Positions 1 to 64,000 of a stretch of 64,000 nt of DNA are shown one piece after another. This stretch comes from Gnetum montanum. Its lineage: Eukaryota > Plantae > Gnetophyta. A program made the translations under genes and the position numbers. How positions within the stretch are numbered: the first letter of the stretch is position 1; the number at the start of each line of letters is the position of its first letter. The notes below the pieces were generated by a model. That model had not been told where the DNA came from, ran no database searches, and was given only the letters and a program-made list of their open reading frames with translations. Location of the stretch: NCBI GenBank assembly GCA_015680685.1, contig MNCI01002192.1:127237-191236 (forward strand), in the 5' to 3' direction.

Positions 1-589
1 CTTAGCTAGCCGTACACACCCGTGGGTGCTCGTAACTAAGTCGTACTTATCACACGTTCTAGCCTAGCAATGAGTAGCCGATTCCTTGACTAGCCGTACA
101 CATTGGACTACCTCTAGGATTACCAAGCGTAGAATCCTAGAATACGCTACTGGGTTACCAAGCAGCCAATGCTCGTAATCAAGTCGTACTCATGCATTGC
201 AACAAGAAGCAGATTCCTTGACTAGCCGTACACGTCTGTAGATGCTCGTAATCAAGTCGTACTTGTGCGCACTAGGAAAGCAACAAATAAACAATAATAA
301 AACCATGTACTGCAAGGTTTATCCAATCAAGTTCGTCTTTATTGCCGTACACAACTTGGGTTCAGGTTACAAGCTACTTGAATAAAGAGCCGTTCACTCT
401 AGGACTCCTACTGTGGGCACATGGGAAAAATTCTAACTCTGGAGTGATCAATCTGCCAGAGCTTCGCTACTTCTAGCTAGGATTCGGAAATGAAGGGAGT
501 GCTACCTCTTATTTATAGATATGGCGGCAGACCGCAATATCGCAGGGGAAGACGCGATATCGCGGCTCAGTGCATCTCGTGTCTCATCA
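1..589 (-). mobile_element. LTR (5' portion, truncated by window edge) of a young LTR retrotransposon inserted into a copia RNase H region
   Basis: Begins TGATGAG on the minus strand at 589. TATA-like CTATAAATAAG at ~508-518 (minus). Internal repeats TAGCCGTACAC and GCTCGTAATCAAGTCGTACT. CpG-rich. Shares motifs (GGATTACCAAG, GCTACT) with the older LTRs at 4098-4828 and 27750-28497. Confidence 0.75.
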
Positions 590-953
590 AAATGATTGAA
601 TGTATCCAACATGTACTTTGGGTGAACAAATTCTTGAATCATATTGGATCCCAAATTGAATTTTCCATCAAATTGTTCTATGACAACACATCATTTATTC
701 AATTGTCAAATGAACATGTGCTACACAACATATCAAAACACAGATATTAAATTATACTTTATCAAATAAGAGCTAAAGAAGGAAAATATTAAACATATAC
801 ATGTCAAATCCAATAATTAATTGGAAGAGTTATTATGTAAAATTTTATTGAATTATAGGAATGAACACCTATTTCATGGTGTAAGAATTATGAAGATTTC
901 AAATTCAAGACAAGAAGATCATAAGAACTCATATTTCATAATAAAGAAGGAAT
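590..953 (+). pseudogene. Ty1/copia pol C-terminus (RNase H) remnant plus polypurine tract
   Basis: Translation ..QHVLWVNKFL..IKLFYDNTSFIQLSNEHVLHNISKH matches the copia RNase H motif (LW..DN.SAI.L..NPV.H.R.KH). Purine tract AAAGAAGGAA at ~943-952 is followed by TGTT at 954. Confidence 0.75.
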
Positions 954-2131
954 TGTTAAAGATAGTATGTTATGAAAGCATTTTCTAGTAAGCTACGTAA
1001 AGGGAATCATGCCATGAATTATATTTATCTTCATCCACGAAGAAAAGAAAAACTTGATTTATATCATAGTAAAATAAATTGATGGGTAGATGTCCTTTAT
1101 TCTTGCTCTAGTTCATCACTTTATTTTCCTTATTTTTAAGTTTTTATAATTGGAGAATGTCTTTTCAATAAACCCAAATGTGGCCCCAATCATTTTATAT
1201 AAGTTTAAAGATCATACCATGATGTATGTTTTTTTGTTTTAATGAAATAAAGATTTGTTATAAATTTGTTCTTAAAATCTAACTTTTCATCTCCTCTAGT
1301 TTCAATGTCAAATTCTCTTATTAAATTTCATCATTGTTCATTTATCATTTACACATCCAATAGAATTTCATAAAAATCATTAGCTAGTCATATAAAAAAT
1401 TTATCATTATCAATAGATTTCCATAGTTAAATTTACATATAGAAGGCGATAATCCATTAATGAATCTAATTAATTTTATCATTGATCTTAAATAATTACT
1501 CTAGATATCAAAGTTATAAATTAAAGATATCTTCAAGGTAAACATATGAATATAAATTTTTTCTAAATTTAATTTTAAAATTTGAGATATTTATTAAAAA
1601 TAGTTTGGTGATGACTCATGGTCTACTCTTGGTATTATAGGAAATAAACCATGAGTCTACCATAGCTCATGGTATTGCAAGCATCAACTTGTTATTGACC
1701 ATGACTTGTGGTGACCTCATGGTATCAACCATGACCCATGATTAAGTTGTTGTTATTTAAGTTATTCGAACACAACTTGTGCTTACATCATGGTGAATAT
1801 TTGAAGTAAGAAAAAATCACCATGACTTGTGACCATATTCTGGTTATTGCTCAAATGCTCTACAACCTTAAAAATTCTAGGTTTAAGAAGACCATAACGT
1901 ATAGTGCTCTCATGATACACTAGTAGAATTTTTAGAAATCATTACTTCTCTATTTTTTAAATATCATGACTCCTAGTTAGTTCATGGAACCCTCACCATG
2001 ACTGGTGTTATAATACTATGACTTATGGTATGCTTAGAAATAACTACCATGAGTCATGGTCAACTTGTGGTACATCAAGTAGTCATAATTTATTTGAATT
2101 CAAAGATAAAATCAACATATCATCATTAGCA
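954..2131 (+). mobile_element. Copia 3' LTR (degenerate) rich in CCATGA/TCATGG motifs
   Basis: Follows the PPT and ends ..CATCATTAGCA. Homologous, in inverted orientation, to 3141-~3950. Confidence 0.6.
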
Positions 2132-2139
2132 AATTGAAT

Positions 2140-3090
2140 CTTCTTGAGCAACACTTCTTTGTTGATGGTGGTTTCTTCTCCTTTGTTCTTTTTCCCTTTT
2201 TTTATTGTAATTAAAAGGCTTCAAATCCCATAATTCTCCAACATGCTTTCAAAATATGGTCTCTTCTTTTACAAAATTAGCAGAAAAGTATGGAGTTGTT
2301 AAAATTTCTTTGATTATTATTATTCCATCTTCCTCTTATTCTCTTCCTCTTGTTGGGTGAAAATTATTTGTCTTTTCTTGATTTTTTTTGTATTTCTTAT
2401 CTATCTTGATGTATGCTATTGTATTGATTATCCCTACCTCTATCTTGAAATGTTTCTTCTCTTCCTCTCTGATTTGAGAAGTAACCTTGATATGTAAAAT
2501 TAATTTTTCTTCTTACTTTCACAGTTTGGAGGGTTCTAATTTGTGCCACTAATTCATTGATACTTATCATATTCATGTATTTGAATAAGATAATATTTTC
2601 TATGATGTTTTAAAATATTGGATCCTTTAATAAGGTTTGTATAAGTTTCTATACCTTTGATTTAGTGGAATACTTACATCCATATTCATCTATTTTGCTA
2701 ATAGTAATATACATTTTGAAAAAGATATTTTCTATGTCTTCATTTGGTTTTATTTTGAAAGATTCATATTCTTTTTTTTTTATAATAATAATTATTCTAT
2801 CTATTTTCATGATTTCCCATGTATTCTATTTGAAGTAAGTCCCACATGTCTTTGGCACAATGATGGAGAGTGAGTTTGGAATGATGGTAAATTCAAGAGT
2901 AATTTTTTTCTTTTTCTTTTCATATTCTCTTAATTGTGTTCTATTCAAATATTCAATGGCATGGATAATTTAAAAATATATTAATATTATTTTCTAGTAG
3001 TCATTAATTTCTAGAAGGCCTTGTATAAGTATGACCCAAAGACTAAAGTCATGTGTTCCATTAAAAAACATGGAACATTTATTCATAGCT
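2140..3090 (-). pseudogene. Ty1/copia gag remnant
   Basis: Minus-strand fragments NGTHDFSLW..IQGLL, CAKDMWDLL and EYESFKIKPNEDIEN are typical of copia gag (UBN2-type). Confidence 0.7.
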
Positions 3091-3126
3091 TTTGAATTCA
3101 TTTTTATCTATGAAAAGACAAGCTCT

Positions 3127-3137
3127 CTCTAATACCA
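3127..3137 (-). promoter_or_regulatory. Primer-binding site (tRNA-iMet type) of copia element
   Basis: Minus strand reads TGGTATTAGAG (consensus TGGTATCAGAG) between LTR and gag. Confidence 0.65.
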
Positions 3138-3140
3138 ATT

Positions 3141-3950
3141 TTATTGGTGTTGATGATGAAGTGTGCTTTTTTGAGTTGATTAACTTTCAAAATTATTTAA
3201 AATATTTGATTTTTAACAAACCACAAGTCATGATTTGAAGTTTTAAAATGCCATGAGTAAATGGTTAATATACCATGAGCTTACAATAGGTTGTGGTCTA
3301 TGAAAATAAAGAAATAAACCTAACTAAGGATGTAACAAGAAGATCATAAGTCACACACTAAGAAGCCTTAGAAATTTTAGGATTCTAAATCTTTCCATGA
3401 CCATACCACAATTTGTGGTAAATTTTCTTTAATTTATGTTCTCGTCATGAGGTGACCACAAGTCATGGTTGAAGTTCTCAAGTAATCATGACTTAATCAT
3501 GAGCCATGATTGACAGCATGAGTTGACTATAAGTTGTGGTTAGTAAAAAATTGATTTCTACAATATCAAAAATTGTGGTAAAGTCATGATCTATTCTTTT
3601 GTAATACCATAACCTAATCACAAGTTGCGATTCATCAAAGTTTGATGAATATCTCAAGTTTTAAGAGTCAAAATCAAAATAGGTTTTTATGTATGAATTC
3701 ATCTTGAGAAGTTCTTCAATTTGGAACTCTAATATATGATGAATGTTGTCTTGATAAAATATAAATTGGTAATGAATTAATGTAGATGAGTAATGGAATG
3801 CAATATTAAATAGATTGAAGAGAGGATGGATGTTGATAAATTGATGGAAATATTGCAAAGGTTAAATTGTAATGATATATTTAGAGGAAGTTGTGAAAAC
3901 TTAATAAAATTATTGAAATATAAAAATTTGTTAATAAGTTGCAAGTGTCC
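3141..3950 (-). mobile_element. Copia 5' LTR, same family as 954-2131
   Basis: Reverse complement of 3640-3740 aligns with 1500-1600. Same CCACAAGTCATG motifs. Abuts the PBS. Right end is approximate. Confidence 0.6.
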
Positions 3951-4097
3951 CCTATGCCAAATCATATAGATCACAATCATCCATCCATAATTCAGCTGAA
4001 TTTTATGGACAGAACTAGTAATATCTAGATCATTAAGTATTGATTGCAGGTCACTATCTTCTTACTTAGACTAGTAGTAGCTTTATCAAGTATGATT

Positions 4098-4828
4098 TAG
4101 TCTAAAGTGAGACATATGCTTATTGATGTTGTGTAGCTATGGCTAAGCTAGATAAAATTATGGAAATTAATTATTTATTTAATCTAACTAATAAAAAGAA
4201 GATAAGTTCTAAGTTAGCCTAAAGGTGATGAATGTTCATTCCCAACTTGCTGTACATATCTTGAACTCGCATATCCAATGCTGGGATTACCAAGTGTTAA
4301 GCTACTAGGAAAATCAAGTAATAATGCTACTAAGATTACTAAGTGAATAATTACACTTGAAACGAGACATGCTTATTCCACCAATTCATTAATGTCCATG
4401 AAAATGTAAATATTAATTAAGTACATAGAAAGCAAATTACATTAAAAATAAATTTATTCTAAGTAAAAATGCTGCAATAAATATGAATAAATCTTGATCT
4501 TACTATTGTTCATGAAATGTGTCCAAGTACAATGCCACTCAAATAAGGCACAATATAATTTACTCAAATCCATGTTATGGGCACTCACTAACCATTTACT
4601 AAGTCCTATAGAAGAAAAATGCATGAGTCTAGCTACTAGAATAACTAAAGGTGTGATAAACACATAGGACTTGCATTGATAGTCATTTACTATAATTGTG
4701 ACATCGTATTTATGACATAGCATCCCAACCTATGATATAGCATATGTGATATAGTAGACATAATATCATAGATGTGATATAGTAGATGTAATATCTTAGC
4801 TATCTGGTATATTTTTCATGCTTTATCA
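4098..4828 (-). mobile_element. Old LTR (TGATAAAGCATG start), same family as 27750-28497
   Basis: Colinear similarity with 27750-28497 along the whole length. Both end ..TTTTCATGCTTTATCA on the plus strand. No TSD recognised. Confidence 0.7.
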
Positions 4829-6596
4829 TACTTCCACAACTCACCAAAAAAATTTTCTCAAGTTGTATAAGATGGACAAAGTTCATTACAATAATTATGG
4901 GGTGACTATGACTAGATTGACTAACATGACAAAAATGAGTGCAACATTACAAAATTTATTCAAGTGGATGTATTATAAATTTACAAAAAGATTGGATAGA
5001 CATCAAAGTTTACAAAATTACAAAATTTTTCAAAAATTCACCAATGATGAATCTTTAGGTTATCACTAGTGGTGGTACTTTTTTCAGCGTTGGTTGTTAT
5101 GTTGGTGCTTCTCTTTTTATGTATAATTTTTGAAGGATGGACTAAAATGTCTTTTTATTGACCCATGGATTTCTCGGTAGCAAACATGTGATGCTTAAGC
5201 TTGAATTCATGTTTCTACTATTTTCCCATGGGTATGTCCTTCTTTTTCATCCCTTTGGCCTCTTTTCCCTATAATGCTAAAGAATTTTAATCTTAGACAT
5301 CAATTTAAGCATCATCTATAATTACAAAAGGATCAACATTAGTTTTGGAAAATTTTCCTTAATGGTTAACCCTTTTGGGATCTTAGTTAGTGCAAAATTC
5401 AAAAAATTTAGCATTTAAGCTTAATTTGATTGCAAAATAACATTCCTAAGGCTGTTGGATAACTAACATCATTAAGTTATTAAGTCATTTTAATTATGTT
5501 TAATATTAGTTAACATAATGATTGAAAATGGGGTGTTATAAAATGTCAAAAATAAAAAATTTACATCCTTAGCCCCCACAACAAATGAGCTCAACCCCTA
5601 GAGCACACAATGTTTCAACTAATTCAAATCAAATGCTTAGTTTAAAACATATTGCAAATGTAGCAAAATGTTTAAAATTACAAGGTTTCAAAATGGCCAA
5701 GAAAATCTTAAACTTGGAAAAATTTCATTAAGAAAATTAAAAATTAATCAAAATTTATGAGAAGTAGTTCCAAAATTATGCATAAATTTAGAGAGCATGG
5801 CCATGATATCCTTGAAGATGTGAGGTTGGCTTAGAGTCATGATCAAGAAAAGTTATGCAAGTGGATCCTTCTCAAAGTAGGTTGCTACCATAATGCCCTT
5901 GCATAGCAACTTCTATAGAATGTCCATGGACATCTTAGAAGTTAAATTTAGATCATGGCTTTGTTCCAAACACACATAGCCATCTTAGTTGGGATCTTAT
6001 ATGACACTATACAAAAACCATTAGTTATATAAATATATGCAATAGTGAAGTGAATAATGGGATGAGAAGGGATTGCAGAGATTGGGATGTGAGATCTTGT
6101 TTGTAATGGTTCTTATGTCAATTGTGATAAGAATGATCATCATACCTATCTATGCAAGTTTCAAACTAAATCCATACCTTTACTAGTGGCATCACATTAC
6201 CTCATTCCAAATTTACCACCATAGAACCACCACAACCATACTAAAACATGACTACTCAACAAAAAAAACAAGAAAGAAATTTTGATTAATTAATTACTTA
6301 AATATTAAAATTGAGGAAACTTGACCATTGGTTAGAGGGGTATATTCAGGCATATGTAACATATATTTCTAACCTCATAGCTAATGCTAATCCCACTAGA
6401 GGAGTACCTTTAGGCATGGGTAACATGCCTTTACAGTGGTATCCTAGGAATCATCTTTCTTTTATGAATTAACTAATTGGTGTTTGTGCTTCTCTTACTA
6501 GAGAACTACCTTTAAGAAAGGGTAACATGTCTTTCTAGTGACATGACAAGGTAACACTTATTTGTGAACATGCTTCCATTAAAATTAAAACATGAG

Positions 6597-8292
6597 TGTA
6601 GTGACCGAAAATGTTGATGGTTGGAATGGAATACTAAGAGGTTCATAGGTACATAGCTTTAACACTGAGTTCACATGAGGGCTTGTTGGAGGTGGAGACA
6701 GGCTACCTAGAAGGTCTTGTTGATTGAGTAAGGACTTATGAAATGCAATTCCAAATAGTGCTAAGTGTTTGCACAATGTTCATGGTGTTAGCGAGGGTGA
6801 GTGTAGTCAAGGTTTTTAGTGCAAAAAAAGGGTGTTAATGCATGGTAGTGTATGAAAATAGCCAAAAATGCAAGTAAAATTGATAAAAAATGTGTAGGGA
6901 GAGAGTGAGAGAGAAAGTGGCACCACCCTAAATAAGGTTGAGCATAGTTAACTTCAAAAGGGATGAGAAGGTACGCGGTGTATAGCAGGCATAGTAGATA
7001 GCATAGTTATAATCTTGGGGTATCTCGTTGCAAAGAATAACATTCTTCCATGGTTTCTATGCTTGCTAGGTTGGCCACCGTAATGTGTAGTGGATTGCGA
7101 TGGTCTATGTTGGGCTACAATGGTGTGTGAATGCCTTGCCTTCTCAAAATGCACTTCAAAAATGCTAATGTTGTTTCAATTTTTTCAGTTAGATTCCAAT
7201 TTTTGCCAACCCCTAAAACATTGAGGGCTAGGGTATTTATACTTCTAGGGTTCCCATGGAATGTGGATCGGTTGCCACGTGGTAGTAGATAGTTGGGACT
7301 ACGCTACACCTAACTATGCTCTTCACTAAAGTAAGTGGTGTTATGCTCTAGTGTGCTTCAATGGATTTTTCTAGACTACCAAACTATGACTATGCTACCA
7401 ACTGCATGTTCTTGACTCAAACAGGATCACAATGTACCTGAAAAAATGTGAAAAAATGCAACTTTGGAAACTACACTTTGGGACTATGCTATCCACTACC
7501 TTGAGTGGGGTTGAGCATAGTTACAATTTGGGGATAAAAGGGAGTATAAAAAAGATGCATTTTTGCTAACTACACTTGTTGGAAGTGTGTTGGAGCTAAG
7601 CTGAGTGCTAGTGCTACATTGTGGAGGCCATTGGATGCTTTTCTAGTTGACTATGCTTGACTATGCTCTAGACTAGGGGAGAGTGTAGTTCAACACTTTG
7701 AAAAATTTTGTAGAACATGGCTGTATTTTGACTATGCTCTCCATGAAAGGCTAACTATGCTCCCAACTAGGGTCAAGAATAGTCCCAACACTCGAAATTT
7801 TTTTGCAAAGTCTAGCTTCAAGTTGACTATGCCTAACTACGCTCCAGTTTGGTGGAGAGCATGATCTTAACACTAAGAAAATTTCTGTCAAACTAGGTCT
7901 TCCATGCTAACTATGCTTGACTATGCTCCAAGGTAGTGGAGAGCATAGTCTCAAAACTTAGAGAAATTTGTAGCTATTGGCTTGACATTTAGAAAAATTT
8001 GCAAAATTGGCCTTTGGTATTGAATACACTCTCTATTGAGCTAACTACGCTCTAATGTAGTGGAGAGGGTAGTTCCAACACTTAGAAAATTTTTGCAGCT
8101 TCTTGCTTCATGATGACACTGAGGAAAAATTGTAAAAAATTAGTCATCGAAGCTAAATACACTCTATACTGGCTGACTATGCTTTAGGATAGTGGAGAGC
8201 ATAGTCCTAGCACTTAGAAAAATTTTACTTCATGTTGACACTTAGATGAATTTGCAGTTAAGAAGCTATCGCCCAAATTTGATGGTTTTTCA
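6597..8292 (-). repeat. 3' LTR of E1
   Basis: Minus strand TGAAAAACC...CGGTCACTACA. Colinear with 22800-24506. Many GACTATGCTC/GAGCATAGTC and TTAGAAAAATTT motifs. TATA (plus strand GTATTTATA) at ~7232-7240. Confidence 0.95.
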
Positions 8293-8294
8293 TT

Positions 8295-8305
8295 GGCCCC
8301 TCTTT
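8295..8305 (-). promoter_or_regulatory. Polypurine tract of E1
   Basis: Minus strand AAAGAGGGGCC immediately before the 3' LTR start. Confidence 0.85.
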
Positions 8306-9244
8306 GTTGAAGTGTGGAGGAGTGGCCTAAGAGATGTTGACAAAGAACTGCAAAACACCATAGCATGCTTTGCACCAACATTGATCTTTCATGCATAATC
8401 AGATGTTGGTGTGCTATGCTCAAGAGTATTGTGGATAGTGGTATGTTGGGAGTAAAATGATGTAGGTGATGTGCTAGGGGATAACAAGGGAGATGAAATG
8501 TAAAAAGGGTATCATGATGTAGGATGTGGAGTCAACATGGTTGATGATGATCATGGCACTAGAGTGGCTTACCTCTAAGAAACATTAACCTCTTGTTGAA
8601 GTGCTCATGAGAGAGTTAAGGTGGATTCAGGGCTTAACTGGTTGTGAAATTGCAACTCTATTAATTTTCTTGGGAACATGTTTTCCCTCCTTTTCTCTTT
8701 TTGTTTTTTCTTTTTTCTTTTTCAATTTTGTTTTAATTTTTGCTATGGGATGAACCTTCTTTGGGTTTTACACTTTGTTAAATGCTAACCACGAGATGCT
8801 TTCCATCAAGTGGACTACGCACCACCAAATGGGCTTTGATTTAATGCTTGCAAAATGTAGGATAGGTGTTTCTCCTTAGGATGACTTATGTTACATCTGC
8901 TTGGGCTTTGACCAGCCAACAAAGGCTCCCCATGGGACAACTTATGTTATGTCCACCTTGGGTCCTACGTTTTGGCTTGCAAAGAGTGCCATGTGGTTAT
9001 AGGGGCTTGTAGTCTTGACTATGCTAGGGAATGCAAAAGTATGGAGGCATAGGGATGAGTGTAGGCCATAACAAGGTAATAGGGATGTGCACTCTTAAGA
9101 GGCTTAACTAGTCCTATCATGCACATTAGAGCAATGTGGAAACTTGCTGCTGTGATGAGATTCACCTTTGCATAACCACCTCGGCACTTTATCCAATAGA
9201 CACAACTTTGAGAGGAAAAGAAAACCATAAAACATGCAATGCAA

Positions 9245-9660
9245 ATAAAATGTCAAGGGTGATGATGCTGTGAGTTCCAAAGGTTGAACTGATGACATGT
9301 GTGAAAAAAATTAGCAAAATGCCTAAGGGTGATAATGTTGCAAATGCTCCAAAGGCTACACTAGTTGTAGATGTTCAAAAAGCCAAGAAAGTGTCTAAAT
9401 ACGATGATGATATGAATGCTCCAAAGGTTGGGGTGATGGCAAGTGCTCAAGAAAACTAGCAAAATGGTAGGGGGCCATAATGTTGTGAGTGCTCCCAAGG
9501 CTATACCAATGGCAAGAGCTTGAAAAATCAAGAAAATGATGGGGGGCCATAATGTTGCAAGTGCTTCAAAGGCTAGAGTGGTGACAAGAGCTTGAAAAAT
9601 CAGCAAAATGGTAGGGGTCCATGATGCTGCAAGTGCTCTAAAGGCTGAGTTGATGGCTAG
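9245..9660. repeat. ~72-bp tandem repeat array in E1 3' UTR
   Basis: AAAATG(G/A)T(A/G)GGGG..AT(A/G)ATG.TG recurs at 9461, 9533 and 9605, with more degenerate units upstream. Confidence 0.8.
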
Positions 9661-9849
9661 TGTTCCATTTTGGGATTGTTGTATCCCCATCCACATGGTG
9701 CAAAAAAGTTGGGGAGGGGGGGTGGGGGCGGTGACGGGGGGTAAGGGGGAGGGGGGAGGGGACAGGGAGTTAAAATTATTCTCACTTGCTTACTCATGAA
9801 ACTATACATGACTAATGGCAAACCTAGTTTAAGGTCTTGGTAGACTGTG

Positions 9850-10190
9850 ATGTGCTAGTTTATCATCATAGTAGACTGGTATGCTAGTTTATCATTGTAG
9901 CAAATGAGTTGTGCTAGTTTACTATCCTAGCAGATGAGTTGTCCCAGTTTATAGTCATAGTGTATTGCTGTGCTAGTTTATCGATGTAGCAGATGAGCTA
10001 TGATAGTTTATAGTCATAATGGTTTACCGTGCTAGTTTAATGTTGTAGCACACATGCTGTTGTGTTAGTTTGGCATTGTGTCCCAAGCATAAATGTTGTG
10101 CTAGTTTAAGCGTCATAGTGGAAAAATGTGGTGAATGCTAGTTTAATGTCATAGCGAATGATTTGTGCTAGTTTATATTCATAGCAGACT
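9850..10190. repeat. ~29-30-bp tandem array with TGCTAGTTTA core in E1 3' UTR
   Basis: TGCTAGTTTA recurs at ~9853, 9882, 9912, 9971, 10030, 10099, 10136 and 10166. Confidence 0.85.
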
Positions 10191-10254
10191 TGTGCTTACC
10201 TTGCTTTGTTGAGATGTAGCACTACATGCTAGGCATAGTAGGGCTTCAAGTACG

Positions 10255-11330
10255 AATGGTTCACTAGATTGGAAAACTCATTGCCATCTTGATTAGCAAG
10301 CTTAAATGCTCCATTATTATAGGCCTTAGTGACCAAGAAAGGCCCTTCCCAGTTGGTTAAAAATTTATCTGTGGGTTCACGAACAGTGTTGAGGACTAGG
10401 TATCCTTTCTTGATTGGGTGCTAATGTTGGTTGTGATGATGCTTTTGCCATTGCTTTTCTTGGTAACATTCGATGTGATCAAGCATTTGCATGTGATCCT
10501 CTATTAAGTTGAGGTCTACGGTCCTCAACTCATTGTTCTGAGCTTCATCAATGAAGTTTGAGAGAATCATCCAAAGTGATGGAACCCACAATTCAAGGGG
10601 AAAAATTGCTTAAAATCCATAGAAAAGACTATAAGGAATCTTACTTGTTGCTATTTAGCATGTTGTCCAGTAGCCTCAGAGTGCATAGACTAATTGCTCA
10701 TGCCATTATCATTTGCTATTTCTTAGCATCTTCTTTAGAAGGTTGATGATGAATTTGCTAGTGGCCTCCACTTGGCCATTTGCCTGAGGGTAGTACAATG
10801 ATAAGAAGGAATGTTTAATACCAAAGTACTCACAAAAGGCTTTAGTTTTAGCACCACTAAATTATGGCCTATTGTCTATTACTATGATCATGGGTAAGAC
10901 AAAATGGGTCACTATGTTATCAAGCATGAGTTTGCAAACTTGTTGCGATGTTAGCTTTATAAGGGAAATAGCCTCAACCCACTTGGTAAAATATTCAATT
11001 GTAGTTGTGATGAAGCTATGCCCTATGGAGGACTTAGGTGTTATAGGTCCAATGATGTCCAAGCCCCAATGTTAGAACAACCATGTAATCTACATTGTAT
11101 GCAGTTTAGTTGGTGGCACGTGCATTAAGTTGCCATGTTGTTGACACATGTTACACATTTTGGCCTCAACGACACAATTGCACTTCATGTAAGGCCAATA
11201 ATAGCCCAAGCATATGATCTTCATTACCATTGCCCTAGGTGCTATGTGACCTTTTCATAGTCCCTTATAGACTTGCTCAATGATTGTTTGTGCTTTGGTA
11301 TCACTTACGTAGGTTAGCAGTATGCCATCA
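10255..11330 (-). pseudogene. Integrase of E1
   Basis: WGLDIIGPITP..HSFI.TTIEYFTKWVEAI and IVIDN. C-terminal KFLTNWEGPFLV (GPY/F) motif. Multiple stops. Confidence 0.9.
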
Positions 11331-11559
11331 TAGGATCTATAACATGACGTGCTATCACCCATGATGATGTACTACCATGAACATTTTCACACTGCATCCT
11401 TTTGAGTGGTAGTTAACACCCTATAGAAGGTACACCTTAATGTCATCGTACCATTCTCTTGTATGGGTCATGCTAACTATGGCTATGGATGCAATGTTAA
11501 TTATTTGCATGATAGGCACAATGCAATCTGCCACTAAGGTGACAATGCATGGAACATAT

Positions 11560-11950
11560 TAGGTACAATGCTTAAGGCTAATATTGCTAATGTGTCGGCT
11601 ACTACATTTTCATTTTGGGGAATGTATTGGACATCAATAGTTGCAAAGTGTTTGAGCAAGTGCTTTGCTAAATCACAACAAGGTTGTAAATGTTGGGCCT
11701 TGCAAGTATAAATCATTTTCACCTAATTGATCACTAATTGTGAGTCACCTCAGATTGCTAGGTGTTGGATCCCTAAGTCACATGCAACAATGATACCTCA
11801 AAGGAGACCTTTGTACTCTACCATATTGTTAGTGCAGGGAAATGCAAAATGATATGCGAAGGGTTGGATCTTCCTAGAGGAAAATATGATAATGGTAGTG
11901 GTGCTACCCCCTTAAGAGCTTGAAACTCTATCAAAATGCAAGAGTGCCTC
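11560..11950 (-). pseudogene. Additional 'archaeal-type' RNase H (aRH) of E1
   Basis: LHFD..; FPCTNNMVEYKGLL; GDSQLVIN; YIPQNENVVADTLA. Lies between RH and INT, diagnostic of the Tat clade (Ogre/Retand-type order). Confidence 0.9.
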
Positions 11951-11999
11951 ATAGTTTTTGGGCACTTGATTAACACTCCTAATGTGCTCATTTTGGAAT

Positions 12000-13124
12000 T
12001 TTGGATCTATAGTTGCTTGATTGTTAAATAAAGAAACCATAAGCTATGTGGCTATAGCTTGACCTTTTATCGAGGCATGTGCAATGTAATGTAGGTCAAA
12101 ATCCACCATTATTTCTTTCCATCATGCAATACAACTACTTTTGTAGATGTTCATTGTGATTACTAGGAGTACATTATTTTTAGAAATGATGTTGACTTGA
12201 CTACAGAAAAGGAAATGCCTCCACTTCTTGAGTGAGAAGACTAAGGTGAAGCAGTACTTTTCCACATCATTGTATTTTGCTTCATGGGATTCTAATGCAT
12301 GGCTTAAGTAGTAAACTAGGATCTCTATACCATCATCTCACTTTTGGTAATGCAGAGAAGTGATGAATGTGTTAGAAGTGGCAAGGTAGATGTAAAAAGG
12401 TTTATCTCCTTGTGGAGGGTGAACTATAGGAAGTTGCACCAGCACTTGCTTAAGGTTGTTAAATGCTTGTTGGCATTGAGTTGTCCACTCAAAGTGGGCT
12501 TCTTTCTTGAGCAAATGTTGCATTGGCTATAACTTATTAGTTAACCATGTGATAAACCTACATATCAACTACAATCTACCTTGTAACCCTCCTAGCTCCT
12601 TAAGGTTGACTAGGGATGCTAAATTGGTTATGGCCTTAACCTTGTCATGGTCTATGCATATTCGTGTTTTGGATACTACAAAATGAGCATCTGGCCCATT
12701 CTGATTATGAAAATGTGCTTCTTAGGATTTAGCCTAAGATTGTATTTTAAGAAATGTTTAAGTACTATGTCTAGATCATTTGCATGATTATGAGCCACTT
12801 TGGACTTAACTGCAATGTTATTGATGTAGTCATTGAGCAAGCTTAACATGTAATCACTGAAGATATATGTCATTGCACATTGATATGTTGCTCCTGCATT
12901 CTTGAGTCTAAAGGGCATCATGGTATATCAAAATGTATCCTAGGTGGTCATGAAGGTTGTGCTAAGTTGGTACTCAAGGTTGATCCTAATCTAGTTGTAG
13001 CTCGAGAACCCATCCATGAAGGATAACAAGGCATGACTTTCCATGGTATTGATTAGTTGATTAATACTAGGCAAAGGGAAGTCATCTTAAATGGTTGCCT
13101 TGTTCAAGTCTCAGAAGTCTACAC
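12000..13124 (-). pseudogene. RT and RNase H of E1 (RT N-terminus deleted)
   Basis: VDF.DLNKA..DDFPLP, LLSFMDGFS.YN, MPFRLKNAGATYQ, FEWTTQCQQAF.. Sequence upstream of the 'CVDF' motif is missing. Confidence 0.9.
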
Positions 13125-13129
13125 CTAGG

Positions 13130-16100
13130 ATTGGCAAACATGGACGAGAGGGAGCGAGCACTAGGGCACCTACCCTAAGCACATGTGAAAGAGAGGAGGC
13201 CATTAGTGTCTACCAAGTACCCCAACTATTCTTCCTTTATCTTTTGCACTTCAAGGATTTTGGGAATGTGGACATGAGAATGTGCCCTAGCATGGTAGGG
13301 GGCCACCATTGCAACATGTTGTTTCAATAGTGATTGTGATAGGGAGGGGCATGCATGGCAGGGAGTGTTTCTTGGTTGTCATTTTATTTTTTGGGGCATG
13401 TTGGGGTTTTTCTTTCAACCTTGAGAGATGGGTTCATGGGTTGCATAGGTTGGGAAACTCATTTGATTGAGGTTCAACAATGTAGCAATAGGGGGGATTT
13501 TGGTGTTGACTAGGGCCAAGGAGTGGCCTGCCATAAGGGTGAGGGGCATGGTAGGGGTTTTTCTTACATTTCTTTATTTTCTTTTAAAAGAAAAAATTTC
13601 TATTTTTGGGGAATGAACAAGGGCAAGGCAAGTGTAAGTTTTCTAGCTTTGGTAGCAGCTAAAACATAGTTGGCTACGGGGTGGATGACATAGCAGGGAT
13701 TTACCCTACAATTTTATTTTTGTTGTTGTTGTTTTTTTTTATTTTTTCAAAATTTTGAGAGCTAGACTGAGGGCTAGGTGTGTCACATGTCACAAGGCCA
13801 TGGGGCTTCTTGTTTCTTGTGGCTTGGCTACAAGGGCTATGGGGATGATTTCACCCCATAGCGTGGCCATGGGGCTTCAAGGGCCACAAGGGCATTCAAC
13901 ACTGGGGCATGTTTTCTATGTTGTTGTTTTTTTCATTTTTGAAATAGATGTTTTTCTATGGAGTGATGATTGAGTAAGGAAACGTTAGGGCTTAGTGGAA
14001 ATGTTGGGTGTAGTCACATAACAGTGCGTGAGGATTGCACACAGTAGGTGTAGTAGGCATGGAGCACGCAAGGCATGGTGGGAGTGGTGGCATGGAGAGG
14101 GCAGTGGGATAGCACACGATGTTGTTGTAGGACACGTTGTGCAGAGAGAACTAGGGCATCAACCAAGACCTTACTCTTTATGGGCCATAGCCAAGACTAT
14201 GCTCGCCATACTTTGGAGGAGCAGTTGACACCAAGTGTTTGACAAAATGACATCTATCCAAAAGTTAGTTTTTTCAAAACTACACTCTGTAGGGAGCATG
14301 GTCACGAGTTAGAAAAATTTGCAATTTGACTATGCTCTCCATGTTTTGGAGTGTAGTTGGGGTACTACCAAAATTAGAAAAAATTTTATCCTCTTCCTAG
14401 ACTATGCTCTCCACTGAGCAGTCTAGAGTTAGAAACATTTTATGACTTTCCAAACTACACTGTCCAGAGTTTGAAATTTTTTTTAAATTGAGCATAATGT
14501 GAAACTTGTGAAATGTAATAATGCTAATCATGAAAATTGCAACAATGCTAAACTTGTGAAAACATGCTGATGCTAAACTTGTGAAACCTATGAAATGGAA
14601 TGCTAATCCTATGCAAACGTGTTGTATCATAGTGAGTACTAGGCATGTCAAATAAGTTGGTTGATGTCCTATACTAGGCAGTGTGGTTTTGACTAAGGGC
14701 TCATGAGTTTTTGGGGTACCTACTATAGTAGTTTACTGTGATCATGTGGTTACACTTAATGATGGATTCAACTAGTGCCATCACTAAGATGTTGCTAGCT
14801 AGGGCTAATCAAGACATCTTGAGGTTCATTTTAGATGAGCCTACTACTAGCAATGATGGCATGAGTGACTTAGGTAGAGGCCATAGGAGTGATAGGTGCC
14901 TATCTAGGATATGACGCATGCTAAGGTTCAATTTCTATAATAAGAGCAACATCCTCTTCATCATGCTATGGGTGCGCACACTATTTCAGAAGCCACCTAG
15001 AACTGTGTATTGTGCTGGAGGGTAAGTGCTTTTATCGCTTTCACAATTTGTCTTTTGCTACTTGCTCATGCTATCTTACTAATAGCTCATGCTTAATGCC
15101 AAATTCAGAGTTGATGAGGAGGGCCTACATGATGAGGCAAATGCTCTAGCCTTGACCTGCACTCCCTTGGTCGTGTTCACCTCTAGCCCAAACATTCAAG
15201 AAGTTATGGTTGAGTAGGTGGGATTTGATCTAAAGGTTTACCTTGCTTGCTACTTGAGGACATATGATCAATGTAGGATCCACAACTAGTTAGATAAGGA
15301 GTGGGCTACTGGTGTGATTAACACCAAGGAGATGCTTGTAGCACCATGCCCATCTCATACCCCATTTTTTTCATGTATGCATCTAAGTTTTGGCTTATGT
15401 GCTTGCTCATGTGTGCTTGTTAGTTTTCCTTTTGCATGATGCTAATGTCATTTTGCCTTGGTTGTAGTGGTAGTTTCTTTAGGTAAGGTGATAGTGGTTA
15501 TCACAAGCTACACAAAGGTTACCCTCATCATGAAATATGGTGATGTGGAGGGTGCATAACACTAGTTGTGCCACAAGGCCTTAGAGGAACTAATAGCTAG
15601 GCTCACACATGCAAGGTTGATGCACCTATTTTTGGCCCTTAGCTTAAGTATTCTGGTGGCCAAAATGGTCACCATTATTAACTCCTTCAGTAGTGACATT
15701 AGCCAGTTCGTCACTCGAGTGCATAGTGTGAGGGTAGTGCTTGAGCTTAGCAAGGCCTTCTTTGTTGATTTCTTTGGCCTTTCCATTGATGACCCATTGA
15801 TTGTTGATAAGGCCAATAGGGAGATGGATAGCAGAGGGGAGATTAAGGACTAGTTGGAGGCCATCCGATCTCATAAGGGCATACAAATCAAAGATGTGGT
15901 TATGCCTAAGGTATAGGAGCTATACCCTCTTTTCTATGCTTGTGCCTTCCTAAAGTTGTTCTTCCATGGAAAGATATTTGGGGTAGAGTAGGCATAAGTG
16001 ATGAAAGAGGTGTTGTTGGGGGGCACAAGATTCAACTAGATTGCCTATATTGCTAGGGGCTTACATGTAGAGATCTCTAGGATATGGTTTAATATCCAAG

Positions 16101-18210
16101 TGAGTTCCCATGTCCACTTCATGTTCCTTGTAGGGTATCTACGAAGGTTCATGGAGCTTCTAATTGTACATGATGGTGGGCGTTGGATGGTGTAGGATCA
16201 TGAATAGTTGTCCAAAGCATGGATCAAGCACCTATTTAATGACCACATAGGCATAGAACTTCCCAAAGGAGATCGATGAGTCATTATCCATAATGACTAA
16301 AGGTGTCATGGGGTAGTGATACTACTCACATGATAATATAGGTGAGGGTCCCTTGATTGGCACCAGGGACATGAACAAGGTGGATCATTATATTGCAGAG
16401 ATGGTGGGATTATCTAAGGTAGAGATTAAGAGGCCATGTCCCATGGAGGAGACTATCCCCTAGGTCAAAAGACTAAGTAGCAAGTAGATTTGTATCAAGT
16501 TTCAAAGCTTTCACACAGAGATGGTAGGTTAGTATGCATAACTTGTTAGATGAATTTATTACACTAATGTATGTTCATATTTTTTTTATGTTTTTTTAAG
16601 GTATTCTATTAACTAGTACTAATGTTGTAATCATATGTGTTGATTGTAGAGATTGGAGAAAGGACTGCTAGAGCAATGGCCAAACTAGTAACAGAAGATG
16701 CACCTCCTCAAGTTGAGGAGGGGAAGGCTCATGGAGATGAGGTACTTGAGGTAGCAAAGATCCTCTAACAGTTGGAGGAGGGGTTGCTACACCTCAATGG
16801 GAGTAATTTTAATTACCTATTTGATGGTGTATAGCTGGGTGACCCCCTTGCACTCACACCCAAGGGCTTACTAGGTAAGTACTTTGTGTTGTCATTTGTT
16901 AGTTCCTTTTTCTCTAGTCTCTTTAGCTATTCAGTTATATGCTGATGACATCGCTGTGTTACAGCCTCAGATGTTCCTACTAGTGGTCCCACATCTATCT
17001 ATTGCATGGATCCATGGGTAGACATGCCTAATAAATTTTCCTTCATGGAAGGCATCATGGAGGACATGGTGGATCATTTGCAATAGTCAGATTCTAAGCT
17101 TAGTATGTTTGCTATGTTGCTTTGCTTTATGTTATTTTACTAATGAATGCTTAGTGGCTAAGATTAATCACTTGTTGTGTGGCAATAACTTCTAAGCTTC
17201 GATGGGATCCGAGCAAGGTAATGAAGGTAGATGCCCTCCCTAACCTTCCTCATGAGGTGGATCAAGTGTCTTGTCACATGAATGAGATAGCAAGAAAGTG
17301 CTACTTTGTTGTGCAAAGGAATTTTGGGTTTGTAGGGGCATAAACTAGCACTTGTGGAAATGTGTGCACGAGATGCATGAGAGAGTGATTGGCTAGGATA
17401 CAAAGATTAGAGACCTTTAATCTCGATATGACTTTCTAGTGGCTAGGTCATAGGGAGATAACACTTGAAGAACCTATGAGATAGAATATGCTTAATATTT
17501 GTCAGCTCTTAAAGGCAAGAATTAGGCTACCTAGGAGGTGATAGAGCAATAGTTGTAGATGGACTTACTCATCCAAAAAAATCAAGACTAGAAGAATTAT
17601 AGCACTAAGGTGTACCAGTGGTGGCTGACTGAAAAGAATCACAAGAACCAATACAAGCATGAGTGTGATACATACCTTCAATAGTACAAGGAGAAGTCTA
17701 TTGAACACTATTACCTTGAGATGTTTCTTAAGGAAATTGGCAAGAGACAAGCTTATGAGTTGTTCACGCAGCATATAGTGGTGAGTGGCTCTCCTGAGCA
17801 ACAAATTGTCACATCTTTGGGAGGGGCTTCCTCTGCTACCTTTTCCATGGCACCATCATGGACAAAGGTAAGACCCTTGTAGGGATTGACTTTGGCCAAG
17901 AGGACTAGTCATAGCTTTCTGAGGCCAAGATCCTTCGATGCTTGGAGGATGGCCTTGAAAAGTTACCGCCAGAAGACATTGATGCAAGACCCTCCCAGGT
18001 TAGTTGTTAATTTTTTATGCTTTTTCATTTTTTTGGTTAGCTTGTGTTGTACAAATTTACTTACCAATTGCTTGTTTTTGTTGTGGTTGTGGTAGTAGGT
18101 ATTAGAAGATGTTACAAGCCCCAGTGATGTGGTGGGGGAAGAAGAGCCTCCACCTCCACTTAGTGCCACCAGTTGAGCATGACCTGATGTAGCCCTATTG
18201 CTTGACATTT
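13130..18210 (+). pseudogene. Antisense multi-exon accessory gene inside the PR-RT spacer of E1 (PMD-like segment, acidic region, coiled coil)
   Basis: Exon translations align with the minus-strand exons at 58604-62635 (ARANQDILRF vs PRANQGILRF; TRVHSVRVVL vs THVHSVQVIL; MDLLIQKNQD vs MDLLAQKNQD). GT-AG introns at ~15022-15108, 15375-15467, 16528-16649, 16875-16964 and 17999-18098. Confidence 0.8.
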
Positions 18211-18399
18211 TTGCTATTTTTTTTGTGTTTTGGTGCTCATGATACTCATGCTATGTACTATTATTCATGTGATATCTAATGCATATGTTTCGCTATATGT
18301 GTGATGTGCAATGTGCAATGTGCAAACTTTATTTTTTATGTTTTATGTTTGCTATGTGCTTACTATGGTATGCTAAGTTAAGTCTATGTGATGATGGTG

Positions 18400-18665
18400 C
18401 AACTAGGCCATTGCGAGCCTAATGCTAGTTTAAGGCCATTTTGGGCCATGATGATAGTTTTAGGCCATTTCAGGCTATGTATACTACTAGTTTAAGGCCA
18501 TTTTAGGCTATAGTGATGATTAAGAGTGGTAGTTTTAGGCCATTTTGGGCCATATATTGCTAGTTTTAGGCCTTTTCAAGCCACAAGGTGAGGATCAATG
18601 GTGGTAGTTTAAGGCCATTTTGATCCATGGGTTGCTAGTTTAGGGCCATGGTGGGCCACGCAGTG
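18400..18665. repeat. Tandem array (TAGTTTT/AAGGCCATTTT core) at the PR-proximal end of the E1 spacer
   Basis: About 7 degenerate units of GCTAGTTT(T/A)AGGCCATTTT. Homologous to 58295-58445 (reverse complement). Confidence 0.85.
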
Positions 18666-18959
18666 CTATTTCTCTTTTTGGGATTTTAGCTTTTCTAATT
18701 TTTGTGCATTTTTATGTTTTTCATGTGTAAGCTAATGATTGTTAAATGGTAAACTAAATGAGCGAATGTGTAAACTAAACAAAATGCATAAACAAATAAA
18801 ATGAATGCATAAACAAAGTAGAACGATGTGTAATGTGAACAATCTAGCTAAAAGTAAATGTGTAAACAAATGTAATGTATGCAAAATGTGAAATGCATGG
18901 ATAAATGTAAAAGCAAAGGGCAAGTAGGCACATAGTGTGTGTTAGACTAAGGAGATTCC

Positions 18960-21900
18960 TTAGTCACATAGTTGCTTCCTAACTTGGTGTGGGTTAGGAG
19001 GTGCATAGGGCCTAGAATGTACTATGTGATATTCCCCTTGACCTTCATTTGCAATGGTGAAGAGAAACTCAGCCCACAAAGCATCCTGTGGGAGGTCATT
19101 GGCTTCTTCTACTTGTTCGGGTGGGTTAGCCTCGTGCATTTCATCCTCATTTTTTGCTGTGGATGCATAGGGAACTCCACCTTTGACCCTTACTTCATGT
19201 CTATGTTGTTAATGGCTAGAGGGGTTGCATTGTCACCATGAATAATAACCTTGCCACCTTCATATGAAAGGTGGATCTTTTGGTGGATGGGGGAGGAGAT
19301 GGTCTATGATTGGGCCAACCAAGGCTTACCCAATATTAAGTTAAAGCTTAGCATTTCCTCTACAATGATAAACTTAGGAGTAGTGGGGAATTGTTTGCCT
19401 ACCACAAAGGCTATTGTGAGAGTTCCCCTAATGATGACATGTGACCTATTGAAGGATTTTAGGCATGTGGTTTTTATTGGTTAGATTTGCTCAACAAGGC
19501 TTAGTTTTTCAATGATGGTGTATGGGATGACATTTGTTGCTACCTTGTTGTTAATGTGCACCCTACAAATTTTGCATTACTTGATACGTATTGTGATAAA
19601 CATGGATGTTGTGATGACTTGACCCTTCTCAAGATTGATCTTAATTGCATCATCATGGAATGATAAGGGTGTTGAGCTTGATTCCTATGGTGCAGGAGGC
19701 AACATCATAACATGGATGGAATGCTCATCTACTGGGATGTCCTTCATGATAAGAATGGAGGTCAACATCTAGACTAGTGCCTCATGGTGGGTAGAGAAGG
19801 TCATAATCAAGTCATATAGGCTCAACATTGTATTTTTCTGCTTTAGGGCTTGATTGACCTAGGTTAATGCATCTAGAAAGTCATTGTCAGTGTCTACCAT
19901 TTTGTAGGCATTGACCTCCTCCATGTGATCTAAGAAATGGATCTTTCATAAAGGAGATGTGGACTTGGCTTTTTTAGTATGTTTGGGGGCCTCAGTGCTT
20001 GATTGCACCTTGTTGATGGTGGCCTTTTTAGTTGTTTTGGGCATGGGGATTGCAGAAAGAGGGACTGGTTTGGGTAGACCTAGCACCTTTTGCTCATGAT
20101 GTTGTCTAATCATCGTATTAGCGAGATGCTCATTAGGCCTCTCGGGCTACCACCTAAATGGTCTATTGGTATGGCCAGTAGGATTGGCTTTTGGATGAGA
20201 AAGGAATAATGCGTCACCCACCACTAGACTTTAGGTAGGTGCAGGGTCAACATGTTGTAGCACCCTAATGACAAAGGATGGCTGAACTATTGCTACCATG
20301 ACATGCTAGGGAACCCTGACCATGAAGGGTGTTGTGGGTGCTCGAGGTGGTGCTCTAATGTTGAAAGGGAGCCTCAAGCTTGTGGAGGCTAAGGGGATCT
20401 CTACATTACCAGAGGGCACATAAACCATGAATGGTCATTGCACCGACTCTTGGTTGTCATCAACACTAATGTACCTTCCATCATCTATGTTTAGAGGATC
20501 CTTATATACCCTCATGGATTGGTTTTGAGGCCTCACTAGGTTGGTAGCATTGAGCACCAACTCATCTCTATCAATCATCCATTATAGATAATCCTACAGG
20601 GCCATGCAAAATTTAGTGTTGTTACTGGGCAATTGGTGTTAGTGACAAAACCTATCTAGCTTAAAGTGCTTTGACATCGAAGGCCCATTTAGTGCTATAA
20701 ACGTAGGGTTCTTGAGGAGCTCGCAGTATCTATCATGTCTCTTGTGAGTGTCCTTAGAAATTTTCTTGTACTAGATGTGTCTAGCCTTAAGCAGTTGGTC
20801 TAGGAGTTTCAAAGGTTTAAGGGGTAGCGAGGTATACTTTGAGTAATCCTTGCACTCAAAGATGGGCCTTAGAGTTACTTGCATTTTTTCCACTGATGAT
20901 GTAGACTAGTTCATTGTTGTGCTATAGTTGGTAGTTTTATTGTTGGTTGGGGCCTTGGGTGGCCTGGTTGTTGGCTTTGGATTAGTTTTTTTTGGCCTTG
21001 TTGGTCATAGTTTCCATAGTTGTAGCTTGATTTCCCTTATTTTTTTCCTTTTTATCATGTAACTTCTTATAGGCCATGTAGGCTGGGTCCTTGCTGGCTT
21101 CTGTCATGTCCTATATACTTTTAGTTTGGGCATAAGATTGGCTTAGGGATTGTGAGGTTAAGTAGTATAAAGTCATTAACTACATCCTTGAAGATGGCTA
21201 GAAGGTGCATTTCTGCTATAGGCTCATGGATTTCATTTAGTGATGTGATCTAATGTTGGATAAATTTCTACATATGCTCTAGATGTCCCTACTTGATTTG
21301 CATGAGCTAGTCAAGGATGGTTTTTGGCTTCAAGTTGTACTTGAAGCACATGATGAACTGACTCAATAGATCTTACAAAGAGGTTGAGGCCCTAAGTAGC
21401 ACTTGGTACTAGTCAAGTGTCTTGTCAATGAGTGACATGGTGAAGAAATGTATGATGGCATGTAGTCATGCCTATAGTAATAAGCACTTAGACTAAAAGG
21501 TCACCAAGTGTGCATTAGGATTCCCTTCATCATTGTACTTGGTGAAGTAAGGAAGAAAGATCCTCATTGGGAGAGTCTATTGTGGAATAACAAGACTTAT
21601 GTGATCATCCTGGTAAAAGTCCACCATGTGAACCATTTTAGAGGAGGTGGCCTTGCTTGATCTCGTTTGTTAAGGTTTGGATTAGCTAGAATGGTTGATC
21701 TAAGCCTTGGAATGTAACAATGGGTTGCCTTAGTTGTGCTGCTTGTTATGCTAGTTGCATGGTCCATGACTTGGCTGAAGGTTGTGTGGCAATACAAGAT
21801 ACTTTCTGTGTTGGTTTTGTCATAGGCTAACTCTAGAAACTATAGAATCATCAAAATCATGCTCGGAACGAGCCTCAAAATCATCTTTCTTCCCATGTAG

Positions 21901-22300
21901 AATCTCCTTATAGTCTGCTCCTAGTTCATGCTCACTTGTTTAGATGAGTTGGGCTAGGATCCACTAGTAGGGTTTGGTAAGTGGGATGAAGTCAATAGAG
22001 GAGGGGATGTACTCTCTTTTGTTTCGATTGATGAGCTCATAAGCTTTCTTCACTTCCATATCAAAGTGATCTACGAATAGGGCCACTTGGAGCTTTACAC
22101 ATATGAAGTTGTACTGTTCATCATTCAGTGTGATATACTTGGATTTTTGGTTATGCAACCTTAGGGATTGCCTTGGTTCTACCATGGTGGGACTGGGAAG
22201 GTGGTCAATCCTATTTTCTTGTTGAGTAGGAAGGGTAGCAAATGTGCTTTTAATGGATGTTAAAGGTTGCTCAAAATTCATGGTGCTAATTGAAAGTTGC
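18960..22300 (-). pseudogene. gag-protease of E1
   Basis: FTKYNDEGNPNAHLVTF; FCH*HQLP (Zn-finger-like); SLYDLIMT..HHEALV; IHQKIHLSYEGGKVIIHGD. Colinear with 49-54 kb and 55-58 kb. Confidence 0.9.
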
Positions 22301-22460
22301 AAAAAAAAAAAAAAAAGCTAACTCTAGAAACTATAGGAAAACAACCAAGTTTGGAAATTGTAGAAAAATGGCTAAGTTTGAAAGCTGCAGAAAATGTCTA
22401 ACTTTGGAGAAAATGGCTAAGTTTGAAGATTGCAAAAAAATGGCTATGTTTGGAGACTAT
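22300..22460. repeat. ~27-28-bp tandem repeats in E1 5' leader
   Basis: AGAAAATGGCTAAGTTTG-type units repeated about 5 times. Confidence 0.7.
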
Positions 22461-22775
22461 GTTCTTTACATTGAGAGCTAACTACGCTCTCTACACTAAG
22501 AACCAACTACACTCTCTACTGAGAGCCAAAAATTTAGCTAAGTGCAGGAATGGATGCTCTGAGGTTGCTACATGGGATTCCAAGGGAACTTATGATGGGG
22601 TCTAGTCTACACCTATTGATTTTTAGATAACATCTATGTTGGTCTAAGATTTAGCTACTTCCACATGTGGTAGGTCTATAGGGGTGTTGGGTCTACGCTA
22701 GCCCAAAGCTAGCAACGATGATGTAGAGAGCACACGAGACAACCCCCAATGGAGTCTAAGAGAGAAAAAGGTCTT

Positions 22776-22794
22776 GACCCTCCTTCTAGCGCAA
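22776..22794 (-). promoter_or_regulatory. Primer-binding site complementary to tRNA-Asn 3' end
   Basis: Plus strand GACCCTCCTTCTAGCGCAA matches the plant tRNA-Asn(GTT) 3' end (..CCCTCCTTCTAGCGCCA). Adjacent to the 5' LTR. Confidence 0.85.
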
Positions 22795-22799
22795 GAAAA

Positions 22800-24506
22800 T
22801 ATAGTGACCAAAAATTTAAATGGTTAGAATGGAACATCGAGAGGTTTTTGGATGCATAGCTTTAACCCTAAGTCCATGTGATTACTTGCTAGATGCAGAG
22901 ATAGGGTGCCCATAATGGTCTTGTTGATTGAATAGGGACTTACAAAATGCAATGCTAAATGGTGCTAAGTGTTTGCATGGTGTTCACGGTGTTGGTAGGG
23001 GTGAGCATAGTCAAGGTCTCCAATGGAAAATGAGGGTTTCAACTTGCAGCAATATGTGAAAATAGCTAAAAATGCGAGTAAAGTGGCAAAATACAAGTAA
23101 AAATGCTAAAGAATGTGTAGAGAGAGAGCGAGAGAGAAGGTGACACCACCCCAAACATGGTTGAGCATAGTTAACTTTAGAAGGGGTGAGAAGGTATGTG
23201 ATGTACAACAAGCATAGTGGGTAGCATAGTCATAATCTTGGGGTGTCTAACTACAAATATTGACATTCTACTGTGGTGTCTGTGCCTACTAGGTTGGCCC
23301 CTATGGTGATCTACGATGTCCTACACTAGGTTACGGTGGTGTGCAAATGACTTGCCATGCTAAAATGCACTTCAAGAATTCTAATCTTGCTTCGATTTTG
23401 CTAATCTGCTTCCAATTTTTGCCAACCCCTAAAACATTAAGGGCTAGGGTATTTATAGTCCTAGGGTTCTTATGGAATGTAGATCAATTGGTAAATGGTA
23501 GTGGACAGTTGGGACTACGCTACATCAAACTATGCTCTCCACTAAAGTAAGTAGTTTTATGCTCTGGTGTGCTCCAATGGACTCTACAAGACTACTAGAA
23601 TATGAATATGCTACCAACTACATATTTGTGAGCTAAATAAGACCACAATGTGCTTGAAAAAATATGAAAAAATGCAACTTTGGAGACTACACTCTAGGAC
23701 TATGCTATCCACTATCTTGAGTGGGTCGAGTGTAGTTACAATTTCAGGATAAAAGGGAGTACAACAAAGATGAATTTTTGCTAACTATGCTTGCTAGAGG
23801 TGTGTTTGAGCTAACCTGAGTGCTAGTGCTATGTTGTGGAGGCCATTGGGTTGTTCTGGCTACTTATGCTTGACTACACTCTCGACTGGGGGAGAGTGTA
23901 GTCCAACACTTAGAAAAATTTTGCAGAACATGGATATGTGCTAACTATGCTCTCCATGGAAGAATGACTATGCTTCTAATTGGGCTCAAGCATAGTCCTA
24001 GCAGTTGGAAAATTTTTGCAAAATCTGGCTTCTAGTTAACTACGCTTGACTATGCTTTAGTTTGGTGGAGAGCATAGTCTCAACAGTTAGAAAATTTCTG
24101 CCAAACTAGGTTTTCCATATTAACTATGCTTAACTACTCTCTAGGGGTAGTGGAGAGCATAGTCTCAACACTTGGAAAAATCTACAGCTGCTAGCTTGAC
24201 ACATAGAAAAATTTGCAAACTAGCCTTTAGTGTTTAACTACGCTCTCTATTGAGTTGACTATGCTCTAATATAGTGGTGAGGGTAGTCCCAACACTTAGA
24301 AAATTTTTGCAACTTCTTGTTTCATGATGACACTTAGGAAAAATTGCAAAAAGTTAGTCTTTGGACCTAACTACGCTACCTACTAGCTAACTATGCTCTG
24401 AGGTAGTGGAGAACATAGTCTTAGAACTTAGAAAAATTTTGCCTCGTGTTGACACTTAGATGAATTTGCAATTGAGAAGCTATCACCCAAATTTGGTGGT
24501 GTTTCA
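22800..24506 (-). repeat. 5' LTR of E1
   Basis: Minus strand starts TGAAACACCACC. Colinear with 6597-8292 but visibly diverged, indicating an old insertion. Confidence 0.95.
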
Positions 24507-24511
24507 ATGAG

Positions 24512-24812
24512 TAATGACATAAACACATGGTGTAATAACACCCATAGAGGAAGTGCAAAGAATCAACATGTCCCCTTGATGCCACACCTTTTCTATTCTC
24601 CCTTGATTCTTTCCCTTTTCTTCAAGGCATAGTGATCATGAGTTAATTTTAGTTTCATGTGATAAGAACTATATTAATTTCATGATAAAGACCTCTTATT
24701 TATAGAAACTAGAACGATGGATGATGTGGCTTCATTACTTTACATAATTATTTACTCGATCTTCTTAATAGCATAGGACAAAAACCAACACATGACATTG
24801 ATTTCTGCATCA
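24512..24812 (-). mobile_element. Part of an older LTR interrupted by E1 (other half ~6355-6591)
   Basis: ACCTCTTATTTATAG (TATA on minus) at ~24691-24705. Ends ..CTGCATCA (TGATGCAG on minus). Left flank has duplicated ACTAGAG..TACCTTTA..GGGTAACATG motifs. Confidence 0.45.
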
Positions 24813-24999
24813 TGACTAGAAATATTATTAGAGAAAACATAGTAAATGTTCAAAATTATATAATGAAAGTGACTATAGAAAATATAAATTTATAAAGAAA
24901 CAGAGAATCATTAGAAATGGAAAACATGTTAAAAAATGAAAAATTTTGAAAAAAATAGAAAAATATTGAAAATAGAAAAATGATAAATAATTGTAAAAA

Positions 25000-27620
25000 A
25001 ATTATGAAAATGCATGTATTAGTTCTTGATTCAAGATAGAGCATCTTCCTCATGACTACACTCATGGGTGAGCATTCAAAAAATGGGTTGCATATTCCTT
25101 TGGTTATACATCATTTTCCATTTATCATCTTTAGTGATTTATGTTTTGCTTTGTTGTAAAATTTAACATTGATGATATTCAAGTTTTGATCATTTGGAGA
25201 CATATAATCAGTTGGACTATAAGGTATTTTTTAGAAGGTCTAGGTATGTTTCTTTTTTTATTTTTTATTTTAGTTCTCATATCTTCTTGTTCAACAATTT
25301 CTTCTAGTGTATAATTAGAGGGTAAGATGTCCTTTCTAAGTTCTCTATTAGTTCATTTTCTTAGGATAAGAACTTGTAAGTGGATTGAATGTTTTCATTC
25401 ATCTTTTAGATAGTTTAGTATTCTCATTTCCTAGTTACTAAGTATCTTTTGGTTTAGTGTCTATTGTGTAGACATGTTTTTTCACACACACATGTTCCTC
25501 AAGATTGTTGTGGGTTGGTATAGGGACTATGTTAATACTTTAAAATTTTGGCTCACAACTACATCCTTTATCATTAAAAGTACTACATGGAATTTCCTAT
25601 TTCTTCACCATGTTAAATTTAACTTTCATGTTTTATTTAGGAGTGGTCATGGTTGTTGGCTTTTGCATGGGACTAGGAGGCATTATTTTTGTAAGAAAAA
25701 AGATTGTACCATATTGTTCTTACATTGGTTATGATGAGCTATTAGGTCTACTAGTTTTATTCACATGTGTGGAAGCCATCCTAAAGAAAGGATGCTTTTA
25801 AGACTTGTGCTTAGTGCTACTAGCATTATTGTCCTTTTGTATCTTCATAGAACAAGTGACATTCTTCTATTGAGGTTGTGGTGCTAATTCTTTCTACATT
25901 GTTGGTGGTGTTGTTCACAGGAAGTGTGAGAATATTGAGGATATGATCGATGTTGAGAGACATAAAATGGTGATTCCATAGGAGATGTTATGGGTTGATG
26001 CTATTCAAAAGGGTAATAGTAGTGAGTTGAGGCATGAGTAATAGAACCATTAGGAGAAACAAGTTATTAAATATAGTATCCATAAGAATCTTGTTGGTAA
26101 TAAGGATATTACTAGTTTGGTGGTAGCAACCACCACAACTATGGATTTTACAATTGTCATTGATAGTAGTCTTGAGGTTAAGAAGGATTCTTATTTGGAT
26201 AATACTATTGATTCTAGTAGAAATATTTATAATTGCATTGTGGATAAGATAATCTTTGAGGGATTCCATTTACATGAACTTTGAATTCAAAGTAAGAGCC
26301 CTAGACTCTTGTAGATGTAACATAATTGAGTAGTAGCCCTTTGGATATTCATATTAAGAAATGTCACATCCATCCTCCTCCTCTAAATCTAAGTTTGTAA
26401 TCTCTTTGATTTTAGCTAGATTTCCTTTTTACCAATGTTTTCTTGTTTTCTTATTCTTTTTTCTTATCTTAATTAATTGATCGTACTTGCTTTACCATAT
26501 TCTCTATGATTTTCAAGTTGGTTGTAACTTTTTCATCAATCAATTCTGACATCTTATCTATCATTGCTTTAATATCAATGATAGACTTTTGGATTGTTAA
26601 CATTTTATGTAAAATTAACTCATCAAGATCTACCTCTTCTTCCTAATCATAAATATGGACCTCCTTTTTGGAAAGGGTTGTATCCTAGTTATATTTCTCT
26701 ATAATATCCCTTTTGCATAGGTCTCCTTCTTCTTGTGCCACATGTTCAATTTACCTTTGTATATGATGAACTCTTAGTTCTGATAATCTTTCTTGGTTAT
26801 AGATCCTAAGGATCTCCCTCATTTTGTTACGAAGCCCATCTATGATATGAAAAAGTTTGTCTTTTTAAGAAAATTCATGGATTGGGCATCTATGAAGTAG
26901 TATCTACCCAAGGCTACATCAAGGGATTCATGATTTTTTTGCTTCCATTCTTGGATTTATTTTCATATATTAGATACTCTTGAATAGTTTTGGTATTTCT
27001 TATTGAAGAGTTCAAGCATTGTGGACCATCAATGGATTAAATTTAGTTTGAAAGATCTATACCAACTTTTGGCTTCTTCTATTAGTATCCTAGGGAAGAG
27101 CTTAAGCTTTTTTCACTTACTTTCAATATTTTACAAGGTGTAGGTATCATGGAAATCTTGTAAATGATGTTATGGATCACAATTGTAGCCTCCATCAAAT
27201 TTAGGAATATTATTCATATCAACCCATTTGATGCAACTTTCCCTTTGATGCCTGTCAGGAATTTTAATTGTCTACCTAATCTATATCATCCTTCTAGTAG
27301 CCAACAAGGGTTTCTCATTGTTAGATATGTAACTATCATAATTTTTATTTCTATTTTTCCAATTGTAATGGTCTTTTTTATGCTCCATTTGAAACCTTGT
27401 ATCTTGTCCTTGATATATATTTCTATCTTCATCTTGACACCGTAGTAGAGCTCTATCTCCATACCTATGTTCATATTTATTAAAACTAGACACTAAATAT
27501 GAAGGAAAAGATGGTGAATTGGGAAAATCATCATGGCTTATATATCTTCCTCTATGCTTCATTAGCTCATCTCTTCTAGGTTTGTAGAAGGTCCTAGGCC
27601 TTCAGACCTTCATTATTCTA
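25000..27620 (-). pseudogene. Highly degenerate gypsy (non-chromovirus, Athila-like?) gag-protease
   Basis: Minus-strand DP*HHLQDF..KLFPRILIEEAKSWYRS..WSTMLELF (retrotransposon gag). Protease-like AIINISTRIN at ~26.2 kb. Adjacent LTR 27750-28497. Confidence 0.6.
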
Positions 27621-27749
27621 GGACTTGTTCCATCCATTCTAGGGATGTCCATGATAGTTTAATGCAATCATTGAATATATTAAGGGTCAGAATGAGTAGA
27701 TGAAACCCTTACTTATAAATGGTTCACTCTAATTCTCTTCAATATAAAT

Positions 27750-28497
27750 TGTATCATTACTTTTATTGATGTTCTTATAATGTGATGATTAATTGACCCT
27801 ATTTAATCATGGAAATTAATTATTTAATTAATCAAAATTATAAAAAGAAGATAAATCCTAAGTTATTCTAAGAGTGATGAGCATTTGTTCTCAACTTATC
27901 GTACACATCCTACACTCATTTACTCATTGCTTGGATTACCAAGTGTTACGCTACTAGACAAACCAAGAAATAATGCTACTAGGATTACCAAGTAAATAGG
28001 TATTTACACTCCAAATTGGTTGTGCTTGTTCCACCAATTGATTAATGTTCATGAGAATATAAGTATTAACTAAGTACATAGAAAGTAAATTATGTTTAAA
28101 CTAAGTCTATTCTAAGTCAAGGTATTGTAATGAAAATGAATCAATTTTCATCTTATTATCATTCATGGAATGTGTCTAGGTACAATGCCATTTGAATATG
28201 ACACTGAACAATTGACTCAAATCTATGCTACAAGCACTCATTTCTTATTTTCTAACTTCTATAGAAAAAAAAACAAGAGTTTGGCTACTAACATGATCAA
28301 AGTTACCATAAACATGATAGGTGACTCATATTTATAGGCATTTACTATAATTGTGACATCATATTTACAAGATAGCATCCCAACCTATAATATAGCAGAT
28401 GCAATATACCAACTATGATGTCATAGATGTGATATACTAGATATGATATTGTAGATGTCATATCTTAGTTGTCTAGCATAATTTTCATGCTTTATCA
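27750..28497 (-). repeat. 5' LTR of the 25-27.6 kb element
   Basis: Starts TGATAAAGCATG on minus. Colinear with 4098-4828. Confidence 0.7.
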
Positions 28498-29999
28498 ATT
28501 GTGAAAGAAAGGTTGAAACAAATACAAATTAATGTTCAAACTTTGTATAGTCACTTATATTACTGAAAATCAAAAGTATTACATCATGGAAAGGCCCTTT
28601 AGTTTATAGAAAAATAATGGGGCCTTAGTAGGAAACATGAACCAACAATACTCCATAACTTAGGATCATGTAAAAGGTGAAAAGTTAAATGAATTGAAAC
28701 CATTAAAAAGTACATTTTCCCATCAATTCATTAAAATTTTGAAAAAAAAATTAACTTTTTTTATATTATTGATTTAAATGAGAGATATGCATACATTAAC
28801 TTTTAACATTTTAAAATAGGTTTTGAATGATGATTCTTAATGCCTTCATGATCTTTTTCTTTCAAAGATGGTGAATTCTTCTTACATGTCATACCAGTAT
28901 CAACAAAGTGAAGGCAAATATAGATCCTCCAATATCATTTGTCATGGATCACATCCTTGGGATCACCCAACGTCCCATGTGACCATCCATCTAATGTTGG
29001 GATCACATGTAGGATATAAGTGATATATTCTCATGATTTGGAACCAAAAGTATTTTTTTTGTATGAGTTAAGATTTATGTAAGAAATTTGCAGCCATGTT
29101 TAGAGTTGAGTATGTTCTTAAGAACCTCCTCACATTTTTATTTATTCCATGTATGTACTCTTCTTAAATTGGAGGCAACTTCATGTGAAGAATTTGTTAT
29201 AGCATGAAAAGAAACTCAAAGTAATAGAAGATAAGTATTTTCTTCCATATCATTATCTTATTATGTCATTTTAGTTATTTCATCTATTTTAGTCACATTC
29301 CAATATCTCATTGCTTCATCAATTTCATATCATCTCCATTATCATTGAAGAAATGGAAGAAGAAGAACTTATTAGAGATCAATCTTTATTGGTGTTTATT
29401 ATTTATTCAAGTGGCTATTGTAGATCTAAGAAAAATTCCAAGTTAAAGAAGGGCTTTCTTAACCATCATAGAACTCATCAAAGTCAATCGAGAGTCAACA
29501 CTTCAAGTGGTTTGAAGGCCTCTAATACTTAGCCGTTTGAGTTGTGTTTCTTACTATTGAGTTCCTACCATTTTTCTTAGCTCGTGAAGCATAATTTGAG
29601 CTCTATTTTAGCATTCTTTTGGGTCCTATTTTAGCATCCATACAAAAACACAAGTTTATCATGACTCATGATTTACTTAGAGATACACAATGACAATTCA
29701 TAATCTTGATAGAAATACAAAGGAAGTTGGAGGAAGAAATTTCTTAACTTATTTAACAATCATGACCTAAATGGTTTGGCCACCATAACCATATTATGAC
29801 TCATGGTTAAAATTACACAAGTGCTCCATTACCCATGATTCTTGCACTTTTCACCAAAATACACTATGCCTCATGGTCATTAACAATGAGCTCACCATGA
29901 ATTGTGATCTATAATACCACAAGTAAGTTACCACATGTGGTCCCAATCATCGTAAATTTTTAAGATGAATTTTGAAGCTAGGCTAGAAGTTTTAGAAAG

Positions 30000-31500
30000 A
30001 GAAAAAGTTTCTTATCCACTGTCACCTTTGACACTATCACTTATACTAGAAAAATTAAATCATGTCTAAGTACGATTACAAGTTTATGATGTTGAGCATG
30101 TATGTGCCTTACTTACATTGATTAGGGAGGGCTAGGGAAAATCATTTTATTTATGGTATTCTTATGTCTAGTAAGGATCACTTATTTTTCATCTATCTTT
30201 AGATAGTTAAGAATATACATTTTTTCTATAGTTGGTAGAGGAAATGCATTATAGTTATTCTCATAAGAGGGACCAAACTTCTTTTGGGAACCCTAGTAGA
30301 TCCAAGCAAGATCAATGTTCTATATCTAGTGGATATTAGCACTAGCACTAGTTTTTGGATGTTGGAACCACTTGTGGATCCATTACTTATCATCCTTATA
30401 GAAAATTTAGGCTATTCTAAAGAAATTACCTCAATTTTTATAATTGTAATCAGCTAGATAATATGATATTTAACTATATAAAGCATTTAGGTAATGATAG
30501 TTCTTAGTAGGATGGTAGAATAACAAGTGGTTAAGGTGATGCTAAGATACATGGATATGTTTATGCTTTGATTGACTAATTGGCTAATGCTTAAGCCAAA
30601 ACAATGATGTAGGAAAAAGATACAATTTTATATTTTGTAGTTTTGAATCTCTTTGATCTTGATGCTAGTCATTCTTTTATTGATCCATGGATAGTTTAGC
30701 ATTTAGGTTTTGAAAGTTAGTTCCTTCTTTAATGATTTATGATTAGTACTATTGGTGGTAGTGTACTTGTTGTGGATCAAGTCTAAAGATTAATATCTTT
30801 GGTATTTCAAGATATCTCTTAGCTAAGTAATCTTTAATCATGAGTATAGGTGAACATGATATCATCTTGGGTATAGATTAGTTATCCCATTATTAGAGCA
30901 ACTTAGATCATTGTCACAAGACACTTTTCTTTATAATAAATGATGATGTTTAGATGACTATGCATACTAGGCTACATAAGATTAAGTTAGATCTTATCTA
31001 TTTGAGTTCTACTTATTACTTGGATTATTATTAATAATGTTCTATTTTGTTCATGCATCTTATGAATATAGTGTGATGACATCTTACCTAGATAATTTTT
31101 TTAATTATGTGCATCTATGACATTTTGGTGTACTCACCATTGAAGGATCTTTATGAGCAACATTTGAGAATATTTTTATAGGTGTTTAGGAAGCATTATT
31201 TATTTACTTAAGCATCTAAGTGTTCATTTTGATGCTAAGATATTTAATTTTGTGATATGTTATTTTAAAGGTTAGTATTATTATACCTACTTTTTTGATA
31301 TTTCAACAACTAGAATATGTGTGATTTTAACATTTTTATATTTACTAAAGGAATTTCAGGTAGCACAAGAATTACTTGGTTATCTTGACTTCACAAAGAA
31401 CTAGCTAATAACATTTGTATTTTTGGAAAGCTTAGGAAGTTATCTACAATTTGAAAAAAATGAAGTATTACAAATGATATTCAAAAGATAAGGCTATGTT
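30000..31500 (+). pseudogene. Very degenerate gypsy (chromovirus-like) gag/PR/RT fragment
   Basis: LFDLDASHSFID (PR active-site region, ~30650), DIILGID*L (~30860) and DILVYS..EQHLRI (RT, ~31120). Confidence 0.6.
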
Positions 31501-31534
31501 ATATTCTTTTTAATCATTCAAAAGTTAGGATTGT

Positions 31535-32492
31535 TTACATTTTGTTATGTCAAAACCTTGGAAAATGAAGAAAGTGGAAAATGTACTCGTGAAATCTTGT
31601 AACACTTGAAAAAGACAAGAGCTTGACAAGAACGTGTTGAAGATCAAGACAAGAGTTGAGTTGTTAATCTAAAGGCATAAAGAGTTTTGGAAAATTCAAA
31701 AGGATGTATGATGTTTAAAAGTCAATAGAAGATGTTTTAGTAGTTGTTAAAGCATCCTAGAGAAATAGCGAATGTTCTTATTAAAAAGCCAAGATTTCAA
31801 GTGAGATGTTCCAAAAAATAGTAGACATCTTAATTGAAGCTAAGATATCCTAGTTAAGATTTCTTATGTGAGATGTCTTAATTAAAGTAAGACGTCCCAA
31901 CTGCAAGCATCATAAAGTCAATAATATGTGTCAAGCTTGAATGAGACATCCCAACTAGCCATTTTCTAGTTGTTGTATGAATTCCAAGGATCATTTGAAC
32001 ATGATAAAAACTATAAAAGAGATGATGTCTTTATGAAAAGTACAAGTATATTCACATTAATATTTCCATTATTGCATACATCAAGTGAAATATTTTGTAC
32101 TTCAATTCTTGATCATTTTGTTAATTTGTATATTTGTTGAGAGCTTCAAAGTAAGGAATCTATAATTTGAGTATATTTTCTTCTTGATGTTCTCTTTGTG
32201 AGCCCTACGAAGTTGATGCACTTCTTGCAAGAAGGAATCTCTTGAGAATATTGGGACCTTGAGGGATTATATGTGTTTCTTAAGAGAAAACACCCCATGT
32301 AGAGCTCAAGTTATTGTAAAGGTTGTGGTATCCTTAAAATCACATTTTTAAAGAAATAAAGTTTGAAGGTGTGCAAAGATTCTATCCATTGAGTGTGGAC
32401 ATACCCAAGTTGGAAAACCACATACATATATGTGAAGTTTTGATTTTAATTGATGGATCTTATTCAATCTCCCTTCTATGTTCTTGATCTTT
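31535..32492 (+). mobile_element. Copia 5' LTR
   Basis: AGATGTC/GACATC motif cluster. CTATAAAAG at ~32011. Followed by PBS-like GGTATTGGAGC and a gag start. Homologous (inverted) to 47185-48287. Confidence 0.65.
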
Positions 32493-32495
32493 AGG

Positions 32496-32667
32496 CGGTA
32501 TTGGAGCAAGGTACTCTCAGTTATAAGTAGAACAACTCAAGAGTAAACAATGGAAGGAACATCATATGCCAAGCCACCAATGTTCAATTGAATCAACTTC
32601 ATGTACTGGAAAGCTTGAATGCAAGGATTCTTTAAATTCATGAAGTCTGAAGTTTGGAAATTCATCC
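32496..32667 (+). pseudogene. Copia PBS and gag N-terminus, interrupted at 32668
   Basis: GGTATTGGAGC (iMet PBS-like), then MEGTSYAKPPMFN*INFMYWKA*MQGFF..EVWKFI. Confidence 0.75.
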
Positions 32668-33161
32668 TATAACATCTTGTCCCTTGTTCAAGGTGGAATT
32701 GTACTATAATCATGTAATTAACCTTCGAAATAGCGAGTGCCTCATTATGAGGAGTTGGAATTATTCATGATATCCCTTGGGAATGGGTTTGACCTATGGC
32801 ATTTAAGGTCAAGATTAGAGGTCATGCTAACATGGAGTTGTAGAACCAAGATTGGGAAGTAACAAGAGCTGGGTGAAGTTAGATAAGAAGAAATTAATCA
32901 CCCCTTTGGCTAGATATCCTAACCATGGTGGTAGTGTTGGATTGCCTCTAAAGGTCTTAAGTGCCATAGAAAGATAACCGAGAGGGGCGTTACAGTTTAC
33001 CATTTAACACCAATAAAATTTTTCCTTACCTTATTTCTTAATTTAGTGCCACAATATTATTTACTAAGTTATTCGATTATATTTCCATTATAGTTTTACA
33101 TGTGATGGATTAAGCAATGAATGATTATGTTTTAATCAACATATGGGAATGGGATGTCACA
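32668..33161 (+). repeat. 5' LTR of chromovirus copy A, followed by iMet PBS (33164-33174)
   Basis: T(G>A)TAACATC...GGATGTCACA then TGGTATTGGAG. It is the reverse complement of 37398-37907. Confidence 0.85.
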
Positions 33162-33349
33162 TTTGGTATTGGAGAAAATAATGATTTAGGAGCCAAGTGG
33201 AATAGAATATTATTAAACTTTATTATTAAATATGGATAAAATACATAGAGTATGGAAATATATGGAAGGAAATAGAAGAAGATGGAAGTAGAAGAAGGGA
33301 TCAATTAGGGAGATGGATGGAAGTGGAAGAGAGATAAGTTATTGTTATT

Positions 33350-35450
33350 TGATTTAAAGAGCTTGAGAAGATCAAAAATAGCCTTCAACTGGGCCTCATG
33401 TTTCTTCTCAGTAGCATCTTTTTTATTGATTATTAGCTAGCATTCAACTAAACCATTGCATATTTGTTTGATGTATTTGGTGACACCCTTTGTTGCAGCT
33501 TGTACCTCATCCATCTTTGTAAGCTCACATTCCAATAGAGTCATCTAAAGAGTTCATTGGACCACATCTTCCTACCATTCTTTCTTTTCCCTTCACATAC
33601 AAAAGAAAAGATTCAAGATTAAGGCTATGAGTGTAAAGATCATAATAAAAATAAATAGAAGAAAGAAAAAGAATTACTTACATGAAGTTGATCATTCTCT
33701 ACCTAGAGGATGCTTTTGTAGTTCAACAAATAACGAGCAAGATAAGTGGTACTCTTTAATTCTCCTAAGAGCTATTTGAGATTTCTAAAAACTTCTAGAA
33801 CATCATTGGAAATAGGATGAAAGAAGGATGCATCACCAACATGCACTAAATCACGATATTCCTTGAAGTTACTCAATTTGGACTTCCTGAAATGGTACAA
33901 TTCTTCAGAAATGAAGTAAGGTGTATTTATAGTGATTTTTTCACCAAGATTTCAAATAAGAAAAAGTTATTCATTAGCAAAAACCACCATTTTTCCTAGT
34001 GAGAAAGAGGAATCCATGATGGTGATAGAAGGAGTTACTGTAACAGAATGAGGAATTGAAGATGTTAGCATGGCTTATGGTAAAGTAGCCCTTATTAGAG
34101 TCACATGAGGAGAAATCACACATGTTGATTTTAAGTGCAGGGTTGGAGTTTTCTCATAGCTAGTATGTGAGGTAGAATCCTTCCCTAACTCCTAGATGAT
34201 GTACCTCTAACCTAGAGATATCTATAACATAAATGAACACAAAGTGAGCATCACACAAGAAGAAGAAAGAAAAGGGAAGTATTTAAACACTATATAATTA
34301 AATTTGACTTTGATTATTTTCCTTTATCTTTTTGTTTGGTTCTATCCTTTTGTTTGATACTTAAAATTACCTATCTAGTAGAACCTTGGCTAGTATGTTG
34401 TTTCTCATTAAAAAGAACAATAATGAATATAAAAATTTAGAATTAGAAATTTAGAAGTAAAAAAAAATAATCCATTAAAAATACATAAATAAATAAATAA
34501 ACCTTAAAACTAAACTCTATCACCACCACATCCTCCCTTTCGAGAGTTGTTTGGTTTCTTTTAAAAATCCAATCACCTTCCATTGATTCAACACCATTCA
34601 TTTTGTAGCTAAGATTGCACTACCAATAAATACATAAAAAAATACATAATTAACAAAAGTATATATATATATACCTCATTAGTTCCTTGTAGGTTATGAG
34701 CTTACTTAAGAGTTCTTTAACCTTTCTTTCCAGCCTGCATCCAACCCTTCACAAGCTTCTCCCCTTCAAGAAACTTGGGATGTAAAATAGGGTCGAAACA
34801 ACTAAGAAGATTGGTTGAATCATTATAACTTAAAATTAAGGACATGATCATAGGTACATAGCATATAGTGTAAGGTTTCTGTAGATTTTTCTTTGTGGTA
34901 GTAGAATGTTCAATGGTGGAATGTAAGGCAAAAAAATAAGACAATGACCAATCATAAACTCTACCAATTTTAGCACCATGTAGAATATAGATGGAATAGA
35001 ATAGGTCGTCACATAGGAATGTTGTGGATTCTTGAATATCAGAATGATGAACATAATCAGACAATTTTTTTTGAAAAAATGTTTAAAACTTAGGAGAGAA
35101 AATTGTAGGGATTAAAGGATTCTTCCCTAAGTGAAGACCTAAACTTGATTGAATGTCAACCAAAGTAATTACTAATGGTCCAAAAGTAATTTTTGAAGGA
35201 GAACTTTTAATTTTAATATAGGCATTACACCATTGTATTATCAGATTCTTACAATACGATGCTTTAAAAGTAGGAAAGACAAGTAGCTCAGATAATCTAG
35301 AGGTTGTAAGATATTGAAACTTCTCAACTTTGAGTAAGTTACAAAAAGAAGTAGAAGCTAAAACTAAATTATTTTGGTTCAAAATAATAGATTCTGATTT
35401 AGGGCTACCTGAAGGAGCTTGAGAGGAACACTTACAATCCATGCTATCAT
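33350..35450 (-). pseudogene. Antisense multi-exon accessory gene (PMD-like) in the 5' leader of chromovirus copy A
   Basis: ORFs 35083-35442 (..FGPLVITLVDIQSSLGL..) and 34717-35064 (..GRVYDWSLSYFFALH..). GT-AG introns 33591-33681 and 34620-34674. TATA-like CTATAAAT on minus at ~35514-35521. Confidence 0.65.
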
Positions 35451-36129
35451 GCTTATAGAAATCTTCTTTGTCTATGAAATCTCTGCTATACTACAATGGA
35501 AAAACACTTCTTGATTTATAGAAAAATACAAAAAACCTTATATTTACAACTTAAGATTATTAATAATTAATTAAATCTAGCACTTGCTTTCTATGGTTTT
35601 TTTGATTGATAGGTTGAGAAAGCTAGAGTTCTCATGAATTAAAGACATAGTGCTCTCCAAGATGATTCTAATGGTACCAATTTTGTCCAAATTTGACTTA
35701 CGGTTTAGGGCTTCTCTTTTTGTATTGTATCTATTTTAACAAAATGTTATTAAAAATTAAATTATTTTTTTAAAAAGAAAGTAATGGGAGGTTGTGCATT
35801 CAAAAACCAACCTCAATATTTTACTATTATTAAAAAAAAAAGACTATTGGCAGGGTAGCGTGGCTTGTTGGGCAACAACTAGCAGTCAAGGATGCTTATT
35901 ATTGGTGTCCATCCCTAATGTTGGCCTAGGTGTAGAGGGATTTGCAAATGGTCCCATCCTCATTACAACATGTTGATCATGTGGGCAATGCTATAGCTCA
36001 ATGGGGAAGCAACATTGTGGTGATGGACTTGTAATCGACGAAAAGCATCAATGGCCTCACCTGAAACATCCTCTAGAACTTGTTGAACCCACTCTAGGGC
36101 CTTCTCTAGCTTAATCGCTAAGATCGCCT

Positions 36130-36860
36130 GAGCTGGGATCCTTATGTGTGCCATTCCCATCTTTGATGTTGTCTCTATCTCCAGCTCTAACATAGGCACT
36201 AGCTTCAGTGTTGGTGCAAGAGTTTTCATGACTCTACCCTCAACTACCATTACTAGTCATAATCCTCATTACCATGATTACCAAATCCTCATGCTCATCA
36301 AAACTATCACCAATTTCTGCACCTAGATGCTACTGCAATGGAATTGGAATCACCTAGTGTCACTACTATTGTTTCTAGATTCACAGGGCATCTATAAACC
36401 CTTGCCACACCACCACGATTTCAAAACCCTCATGCACATATGCATCCATGTACTTTGCCACTGCATTGGCACTATTGATGTGACCATCGACATCAAAAGT
36501 TGTTGCCTTCATTATCACCCATTGACACCTCCATTTTTGAGAATCGTTGCCTTCATCGACACCCACAAACATCATCAACACTAGGAATCATTTCCTTCAC
36601 CAGCATCCATGGACACCATCAGTGTTGGAAATTACTACCTTCACTGGCACTTGTGGAGACCATTGGTGCTAGGAATTGTTGCCTTCATTATTGTCCATAG
36701 ATAGTGTTGGCATTGAAAATTATTGCCTTCACTAGTGCTCATGAATATTGGTTTCATCAGGAATCATTACCTTCACTTGCATTCACAAAAAAAACTAGCA
36801 TTTGGAATTGCTACCTTCACTAATGCCAGTAGATGCCAACGTTGGAAATTGCTGGCTTTC
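36130..36860. repeat. Degenerate tandem array (TTGCCTTCA-containing units) in chromovirus leader A
   Basis: Recurrent GGAAT(C/T)..TTGCCTTCA(C/T) units. Counterpart at 46930-47150. Confidence 0.7.
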
Positions 36861-37024
36861 AATGATGGAAATTTTTTTTGTAAACTGACAAAGAAATTTA
36901 AAATATATGTTAGTTGATGAAACAAATTCAAATTAAAAAAATTTCATATCAAGATAAAAACTTTAAATTTAAGAATGCAAAAAGAATTTCAAAAAATAAT
37001 GGTGCCTTAACACCAAATGAGATA

Positions 37025-37090
37025 AAAATTCTGTAATTAAACATGCTCGCTCCAGAGTAGTACTAGGATGGGTGACATCTCAAGAAGTCT
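37025..37090 (+). promoter_or_regulatory. 5S rRNA-derived segment (Pol III internal control region: box A, IE, box C) in chromovirus leader A
   Basis: 23-nt exact match AGAGTAGTACTAGGATGGGTGAC (37054-37076) to plant 5S rRNA. Preceded by degenerate box A (ATTAAACATGCT) and followed by GAAGTC. The 5' ~40 nt of 5S are absent. Confidence 0.85.
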
Positions 37091-37397
37091 CAAAAAGTAA
37101 GAACATTTTTATAACTTAAAACAACCATAAATTGTGTTTCTAAAGTCCATTTTTAATGAAACAAGAACTATTTTCAAAAATTTAAACCTTCAAAACATAA
37201 TGGAATGATTAGATTCATCTTACACAAGATGAAAAATTAGTTTTTCAAACCATTATCTACATCCCTATAACATGAAGAGGGAATAATCAAAGTCTGTAGC
37301 AATTGGTTGGAAGTTCATGAAGAGAGATTTGTTCATTGTGGTTTAACCTTTGTTGGAATCAATTAACTATTGCAAGATTCATAAATAGGACCATAGG

Positions 37398-37907
37398 TGT
37401 GATATCCTATTCTTGGATGTCATAAAAATACGATTTCTTAATTTATTGCATTCATCATTTTCTTAGATAATATACTGGAAACATTATAAATATCTAATAA
37501 ATGAATTAACTAGTAAATAAATAATTAGTACTGAAAAATGAAAAGAGGAAAATGAAAAAATTTTATTAATAGAAGAGAGTATTTTTAATGCCCTCTAGGT
37601 TTTCTTCCCATGCCACTTAATCCTTAGAGGCAATCCAACATTGCCACCATGGTTAGGCTGTCTTGCCAAAGGGATGATCAGTCCTTTTCTATCTCACTTC
37701 ACCTGGCTCCTATTGCTTGCCTCTCTCGGCTCTGCAAATCCATGCCCAACACAACCTCTAACCTTAGCCTTAAATAGCATAGGTCAAACCCTTGCCCAAG
37801 GGATACATAAATAATTGTAACTTCTCATAATGAGGTTCCCCTTCATTTGAAGGTTAATTACATTGTTTACAATTATTTCCACCCTTAACAAAGAATGGGA
37901 TGTTACA
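37398..37907 (-). repeat. 3' LTR of chromovirus copy B
   Basis: Minus strand TGTAACATCCC...GGATATCACA, preceded by the PPT at ~37909-37921. Confidence 0.9.
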
Positions 37908-38104
37908 GTCTACCCCCCTTAGGCATCTAGCTCATCCTTAAGCACTTCCTCTATGTTTGGTTGCTTAGCTACTACTTCATTATTATGCTCCTCAAATTTG
38001 GTTCCTTTATTTTCCTCATTATCATCTATACAAATAGAAGATTATAAATTATAAAACATAATTTATTACATCCATAATAAATACAATTTATCATTCAATA
38101 TTGT

Positions 38105-39300
38105 GATGCTCAAAAGATGGAGGTAAGTATTTAAAATAAAATCCTTATTTTTTCAAGTTTGTTGATCACAATTTGATCATTGAACAAGTACTTCACTAAT
38201 AGTTTTATTTTGTAATTTCTTGGTTTGTTGGTTCTTAATAGTAATGGGTCTAACTTCAAAGTTGGCATTGGATTGTAATGGCAAAGTATTCCAATCCAAC
38301 ACATATGGTACATCATTTTCATGAAATTTCTTTAGCAAGCTTACATGAAAAACTAGATGATTTTTTTAAAGTTTGCTGGAAGATTTAATTGACATGCTAC
38401 TTTGCCAAATCTTTCAGAGATTTCAAAAGGTCCATAAAATCTAGGTGCTAATTTTGTATATTTTTCCAATTTAAGAGAAATTTTAGTAGGCTTTACTCTT
38501 AGTAATACTTGATCTCCTACTTGGAATTCCTTTTTAGGTCAATTTTGATCTGCATATCCTTTATATTCATCTGGGGAAGCTTGTAAATTTTGTTTAACTC
38601 TTATGAAAATGTTTTCCATTATTTTCATTTTTTTCCTTCCATTTCATTCTTAAGGTTGGATCTACCTAGGTTAGAGGTGTATGGCAATTACGTTCATATA
38701 CTACTTCGAATGGTGTTCGATGTATAGAACATTGATAATTGTTATTATAGAAATATTTTGCTAGGCGTAAATAATTCTCTAATGTTTTTGGTCTATTCCC
38801 AACATATCTTCATAGGATATCTTTTAATATTCTATTCATACATTCAGTTTGTCTATTAGTCTTAGGGTGATAAGCTGTGCTAAATTTCAACTAGGTTCTA
38901 GACTCTCTAAAGAAATCTTTCCAAAATTCCAATATGAACTTGGGATCTCTATCTAAAGTGATATATTTTGGACAATCATACAATCAAAATACTTCACGTA
39001 CAAATTTTTGGGCTACTTCTTCTACTATGTTTGTAGATTTCAAAGTTATAAAATATGCCATCTTTGATAGATGATCAACCACTACAAAAATTGAGTCATT
39101 TCTCTTTTTGGTTATTAGCAATCTGACAATGAAATCCATGGTGACATCTTTCCATTTCTAGGTTGGGACTTCCATAGGTTGTAATAATCCACTGGGTTTC
39201 CTCTATTTAGCTTTTATTCTTTGGCATATTGGATAATTTTTAATGCATGAGGACACATCATTCTTCATTCCAGGCCAAAAATAAGATTTGCAAATTATCA
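38105..39300 (-). pseudogene. Integrase with GPY/F motif and C-terminal chromodomain
   Basis: VTMDFIV..L, VVVDHLSKMAYF, DRDPKF, LAPRFYGPF, FHVSLLK. Ends RPITIKNQQTKKLQNKTISEVLVQ*..QT*KN..TYLHL (group II chromodomain). Confidence 0.85.
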
Positions 39301-39349
39301 TATAGGTCTAAATATAACCTGGGTATCTTGTGTATGGTACTTTGTTTGC

Positions 39350-40546
39350 TTCACACAAACAACCATAGTCTCCAATTTCCTTCTAGTATGCACACTCTTT
39401 GTCCTTTCATCCATAAACTATTAGAGGTAAGTTGATATTGAGGCTCATAGAAAATATTGGTTAAAATCTTTTTAAAATAAGAATCTTCTTTTATTTTTTC
39501 ATTGATTTTTTCTTCCATAGGGATCATTACCACACCTATCATTAAGTTCCACATTTGACTAAGGGCATCAACTACCACATTTTTCTTACTAGGAATATAT
39601 TTGATTTCAAAATCATATTTAGCCAATAATTCTATCCATCACCTTTGATGAGTATTCAAATAGGCTATTTCTATAAATATTCCGATCTTTTATGATCTGT
39701 TTTTAGTACAAATTGTTTTTTGCAAAGATAATGTCTCCAAACTTTTAGAGCATGAAAAATTACTAATAATTCTAAATCATGGGTTAAGTAATTTACCTTG
39801 GCTTCTCATAATTTATGAGATTCATAACATACCACTTTATCTTCTTTTGAAAGAACTAGATTGATTCCTATTCCACAAGTGTATGTGGATACTTCAAACA
39901 GTAATTCTTCATTTGGAATTCTCAAAATAGGTGCTGTTGTAAGTAGCATCTTTAATTTGAGAAAAGATTCCCTGCATTTTTCATCAAAGTTGAACACACA
40001 TTTCTCCTGCAAAAGGTTAGTCAATGTGGCTACCAAGGTAGAATAATCTTTAATGAAATGTCGATAAAAACTAACTAAAGCTAAGAAGTTGCAAACTGCT
40101 ATAACATCTTTTAATTCAGGCTAGTCTTGGATCGCACTAATTTTTGCTGGATCTACTTATAATCCTTTCTTAGAAACTATATGTCCTAAGCATGAAACAT
40201 TTTTCTTAAAGAGTTCACATTTACTCAATTTATATTTTAGCTAATGCTCATTAAGAATTTCCATTGTAATTTTTAAATGGTTGACATGTGCTTCTCTTGA
40301 CTTAGAATAAACAAGTATATCATCCATAAATACTATAACAAATTGATTAAGATATTCATGAAAAATATTATTCATTAATGCCATGAATGTTGTAGGTGCA
40401 TTAGTTAATCCAAACAGCATCACAACAAATTCGTATAACCCATACCTAGTTCTAAAAGTGGTTTTTTTAATATCTTTCTCCTTAATTCCTCTTTGGTGAT
40501 AACTTGATGTTAAATCAATCATTGAGAAATTACATGCATATGTAAG
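39350..40546 (-). pseudogene. RT (C-terminal part) and RNase H of chromovirus B
   Basis: FSMIDLTSSYHQ, KTTFRTRYGLYEFVVMLFGLTNAPTTFM, FVIVFMDDILVYS, DLELLVIFHALKVWRHYL, YDFEIKYIPSKKNVVVDALS. Confidence 0.92.
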
Positions 40547-43500
40547 TGTTGGCAATCGTTTGGGATGCGACTACCAACGAGTGTCCTCGAACAGGATTTG
40601 GGTGCTTACTAGTCTTTGGCAACACCAAGGCCCAGATACCTCCAAATAGACTCAGTAGTTAATGTGAGTATGTGTGTGTTTTGTTGCGGTGTGTGGTTGT
40701 CAAATATGAAATGATTACGTTGTGTGTAAACTACAAATGACTTATCTTAAAGAGATTCAGCCAACTTTGCCAAGTACTATGAGTTGTTGATAGTTCCTAT
40801 TTTGTTCAATTGCCTAGTCTACGTGGTCCTTATAATACCTACTTGTAACAAATAAAATTTTGCAAAAACATTTGAGCACAACTCTGCGAATCTACTNNNN
40901 NNNNNNNNNNNNNNNNNNNNNNNNNNNNNNNNNNNNNNNNNNNNNNNNNNNNNNNNNNNNNNNNNNNNNNNNNNNNNNNNNNNNNNNNNNNNNNNNNNNN
41001 NNNNNNNNNNNNNNNNNNNNNNNNNNNNNNNNNNNNNNNNNNNNNNNNNNNNNNNNNNNNNNNNNNNNNNNNNNNNNNNNNNNNNNNNNNNNNNNNNNNN
41101 NNNNNNNNNNNNNNNNNNNNNNNNNNNNNNNNNNNNNNNNNNNNNNNNNNNNNNNNNNNNNNNNNNNNNNNNNNNNNNNNNNNNNNNNNNNNNNNNNNNN
41201 NNNNNNNNNNNNNNNNNNNNNNNNNNNNNNNNNNNNNNNNNNNNNNNNNNNNNNNNNNNNNNNNNNNNNNNNNNNNNNNNNNNNNNNNNNNNNNNNNNNN
41301 NNNNNNNNNNNNNNNNNNNNNNNNNNNNNNNNNNNNNNNNNNNNNNNNNNNNNNNNNNNNGTCAACAATTTCATTCAACAGAACCTTCAAAAGACTTGAC
41401 AATTTCTGATTGAAATACCATGGAGATTCACTTTAAAGATAAAAAGAAGCTATTCTGGTCCCATCAAAATACCAAAGATTTTCTGAACCCTCTTGACTAT
41501 TGAATCGTTCAACGACATGACTACAAGTAGAGGCTCTCTTACAAAAATCTCAATAGCAGTTCTTATACGTTGCACAATAATAAAATTTACTACTAAAATG
41601 CTCTTAAGGCTTTTAAACACAAGCGCTTCTATGACAAAATTTTAACAGAAATTTTCTATCGGGCAACAAGAACAATAAGAGCAATCTAAAAATCCCAAAA
41701 TTACTTGCTAAGGATGATATTATCTAAACCACTAGCTAAACAATTTAAACAAAATAAAAAACAATAAGCATAACTCACAGGACTATGAAAAAGAGGCTGA
41801 AATCTTTTCTTTAGCAAGCCATCTTACAAGCAATCTTTCACAATTTCTTCTTTACAATGCTCTTCCCAAGACCCAAAGTGTGTCTCCAAGTGAGAGCTTA
41901 GGTGTGATCCCAAATCTTCCAAAGTGTGTTGTATTGTCCCCCCCTTGTTCCCTGAAGCCTTTTTATAGGTTTCAAAGGTAGTTAGGTAAGTTACAACTAT
42001 TTTGGGTGGTTATAACCACTATAGAGATAAAAAAGCTACAGTTGACAAGTGTCCCATGTAGTTGCCAAGTGGCCTATTCAGTTGCCAAGTGGTCACCATG
42101 GAGACAAAAAGGCTATAGTTGACAAGTGGACTTGGTGGTGGTTATAACCACCATTTCAATTGACAAGTGTTCAATTCACATGGGACTTTGAACAATTGTT
42201 GCATAAATTTCCTTTTTAAATCATAAAATATTTTATTTTTATTTACATCATAGTAGTAGAGATAGTAACGATGGAGTTGATGCATACATGGATGGGTGAA
42301 TATATAAATATATATGTAAGTGTGTACAACTGAATGCATAAATGGAGTGGCACTCTTGCATTTTCAACACAAAGCAAGTGTCACATTATGTAGATAGTAT
42401 ATAATTTAATTATAGTTTAATCATGTAGATAGTATATAGTTTATAGTATCAACACATAGCATTGCTTCCCGTTATGTAGTTTGTGTAATGGTCATCGTAG
42501 TCTAGGTTCAGCATGAAGATGTCATTGGTGATTCTGGCCATCGTTTGTATGAATGCGCTCATGCTGGACAATCGTTTGTATGAGCAGATTTTAGTTCATC
42601 ATCTTCAAAGTTGCTACCGCTATTAATGACTTGAAATTTGGATCAACATTAGGGTCGTTTTGTGGATAACAGGGTTGGGAGTATTGGATTGTATATCTTG
42701 TATTTTTGGCATGGCCACGAGATTGTTCTTGGAGCTACAGTGCATAACCTTGAATCCAACGATGACCTAGAAACCAGATCTAGATCTATATCCAGTGCTC
42801 TGTTGCTGCGAAAAAAATGCCAACAAATGATGTAGGCATAGGAATAGGGAACCTTCCTTCTTCTTTTTGTTCCTCTACAAGCGGAGACGGTACTAGGGAC
42901 TATCCAGGATGATGATTTCGGTGAGTGCTACAGCAACGGCAATGGACCACATGGCCTTGTCCATGCTCTAGCTTAGAAATGGCCTGGCTTGTAGCTACTG
43001 CTAAATCTCTTCCTATTTGTCATCTTTTCGTATTGAAAGCTTCAACAAAAGCCCTAATTTTCTCCATAATTTTAGTGGCTTTAACGAATGCAATTCAGCG
43101 CAGAACCTCATTCTGACAAACGCCGAAGCTACCATCCTTGATGATGCCATAGAGGTCACCGTTTCTCAGTGAAAATGTGGAAAGGATTATCTCCTCATCT
43201 TCGCTCTTGGCCGTAGTGTAGATCTCATCTTCCGTCACACTAATGCTAACGATTTTGCAGATGAAGGCCATTTGGAAGAGGATTTCCAGAGAACGAAGAT
43301 CAAACACCAGTGCATTCAAATAATGCAAGAGAACACCCTGGTTTTCAAGGATTTGCATAGGAAATCGATGTTGTAGTGTTTCATCGTGGCTCGCCTACAG
43401 ATACAATATTTGTGAGTTCTGCGAGGAAGCGAAGGTCCAGCTACTTGCAGAGGTAGTTGTTCATAGTTCAATTGTAGCGATGCATCACGGATGTGCTGAT

Positions 43501-44052
43501 CACACATGCCATCAACCTTGTTAAGACATTGATGCCCAATGTTTTCCACTCTTTCTCCATTTTTGCAGAATCTTCTCTACGGTGGGTTTTGGTGGCTTTG
43601 CTTCTTGATCCAATTCTTATGTGTGAAGATGACATTATGTAGAAACGGTCACCAGCATGAGGGCACCTTTTCAGTTCACTAATTAGTTTCTTGACTACAA
43701 ATTAGTGTTTGAAGTTTTGTGGATCTCAAAGGTTTCACTAAGAAATTTGATTTCTCTGAAATTATCATTTCTCCAGCTATGCATGGTCACCATGGTTGCT
43801 CCTCCTTGTGATGATGACTCTTAGATAACACACAACCCAAAGATAGATTCCAGCATTCCATAAATCAAATCCACAAAAATCTGCAACAACCCAGCACACA
43901 GACCAGACCTGCTACTACATAAATACGTAGACCCTTGATTGCTTCCTTCATAATCCCACTAGACTTTGGTTCTGTAAAGCCCAGTGTATCATAATATATT
44001 TATATATCTATATTGCTACCTTGTTCCATGAAATGGCCAAAATGTACCAACA
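40547..44052. mobile_element. Younger LTR element inserted in the RT of chromovirus B (contains the assembly gap and a probable nested LTR 41361-42454)
   Basis: TGTTGG...CCAACA termini. TSD GTAAG at 40542-40546 and 44053-44057. The RT frame resumes on the other side. CpG-retaining. Confidence 0.85.
40897..41360. other. Assembly gap (N run)
   Basis: Run of n characters. Confidence 1.
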
Positions 44053-44057
44053 GTAAG

Positions 44058-46120
44058 TTGATTAAACAAATCCTCGGTCGTAGGTAAGGGATATGTATTT
44101 TTAATCATCACATTATTCAATGCTCTATAATCAATGCATAATCTTAGTTTTCCATCTTTCTTTTTAATGAATAATAGAGGTGCACCCCAAGGTAATAAGC
44201 TAGGTTTAATTTTTTCTTCTTGCAATAATTAGTCTAATTGTACTTTTAATTCTCTTAATTTAGAAGTATAAATTCTATAAGGGGCTTTTGAAATAGGTTG
44301 TGTACAAGAAAAAATATCAATGAAATGCTCAATGGTTCTTTTTGGAGGTAGTTCTCTAGTTTTACCAAATACTGAATCTTTATATTCCTTAAGTTCTTTT
44401 AGGATCTCAGTACTTAAAGATCTTTGAGGTTTTGTTACTTTGACAACCAACATCATAGCACCTTTTTTAACTAATCTTTTAGCTTGCTTAATAGTTATCA
44501 TATGAAGTTTCTTTGTTGTTCCTACCCCTCTTAGAACCCTGACTCTGTCAATGATTGGGAATTTTAAAATATGAGTTTCAAAGTCAGAAGTAATATAAAT
44601 TTTTGCAAAAAAGACATTCCTAAAATTGCATCAACATCACCTAGTTCAAATTCAAAGAATTCATTAATGAAAGGCATGTTTTGCAAGGTAAAGTTAATTT
44701 CTCCATACTTGGTATGCTTGCTCATAGTTGTTCCATTTTCCAATTCTATCTTAATAATTTTCATGGAAGGTAAAATTAATTTCAATAAAGTAATTAACTT
44801 TGGAGAAATAAAGTTATCACTAGCACCACTATCAATCAAAAATTTAATTTTCTTACCTTTAATTAAACCTTCAAAAATCAGTAAGGCAAATTGAAATTTA
44901 TGCAAACCTAATTTAGTTGATGTAGATATCTTCTTCATGGTTGTGGTGATGGTTAGAATTTTTCCTTTATTCATGTTTGGGTTGGGTTTTTAATTCTTGT
45001 TTTGGTAGGTCCTTTGTATTTTTTCTTGAAATTTTGGGTAGTCTCATTTGAAATGATATTCACCACAAACGAAACATCTTGATCCTGATTGAGCTTTGTT
45101 GGCTGGTGTCTCCTCTACCATTTCTTGTGGAAAGGTAGTTTGTTGAAGAGTTTTTTTTGAGAGGTAGCTCATATCTAATTTGATTCCTCATAATCCTTAG
45201 CAATTCTATATGCTTCATTAATGGTTTGGCGATTATAGGCTCGTGTTTGGGGACATAGTTGAGCATGTAGTCCTCTAATGAATTTTGAAGCTAATTCTCC
45301 CTCATCTCGATAAGTTACATACCAAGAAAGATCATAGAATTTCTTGTAGTAATCATTTATGGATTGCCTTCCCAATCTTAAGGAATCAAATCTCATTTTG
45401 CACTCTTCAAGAAAACAATCAAGAATGAATTTTGGTTTAAAATATAAACAAAAATTAAGCCAATTTGTAATCAAACCTTGAGATCTTAGTCTATTCCACC
45501 ATGTTTCCACAAGCCCTCTTAAATATAAGGAGATAACTTCTAAATTTTCATGGCTTGAAAAATTCAAAATATTGAAGTAAATTTTCATTGTATCAAGCCA
45601 ATCCTTTACCTTAGCACTAGATCTAGGGGCTCCATCATAATGATCTAATTTTATTTTCTTAGCATGAACTTGTGTTAACGATTATCTAGGTGGATTAAGC
45701 TAGTTCCCATATCCTTCACCTTTGGTTTTAATTCTATGGCATACAAGAGGGATTTCAGTATCTTGTCCACTAGCAGGTGGGGTTGTGTTTTGTGTGGATC
45801 CTAGGGAGGAAGTTGATCTTGATCTTGATATTGTTTCCTAGGTAGGCCATGGGCAAGATTTAAAGGATGAATGAGATGGTCAGTTAATTGCTTAATGGAG
45901 TTTGCAAAGAAATCCATCTTTCATTGCCCATCTAATCATTTATCCTCTAAACTTTGGGATAATTTCTTAATTTCCTCAAACATATTTTGCATCTTTGTTC
46001 CAAACCCCTAGTTTGAGTGTTGAATTTTTTCTTAAACACCCATGATCTCATTAATTTGATCTTCAAGGGCCTTCATCTAATCATTGACTCAAGGTTCCAT
46101 TTCTCTCTAGTTCATTCTTT
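44058..46120 (-). pseudogene. gag, protease and RT N-terminus of chromovirus B
   Basis: YLRGLVETWW..FDSLRLGRQSINDYYKKF (gag), CFVCGE.H (Zn knuckle), FLIDSGASDNFI and DVDAILGM (PR), [26 protein letters not shown] (RT). Confidence 0.92.
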
Positions 46121-46450
46121 GAGTTCTAAACATCAATAAGTTAAAGAAATTAGGTATGTTGAGAATCCTTAGCTTCTATGGCCCTTTTTATGAGATTCAA
46201 AATTATTAGTCAGTTGTAGAAGAAGTAGAAACTATCATGGATTTATCGTTGAGTACTAAATCCTAATTATTTTTAGGAGCTAAAATAATGAATTAAATTC
46301 TAATTTTCTATAATCAAAAAGCTAAATCTAATAGTTCCATTAAGTCCAAAAGGTTAAAATTTATTGGAATCAATTTTTGTTTGGTTGAAAATAAACTCTA
46401 GATTCAAAAGTTATAGTCATTTTAAGTTTACAAAACTTGCACATTTTTCA

Positions 46451-46515
46451 AGACTTCCCAAAAGGTCACCCATCCTAGTTCAACTCTAGAATGTGCATGC
46501 TTAATGACAAAATTT
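46451..46515 (-). promoter_or_regulatory. 5S rRNA-derived segment in chromovirus leader B
   Basis: Minus strand ATTAAGCATGCAC..AGAGTTGAACTAGGATGGGTGACCTTTTGGGAAGTC. Flanks are colinear with those of 37025-37090. Confidence 0.85.
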
Positions 46516-46929
46516 TTATTTCTCTTGTTACTGCAATACCAATTTGAAATTTGGTAAATAATTGTGCATATTTTTAATTTAAATTAACAATTATGGATGC
46601 AACATTTTTTTGAAATTTTTCCATTAGTTTATGGGAATTTCAAAATTTCCATCAGTTATTAAGAAAAATTTGATTTTTCCATCTACTGATGGACGATCGA
46701 TTCTAGGGTTAACATGATCCTCTTTTAAGCTGGTGCGGCTTGTTGCACAGTCCCTGCAATCCGTTGTGTGGTCCCTATGATGCAAGTCATTGCATGGTCT
46801 CTATGGACCTTGATTATGGCCCATTTCAAGGCTAGCACAACCCTTGATTGAGCCACCATGCCCTGTCACATGGCCTACATGACCTTGGTCAAGCCCAACA
46901 CAACTTATCTTAGGACCTACACTTGGAGA

Positions 46930-47150
46930 GGCGATTATCAATAGTGTCCAAAGAGGTGGTTATCGGTGATACTAAAGATGATGATCAATAGCATTGGGGG
47001 TAGTTGTCAACAATGTTGGAGATGGTTATCAATGGTGTTGAAGGCAATGATCAATGGCACTGGAGGCGATTATTGAGAATGCTGAAAGTGGTTATTGGTG
47101 ATGCTGAAGGCAGTTACCAGTGGTGCTAGAGGCAATGATTGGTAGTGTGC
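46930..47150. repeat. ~21-bp tandem array in chromovirus leader B
   Basis: GGCGATTATCAATGGTGCTGAA-type units, about 10 degenerate copies. Confidence 0.75.
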
Positions 47151-47184
47151 ATGATAGGCAATAGGCAAGCAATAGGCAAGTATA

Positions 47185-48287
47185 CCTTTAGACTTAGACT
47201 TTGTTACTCTCAAATGTGGTTTGAAGGGTACCACATCCTTTACAAGATTTAAGCTTCACAATGGAGTGATTCCTTGCAACAAATCCAGTTAACCCCATAA
47301 GGTCCCAATAAGCTTAGAATGTGGTTTTTAGGATCCTACAACCTTTACAACTTGAGCTCCCCTCTAGAGTGTTGTGGTGCTACACCAACACTCAATCCTG
47401 TAGGATCCTAACAAGCTCAAGCAAGATGTCTTTCCACAAGAAGCACATCAACCCCTTGTGGCAACAAAAAGGAACAACAATCATAAGGAAAGAATACAAC
47501 TAAGTTTGTTGATCCTTGTACTTTGAGGTATAACTCATTCTAATTAATTACAATAGAAAAAAAATTGTACAATGAGGAATAACAATGATTACACTGATTT
47601 TTTAATGAATACAATTGATAGTACAAAATGCTTGCACATTTCCCAATGAGAATGAAGTCTTCTTATAGTCAATATGTTTTTGAAATTAGCTCAAAATCAT
47701 GTAATAGCGAACTAATGGTCACTGGAGATGTCTTCTTTGATACTGGGACATCTTTCTACAATGGATCTTCATTCTAAAAAGATGTCTTCTTCTCATGAAA
47801 TATGTCTTTCTCTCTAGAAAGATGTCTACTATTTTTTAGAGACATCTTCACTTGTGCTACCTTTAATTCTAAGAAGATGTCTTCTATTTTTGAAAGAATT
47901 CTTCACTTGATAGTAGATGGCTACTATTTCTACAAGATTTTTTCACTAAAAAATAATCCTTTAATGCTAAGGCTTCCTTCTAACCTCTAAGATAAGCTTT
48001 GAAGTCATTGTTCCTTGTCCAAGATCTTTGAATTCTTGCATGTTTACTTAAGACCTTGTAGATGTCATTCTCCTTTGAGCTCTCCTTTTGTCTAAACAAG
48101 TTCATTCCTTGTCATCAATGTAGGCTTCATCTTTGTCTCCTAAGATCTTCATTTTAACATTTCTTTGTAGGTGTCATCTCATCTTCTTATTATGTCTTCA
48201 ATGGACTTTGTCCTACAATAATAACAATCACATAGTACTACATTTTCCTTAACATTTTCACATACTAGAAGGTTAATAGGAGTAAGT
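47185..48287 (-). mobile_element. Copia-type LTR related to 31535-32492
   Basis: Reverse complement GAGCTCAAGTTGTAAAGGTTGTAGGATCC matches 32302-32335. Same AGATGTC motif cluster. Ends are approximate. Confidence 0.6.
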
Positions 48288-48904
48288 GTTATACCCCCAT
48301 GGCATCGAAGCCACTCTATTTACTAAAAATAGTAAATGAGAATTTCACCCACACTGGATCTTTCCACCCACACTGGGTGTTTCCACAACAACATTGATGT
48401 GTAGGATCATCACTAAAGTTGGTGCAATGTTAAGATCTTGATCATTTAGATCAACATTGGGGGGATGGAAAATCAACATTAAAGGGGAAGGTTGAACAAC
48501 CACCTTCCACCCCCCCTCGCCCCCAAATGCTATGCATGGTAGATATCATACTTCCCAACATTGGGAGTAGGTGAGTTATGCCCCCGATAGGTAAGTTATA
48601 CCTTCCAATGTGTATCTCCAACATGGAAAATGTTACAACCCTCATAAAACCCATCAAAATTCCAATTTTGACATTCCAAAATGAATTTTTAACCCCCTAA
48701 GCCTAAATATAGATATTATACAACTTTTTTCACTTGGGATATGAGGCTTTGACCACTTATGATGTATTTTTTAGTCCCAAAAGTATAAAGTATGTGAGAT
48801 TGTACCTCACAAGTTATAATCTTTAGATTTACAATGAAGTTTAGCCTTGGGTTTCATGGGATGGGGTTACAAAGGTTACAACATGCAAATTTTGTGGTGT
48901 TTCA
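48288..48904 (-). mobile_element. Possible short LTR (TGAAACACC start)
   Basis: Minus strand TGAAACACCACAAAATTT ... GGGGGTATAACA termini. No TSD found. Confidence 0.35.
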
Positions 48905-49099
48905 ACTACCATCTACACTACACTTGGAATTGTAGTTTTTATCATTTTCACAACTAAAGCTATTTTTACACTTGAAAATTCCATTTGTTGGAACTATTAA
49001 TTTAAAACTTAATTAAATACCTGGTTAAAGCCTTTTTGCAAGTCAATCATATTTCCCTTCAACGTTATTGGCATGACCTCAAATTAGGATGTGATGCAT

Positions 49100-52000
49100 G
49101 TATACAATCCCAACAACCCAGATGTTGAGCATAGGCAATTGCTCAAGTTGAGAGGCGAAAGTCTAGACTTTGCTATAATAATAAAGATTATTATAATTTC
49201 ATTTGCACCAAAATCCAAGCTGACCTGCTCATCCCATGCATGGAATTAGAATCCAACATGAGGTTGAGTTAATCCATAGAAATGGAAAAGAGTACATCCC
49301 TTCCCCATTTGAAAAAATAAAAATAATTAAAATCCATATGTGCATATGACCTTAGTTAATAGAGATGGATGAATTTAGCAAGAAAGTTAACTTGGAAACT
49401 CATCATGAAGAGCATGATGAGTTAGAGGCCAAACCGAATCTTAATGCCTTCATTGGGAGCCTTTTCCAGCAATCAGCTTTCCAAACCATTATAGGAAATT
49501 TGGCCTCTCCTACATCATTCGTGAGACAACTTTTCCAACCTTTTTTTCCACATGCCTAGCCTACTATGTTTGGATCAATGCCCATCATTGCTACTCACCA
49601 AGCATAACCGGTTCCTCAATTACCCTCACTCTTCTCATTAATGTCTTTTGTAACATAGCCTTGCTCAATGCAAATGTCACCTGTGGTGTTCACCATGGCT
49701 CGTCCCTTCTCCATTTTAGTGGGAATCTCAGTGGGACCCTAGGTGACTCAAGCTTTCCATGCTCCATTTCCCCCCTTTGTCCCTGAAATACTCATGTATA
49801 CTTCTTTTTCACTTTTCAGCCCACCTATAACCATGATTACACAACCTCTACAATCATTACCACTACCTATCGCGAAGCCACCAACCTTCAAACTTCCCCT
49901 TCAACCATTTGTACAAAGCCCATAATCTGCCAAAGTGCTCCAAGGCTTGGATCAAGCCTTCCAAATGATCCAACACCTCATAGGAGTACTGCACAAGCTT
50001 AAAGCTTCCACCACATAGATAGTCGAGGTAATGGACTTTTATTAGGATGATTTCATTAGTTTGACTATCCCTCAAATCACTCTTTTCCCAAGCATTCCCA
50101 TATCATAGTTCACCAAGTACAATGGTGAGGGTGATTTTAATGCACACCCTAACATCTTTTATTCTAAATGCTTGTTACTATAGGTTGGGCCTCATACAAT
50201 TATGTGAATCTTTCCTATGTCCATTATTGGAAAAGCCTTGAACTAGTACCACATGTTTCCTAGAGGATCTATTGCCTCACTAGAGGACTTGATTTTAAAA
50301 TTTGTGAATCATTTCAAGTATAAATTGAAACTAGACACCACCTTGGATCAATTGATGAAAATTAAATAGGGGCCTATTGAACCTATTCATAAGTTTATCC
50401 AAATATGGAATGCTCTACTTAATAAGATTCTTGAGTCTATAGCTAAAACCCATCTTCTAACCATTTTCAAGGATGCAATTAATGATTTCATCAAGTCCAA
50501 ACTATATTATTTAGACCTATGGTCTCTTAGCTAGGCTTTCTCACAAATTGAAAACATAGAGGATGCTATCAAGGCTAGTCATGACCCTACCTATGTAGCA
50601 TACAAGAATCATCACACAAGGAAGGATAAGGATAGGGAAAAGTAGAACCATGTAGCCATGGCCACTATGACCAAAGAGAATAAGACTTCATAGGGGTCAA
50701 AAACAAGTCAACCCAAGGTCTTTGCTACAAACAACAAATCATCAATATTAGAGGACTCTATCTCAAACCATACAAGGCCTAAATTTAACAAGAAACATTG
50801 GTTGAAGTACACCAAGTTTTCTGTATAACCATCTGATCTCATTAACTAGTTGCTCAAGAGTGGCCAAATCCAATACAAGAAAATGATCGAGAATGTCCAC
50901 AAGAGGCATGATTGACTATGCAAAATCACTAAGTATCCCACTCTAGCAACCGAGGATGGTCCAATAGAACCAAAATACTTCAAAATTAACCAATTTCATC
51001 ATCATCATTAGTTGCAAGGTCATGATACTAATTCCTATTTAGCCCTAAAGGATGACTTGCAAAAGATGATAGACAATGGAGAGCTAATGCTTGATACCTC
51101 CAACCTACTTAGGCCTCAAAACCAATATATGCAGGTATATAAAGAACCATTGAATGCAAGCAAAAATCTATACATGAAAGAAGTATTCAACTTTAGCAAC
51201 AACCCAAGACATGCTAGGGAGTTTTTTGTGATTTGGGTGCCTCTTTATGATAAAATGAAACCTTCAACTTCATCTAGTTTAAGGACTCCTTTTGTTGTAA
51301 GGATATCATCAGCAACTCCTCACAAATAATTGTTCATCATTAGAGTATCCCCTCTCGCTGTTGCCAAACCTACAACCCAAATTGATTAATATCCTCCTAT
51401 GGTGACTAATACAATGACTTCTTCATAACCCAAAATCAATAAATTACTACCAAGAAACATAAGAAGTATGTCCCAAAGCCCAAGGTCAAAGGCAACAAGC
51501 ATGTGAAGGCTTGGAAGGAGGTGGACCCACCAAAGCCTATGCCTCTTTCAAACATTCCCATGAGCTTCAACACTTAAAATGCTTTAAACAATTAGCCAAG
51601 GAAGGACTAAAAACTACAAGAGAAGGAAAAGGGGGCTAAGCTACAAACCTTAAAAATTGATATTTAAATCCTAGGACAAATGGAGGAAGTTAAAGTTAAT
51701 AAGAATGGGAAATCAAAAACCCTTGAAAAATACTTCCTTAACACCATGGAATATGTGAAGCTATGTTTGAAATAGAAAAACACTTCTTTTAGCCTATATG
51801 ACCTAGTGATAACTGAAACACCCTAAAATTTCAAGGCACTCTTGCTTCACCAAGGTCTTGGAAATGAGGCAAACATTTCCACAAGTGTAGCCTCATGACA
51901 GTTTGGTAAGAAATGAATGCACTAAGTTTAGACTGTTCAATTTGGCAATTTTTCTACCTCCAAAGCTGACAGTACTGATGGACTCTCCAACCTACCCACC

Positions 52001-54440
52001 TGGATGTTTCACCCAACTGACAGTCTATTTAGAGACCATGCTTGGAATTGTTGATGGATGTTTTCTAGTGAAGAAGCTTGCTACACTATGCTATATAGCA
52101 TAGCAAGCCTTAGAAGATAGCTACTCATGCAATCAAGTGCAAAATATTGCAGAATAGGGTGCTACGCTCTGCTATGCCAGGCAGCATAGCACAACGTAGC
52201 AAAGGAAAATCAAAAGGACTAGCTTACCAAGTGATTCTAATGAAGAAATTGCACTCGGCAAGCACTCCAGCCACCAAAACCAATTACCTTGTTCAACTTT
52301 AAGTTCTTTAGCAAGGTCCCTTACTAGAAAGTGGCGGATTGAGCAAAAAGTAGGATATGCTAGCTGCTATGCTGTGCTACGCTACATAGCATAGCATAGC
52401 ATAGCGATAATACAAGAGTAACAAGAAATGTTTCAAATGCAAGTTCAACAAGCTCAGAGGCTATCCTTCGCAAAAGAAAAAAGTTGCAGTTGTTAGCATG
52501 ATCAAAGCTTCAAACAAGTGTTTGCAACTTCAGCACGAGTCACAGGTAAAGCCAACTACTACGCTATGCTATGCTACATAGCGTAGCATAGAATAGCAGA
52601 GATGCAAACTAAATGAAGTGCTTCAAAAGTTAACTTGATGTGCACCGAAGCTTCCAACAGATGTAGTTGACTTCAACACAATTTTTTTTTTCAAACTGGT
52701 GGCTACGCTATGCCAACGTGCTACGCTACATAGCATAGCATATCTTAGCAAATAGCTACACTACACCAGTATGCTTCATCTCTTACTTGCATTGTTTGCA
52801 CACTTGACACCAGCACTCCTAGTTTCAACAACATGATTGCAGCGTAGCAGGTTCACAATCGGCGTTGCATATCCATGTAATATGGGCATGTCAGCATCTT
52901 GTAAGTCTAGGACACATGGCATCTAAACCACATCTCTCACCTGCTCTTGGCCCTATAAATACCTCGATGAGCGATGCTTAAAGGCTTGGCAAACTTGGTT
53001 GGCAGGTTGCCAAAAATTTGATTGGAAAATTGAGAATCTTATTGGCAAGTTGGGAAATTGGAAATTTATTGGGTTAGCAAGTTTCAGCGTTTGGCAATTT
53101 TTTGCATTAGCACTTGACATTAGCTTTTTTCTTGTTGGCATTTTGCACTGTTAGCTTTTAAGCTTGTACTAGAAAAAAACATAGTTGACGTATTTCAGGC
53201 GTTCCAGTCACTCGTAGACTCTCCGTGTGCCTCTGACATTATATAACTTGTTATACATTTTCAAGCAAAGAAGAGAATTGAACCCACGACTTTGCGGTGG
53301 TGTATTTTCTTATCCCATTTACTTTGTGATTTCTTCATTGTCATCATTGTTTAGCATCATTTTCTTTATCATTGCATTTATTGATCATTGGTTAGATCTC
53401 ATGTATTTTGCACTTAGAACAACATTTACAAAAGGTTAAGTTACACTAGTTAAGTCCCTATTTAATTGACCAGACCATTCAAGGTTCCCCATTTCCATTT
53501 TATTCAGCATGATCCTCATATGGATTCAAGGTTAAAACTATTTGCCCAACGACCTCTTGATGTTTCTAGCCACCGACGTTTTCGGTCACTACAATAACTT
53601 CTTCTACTCACCACGAAGCCTTAGTAAAGGTGTTGATCTCAATTCCTATTATTAAAAACATCCTTGCTAATGAAGAGTCCATCCATGATACTAGTTTCCC
53701 CTAGGGAAGAAATGAAGTCAAATGTACTAGTTTTTTTTATAGTGAAGTTAAAAGTAATCCTCAGGATAGTGAGATAATAAGGGTCCCTCTCTTCATAACT
53801 ACAAGGATTGGGCAATACTAGGTAGATAGGGTGCACATTGATGATGGACTAGCCACCAATGTTATACCTTTTACTATTATTGAAGGGTTAGGCCTAGCGG
53901 AGCACATTCAAAATACTTCTACCTTTGTTTTTAAATTCTTTAATAGATCATGGATGGTAGTAAAGGGTTTGATTTCACTAGACTTTGTAGTAGGGGAATA
54001 ATTCCCTGCATCAACCAACTTCTTAGTGGTGGAAGAAATACTAGGATTTAACCTCATCCTGGGGAGGTCTTGGCTAACTGATTTATGAGTAGTTTCCTTT
54101 CCAATTCACCAAGAAATTCACTTACCTTATGAGGGAGGTGAAATATTTATTTAGGATGATAATGTAGTTCCATTGGTAGTAAATAACATGAACATGGAGA
54201 AAGTGTTTGAAGTGGAGTTTCAAGAAGAAACACCTACTATCAAGAATAAAGTCAAGAGGCTTGAAGGAGTAGATCAAGCCAAAACCAAAGATAACCAAGC
54301 TATTGATGCACAATGGAAAGGGCTCCCATTCAACATGGTCAATGAGAAAAATGGAAAATACAAGATTATATAATAAAGATCGTATGCTTTCCTAATATTT
54401 TAAAGATTAGGAAATAGTTGCATGATTGAGTATGTCCCCT
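49100..54440 (+). pseudogene. Tat-family copy C: gag-protease, split by a solo LTR
   Basis: FTKYNGEGDFNAH, FIKSKLYYL, GHDTNSYLALKDDLQ, SLYDLVI|TSSTHHEALV, VHIDDG (PR), FNLILGRSWL. Confidence 0.88.
51814..53593 (+). mobile_element. Solo LTR of the Tat family
   Basis: TGAAACACCC...TTCGGTCACTACA, with the same termini as E1 LTRs. TSD ATAAC at 51809-51813 and 53594-53598. TATA CCTATAAATA at ~52952. GCTACGCTA/TAGCATAGC arrays. Confidence 0.95.
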
Positions 54441-54929
54441 AATCACTTGACCCTATGTTAAGGAATGTGTGATCTTTTCTTCTTACTTTTATTTTGTAGC
54501 CTTTTGGTGCCTTTTCTATGTTTCACGGTAGTCCTACACACGTTCTGTACCCCGTCACGCACTAGCGTAAACGTGATACCCTTTTGCAGTTGTTTAGGCA
54601 TCGTGTGGTGTATATTGGTTGCCATGATGGTTTCTTTGGAATCCCGTAGGATAGAAAGCCTCCGATCGCTACTCGATCTTCTTGTTTTTCTCATTTGTGA
54701 ACCCTTTTTAGCCTTACGAAAATGATTTCCTAAAGCACTGTAGTTACTACCTCTAACGTTGAGGTTCCCCTTTCGGTTCAGGGCACCACAAGTGCCGAGC
54801 AACCGCTCAGCCTAGTGCGAAAGCTATGTTGATTTCTCAGGATCCAAAACTGATCACCTGAGAGCTTGGCATAGAAATACAAGCAATAAAACTTTCTTTG
54901 CGCTAAGGTTTAGGAAAATATACCCTTAG

Positions 54930-57900
54930 ATACATAAGAACTCAAAGACAAACGTAGCTTCGAGTTTGCTTACTATAATAGGAGGGAATTTATTCCCACT
55001 CCTGGAATTTCCATTTCTTTGATGCAAACACATCAGTGGATCATAGATTAGCTGACATGGTTGACTAGGCCTAGGAAGCCACGAGACATGACGTCTCACT
55101 ATGACGAGATGTTCCAAGATGGGAAAGAGGAACTGTATTCCTAGTCTAAGGGTGGGGGTCAAACCAACCCTGCCACCATCCCTTCCACCCCATCTTTCTG
55201 GTCGAACCCGCTCTCTACTACCACTCCCTTTATGCTCACTTCCACGTCATCGCAACCCGTAGTATCATCAACAATAGGTAGCCATGCCATGCCATCAACA
55301 TATCAACATGCCTATTCCCCCGTCACATTCTCAGCCACTATCCCTCTGCAAATTGTTTCCCAATCCATTCTTGTTTCGCACCATGCACCAATCACAGCTG
55401 CATGCAGCTCCTGCATCCATTCTAGTGTCTACACCTATCCAACTACCAATAGCAGGCCCAGTCCTACCCACATGGTGGACCCCATTCACTTCTCCTCTTG
55501 TTTCGCAACCATCGCAAATGTCCCACTATGCTTGCCACCAAACGTACCAGGTCCTGTAAATGGTACAACCAAGTGTGGGACTATGGTTTATCCCACCCAC
55601 CACACAAATGGCCTACCCCATAACCAGTGGCTATTGCTCCAACAGCACCACTTACCGGGTGGTGGACAACACAAGCAGCACCTTTCATAGGGGCCACCCC
55701 AACGATACTACCTATGGGTCACATCATTGCCCCTACCACTCCACAAATGGGAGCTACCTCTATAGCTCCCTAACCATTCACATTGTCCCTGGGTCTGGAT
55801 CAAGCATTCTAGCTTATCTAAACCCTTACTAAGGAAATCAAACACCTCAAGGCTGTCGGTTCTGACATGGTACAAGTCATGGATTTCTACCATGATGATC
55901 CCATCAGCTTGGCAGTCCCCATGTTAACACTACCCCCTAGGATGCCACTTCCTCATTTTACAAAGTACAATGGGAAGGGTGATCCCAACGCCCATCCTGT
56001 TACATTTAGATCTGAGTCCCTTCTTTTGTAGCAATGGCTGCATACAATCATTCGTGTCTTTGCTATGTCTTTGATGGGAAAAGCTCTGGACTGGTATCGC
56101 GTGCTCCCATGCTCCTCCATCTCAATCCTAGACGAGCTGCTAACCCAATTCATAATTCGTTTGAGATATAAATTGATACCAGAGGTTACGCTGGATTAGT
56201 TAATGAGCGTTAAGCAAGATCCACTCGAACTAGTCCAAAAATTCATACAATGGTGGAGCGCTACCCTTAACAAGATCCATGAGCCCATTGTGGAGGCCCA
56301 TCTACTAGCCATCTTTAAGGGTGTAGTGAACAACTTCATTAAGTCCAAACTATACTATCTCGCTCCACGGACTCTTAGTCAGGATTTTGCCCAGACCAAG
56401 AGCATACAATACGCGGCTGAGGCAAGCAAAGACCCGACCTACATTGCATATAAGAACACCTTTGTGATGAAGGATAAAGACAAGGGTAAGGCTGCAACAA
56501 CCACAGTGGCTACGATGGTAATTAAAGCCAAACCCAAAAACAATAATAAGAAGAAGGTGGCCACACCAGTAACTAACCCTGCACTAGCACCAGGCAATGT
56601 AGCCTAACCTTCGACATCGGCACCTGAAGCATCCACACCACCCTAACCTAACTTTGAGCATAAATATTGCTCTAAGTACACCCTGCTACCCATCAAGCCT
56701 TCAGAATTTCTGAAGCAATTACTGGGGACAGGATATATCCAACACAAGCGGATGTTAGAGGAGGTAGCCAAAAAATATCAACGGTACTATGAACTCCTTA
56801 GGAAGCCATCCTTGGCTTTGCCAAATGAGCCGCTAGTTCTTAAGAATTTCAGGCTGGAGTGGTTCTATTACTACCATAAATAGTGTGGTCATGATATGAA
56901 TTACTTCCTGGCATTAAAGGATGACATCCAAAGAATGATTGATCAAGGGAAACTAGTTCTAGATGAAAGTAACCTAGTGTGTCTTGAAAATTAATCTCTG
57001 CATGTCTACATGGATCCTCTTAACACCAACAACGCCGGTTACATTATCAACACTATCTGTGTTGATAGTAACCCAAAGCCACCCCAGTAGTCATTTGTGG
57101 TTCATGTGCCTTAGCGTAGCGTACCAACACCACTGACGGCTAAGAAAAACTCATAGTAACCATTTTTCCTAAGAATCCCTCCCCGAACATCCACCCCTGC
57201 ACCACCTGTAAGAAAAACTACACCACCACCGACTGCGTTAACATTGTAAGCACCATTCATCATCAAGGGGCCAAGCCACTCAACTGTCCCTGCCCTACAT
57301 AAGATAGCACTGTAGCCTTCTCATCCAAAGAAATGAGAAGAGTGCTTAACAGGTGAGGCAAGCCTATGCTCTCGCCCTCTGCATCTATGTTCTCATTGCC
57401 AAAGGATAACGTTGCTACACACACATGGTCATCGCCACCTTGCCGGAAAGGGTCTAACCCCAGATATAAAATTATCCCTCAGGAAATTCGTCTCCTGGGA
57501 CAAATGGAAGAGGAGAAAGGTAGTAAACAGGAAGGTGGCCCAGACCTCTTAAGCGCTCTTACTCAAGTCAAGCAGGCTCTAAAACAAAAAAAAACACAAT
57601 GTTGAGCCTATATGACCTAATTATGACTTCCACTGCACACCGTGAGGCTTTGGTTCACATGTTAATGGCATGGGTCATGGTGAAAGGCACCATCCACATT
57701 GACTTTGTGGCAGGGGACCAGTTCCCCATGAATGCAACATTTATCATGGTGGAAGAGATGTCTAAATTTAACTTGATCTTGGGGAGGTCATGGTTAGCAC
57801 AACTTAGGGCCGTCTGCTCACCCATACATCAGGAGATCCATCTACCCTATGCAGGCAGGGAGGTGGTGATCCATGGCGACAAGGTAGCAACGCAAGCAAT

Positions 57901-58145
57901 AAATAACGTAGATATGGAGCAAGGCTTGGAGGTCATAACCTCTAAGAATGAGGTTCCCGTCTTTGTAGATACTAACTGTTTAGCGAAAGAACCGGCCCAA
58001 CACGTCGGCTCAGAAAATGAAAATGTGTGGGCCAAGTTGCCTTTCAAGCGAAGGACAACGATGTAAATGAGTATCATAGCAAAGTGTCTTGACCCTATGT
58101 CTCACCAAATCCATGTTGGGTTAGAAAGCAGTTACGCATAGCATA
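54930..58145 (+). pseudogene. gag-protease of copy D
   Basis: FTKYNGKGDPNAHP; ORF 56203-56607; YYH..CGHD; ORF 57599-58066 (FNLILGRSWL..IHQEIHLPY). Confidence 0.9.
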
Positions 58146-58294
58146 GTAACCCCACTGCTTCCTGCCCAGTTAACATCCATTGTACACTTATTAATTATTC
58201 ACTTCCCATACATCCATCTACACTAGGTTGCCTGACTAAATCCTTTAAACCATTCGTACATTCCTTTTTTTTTAACATCATTACCGTGTCCCAA

Positions 58295-58445
58295 AATGGC
58301 CTAAAACTACATATGGCCCAAAATGACCTAAAACTACATATTGCCCGCTAAGGCCTAAAACTAAAAAAAATTTCTTTCGTTTACATTACCCCATGGCCCG
58401 AAATGGCCTAAAACTACACGTGGCCCGAAATGACCTAAAACCAAG
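58295..58445. repeat. Tandem array AAATG(G/A)CCTAAAACTAC at PR-proximal end of spacer
   Basis: About 5 units. Homologous to 18400-18665. Confidence 0.85.
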
Positions 58446-58603
58446 ATACATTAAAAACATTAAAAACTAATTGCATAGATAACATATGTAATGCACAAGA
58501 TCGAATAACACCAATCCTGACATAACTCATTTTTCATTCAAGGTTTCAAATAAATAATGTTTGCAATAGTTTTTACAAAAATACAAAACAAGATCTCTTG
58601 CTG

Positions 58604-61600
58604 TTATACATCATTTTCTCCTACATTGTCTTCCCCTGCATCACCTTCCTCTGCATTGTTATTCTTGCCCTCATAGGGCCCTACTTCTTTATCCATAATC
58701 TGCATCATAAAAAGTGAAGTAGTCAGCTAGAGTCGCAATAAAATCTAGAATGAAACAAAAATTTGCATTATAAGTGACTAACCTCAGATGGTCCTGCATC
58801 TGTCTCGAGGGCTATGTGATCCAACCTGATTCGTATGCAGTGCCAGACCTCCTCCTCTATAATATCCACCCAATGTCTATTACTCAAGTCAGTGTTTTTA
58901 GCAACTTTCTCCTTTTCGATGGCTGTCTATCTTGGCGGTCCCGAAGAAAAGGAGGCAGTGGCGGTCTCACCTATGGGAAGGTTCATTTTCCGCTTAGGGG
59001 ATTCATTGACCACCACTTGTTGCATGAACTTGTTGTAAGACTCAGAAGCATCAATGGCATCCAGGAATGCTTTATGAGTATACAACTTCACTGAAGCATC
59101 CTAGTATTATTTGTGGTAGGTGGCATGTTCCAGTTTATACATACGCTTGTGGTTTTTCTGGGACTATCCCCACTTGTAAAATCTAGCACTATAATCCTTC
59201 TAGTCTTGGTTCTTCTGAGCTAATAAGTCCATCTGCATTCTTTGCTCAATTATCTCATGGGTGGCCTCATTGTTGCGCCACATGGCTGTCCAATATCTTG
59301 CATAGTCTATGACTATCATGCGCCAACTACCATCATCGGTATAACGGGGCAGGAGGAATGCGTTTCTGGAATGGAGGTCTTCCACCTCAGTGGTCAGTTT
59401 GGCCTTCTCTCTCTCTCTCGAGCATCTGGACCCATTTCCACAGGTCTTCATTCATGTGCCTACACTCCCACAAGAAGTGTTTCGAGTAGCACCCTCTATG
59501 TTCATCTTCTCCTCTAATGCTAAAATGCATTCAGCAAAGGGATCATCAGTAGAGGTCCCCTCCCAGTTGACGTGGGCTTCCTCTTTATTAGCTAGGGCCT
59601 TTCTCTTTAAGGAACCAACATCCTCCTCATCAGTGGGGGAATCCTCCTCATTAGTCGAAACACCATCCTCATTAGCAGGAGTGTTTTCTTTGTCGACAGG
59701 AGCTCCTTCTCTCTTAACCAGGGCCCTTCCCTCAATGACCGGGGCCCCTACATCTTTATTAGCTACCCCCATTTTAGGGGTTGACATCTCTTCATTGCCT
59801 TCTTCTTCTTCTTCTTCCTCTAGCAGCAAAGCAAGTTTGCATTAGGCTTAGCATGTTAACCTAAAATTGATGCTATGCTATGCTATGCTACCTAGCGTAG
59901 CACAGCGTAGTAGGCATTAACCAAACTAGTGAAGAAACAAACATAGAGAAAAACATTTACCAATGGAAGGATATATTCTATGTAGCTTAAACCACAATTT
60001 CTTCCTCCCTTCTTCATCCATACGAGGAGGCTCCTCAACTAGACAAGACCTCTTACGCCCAACTTAGTGGCCACTTTCTCCATGATGATACGTTTCCCCT
60101 ATGATACACTGCCTGTAGTAGTAGGGGACACCTCTCCTATGTTTTCCTGGCCATGAACGTTGTGGACCACCCGATCCTTAGTTGTCATGGAAAAAGACTC
60201 CTTGATGGCTTCTAGGGGATCCTAGGCTTAGGTGGTCTAGAATACTTGGCAAATCCATGGTTTAGAAATCTAGTTATGATCTTGCATCACCCAAATTCCA
60301 TTCTCATGGACTACCAAGAATTTTGCAAACCGCTGGAAGCAAGCTATGAAGAAGGCATGATGCACATTGAAAAGGGACTCAAGCATCGTATGAAGCTTGA
60401 TCATTTTAGCTTGTAGACCTTTGCATAGATTCTTGGCCCAGTTGTAATGGGCCCCCTCTTCCATGACCTCCCTCATTATCCAAGTTTACTCAATCCCAAT
60501 GATCTTGCCTTGGGACAGTAGCTTGGGGAAAGCACGGGCACGAAAAATGGGTTAAACCATTTTGGCCACTTTTGGCTTATTCTCTTCCATGGAGATCCCT
60601 TTTCGTCCTTTCTCTACCCCTAGCCACTCCTCAATGTCCCTCTGATGATTTGCCTCCTTCTTGCTCTTTGCTCCTATAGGGAGATGATCAGTAAGAGGTC
60701 CATGAACAGTTGGTCATTGATATCAAGGATCACCTGCACACTGTGCACATGTGTGTGGAAGTGGTCTACCTTTTTAGAGAAGGAGTCAGCTAGGGCAAGC
60801 ATCTTAGCAGTAGGGATGCTTGGGTTCATGGCTAGGAACAATTCCATAAGCCCAGTGTCCTGAAGGTTTTTGGCAAGTGACTCCAGGACCCCATTGCAAA
60901 GCCACCGTTGGGTCTCGTTCCCCTCCTTGTACTTGAAGTAGATGTTAGCTTTGTGATGCCCAGAGGTGATCACCGTTACCTCCTAGGATTTCTTCACTGC
61001 TATAGCAGTTTTCACATAAGAAAGAAAAAACTTAGATAAGGCAAAAAACCAAAAACAAAAACAAGGGAAATACTCGAACATGCAACCAACCCATAGTTTA
61101 GCTTACCAGGTATAAATGGCAATGGGAATGGCAGAAGATCCACCAATACATCTTCAATGGTGATCGACTTAAATGGTGCCCAATCCCCATCCAAAAAATC
61201 TAGCTCCTTGCACCTATCATAGAACTAGAAGTATCGAGTTGGATAGGTTTTGTACTCACCCCCGCATTGACTTATGACACCTGCACACATATTCTTAGCA
61301 AAAAAAAAAACTCTCGCAACACCATCTACACCAAAGCCAACACATCTGTATCACCGTGAAGCCCATCCTTGTTGATAAAAAACCTAGTAATAAAAATACA
61401 CTGTTAACATTTTCCTAGCATAGCATGCATTGCATAGTGTAGCGAAATATGTTTACCGAACTTACTCGTCGGCAAAGTAAATGGTTCCTAGTGGGTTCTA
61501 AAAGAAGGTTCCCATATGGTAGGCAATAAACAATGTGTTGTACTAATGGTAGCAATTATATTTAGACATTTCCCAAATCCAAGCTAGATGTTTCAAGCTT

Positions 61601-62635
61601 TTTGGGCATTGAATAGATCCTTCTCCCTGCCCACTCCTAATTGCTCCATCGGTCATGAATCTCAAAATACCCTGATTTGCCCTAGGCAACAAGGTTTCTA
61701 TTATTACAGCTGCTACCTCCTCTGAGAAGTGTGACCAAATGATCACACTAAAGTGCTGGAGAAGAAATTGTAGGAAGTCTTGTGCACCTTCCCTGAACCA
61801 AACCGCCTACTACCCCACACGTGCATGGGGCAGAGGAACATTGGCCACTAGTTTGCTCAGGCAGCATAGGACTGCTACAATTTCTAGGACGATCAAAATT
61901 AGCCTTAGCATCACCTTGCACAACACAATGACAAATGTTAACATCATGTTCGAGCGAAGTTAACTTGTAGTGTAGCAAGATTGGCGGTTGGTGGTTGGAA
62001 AATAGCATAGCATAGTTCTCCCCTTGAATGTAGCATAGTAAAAACATAAAGGAAATAGCATAGTAGAATTAACATAGCGTAGTGATAGAAAATTTAATGC
62101 AAATTTTAAATAAGAAAAGATTCAATACGCTGCAGCTGTTTCAAAAAATCTTCTATCTGACAAAATGATTTGCATTATGCTGCAATAGACACATGTTATA
62201 CTATCAACTCATGCACATGGCCAAACCCTCCTAAGGGTTGTACGCTATGCTATTTGCATGCTAAGTTGTGAAAATCACCTAAGCCTCTGTGGTCGGGTAG
62301 CCGTAGCAATGGCGGTTTGGGCAACACTACATGCAACCTTAGCGTAATGCTCGTACACCTGTTGTGGCTGAATTAGCACTAGTGGCGGTGTAATGGCCAA
62401 AATAACAAAAAAAGAAATGACAGAAAATGTAGATTTCCAAATGAAAACAGGAGCAGAAATAGAAAGTAGAAGCAAAAATGGTAGCACATGAAAAAGGAGA
62501 GTAACGTAGTAGCTTATCGGCCAATGGAGTCTCCTCCCACACTACGACACATGCCTATGACAGACACCCCAGGGTGTCCTTTACCTCGTCTACCTTGGCA
62601 AGCGCAAGGGGTTTGTGTTCTCTTTTGGGTACCAT
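58604..62635 (-). pseudogene. Antisense multi-exon accessory gene inside the PR-RT spacer of copy D (PMD-like)
   Basis: Candidate ATG at 62635 and TAA at 58604. GT-AG introns at 61384-61465, 61000-61106, 59820-59960 and 58700-58782. ORF pieces 61543-61746, 60674-60973, 60270-60476 (GAHYNWAKNLCKGL), 59452-59829 and 59200-59451. Confidence 0.82.
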
Positions 62636-62770
62636 TGTCTCAGTTGCAGGTTCTTCCTCAGTTGCTACACTAAGTCACCTTACTCCTTGTTGGAACAACC
62701 ACTCTATGCTTTGGATGTTGGCTCTACGCTGTTACAAAGAAAATGACAAGTTTACCAGGGGTAAAACCCC

Positions 62771-62778
62771 TATTTATA
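62771..62778 (-). promoter_or_regulatory. TATA box of the antisense gene
   Basis: Minus strand GCTATAAATAGGGG, ~135 bp upstream of the candidate ATG. Confidence 0.65.
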
Positions 62779-62916
62779 GCCAATACAATGAAAATAAACT
62801 TGCCATTCTCTCTCCTCGATTAATGTGGGATGTTTCGTATAGCGTAGTACTCCCGTCCTAGCGTAGCAGCATTTTTTGCATAGTTACAGGTGGTCCCGAC
62901 CGAAAACTTCGACCCA

Positions 62917-63135
62917 CCTTAAACTAGCCATTTGCCTTCACGAGAATAACAAATTAGCGGTTCGTAAAGACCTTAAACTAGCAATTTTAACTCACAACTT
63001 CAACTCATTAGCAGTCCGTGAAGACCTTAAACTAATACTTTTAATTCGTGAATCTAGCCCATTAGCGGTCCACAAAGACCTTAAACTAGCAGTTTTACAC
63101 TTTTTCCTTTAGGCAGTCTGCTATGACCTTAAAAT
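62917..63135. repeat. 54-bp-period array (GACCTTAAACTAGC core) at RT-proximal end of spacer
   Basis: CCTTAAACTA at 62917, 62971, 63025 and 63079, with a partial fifth unit at ~63127. Confidence 0.9.
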
Positions 63136-63235
63136 GACAAACCAAAAACTTCGTATCATGTTTCTGATCATTTAAGCTTTTTCATATTTCGTTATTGCTT
63201 TGCAAATGTATGCTATTCATTACTGCTACAAACAG

Positions 63236-64000
63236 GTATCCCTTGACTTAGCATTTATCTCATTGTAGCAGGTTGAGCAAGAATGGCAATGCATCATGAT
63301 CTTTCTTCACCTATAGCCTTAACAGGTCCACATGGTGAGCTTGCAAGATAATTGAACCTAGAATCTATAGACTGGGGATCATCCACAAATAGCATTGTAG
63401 CATCCTTATAAACATCTCTAGATTGGCCCGAATATTTGGTCCAAGCCTTAGATTTAGAGGTTGGGGATGTAACCAAGGATTCTCTCATTGAGATGCCTGT
63501 GAAAACATCCATGGGAAAATAAAAATGTTAAAAATTAGCTTCCTCCTAGATTCACAAACACATAAAGATGTGTCCAAGATACTGCAGGACAACATTGAGG
63601 TCTTCGTGTGGTCATACAACAACATGCACTAGCCATACAAGATGAAAGAAGTTAAGCAAAGGGCTCGCAAGGTTAAACCAGAGATTGCACTCGCCATATG
63701 GGATGAAATCACCAAGCTGTATTAGGTTGGTTTCATTTGGGCAATTGATTACTTAGAGTGAGTGTCAAACATCGTTATGATTTCTAGGAAAATGGGAGGA
63801 ATACGAATCCGTATAGACTTCAGGGATCTGAACAAAGCCACGATTAAGGATGACTTTCCACTACTGATTATTGATCAACTCATCGACACTACAACCGGTC
63901 ACACTTTGTTATCTTTCATGGATGGTTTCTCTGGCTATAATCAAATTCGCATCAACCCAGAGCATCAGTTAACAACAACTTTCATGATTTCATGGGGTAC
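63236..64000 (+). pseudogene. RT N-terminal half of copy D
   Basis: IEVFVWSY, VKQRAR, IDFRDLNKATIKDDFPL, LLSFMDGFSGYNQIRI. Confidence 0.92.

Follow-up and report, generated by a model that had tools for sequence, protein, structure and literature searches.

An antisense gene with predicted introns between protease and reverse transcriptase in two diverged Tat-type elements of Gnetum montanum

Two diverged Ty3/gypsy elements of the Tat type carry a common protein-coding gene, oriented antisense to pol. We read it as a likely inherited accessory gene that would have a promoter of its own and be spliced (we put this reading at a probability of roughly 0.7). Both elements, designated E1 and E2, lie in the window, i.e. 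the whole 64,000-nucleotide stretch of Gnetum montanum DNA analysed here. Introns are normally stripped by reverse transcription. Plant LTR elements are described as generally intron-free, with Ogre and EVADE as exceptions (2025 review, PMC12786077, available sections). If the reading is correct, a selected gene with four to five introns inside an LTR element would represent natural intron retention through antisense orientation.

Two dead elements with a homologous antisense cassette

E1 (6597..24506, minus strand) is a dead, full-length element of 17.9 kb, flanked by the 5-bp target-site duplication ATGAG (6592-6596 and 24507-24511). Its 5′ LTR (22800..24506, minus strand), followed by a PBS-like stretch (~22778-22799), and its 3′ LTR (6597..8292, minus strand), preceded by a polypurine tract (~8293-8306), are 81% identical over 1684 aligned sites (K2P 0.22). 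The broken gag-protease region (18960..21700, minus strand), recognised by homology to E2 and E3, closes with a stop at 18962-18960 and contains the protease (PR) at 19438-19178 (minus strand), identified via its E2 homologue. The pol region (10400..13122, minus strand) has the order reverse transcriptase (RT), RNase H (RH), archaeal-type RNase H (aRH) and integrase (INT), given by the Pfam domains RVT_1, RT_RNaseH_2, RVT_3 and rve. RT is found at 13122-12949 (minus strand) and misses its N-terminal part; the pol-side homology to E2 ends at 13124. E1 thus displays the features by which Tat elements are recognised: the PR-RT-RH-INT order with an extra aRH, as well as the LTRs, polypurine tract and 5-bp duplication.

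E2, a dead Tat-type element as well, extends from ~54450 to the end of the window, with its LTRs outside. Its broken gag-protease region (55060..58149, plus strand) runs into stops at 58144-58149 and includes PR at 57674-57934 (plus strand; a weak RVP_2 match, E 0.09). The start of pol (63283..64000, plus strand) opens with an ATG at 63283 and shows RT homology from ~63500 to the window end. In both elements, gag-PR and RT are separated by a gap of 5-6 kb.

This gap holds one homologous gene per element, here called the cassette, which lies between PR and RT and is antisense to pol: on the plus strand in E1 (PR and RT on the minus strand) and on the minus strand in E2 (PR and RT on the plus strand). 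An earlier note had placed the E1 cassette at the same PR-RT position as that of E2; both placements were confirmed, and the peptides and splice contexts that it quoted from both copies were found where it had located them. Its view that all of 13130-18210 is a copy of the E2 cassette holds from 14678 onwards. For the 5′ part (13130..14670, plus strand), homology to E2 was not demonstrated, as the E1-E2 first-exon match was equalled by 29 of 2000 shuffles and higher scores occurred elsewhere in the window.

On the plus strand of E1, the homologous part starts with the counterpart of the E2 NIF-like exon (14678..15021; 39% identity, no Pfam match of its own), followed by predicted introns 1 (15022..15108; 87 nt, phase 2) and 2 (15375..15467; 93 nt, phase 1). 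Next come the middle exon (15468..16527), encoding a conserved domain of no recognised family, predicted intron 3 (16528..16649; 122 nt, phase 1), an extra predicted intron (16875..16964; 90 nt) and a conserved C-terminal block (17400..17855) that includes MDLLIQKNQD. Predicted intron 4 (17999..18098; 100 nt, phase 0) precedes a short acidic last exon, and tandem repeats 3′ of the cassette (18404..18665, plus strand) are homologous to E2 58260-58452.

On the minus strand of E2, a TATAAATA box (62771..62778), a TATA-like candidate for the cassette promoter, lies 136 nt upstream of the first cassette ATG (62635). The exon encoding a NIF/FCP1-like (HAD-type phosphatase) domain (61466..61914; Pfam PF03031) is followed by predicted introns 1 (61384..61465; 82 nt, phase 2) and 2 (61000..61106; 107 nt, phase 1), a middle exon with frameshift and stops (59961..60999), predicted intron 3 (59820..59960; 141 nt, phase 1), an acidic linker with the conserved C-terminal block (58783..59819; including MDLLAQKNQD), and predicted intron 4 (58700..58782; 83 nt, phase 0), after which an acidic last exon reaches to ~58604.

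Predicted introns and RNA reads

All eight gaps (introns 1-4 in each element) have GT..AG ends, measure 82-141 nt and are in equal phase between the elements. Every predicted intron contains 2-7 stops when read through. The lengths of E2 introns 1, 2 and 4 are not multiples of three, and splicing alone keeps the frame matched to E1. Each junction was ranked against all nearby GT/AG pairs, scored by E1-E2 peptide similarity. Intron 1 ranked 1/35 and 1/12, intron 2 1/36 and 1/34, and intron 4 1/30 and 2/20. Intron 3 ranked just 8/48 and 33/88, and its position match is therefore only approximate. Hence, the four coinciding intron positions claimed previously stand in position and phase for introns 1, 2 and 4, and in phase only for intron 3. 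Compared with an unspliced control, the junction score showed little gain or a loss for intron 2 (46 vs 44) and intron 4 (23 vs 32). The extra E1 intron proposed in the earlier note is likewise predicted here (GTAAGT..CAG ends, T-rich), with no counterpart seen in E2.

As that note had remarked, the intron interiors show no obvious similarity between E1 and E2: none of the four beat shuffles (their scores were reached by 47-159 of 200). Exon pieces, which came from regions already paired by tblastx, beat all 200 shuffles in 14 of 15 cases, so that exons and introns are not equally conserved. A pattern of donor, T-rich stretch and AG occurs 13 and 6 times on the cassette strand versus 1 and 0 times on the pol strand, in a scan with thresholds set after the introns had been seen, which counted overlapping donors and missed E2 intron 3. 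Its controls tilt the same way as the cassette (2:2, 3:0 and 2:0).

Four RNA runs (X10-X13) mapped without DNA yielded 885, 218, 53 and 474 reads, mostly less than 90% alike and aligned in part only, covering the cassette at a depth of about 0-8 in each direction; among the reads listed, none is spliced at the predicted introns. Runs X10, X13 and X14, mapped together with a DNA run, gave no spliced read among the joints listed (271 more were not listed). These missing reads count weakly against splicing. It is quite probable that the cassette is spliced as mapped. Within X10, one mate direction prevails in gag and in most bins of the cassette and the opposite one in RT, a comparison of bins with each other rather than with an absolute strand, and the bins show no separate signal from an antisense cassette transcript. 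A pile of seven RNA starts at 63006 (X10) was rejected as a promoter, as it sits in a tandem repeat and may consist of duplicates.

Conservation and domains of the cassette protein

Between E1 and E2, the cassette exons share 36-48% amino-acid identity, next to 39-63% for gag blocks, 58% for PR and 76% for RT. The earlier statement that the proteins align despite very divergent DNA is accurate for the proteins and too strong for the DNA, which is still alignable (blastn, 55-59% over 1.9 kb and 0.5 kb). Identity by codon position is 0.56/0.70/0.38 (412 codons), and the antisense frame, with a pS of 0.775 and a pN of 0.36 (390 codons), gives the sharpest contrast among the six frames (controls: PR 0.73/0.22; RT 0.80/0.13). 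Synonymous sites are saturated in the cassette, likewise in PR and RT, and non-synonymous sites are not; therefore, selection acted after the E1 and E2 lineages split. As judged from these substitution patterns, the antisense frame of the cassette has been under purifying selection, in a full-length comparison that rests on two copies, E1 and E2. The cassette frame of E2 contains 6 stops versus 12-30 in the other five frames; that of E1 contains 20, barely below two reverse frames (21 each).

The E1 and E2 RTs are sister sequences in the RT tree (support 100/99), and the cassette is present in many related copies. In DNA run X1, 57,590 contigs cover positions 57400-64000 (30 of 30 bins), including the whole E2 cassette, with 107-118 contigs at single cassette sites among at most 128 counted per site. 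The depth in conserved exon bins is 3,368-37,592, versus only 659-2,869 in the spacer at 62041-62703. The pS/pN contrast, the gag-like divergence, the sister RTs and the many copies bear out the suggestion of the earlier note that the cassette is inherited with the element and under selection rather than captured by chance, and we consider it very likely that it is an inherited, selected gene.

Profile comparison identifies the first conserved exon as encoding a NIF/FCP1-like phosphatase domain, an assignment that is new relative to the earlier note. The E2 exon matches PF03031 with 26.8 and 29.2 bits (E 8.6e-7), above the gathering cut-off of 21.8; the homologous E1 exon gave no such match. 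The catalytic motif of NIF/FCP1-like phosphatases is DxDx(T/V). The E2 match spans profile positions 25-91 of 160, omitting the catalytic start, and the motif was not seen in either copy, both of which are decayed. Unlike known NIF/FCP1-like HAD phosphatases, the cassette domain is fused to unrecognised domains and borne by a retrotransposon. A low-confidence structural model of the NIF exon (pLDDT 39) had no match at E≤0.001 in one fold search and a best Z of 4.0 in another, and no phosphatase fold was recovered; the model of the middle domain is of low confidence too (pLDDT 33).

The middle and C-terminal domains matched nothing in the collections searched, which for the C-terminal block did not include the large protein collections. 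For the middle domain, a word-seeded search of longer proteins gave 0 of 245 candidates, and a profile search of 1.84 billion representatives gave none at E≤0.001. By eye, the middle domain may resemble the Plant mobile domain (PMD, PF10536) or Transposase_32 (PF20167); neither profile matched the decayed queries. An alignment search of longer proteins with the NIF domain gave 0 of 512. Cassette proteins had no match in NCBIfam (0 of 4), viral contigs (0 of 85 stretches) or metagenome contigs (0 of 583), and PF04195 (Transposase_28) matched none of the cassette pieces in a scan that excluded E1 8300-10300. PDB matches (SMAD3 at best, E 0.064, and another at 0.42) were judged to be chance. Eighty metagenome loci retrieved by RT (50-67% identical, mostly short) contained no cassette piece; a 28.9-bit match in one of them was taken as chance.

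Known Tat elements, rival readings and a possible mechanism

Ogre elements are defined by an aRH between RH and INT (PMC6317226, available sections). E1 has this arrangement, as well as the separate gag-PR and RT-RH-INT frames with a gap. As described in the available sections of PMC6317226 and PMC4408406, Ogre resembles E1 and E2 in its gag-PR stop and gap before RT-RH-INT, its large size, tandem repeats and 5-bp duplication. However, in Ogre the gap is a pol-sense intron with a mean length of 274 bp (PMC6317226, same sections), whereas in E1 and E2 it measures 5-6 kb and is occupied by an antisense gene that itself has predicted introns. Furthermore, Ogre and Retand have been described from angiosperms, whereas E1 and E2 form a long branch in a group with Taxus and Cryptomeria proteins (96/98), apart from Vitis, Vaccinium and Fagus, in an RT tree that included no labelled Ogre reference. 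Of the gymnosperm lineages, TatII (which has its aRH between PR and RT and lacks an extra ORF) was rejected, as the E1 aRH follows RH, and so was TatIII (which has its aRH after INT and a 3′-terminal antisense PMD ORF), as the E1 aRH precedes INT and the cassette sits in the PR-RT gap.

Retand, Grande, RIRE2 and TatIII share with the cassette a family-wide, selected antisense coding region in Tat elements (PMC7264820, PMC11963269, PMC4408406, as far as their available sections describe). Their ORFs follow pol, ahead of the 3′ LTR, and encode Transposase_28 or PMD. The cassette differs in its PR-RT location, its 4-5 predicted introns and its NIF-like domain, and neither family matched it. A precedent is maize Grande, whose accessory gene23 is described as running antisense, having a promoter of its own and yielding a nuclear product (PMC7264820, available sections). 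The orchid element Gypsy_Pa_2799 is likewise of Tat type, with a host-like enzyme domain fixed in an extra gene: an intact AlkB demethylase, active in vitro, alongside a single gag-pol ORF (PMC9289625, available sections). By contrast, the NIF-like domain is predicted from sequence and the cassette splits PR from RT. The cassette is a new variant among Tat extra ORFs; no multi-intron extra gene at the PR-RT position was found in the literature covered, which mostly lay outside subscription journals and excluded the supplementary element tables of PMC6317226.

Could the conservation have another source? A host gene or DNA transposon might have entered an ancestral element a single time and been copied without benefit, its selection signal stemming from an earlier life. 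The multi-intron structure and NIF domain look host-derived, both elements are dead and spliced RNA was not seen, but we regard this as improbable, given that only synonymous sites are saturated, as much as they are in PR and RT, and that a neutral insert of 4-5 kb would decay like the intron interiors. A nested cut-and-paste transposon was rejected: there are no convincing terminal inverted repeats at both cassette ends (among the 25 longest of 52 and 69 arm pairs) and no transposase family in the scanned pieces. Two independent captures of paralogous host or transposon genes at a permissive PR-RT spacer, with the conservation reflecting the history of the donors, are also of low probability. 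The Ogre-like spacer is non-coding (PMC6317226, available sections) and the cassette 5′ regions fail to align; against this, the orientation and the downstream tandem repeat are shared, the divergence matches gag, the RTs are sisters, and no middle-domain donor emerged from the profile and word-seeded searches, which are weak for broken queries.

Other alternatives concern the product and structure of the gene. In functional copies, the NIF domain of an inherited gene might be an active HAD phosphatase whose target is the RNA polymerase II tail or a silencing factor, in line with the PF03031 score, the captured orchid demethylase (PMC9289625) and host PMD proteins that are reported to silence transposons together with the phosphatase PP7L (PMC7156037). 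The partial profile match and the unseen motif, albeit in decayed copies, speak against it, and we think it quite unlikely. That the T-rich gaps are fast-evolving spacers between short ORFs, or low-complexity indels, is very improbable: the missing spliced reads, the unranked intron 3 and the small gain for introns 2 and 4 would fit, but the shared ends, phases, sizes and in-frame stops of all eight gaps do not, nor does the need for splicing to match the E2 frame to E1.

Under the favoured reading of an inherited accessory gene, the ancestor of E1 and E2 would have acquired the cassette once, introns included, probably into an Ogre-like PR-RT spacer. Cassette transcription would start at a promoter of its own and run opposite to gag-pol, and the transcript would then be spliced. 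Genomic RNA would carry the introns as their reverse complement, and the introns would persist because they are not recognised by the spliceosome in this orientation, so that reverse transcription copies them intact. The predicted protein consists of a NIF-like domain, a helical middle domain, an acidic linker and a charged C-terminal domain. By analogy with related genes, its leading candidate role, at about even odds, is that of a nuclear regulator aiding element expression or escape from silencing, in which the NIF domain may bind phosphoproteins rather than hydrolyse them. The domain offers a concrete handle on the function of antisense accessory genes, and Vicient and Casacuberta have called for searches for antisense and spliced transcripts (PMC7264820, available sections).

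A broader scenario, which we consider rather unlikely as a whole, is that of a probably gymnosperm, undescribed Tat lineage in which a single LTR element houses two transcription units of opposite direction. Here, a multi-intron gene with a captured domain resembling RNA-polymerase-tail phosphatases would supply an anti-silencing or self-activating factor, introns would be kept by strand inversion, and Pol would come from an internal promoter back to back with that of the cassette.

A further question posed by this layout is the way in which Pol expression bridges the 5-6 kb gap. The complete gap may be spliced from the pol-strand RNA, which would follow Ogre, or Pol may have a transcript of its own. 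We lean slightly towards the latter. No pol-strand joint removing the gap was seen in the RNA, at low depth, and the sole candidate donor (58120) and acceptor (63271) on that strand would join out of frame in E2.

A conserved gene antisense to pol

The window consists of nested, decayed plant LTR retrotransposons, with a CpG observed/expected ratio of 0.13–0.39 in the four regions measured. Two Tat-type Ty3/gypsy elements, E1 and E2, each carry a gene (the cassette) antisense to pol, between the protease (PR) and reverse transcriptase (RT) regions. E1 (6597–24506, minus strand) is complete, with LTRs at 6597–8292 and 22800–24506 (81% identical, K2P 0.22), the TSD ATGAG and a polypurine tract; it encodes, in order, gag, PR, a 5.8-kb gap, RT, RNase H (RH), archaeal-type RNase H (aRH) and integrase. 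E2 (plus strand) has gag-PR up to 58149, a 5.1-kb gap and pol from ~63283 to the window end. RT homology between the two breaks off sharply at 13124 and the RT N-terminus is missing from E1, so that a deletion at this point probably took the cassette promoter region too. The E2 spacer at ~62700–63810 is also absent from E1.

By tblastx, the PR–RT gaps match in colinear blocks, every one antisense to pol: E1 14675–14860 with E2 61809–61624, 15173–15307 with 61311–61177, 15485–15769 with 60982–60698, 15926–16237 with 60551–60240, and 17400–17855 with 59391–58936. The peptides quoted in the earlier note lie inside these blocks. Of the E1 interval given there, the 5′ 1.5 kb is without demonstrable homology to E2.

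The cassette is real, selected and inherited, in agreement with the proposal that it is a heritable part of the element. Over the 412 codons that align, E1 and E2 agree at 0.56, 0.70 and 0.38 of first, second and third positions. Here pS is 0.775 (saturated) with a pN of 0.36, a contrast that none of the other five reading frames reaches; synonymous saturation is the same in PR and RT. Amino-acid identity between E1 and E2 is 36–48% for the cassette, 39–63% for gag blocks, 58% for PR and 76% for RT. An RT phylogeny of 43 rows (40 hand-chosen from 120 protein matches, plus E1, E2 and an outgroup) pairs E1 with E2 as its sister (100/99); the pair sits on a long branch within a Taxus/Cryptomeria protein group (96/98), a placement that makes a gymnosperm host probable. 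RT relatives of E2 share at most 58% identity with the E2 query among the matches listed. Both copies are dead, with 20 (E1) and 6 (E2) stops in the 412 cassette codons. TAG makes up 18 of these 26, the expected outcome of methylated-cytosine decay.

The cassette-bearing family is multi-copy, since more than 100 distinct contigs from the DNA sequencing run X1 cover single cassette sites. At 80% likeness, this run gives 57,590 contigs over 57400–64000, covering 30 of 30 bins, and 3% of them continue in unlike sequence. Depth, which is not a measure of copy number, is higher in conserved cassette exon bins than in the spacer upstream of the cassette exons; X1 may itself be the source of the assembly. 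A sequencing run from a second organism contains 0.52 of the query words.

Predicted introns and protein

Four predicted introns (i1–i4; 82–141 nt, GT..AG ends) have the same phases (2, 1, 1, 0) in E1 and E2, and reading through each meets 2–7 stops. Of the four coinciding positions claimed earlier, i1, i2 and i4 hold when each junction is ranked against all GT/AG pairs up to 40 nt away: i1 and i2 come first in both elements, and i4 first and second. Only the equal phase stands for i3, which stays unranked (8/48 and 33/88) because its flanks are poorly conserved. Scores of the spliced junctions versus an unspliced control show a clear gain only for i1 (46 versus 25; i2, 46 versus 44; i4, 23 versus 32). 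The intron interiors indeed show no similarity above chance, with none of the four beating shuffles; 14 of 15 exon pieces, drawn from already aligned blocks and leaving out the non-aligning acidic linker exons, beat all 200. Besides the extra E1 intron predicted at 16875–16964, another T-rich stretch (17095–17200) could be one more, its donor having decayed.

In E2, the first of the conserved exons scores 26.8 and 29.2 bits (cut-off 21.8) against the NIF/FCP1-like phosphatase domain (NIF, PF03031), while its E1 homologue (39% identical) has no Pfam match alone. The match leaves out the catalytic start of the domain, and DxDx(T/V), the catalytic motif of these phosphatases, was not seen in E2 or E1. 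A later exon encodes a middle domain with no match in Pfam, NCBIfam, PDB, a word-seeded search or 1.84 billion representatives; by eye, it may resemble the plant mobile domain. Predicted folds of the cassette domains were unusable, and fold comparison of the NIF model gave no identification. Behind the middle domain come, in this order, an acidic linker, a charged block that is conserved, and a last exon that is short and acidic. In E2, a TATAAATA box occurs 136 nt ahead of the first cassette ATG.

Proposed intron retention and expression

LTR elements are copied from RNA of gag-pol sense. In such RNA, the introns of an opposite-strand gene offer no splice substrate and so pass through copying intact; the antisense orientation of the cassette introns would thus account for their retention, for the drift of their interiors and for the donor/T-rich/AG patterns on the cassette strand. 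These patterns number 13 and 6 on the cassette strand versus 1 and 0 on the pol strand, in a scan with thresholds picked after the fact and controls of 2:2, 3:0 and 2:0. Engineered retrotransposition reporters have the opposite arrangement (PMC12786077). By analogy with Grande gene23 (PMC7264820), the cassette product may be a nuclear accessory factor. On the pol strand, the gag-PR frames end at a homologous place in both elements, just behind a common GTTAG (58120 in E2; 18983 in E1), and in E2 an acceptor-like site (63271) lies shortly before an ATG (63283), a candidate pol start. The candidate join of 58120 to 63271 is out of frame in the E2 copy.

We infer that the cassette is transcribed in antisense and spliced. 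Five RNA runs (X10–X14), with reads from relatives that are mostly <90% alike and aligned in part only, give a depth of ~0–8 per direction over the cassette; at that depth, the joints listed in the RNA-only comparison of X10–X13 include none at predicted introns or from PR to RT, and the sole joint shown connects two tandem repeats. In X10, of which the library polarity is not known, mate direction leans one way over gag and most cassette bins and the other way over RT.

Known and neighbouring elements

The aRH position in E1 and the split gag-PR/pol of both elements are Ogre-like, but the Ogre gap averages 274 bp (PMC6317226), as opposed to 5.8 and 5.1 kb here. Descriptions of Ogre and Retand come from angiosperms, and in the gymnosperm groups TatII and TatIII the aRH position differs from that in E1 (PMC6317226, PMC4408406). 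The Taxus protein P0068, the best match to E1 aRH among the 12 listed (88 bits versus 44–65), has aRH downstream of RT as in E1, so such an arrangement may extend beyond angiosperms. Known antisense extra ORFs are located between pol and the 3′ LTR (PMC7264820 and PMC11963269), whereas the cassette lies between PR and RT. Passages of PMC5408684 yielded no precedent, and the main texts searched, few of them from subscription journals, contain no description of a PR–RT gap gene that has several introns or an NIF domain. Among Tat extra genes, the cassette differs from those described in its position, predicted intron content and domain.

A third element of the E1/E2 lineage, E3 (49920–54450; gag 49939–51176, PR 53594–54282), contains no cassette pieces. 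Between its gag and PR, a 1.78-kb solo LTR is inserted (51814–53593; TG..CA, TSD ATAAC), the ends of which are related to the E1 LTR. E3 is cut off behind PR and followed by the E2 5′ leader without an LTR between them, a junction probably made by deletion. Four tandem arrays share a short TAGTTT-containing unit: 9823–10230 behind the E1 integrase, 18404–18665 and 58260–58452 behind the E1 and E2 cassettes, and 62916–63133 between the E2 cassette and pol. A microsatellite-like TGCTA/TAGCA motif in E2 intron 3 (59854–59913), repeated in the solo LTR (52076–52757), attracts many unrelated reads. A further Ty3/gypsy element (39800–45700, minus strand; gag 45178–45681, protease 44567–44989, RT 40244–40570, RNase H 39809–40120) has ~4 kb from protease to RT, including an N run (40897–41360). 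E1 itself is flanked by a direct repeat of ~750 bp (4096–4828 and 27738–28497; 75% identical), which may be the LTR pair of an earlier element that E1 entered.

Follow-up and report, generated by a model that had tools for sequence, protein, structure and literature searches.

Why should a retrotransposon that encodes gag and pol carry, in its leader and ahead of gag, a piece of a 5S rRNA gene with the boxes of an internal Pol III promoter? The question is raised by two places in the window, by which we mean the whole 64-kb stretch of DNA analysed here. Elements with long terminal repeats (LTRs) owe their transcription to Pol II, which starts in the LTR. With a type 1 Pol III promoter, the start lies about 50 nt ahead of box A, and the transcripts end at a T run.

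A pattern scan of the window located an exact 23-nt 5S match at 37054-37076 (+), in what we call copy A, and a second one with 2 mismatches at 46465-46487 (-), in copy B. No other place came within 3 mismatches, and two matches to the 23-mer were seen in 0 of 100 shuffled windows. With L020, a plant 5S gene confirmed by Rfam, as reference, positions 37025-37090 align without gaps to 5S +40 to +105 at 49 of 66 letters, and positions 46516-46451 match the same part at 47 of 66. The best 5S scores in 30 shuffled windows were 31-35, and the next-best place in the real window scored 32. The 64-kb window holds no third copy of the piece, located as follows:

37025..37090, plus strand: 5S rRNA-derived piece (+40 to +105) of copy A, with box A at 37035-37046 and box C at 37065-37077
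46451..46516, minus strand: 5S rRNA-derived piece (+40 to +105) of copy B, with box A at 46506-46495 and box C at 46476-46464

The likeness stops at these limits. In copy A only 15 of 39 letters agree over +1 to +39 and 2 of 14 over +106 to +119, and in copy B only 12 of 39 agree over +1 to +39. A functional 5S rRNA gene was considered and rejected, as the piece has 66 nt instead of the full 119-120 nt and no match to RF00001; Rfam returned 0 matches in the window and 4 chance matches near the piece, none of them 5S. The plant 5S references were obtained by a 23-mer scan of genome contigs that yielded 33 loci, and the first 20 of these, used as controls, all gave a full RF00001 match (20/20). 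The 33 short contigs (L001-L033) that match the plant 5S core lie in bacterial genome assemblies; since the 20 tested are full plant-type 5S genes, they are therefore plant DNA contaminants.

Scored against the motifs printed in PMC7215508, box A is kept at 10 of 12 letters in each copy, that is with 2 misses, and box C at 12 of 13 in copy A and 13 of 13 in copy B. The two boxes are 18 nt apart in both copies, as a type 1 Pol III promoter demands. The preliminary description had proposed a segment of about 65 bp, covering only the 5S internal control region, with a 23-nt exact match. The match is real, but the piece extends beyond the boxes, by 10 nt on the box A side and by 13 nt on the box C side. 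By its sequence, the piece is of 5S origin.

The two pieces lie in two decayed members of one family, which face each other. Around the piece of copy A we found the following features, with the corresponding repeat zone of copy B given last:

32668..33161, plus strand: 5' LTR of copy A, 494 nt, TA..CA (decayed TG..CA), 71-75% identical to the 3' LTR of copy B
33164..33174, plus strand: PBS-like site of decayed tRNA-Met type, seen in the sequence 2 nt behind the LTR
34717..35490, minus strand: antisense reading-frame remnant in the leader, 121 + 135 aa with one stop between, 257 codons
36475..36834, plus strand: degenerate short tandem repeats upstream of the piece, with self-matches of 58-63%
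37091..37256, plus strand: AT-rich leader common to copy B and other copies (113/164 identical to B; bridging contigs)
37106..37110, plus strand: T5 run at +121, the position of the 5S terminator; copy B has a T4 at +121
46953-47141: similar repeat zone upstream of the piece in copy B, found by alignment

The LTRs of the two copies are identical at 363 of 482 positions, and the canonical form of the PBS is printed in PMC7215508. As first described, the piece stands in sense orientation in the 5' leader and outside the LTR: it begins 3850 nt behind the PBS-like site, and both LTRs (32668-33161 and 37399-37907) are devoid of a 5S match. Copy A ends at 37398, 308 nt past the piece, where the 3' LTR of copy B, in inverted orientation, interrupts it. 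Because an LTR and the order of repeats, piece and flank are common to both copies, we take the whole leader of A for a single element, which could still include a nested piece within 33200-36400. The antisense frame remnant, which may be a part of the family or a nested piece, matched no Pfam family and no homologue among longer proteins (the latter being weak evidence). Its resemblance by eye to a plant mobile domain was rejected for want of Pfam support.

Other features lie near copy A. A far more decayed protease/RT remnant lies upstream at 30500-31300 (+), with a weak tblastn match at 31098-31196. Upstream of the LTR, 32184-32362 (+) is an LTR-like repeat of another family, which is also present at 47198-47417 (-) with 65-74% identity, where the leader of B breaks off.

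The coding part of the family is found in copy B:

37399..37907, minus strand: 3' LTR of copy B, 509 nt, TG..CA, the end of which cuts copy A
37908..37920, minus strand: polypurine tract (PPT) of copy B, seen in the sequence
38100..39350, minus strand: broken integrase, SH3-like stretch and Tekay-like chromodomain tail of copy B (PF17921, PF00665, PF24626; tail motifs)
39354..40570, minus strand: broken RT (C part) and RNase H of copy B (PF00078, E 3.9e-19; PF17919, E 1.1e-9)
44016..44989, minus strand: broken protease, linker and RT (N part) of copy B (PF13975, E 2.4e-10; PF08284; PF00078, E 0.0017)
45175..45681, minus strand: gag fragment of copy B (PF03732, E 1.1e-10)

From the list of ATG codons, gag of copy B would start near 46080, about 370 nt behind the piece. 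Its gag-pol is interrupted by many stops, by frameshifts and by a 3.5-kb insertion in RT, and no 5' LTR of this copy is present in the window. A tblastn search of the window with the stop-free pieces of B revealed no second gag, PR or RH that could belong to copy A, and a search for gag homologues among longer proteins found none, which is weak evidence. All the Ty3/gypsy features (gag-PR-RT-RH-INT, LTR, PBS, PPT) are therefore present, but split between A and B. The tail of B shows decayed K-x-L-R-x-K, V..W and TWE-like motifs when compared by eye with the Tekay motifs of PMC3350952, while Pfam gave no chromodomain match in B. RT relatives numbered 120, at 59-70% identity, none of them with a clade name. 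The family is likely a Tekay chromovirus of the Ty3/gypsy type. The term 'autonomous-type chromovirus', applied earlier to copy A, is thus right for the family, which encodes gag-pol and is of chromovirus type, but it can describe ancestry only and not these copies, because A is without gag-pol in the window and that of B is broken.

The insertion in the RT of B (40547-44052, minus strand) has ends TGTTGG..CCAACA and a 5-bp target duplication; it contains an assembly gap at about 40896-41360 and short frames with no Pfam match, and is likely a long solo LTR or a non-coding LTR element. Elsewhere in the window, two nested pairs of direct repeats (6599-8295/22802-24509, 80%, and 4156-4828/27805-28497, 76%) are likely LTR pairs of older nested elements, and the region inside them matches 50000-64000 in inverted orientation in several patches. 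Short palindromic CTATG/CATAG units occur in several copies at 52076-52751 and 59854-59913, in what looks by eye like a Tat/Ogre-like element.

Is the piece a peculiarity of these two copies? Twenty sequencing runs were listed, 9 of them with the stretch or part of it and no RNA run among these, and 6 of the 20 were examined. Contigs were matched to A at 36851-37450 with 80% likeness, and to B at 45401-46900. The A region was matched by 1287 contigs in run X1, 1093 in X7 and 743 in X8, under organism labels A, C and D, a share of these being LTR end or 5S rDNA. The piece and the flank downstream of it are joined in contigs with 22-37 differences (records 10-12 of X7 and 17-19 of X8). The B region was matched by 7206 contigs in X1 and 5039 in X8. 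On B, the depth of X1 never goes below 1060 in any bin between gag and 46650, then drops to 12-34 past 46750, and one contig (X1 record 7, 46304-46594, 45 differences) covers the piece with both flanks. Among the 16 matches listed on B (with 12361 more), none bridges the piece and gag; the pieces listed overlap toward gag with small gaps between. Hence the segment is not confined to two copies, which would have spoken against a family trait: it occurs in many others, under three organism labels and with unbroken depth into gag. The piece appears to be family-wide in a high-copy coding family and is apparently undescribed in this setting.

The piece also precedes a different downstream flank in at least 132, 102 and 54 contigs among the rows listed (508 more rows stand behind these), and continues as 5S in at least 15, 11 and 13. 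This other flank agrees with that of A at 10 of 30 letters, ungapped and by eye. Its contigs, which have loose ends behind 37090-37096, are not rDNA and have a T5 directly after the piece, which could stop Pol III earlier. Beyond these runs, the 23-mer had 0 matches in viral contigs and a family-specific pattern had 0 in metagenome contigs; 4 metagenome loci found with a looser pattern were rejected, all being 5S tandem arrays with no match to the proteins of B.

The origin of the piece can be approached through the 5S of the host. RNA reads that cover the piece extend it in both directions to a full 5S rRNA with a T run, and they give the host letters T49, A51, T68 and A107, where the other plant 5S copies have G51, G68 and C107 in 32 of 32. 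T49 and A51 are present in both A and B, and T68 is present in B and in 97 contigs of X1 while A has C. Deamination at a CHG site could have produced T49 and A51, but the simpler reading of the letters common to piece and host is a capture from the 5S of the host lineage. This makes the suggested relation to the origin of Cassandra unlikely: the host-lineage letters at +51 and +68 occur in 0 of 32 other plant 5S copies, and the LTR/PBS context of Cassandra is missing. The host 5S rRNA itself (X10, X11; 37033-37090 and 46452-46489) is unusual in its box A (T49, A51, C59), its 68-107 pair is compensated, and reads in these two runs pass the terminator into the spacer. This 5S type we presume to be of gymnosperm kind, near the gnetophyte 5S. 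In Ephedra, 5S pseudogenes that lack the first 40 nt are described in PMC6526317 and PMC3692318, and since the 5' border of the piece equals theirs, a truncated pseudogene is a possible donor.

The same reads were inspected for a product of the element. In X10, 104 reads fall on A, nearly all of them 5S rRNA, and 2 reads with one start (18 differences) enter the flank. In X11, 41 of 46 reads lie on the piece, all with 5S letters, and in the poly-A run X13 diverged copies account for 8 reads, one of which crosses the piece. No peak of RNA starts or ends was seen in X10, X11 or X13, of which 2, 2 and 26 in 100 were read and in which short RNAs may be lost.

Whether the piece was kept by selection was examined letter by letter in one pair of copies, A and B. 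They are identical at 52 of 66 positions in the piece, 99 of 147 upstream and 113 of 164 downstream; for the whole piece this gives p=0.056 against the pooled flanks and p=0.33 against the LTR. Boxes A and C together keep 22 of 25 letters against 212 of 311 in the flanks (Fisher p=0.026; p=0.13 against the rest of the piece and 0.11 against the LTR). With the boxes set one base later and IE included, 22 of 24 are kept (p=0.009, 0.048 and 0.047 for flanks, rest of the piece and LTR, respectively). Transversions between A and B are 5 of 66 in the piece and 53 of 311 in the flanks (p=0.034), and gap events are 0 and 9 (p=0.17). Neutral decay should moreover strike the piece harder, because it started GC-rich (0.56 against 0.19-0.22) and with 12 CG/CHG sites. 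The comparison of box C with flanks proposed at the outset thus yields better-kept boxes in this pair, but a borderline result for the whole piece and a box C without CG/CHG sites.

The serious alternative is a passive passenger, a 5S fragment picked up shortly before amplification and copied without function, with box C kept for want of methylated CG/CHG. We consider it quite possible, though at less than even odds. Besides the borderline whole-piece statistics, departures from 5S are mostly C>T or G>A (11 of 17 in A and 11 of 19 in B). CG/CHG sites are changed at 8 of 12 in each copy, with 0 such sites in box C, so mutation context accounts for part of the pattern. The RNA runs show no transcript peak, and the Ephedra pseudogenes without the first 40 nt (PMC6526317) indicate that such a border needs no selection. 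Against this, transversions, too, are rarer in the piece, and changes shared by the family fall between the boxes: at +65/+66 the 5S letter is found in only 11-15 contigs of X1, and at +76 the non-5S letter of B makes up about 30% of X1 depth. Depth with that letter is 11,962 in X1 (adjacent bins 6,199 and 3,087) and 3,481 in X8 (adjacent bins 2,269 and 609), more than either neighbour in both runs; summed word depth is no copy number, contig capture favours likeness to the core, and rDNA pseudogenes may add the +76 letter of B. The piece is also preserved ahead of flanks that have diverged from that of A (10 of 30 letters, by eye). Finally, +106 to +119 are lost, yet spacing up to +105 is exact. 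On balance, the evidence leans toward constraint on the piece, short of proof.

The piece could also be the remnant of a separate small 5S element, a Cassandra-like LTR or a 5S-derived SINE, inserted in the ancestral leader. This is improbable. Its 66 nt are near the Cassandra core of about 70 bp, depth upstream on A drops sharply before 37011, and insertion of a SINE3, an animal SINE headed by 5S, has been proposed for Cassandra and Ajax (PMC10886601). However, no TG..CA ends, PBS or target duplication were found around the piece. On B the family depth continues for 200 nt upstream with no sharp border, and the 5' end of 5S that heads SINE3 is missing. According to PMC10946416, plants have no known 5S SINE and gymnosperms no known Cassandra. 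SINE3 identity was rejected, since +1 to +39 are unmatched (15/39 and 12/39) and no borders were seen.

Even less probable is a role as RNA, in which helix IV, loop E and helix V would fold in the Pol II transcript and bind TFIIIA or L5 for export, stability or packaging. The best-kept part, +69 to +104, is precisely this domain, and B keeps 11 of 12 tested pairs including G-U and folds to the same hairpin. But A keeps 6 of 12, neither copy folds better than shuffles (z 0.0 and -0.14, against -1.9 for the 5S gene), the 3' strand at +106 to +109 is changed in both, and box A is kept though outside the helix IV/V domain. A common change falls at +76, which we take to lie in 5S loop E. For the predicted 120-nt products, z was -1.1, no better than shuffles; this says little because the 5S control (z -1.5) was no better either.

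Could Pol III, then, read the element or its gag-pol from the 5S promoter, as had been suggested? This is hardly credible despite the sense orientation, the right box spacing and the place ahead of gag, because the start would lie 3.8 kb behind the PBS without R-U5-PBS and give no template for reverse transcription, a T run at +121 is shared by both copies, 10 runs of at least 4 T precede the gag ORF of B and 68 its 3' LTR (nested insert included), and PMC10886601 argues that autonomous elements must use Pol II.

For the same reasons the piece cannot drive genomic RNA. In copy A the Pol III start is predicted at 36986, and because of the T run at +121 in both copies the product would reach at most about 120 nt; copy B has gained further T4 runs at +44 and +93. 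The run at +121 may itself be due to chance, since T runs start every 100-130 nt in both leaders.

We therefore favour the reading of the piece as a DNA site in cis, given that a Pol III transcript is no template and a role of RNA structure is weak. The piece was likely kept, at a probability of about 0.5, as a site for TFIIIA and the Pol III machinery ahead of gag. A high-copy family would have captured the 5S promoter of its host lineage (+40 to +105) into the leader, from a gene or a 5'-truncated pseudogene, and the boxes would have been under selection while the family was active. Factors bound at this putative site may hold the chromatin before gag open and, next to the tandem repeats of the leader, act as a barrier or against silencing. 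Insulation and methylation escape, the two other uses suggested at the outset, may also apply. The piece would yield an RNA of at most about 120 nt and never genomic RNA, the element itself being presumably transcribed by Pol II from the LTR. The more specific proposal, that an autonomous chromovirus in a plant group without Cassandra made its own capture of a 5S promoter, kept it across subfamilies and used it as a TFIIIA/TFIIIC shield or for a 120-nt RNA, is doubtful as a whole.

How does this arrangement compare with known systems? Cassandra is the nearest. Like the present family, it has a 5S stretch of about 70 bp that includes the IE as well as boxes A and C at a distance of 18 nt, and a PBS of tRNA-Met type, together with changes that fall between the boxes (the MotIE/MotC pattern of 10.1101/2023.07.14.548913) and letters that track the host 5S. 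However, Cassandra carries the piece in both LTRs, is shorter than 1 kb and non-coding, and replicates with its Pol III transcript as template. The present family encodes gag-pol and has a single internal piece, 3.85 kb downstream of the PBS, and the leader of A exceeds 4 kb. Identity with a Cassandra TRIM was rejected on these grounds: the piece is not in the LTRs, B contains gag, PR, RT, RH and INT, and the element is long. The Ajax TRIMs of ribbon worms and Helenus (PMC10886601) likewise keep only the promoter part of 5S and no 5S folding, but they are non-autonomous, of 311-1263 bp, with the piece within the LTR.

SINE3 resembles the present case as a retroelement capture of the 5S internal promoter, and differs as a non-LTR element with 5S at its 5' end, whereas here +1 to +39 are missing and the host is an LTR element. 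The Ephedra pseudogenes share the missing first 40 nt and the same 5' border, but occur as tandem copies within the rDNA spacer, with their 3' end and terminator retained. In the Triticeae, Caspar CACTA transposons reportedly have a 5S-like sequence inside a coding transposon; they are DNA transposons and, if this is right, would be a precedent for 5S pieces in coding elements outside the LTR class. Tekay/Del chromoviruses agree in the gag-PR-RT-RH-INT order, the PPT, TG..CA LTRs of about 500 nt and the decayed tail motifs; they differ in that no 5S piece is reported for them in the parts seen of PMC6317226, PMC3350952 and PMC12222929. A 2024 review of rDNA in transposons (PMC10946416) knows 5S promoters from SINEs and non-coding TRIMs alone, none of them in gymnosperms, and reports no Cassandra from that group. 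A full-text literature search that included parts of PMC6317226, PMC12222929, PMC13570524 and PMC12486564, with most subscription papers and repeat databases outside its scope, retrieved no LTR element that both codes for proteins and carries a 5S piece internally.

If the more specific proposal is true, the family would be a first case of a coding LTR retrotransposon whose Pol III promoter serves some purpose besides template synthesis, and a second, independent capture of the module of about 70 bp known from Cassandra. Independent capture of nearly the same stretch would support a modular view of Cassandra with multiple origins. In the host genome, dispersed pieces of this kind would inflate 5S copy counts based on reads and could cross-react with 5S probes. 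A 5S core kept where no template is possible would point to a role in chromatin, and this bears on why Cassandra itself keeps the module.
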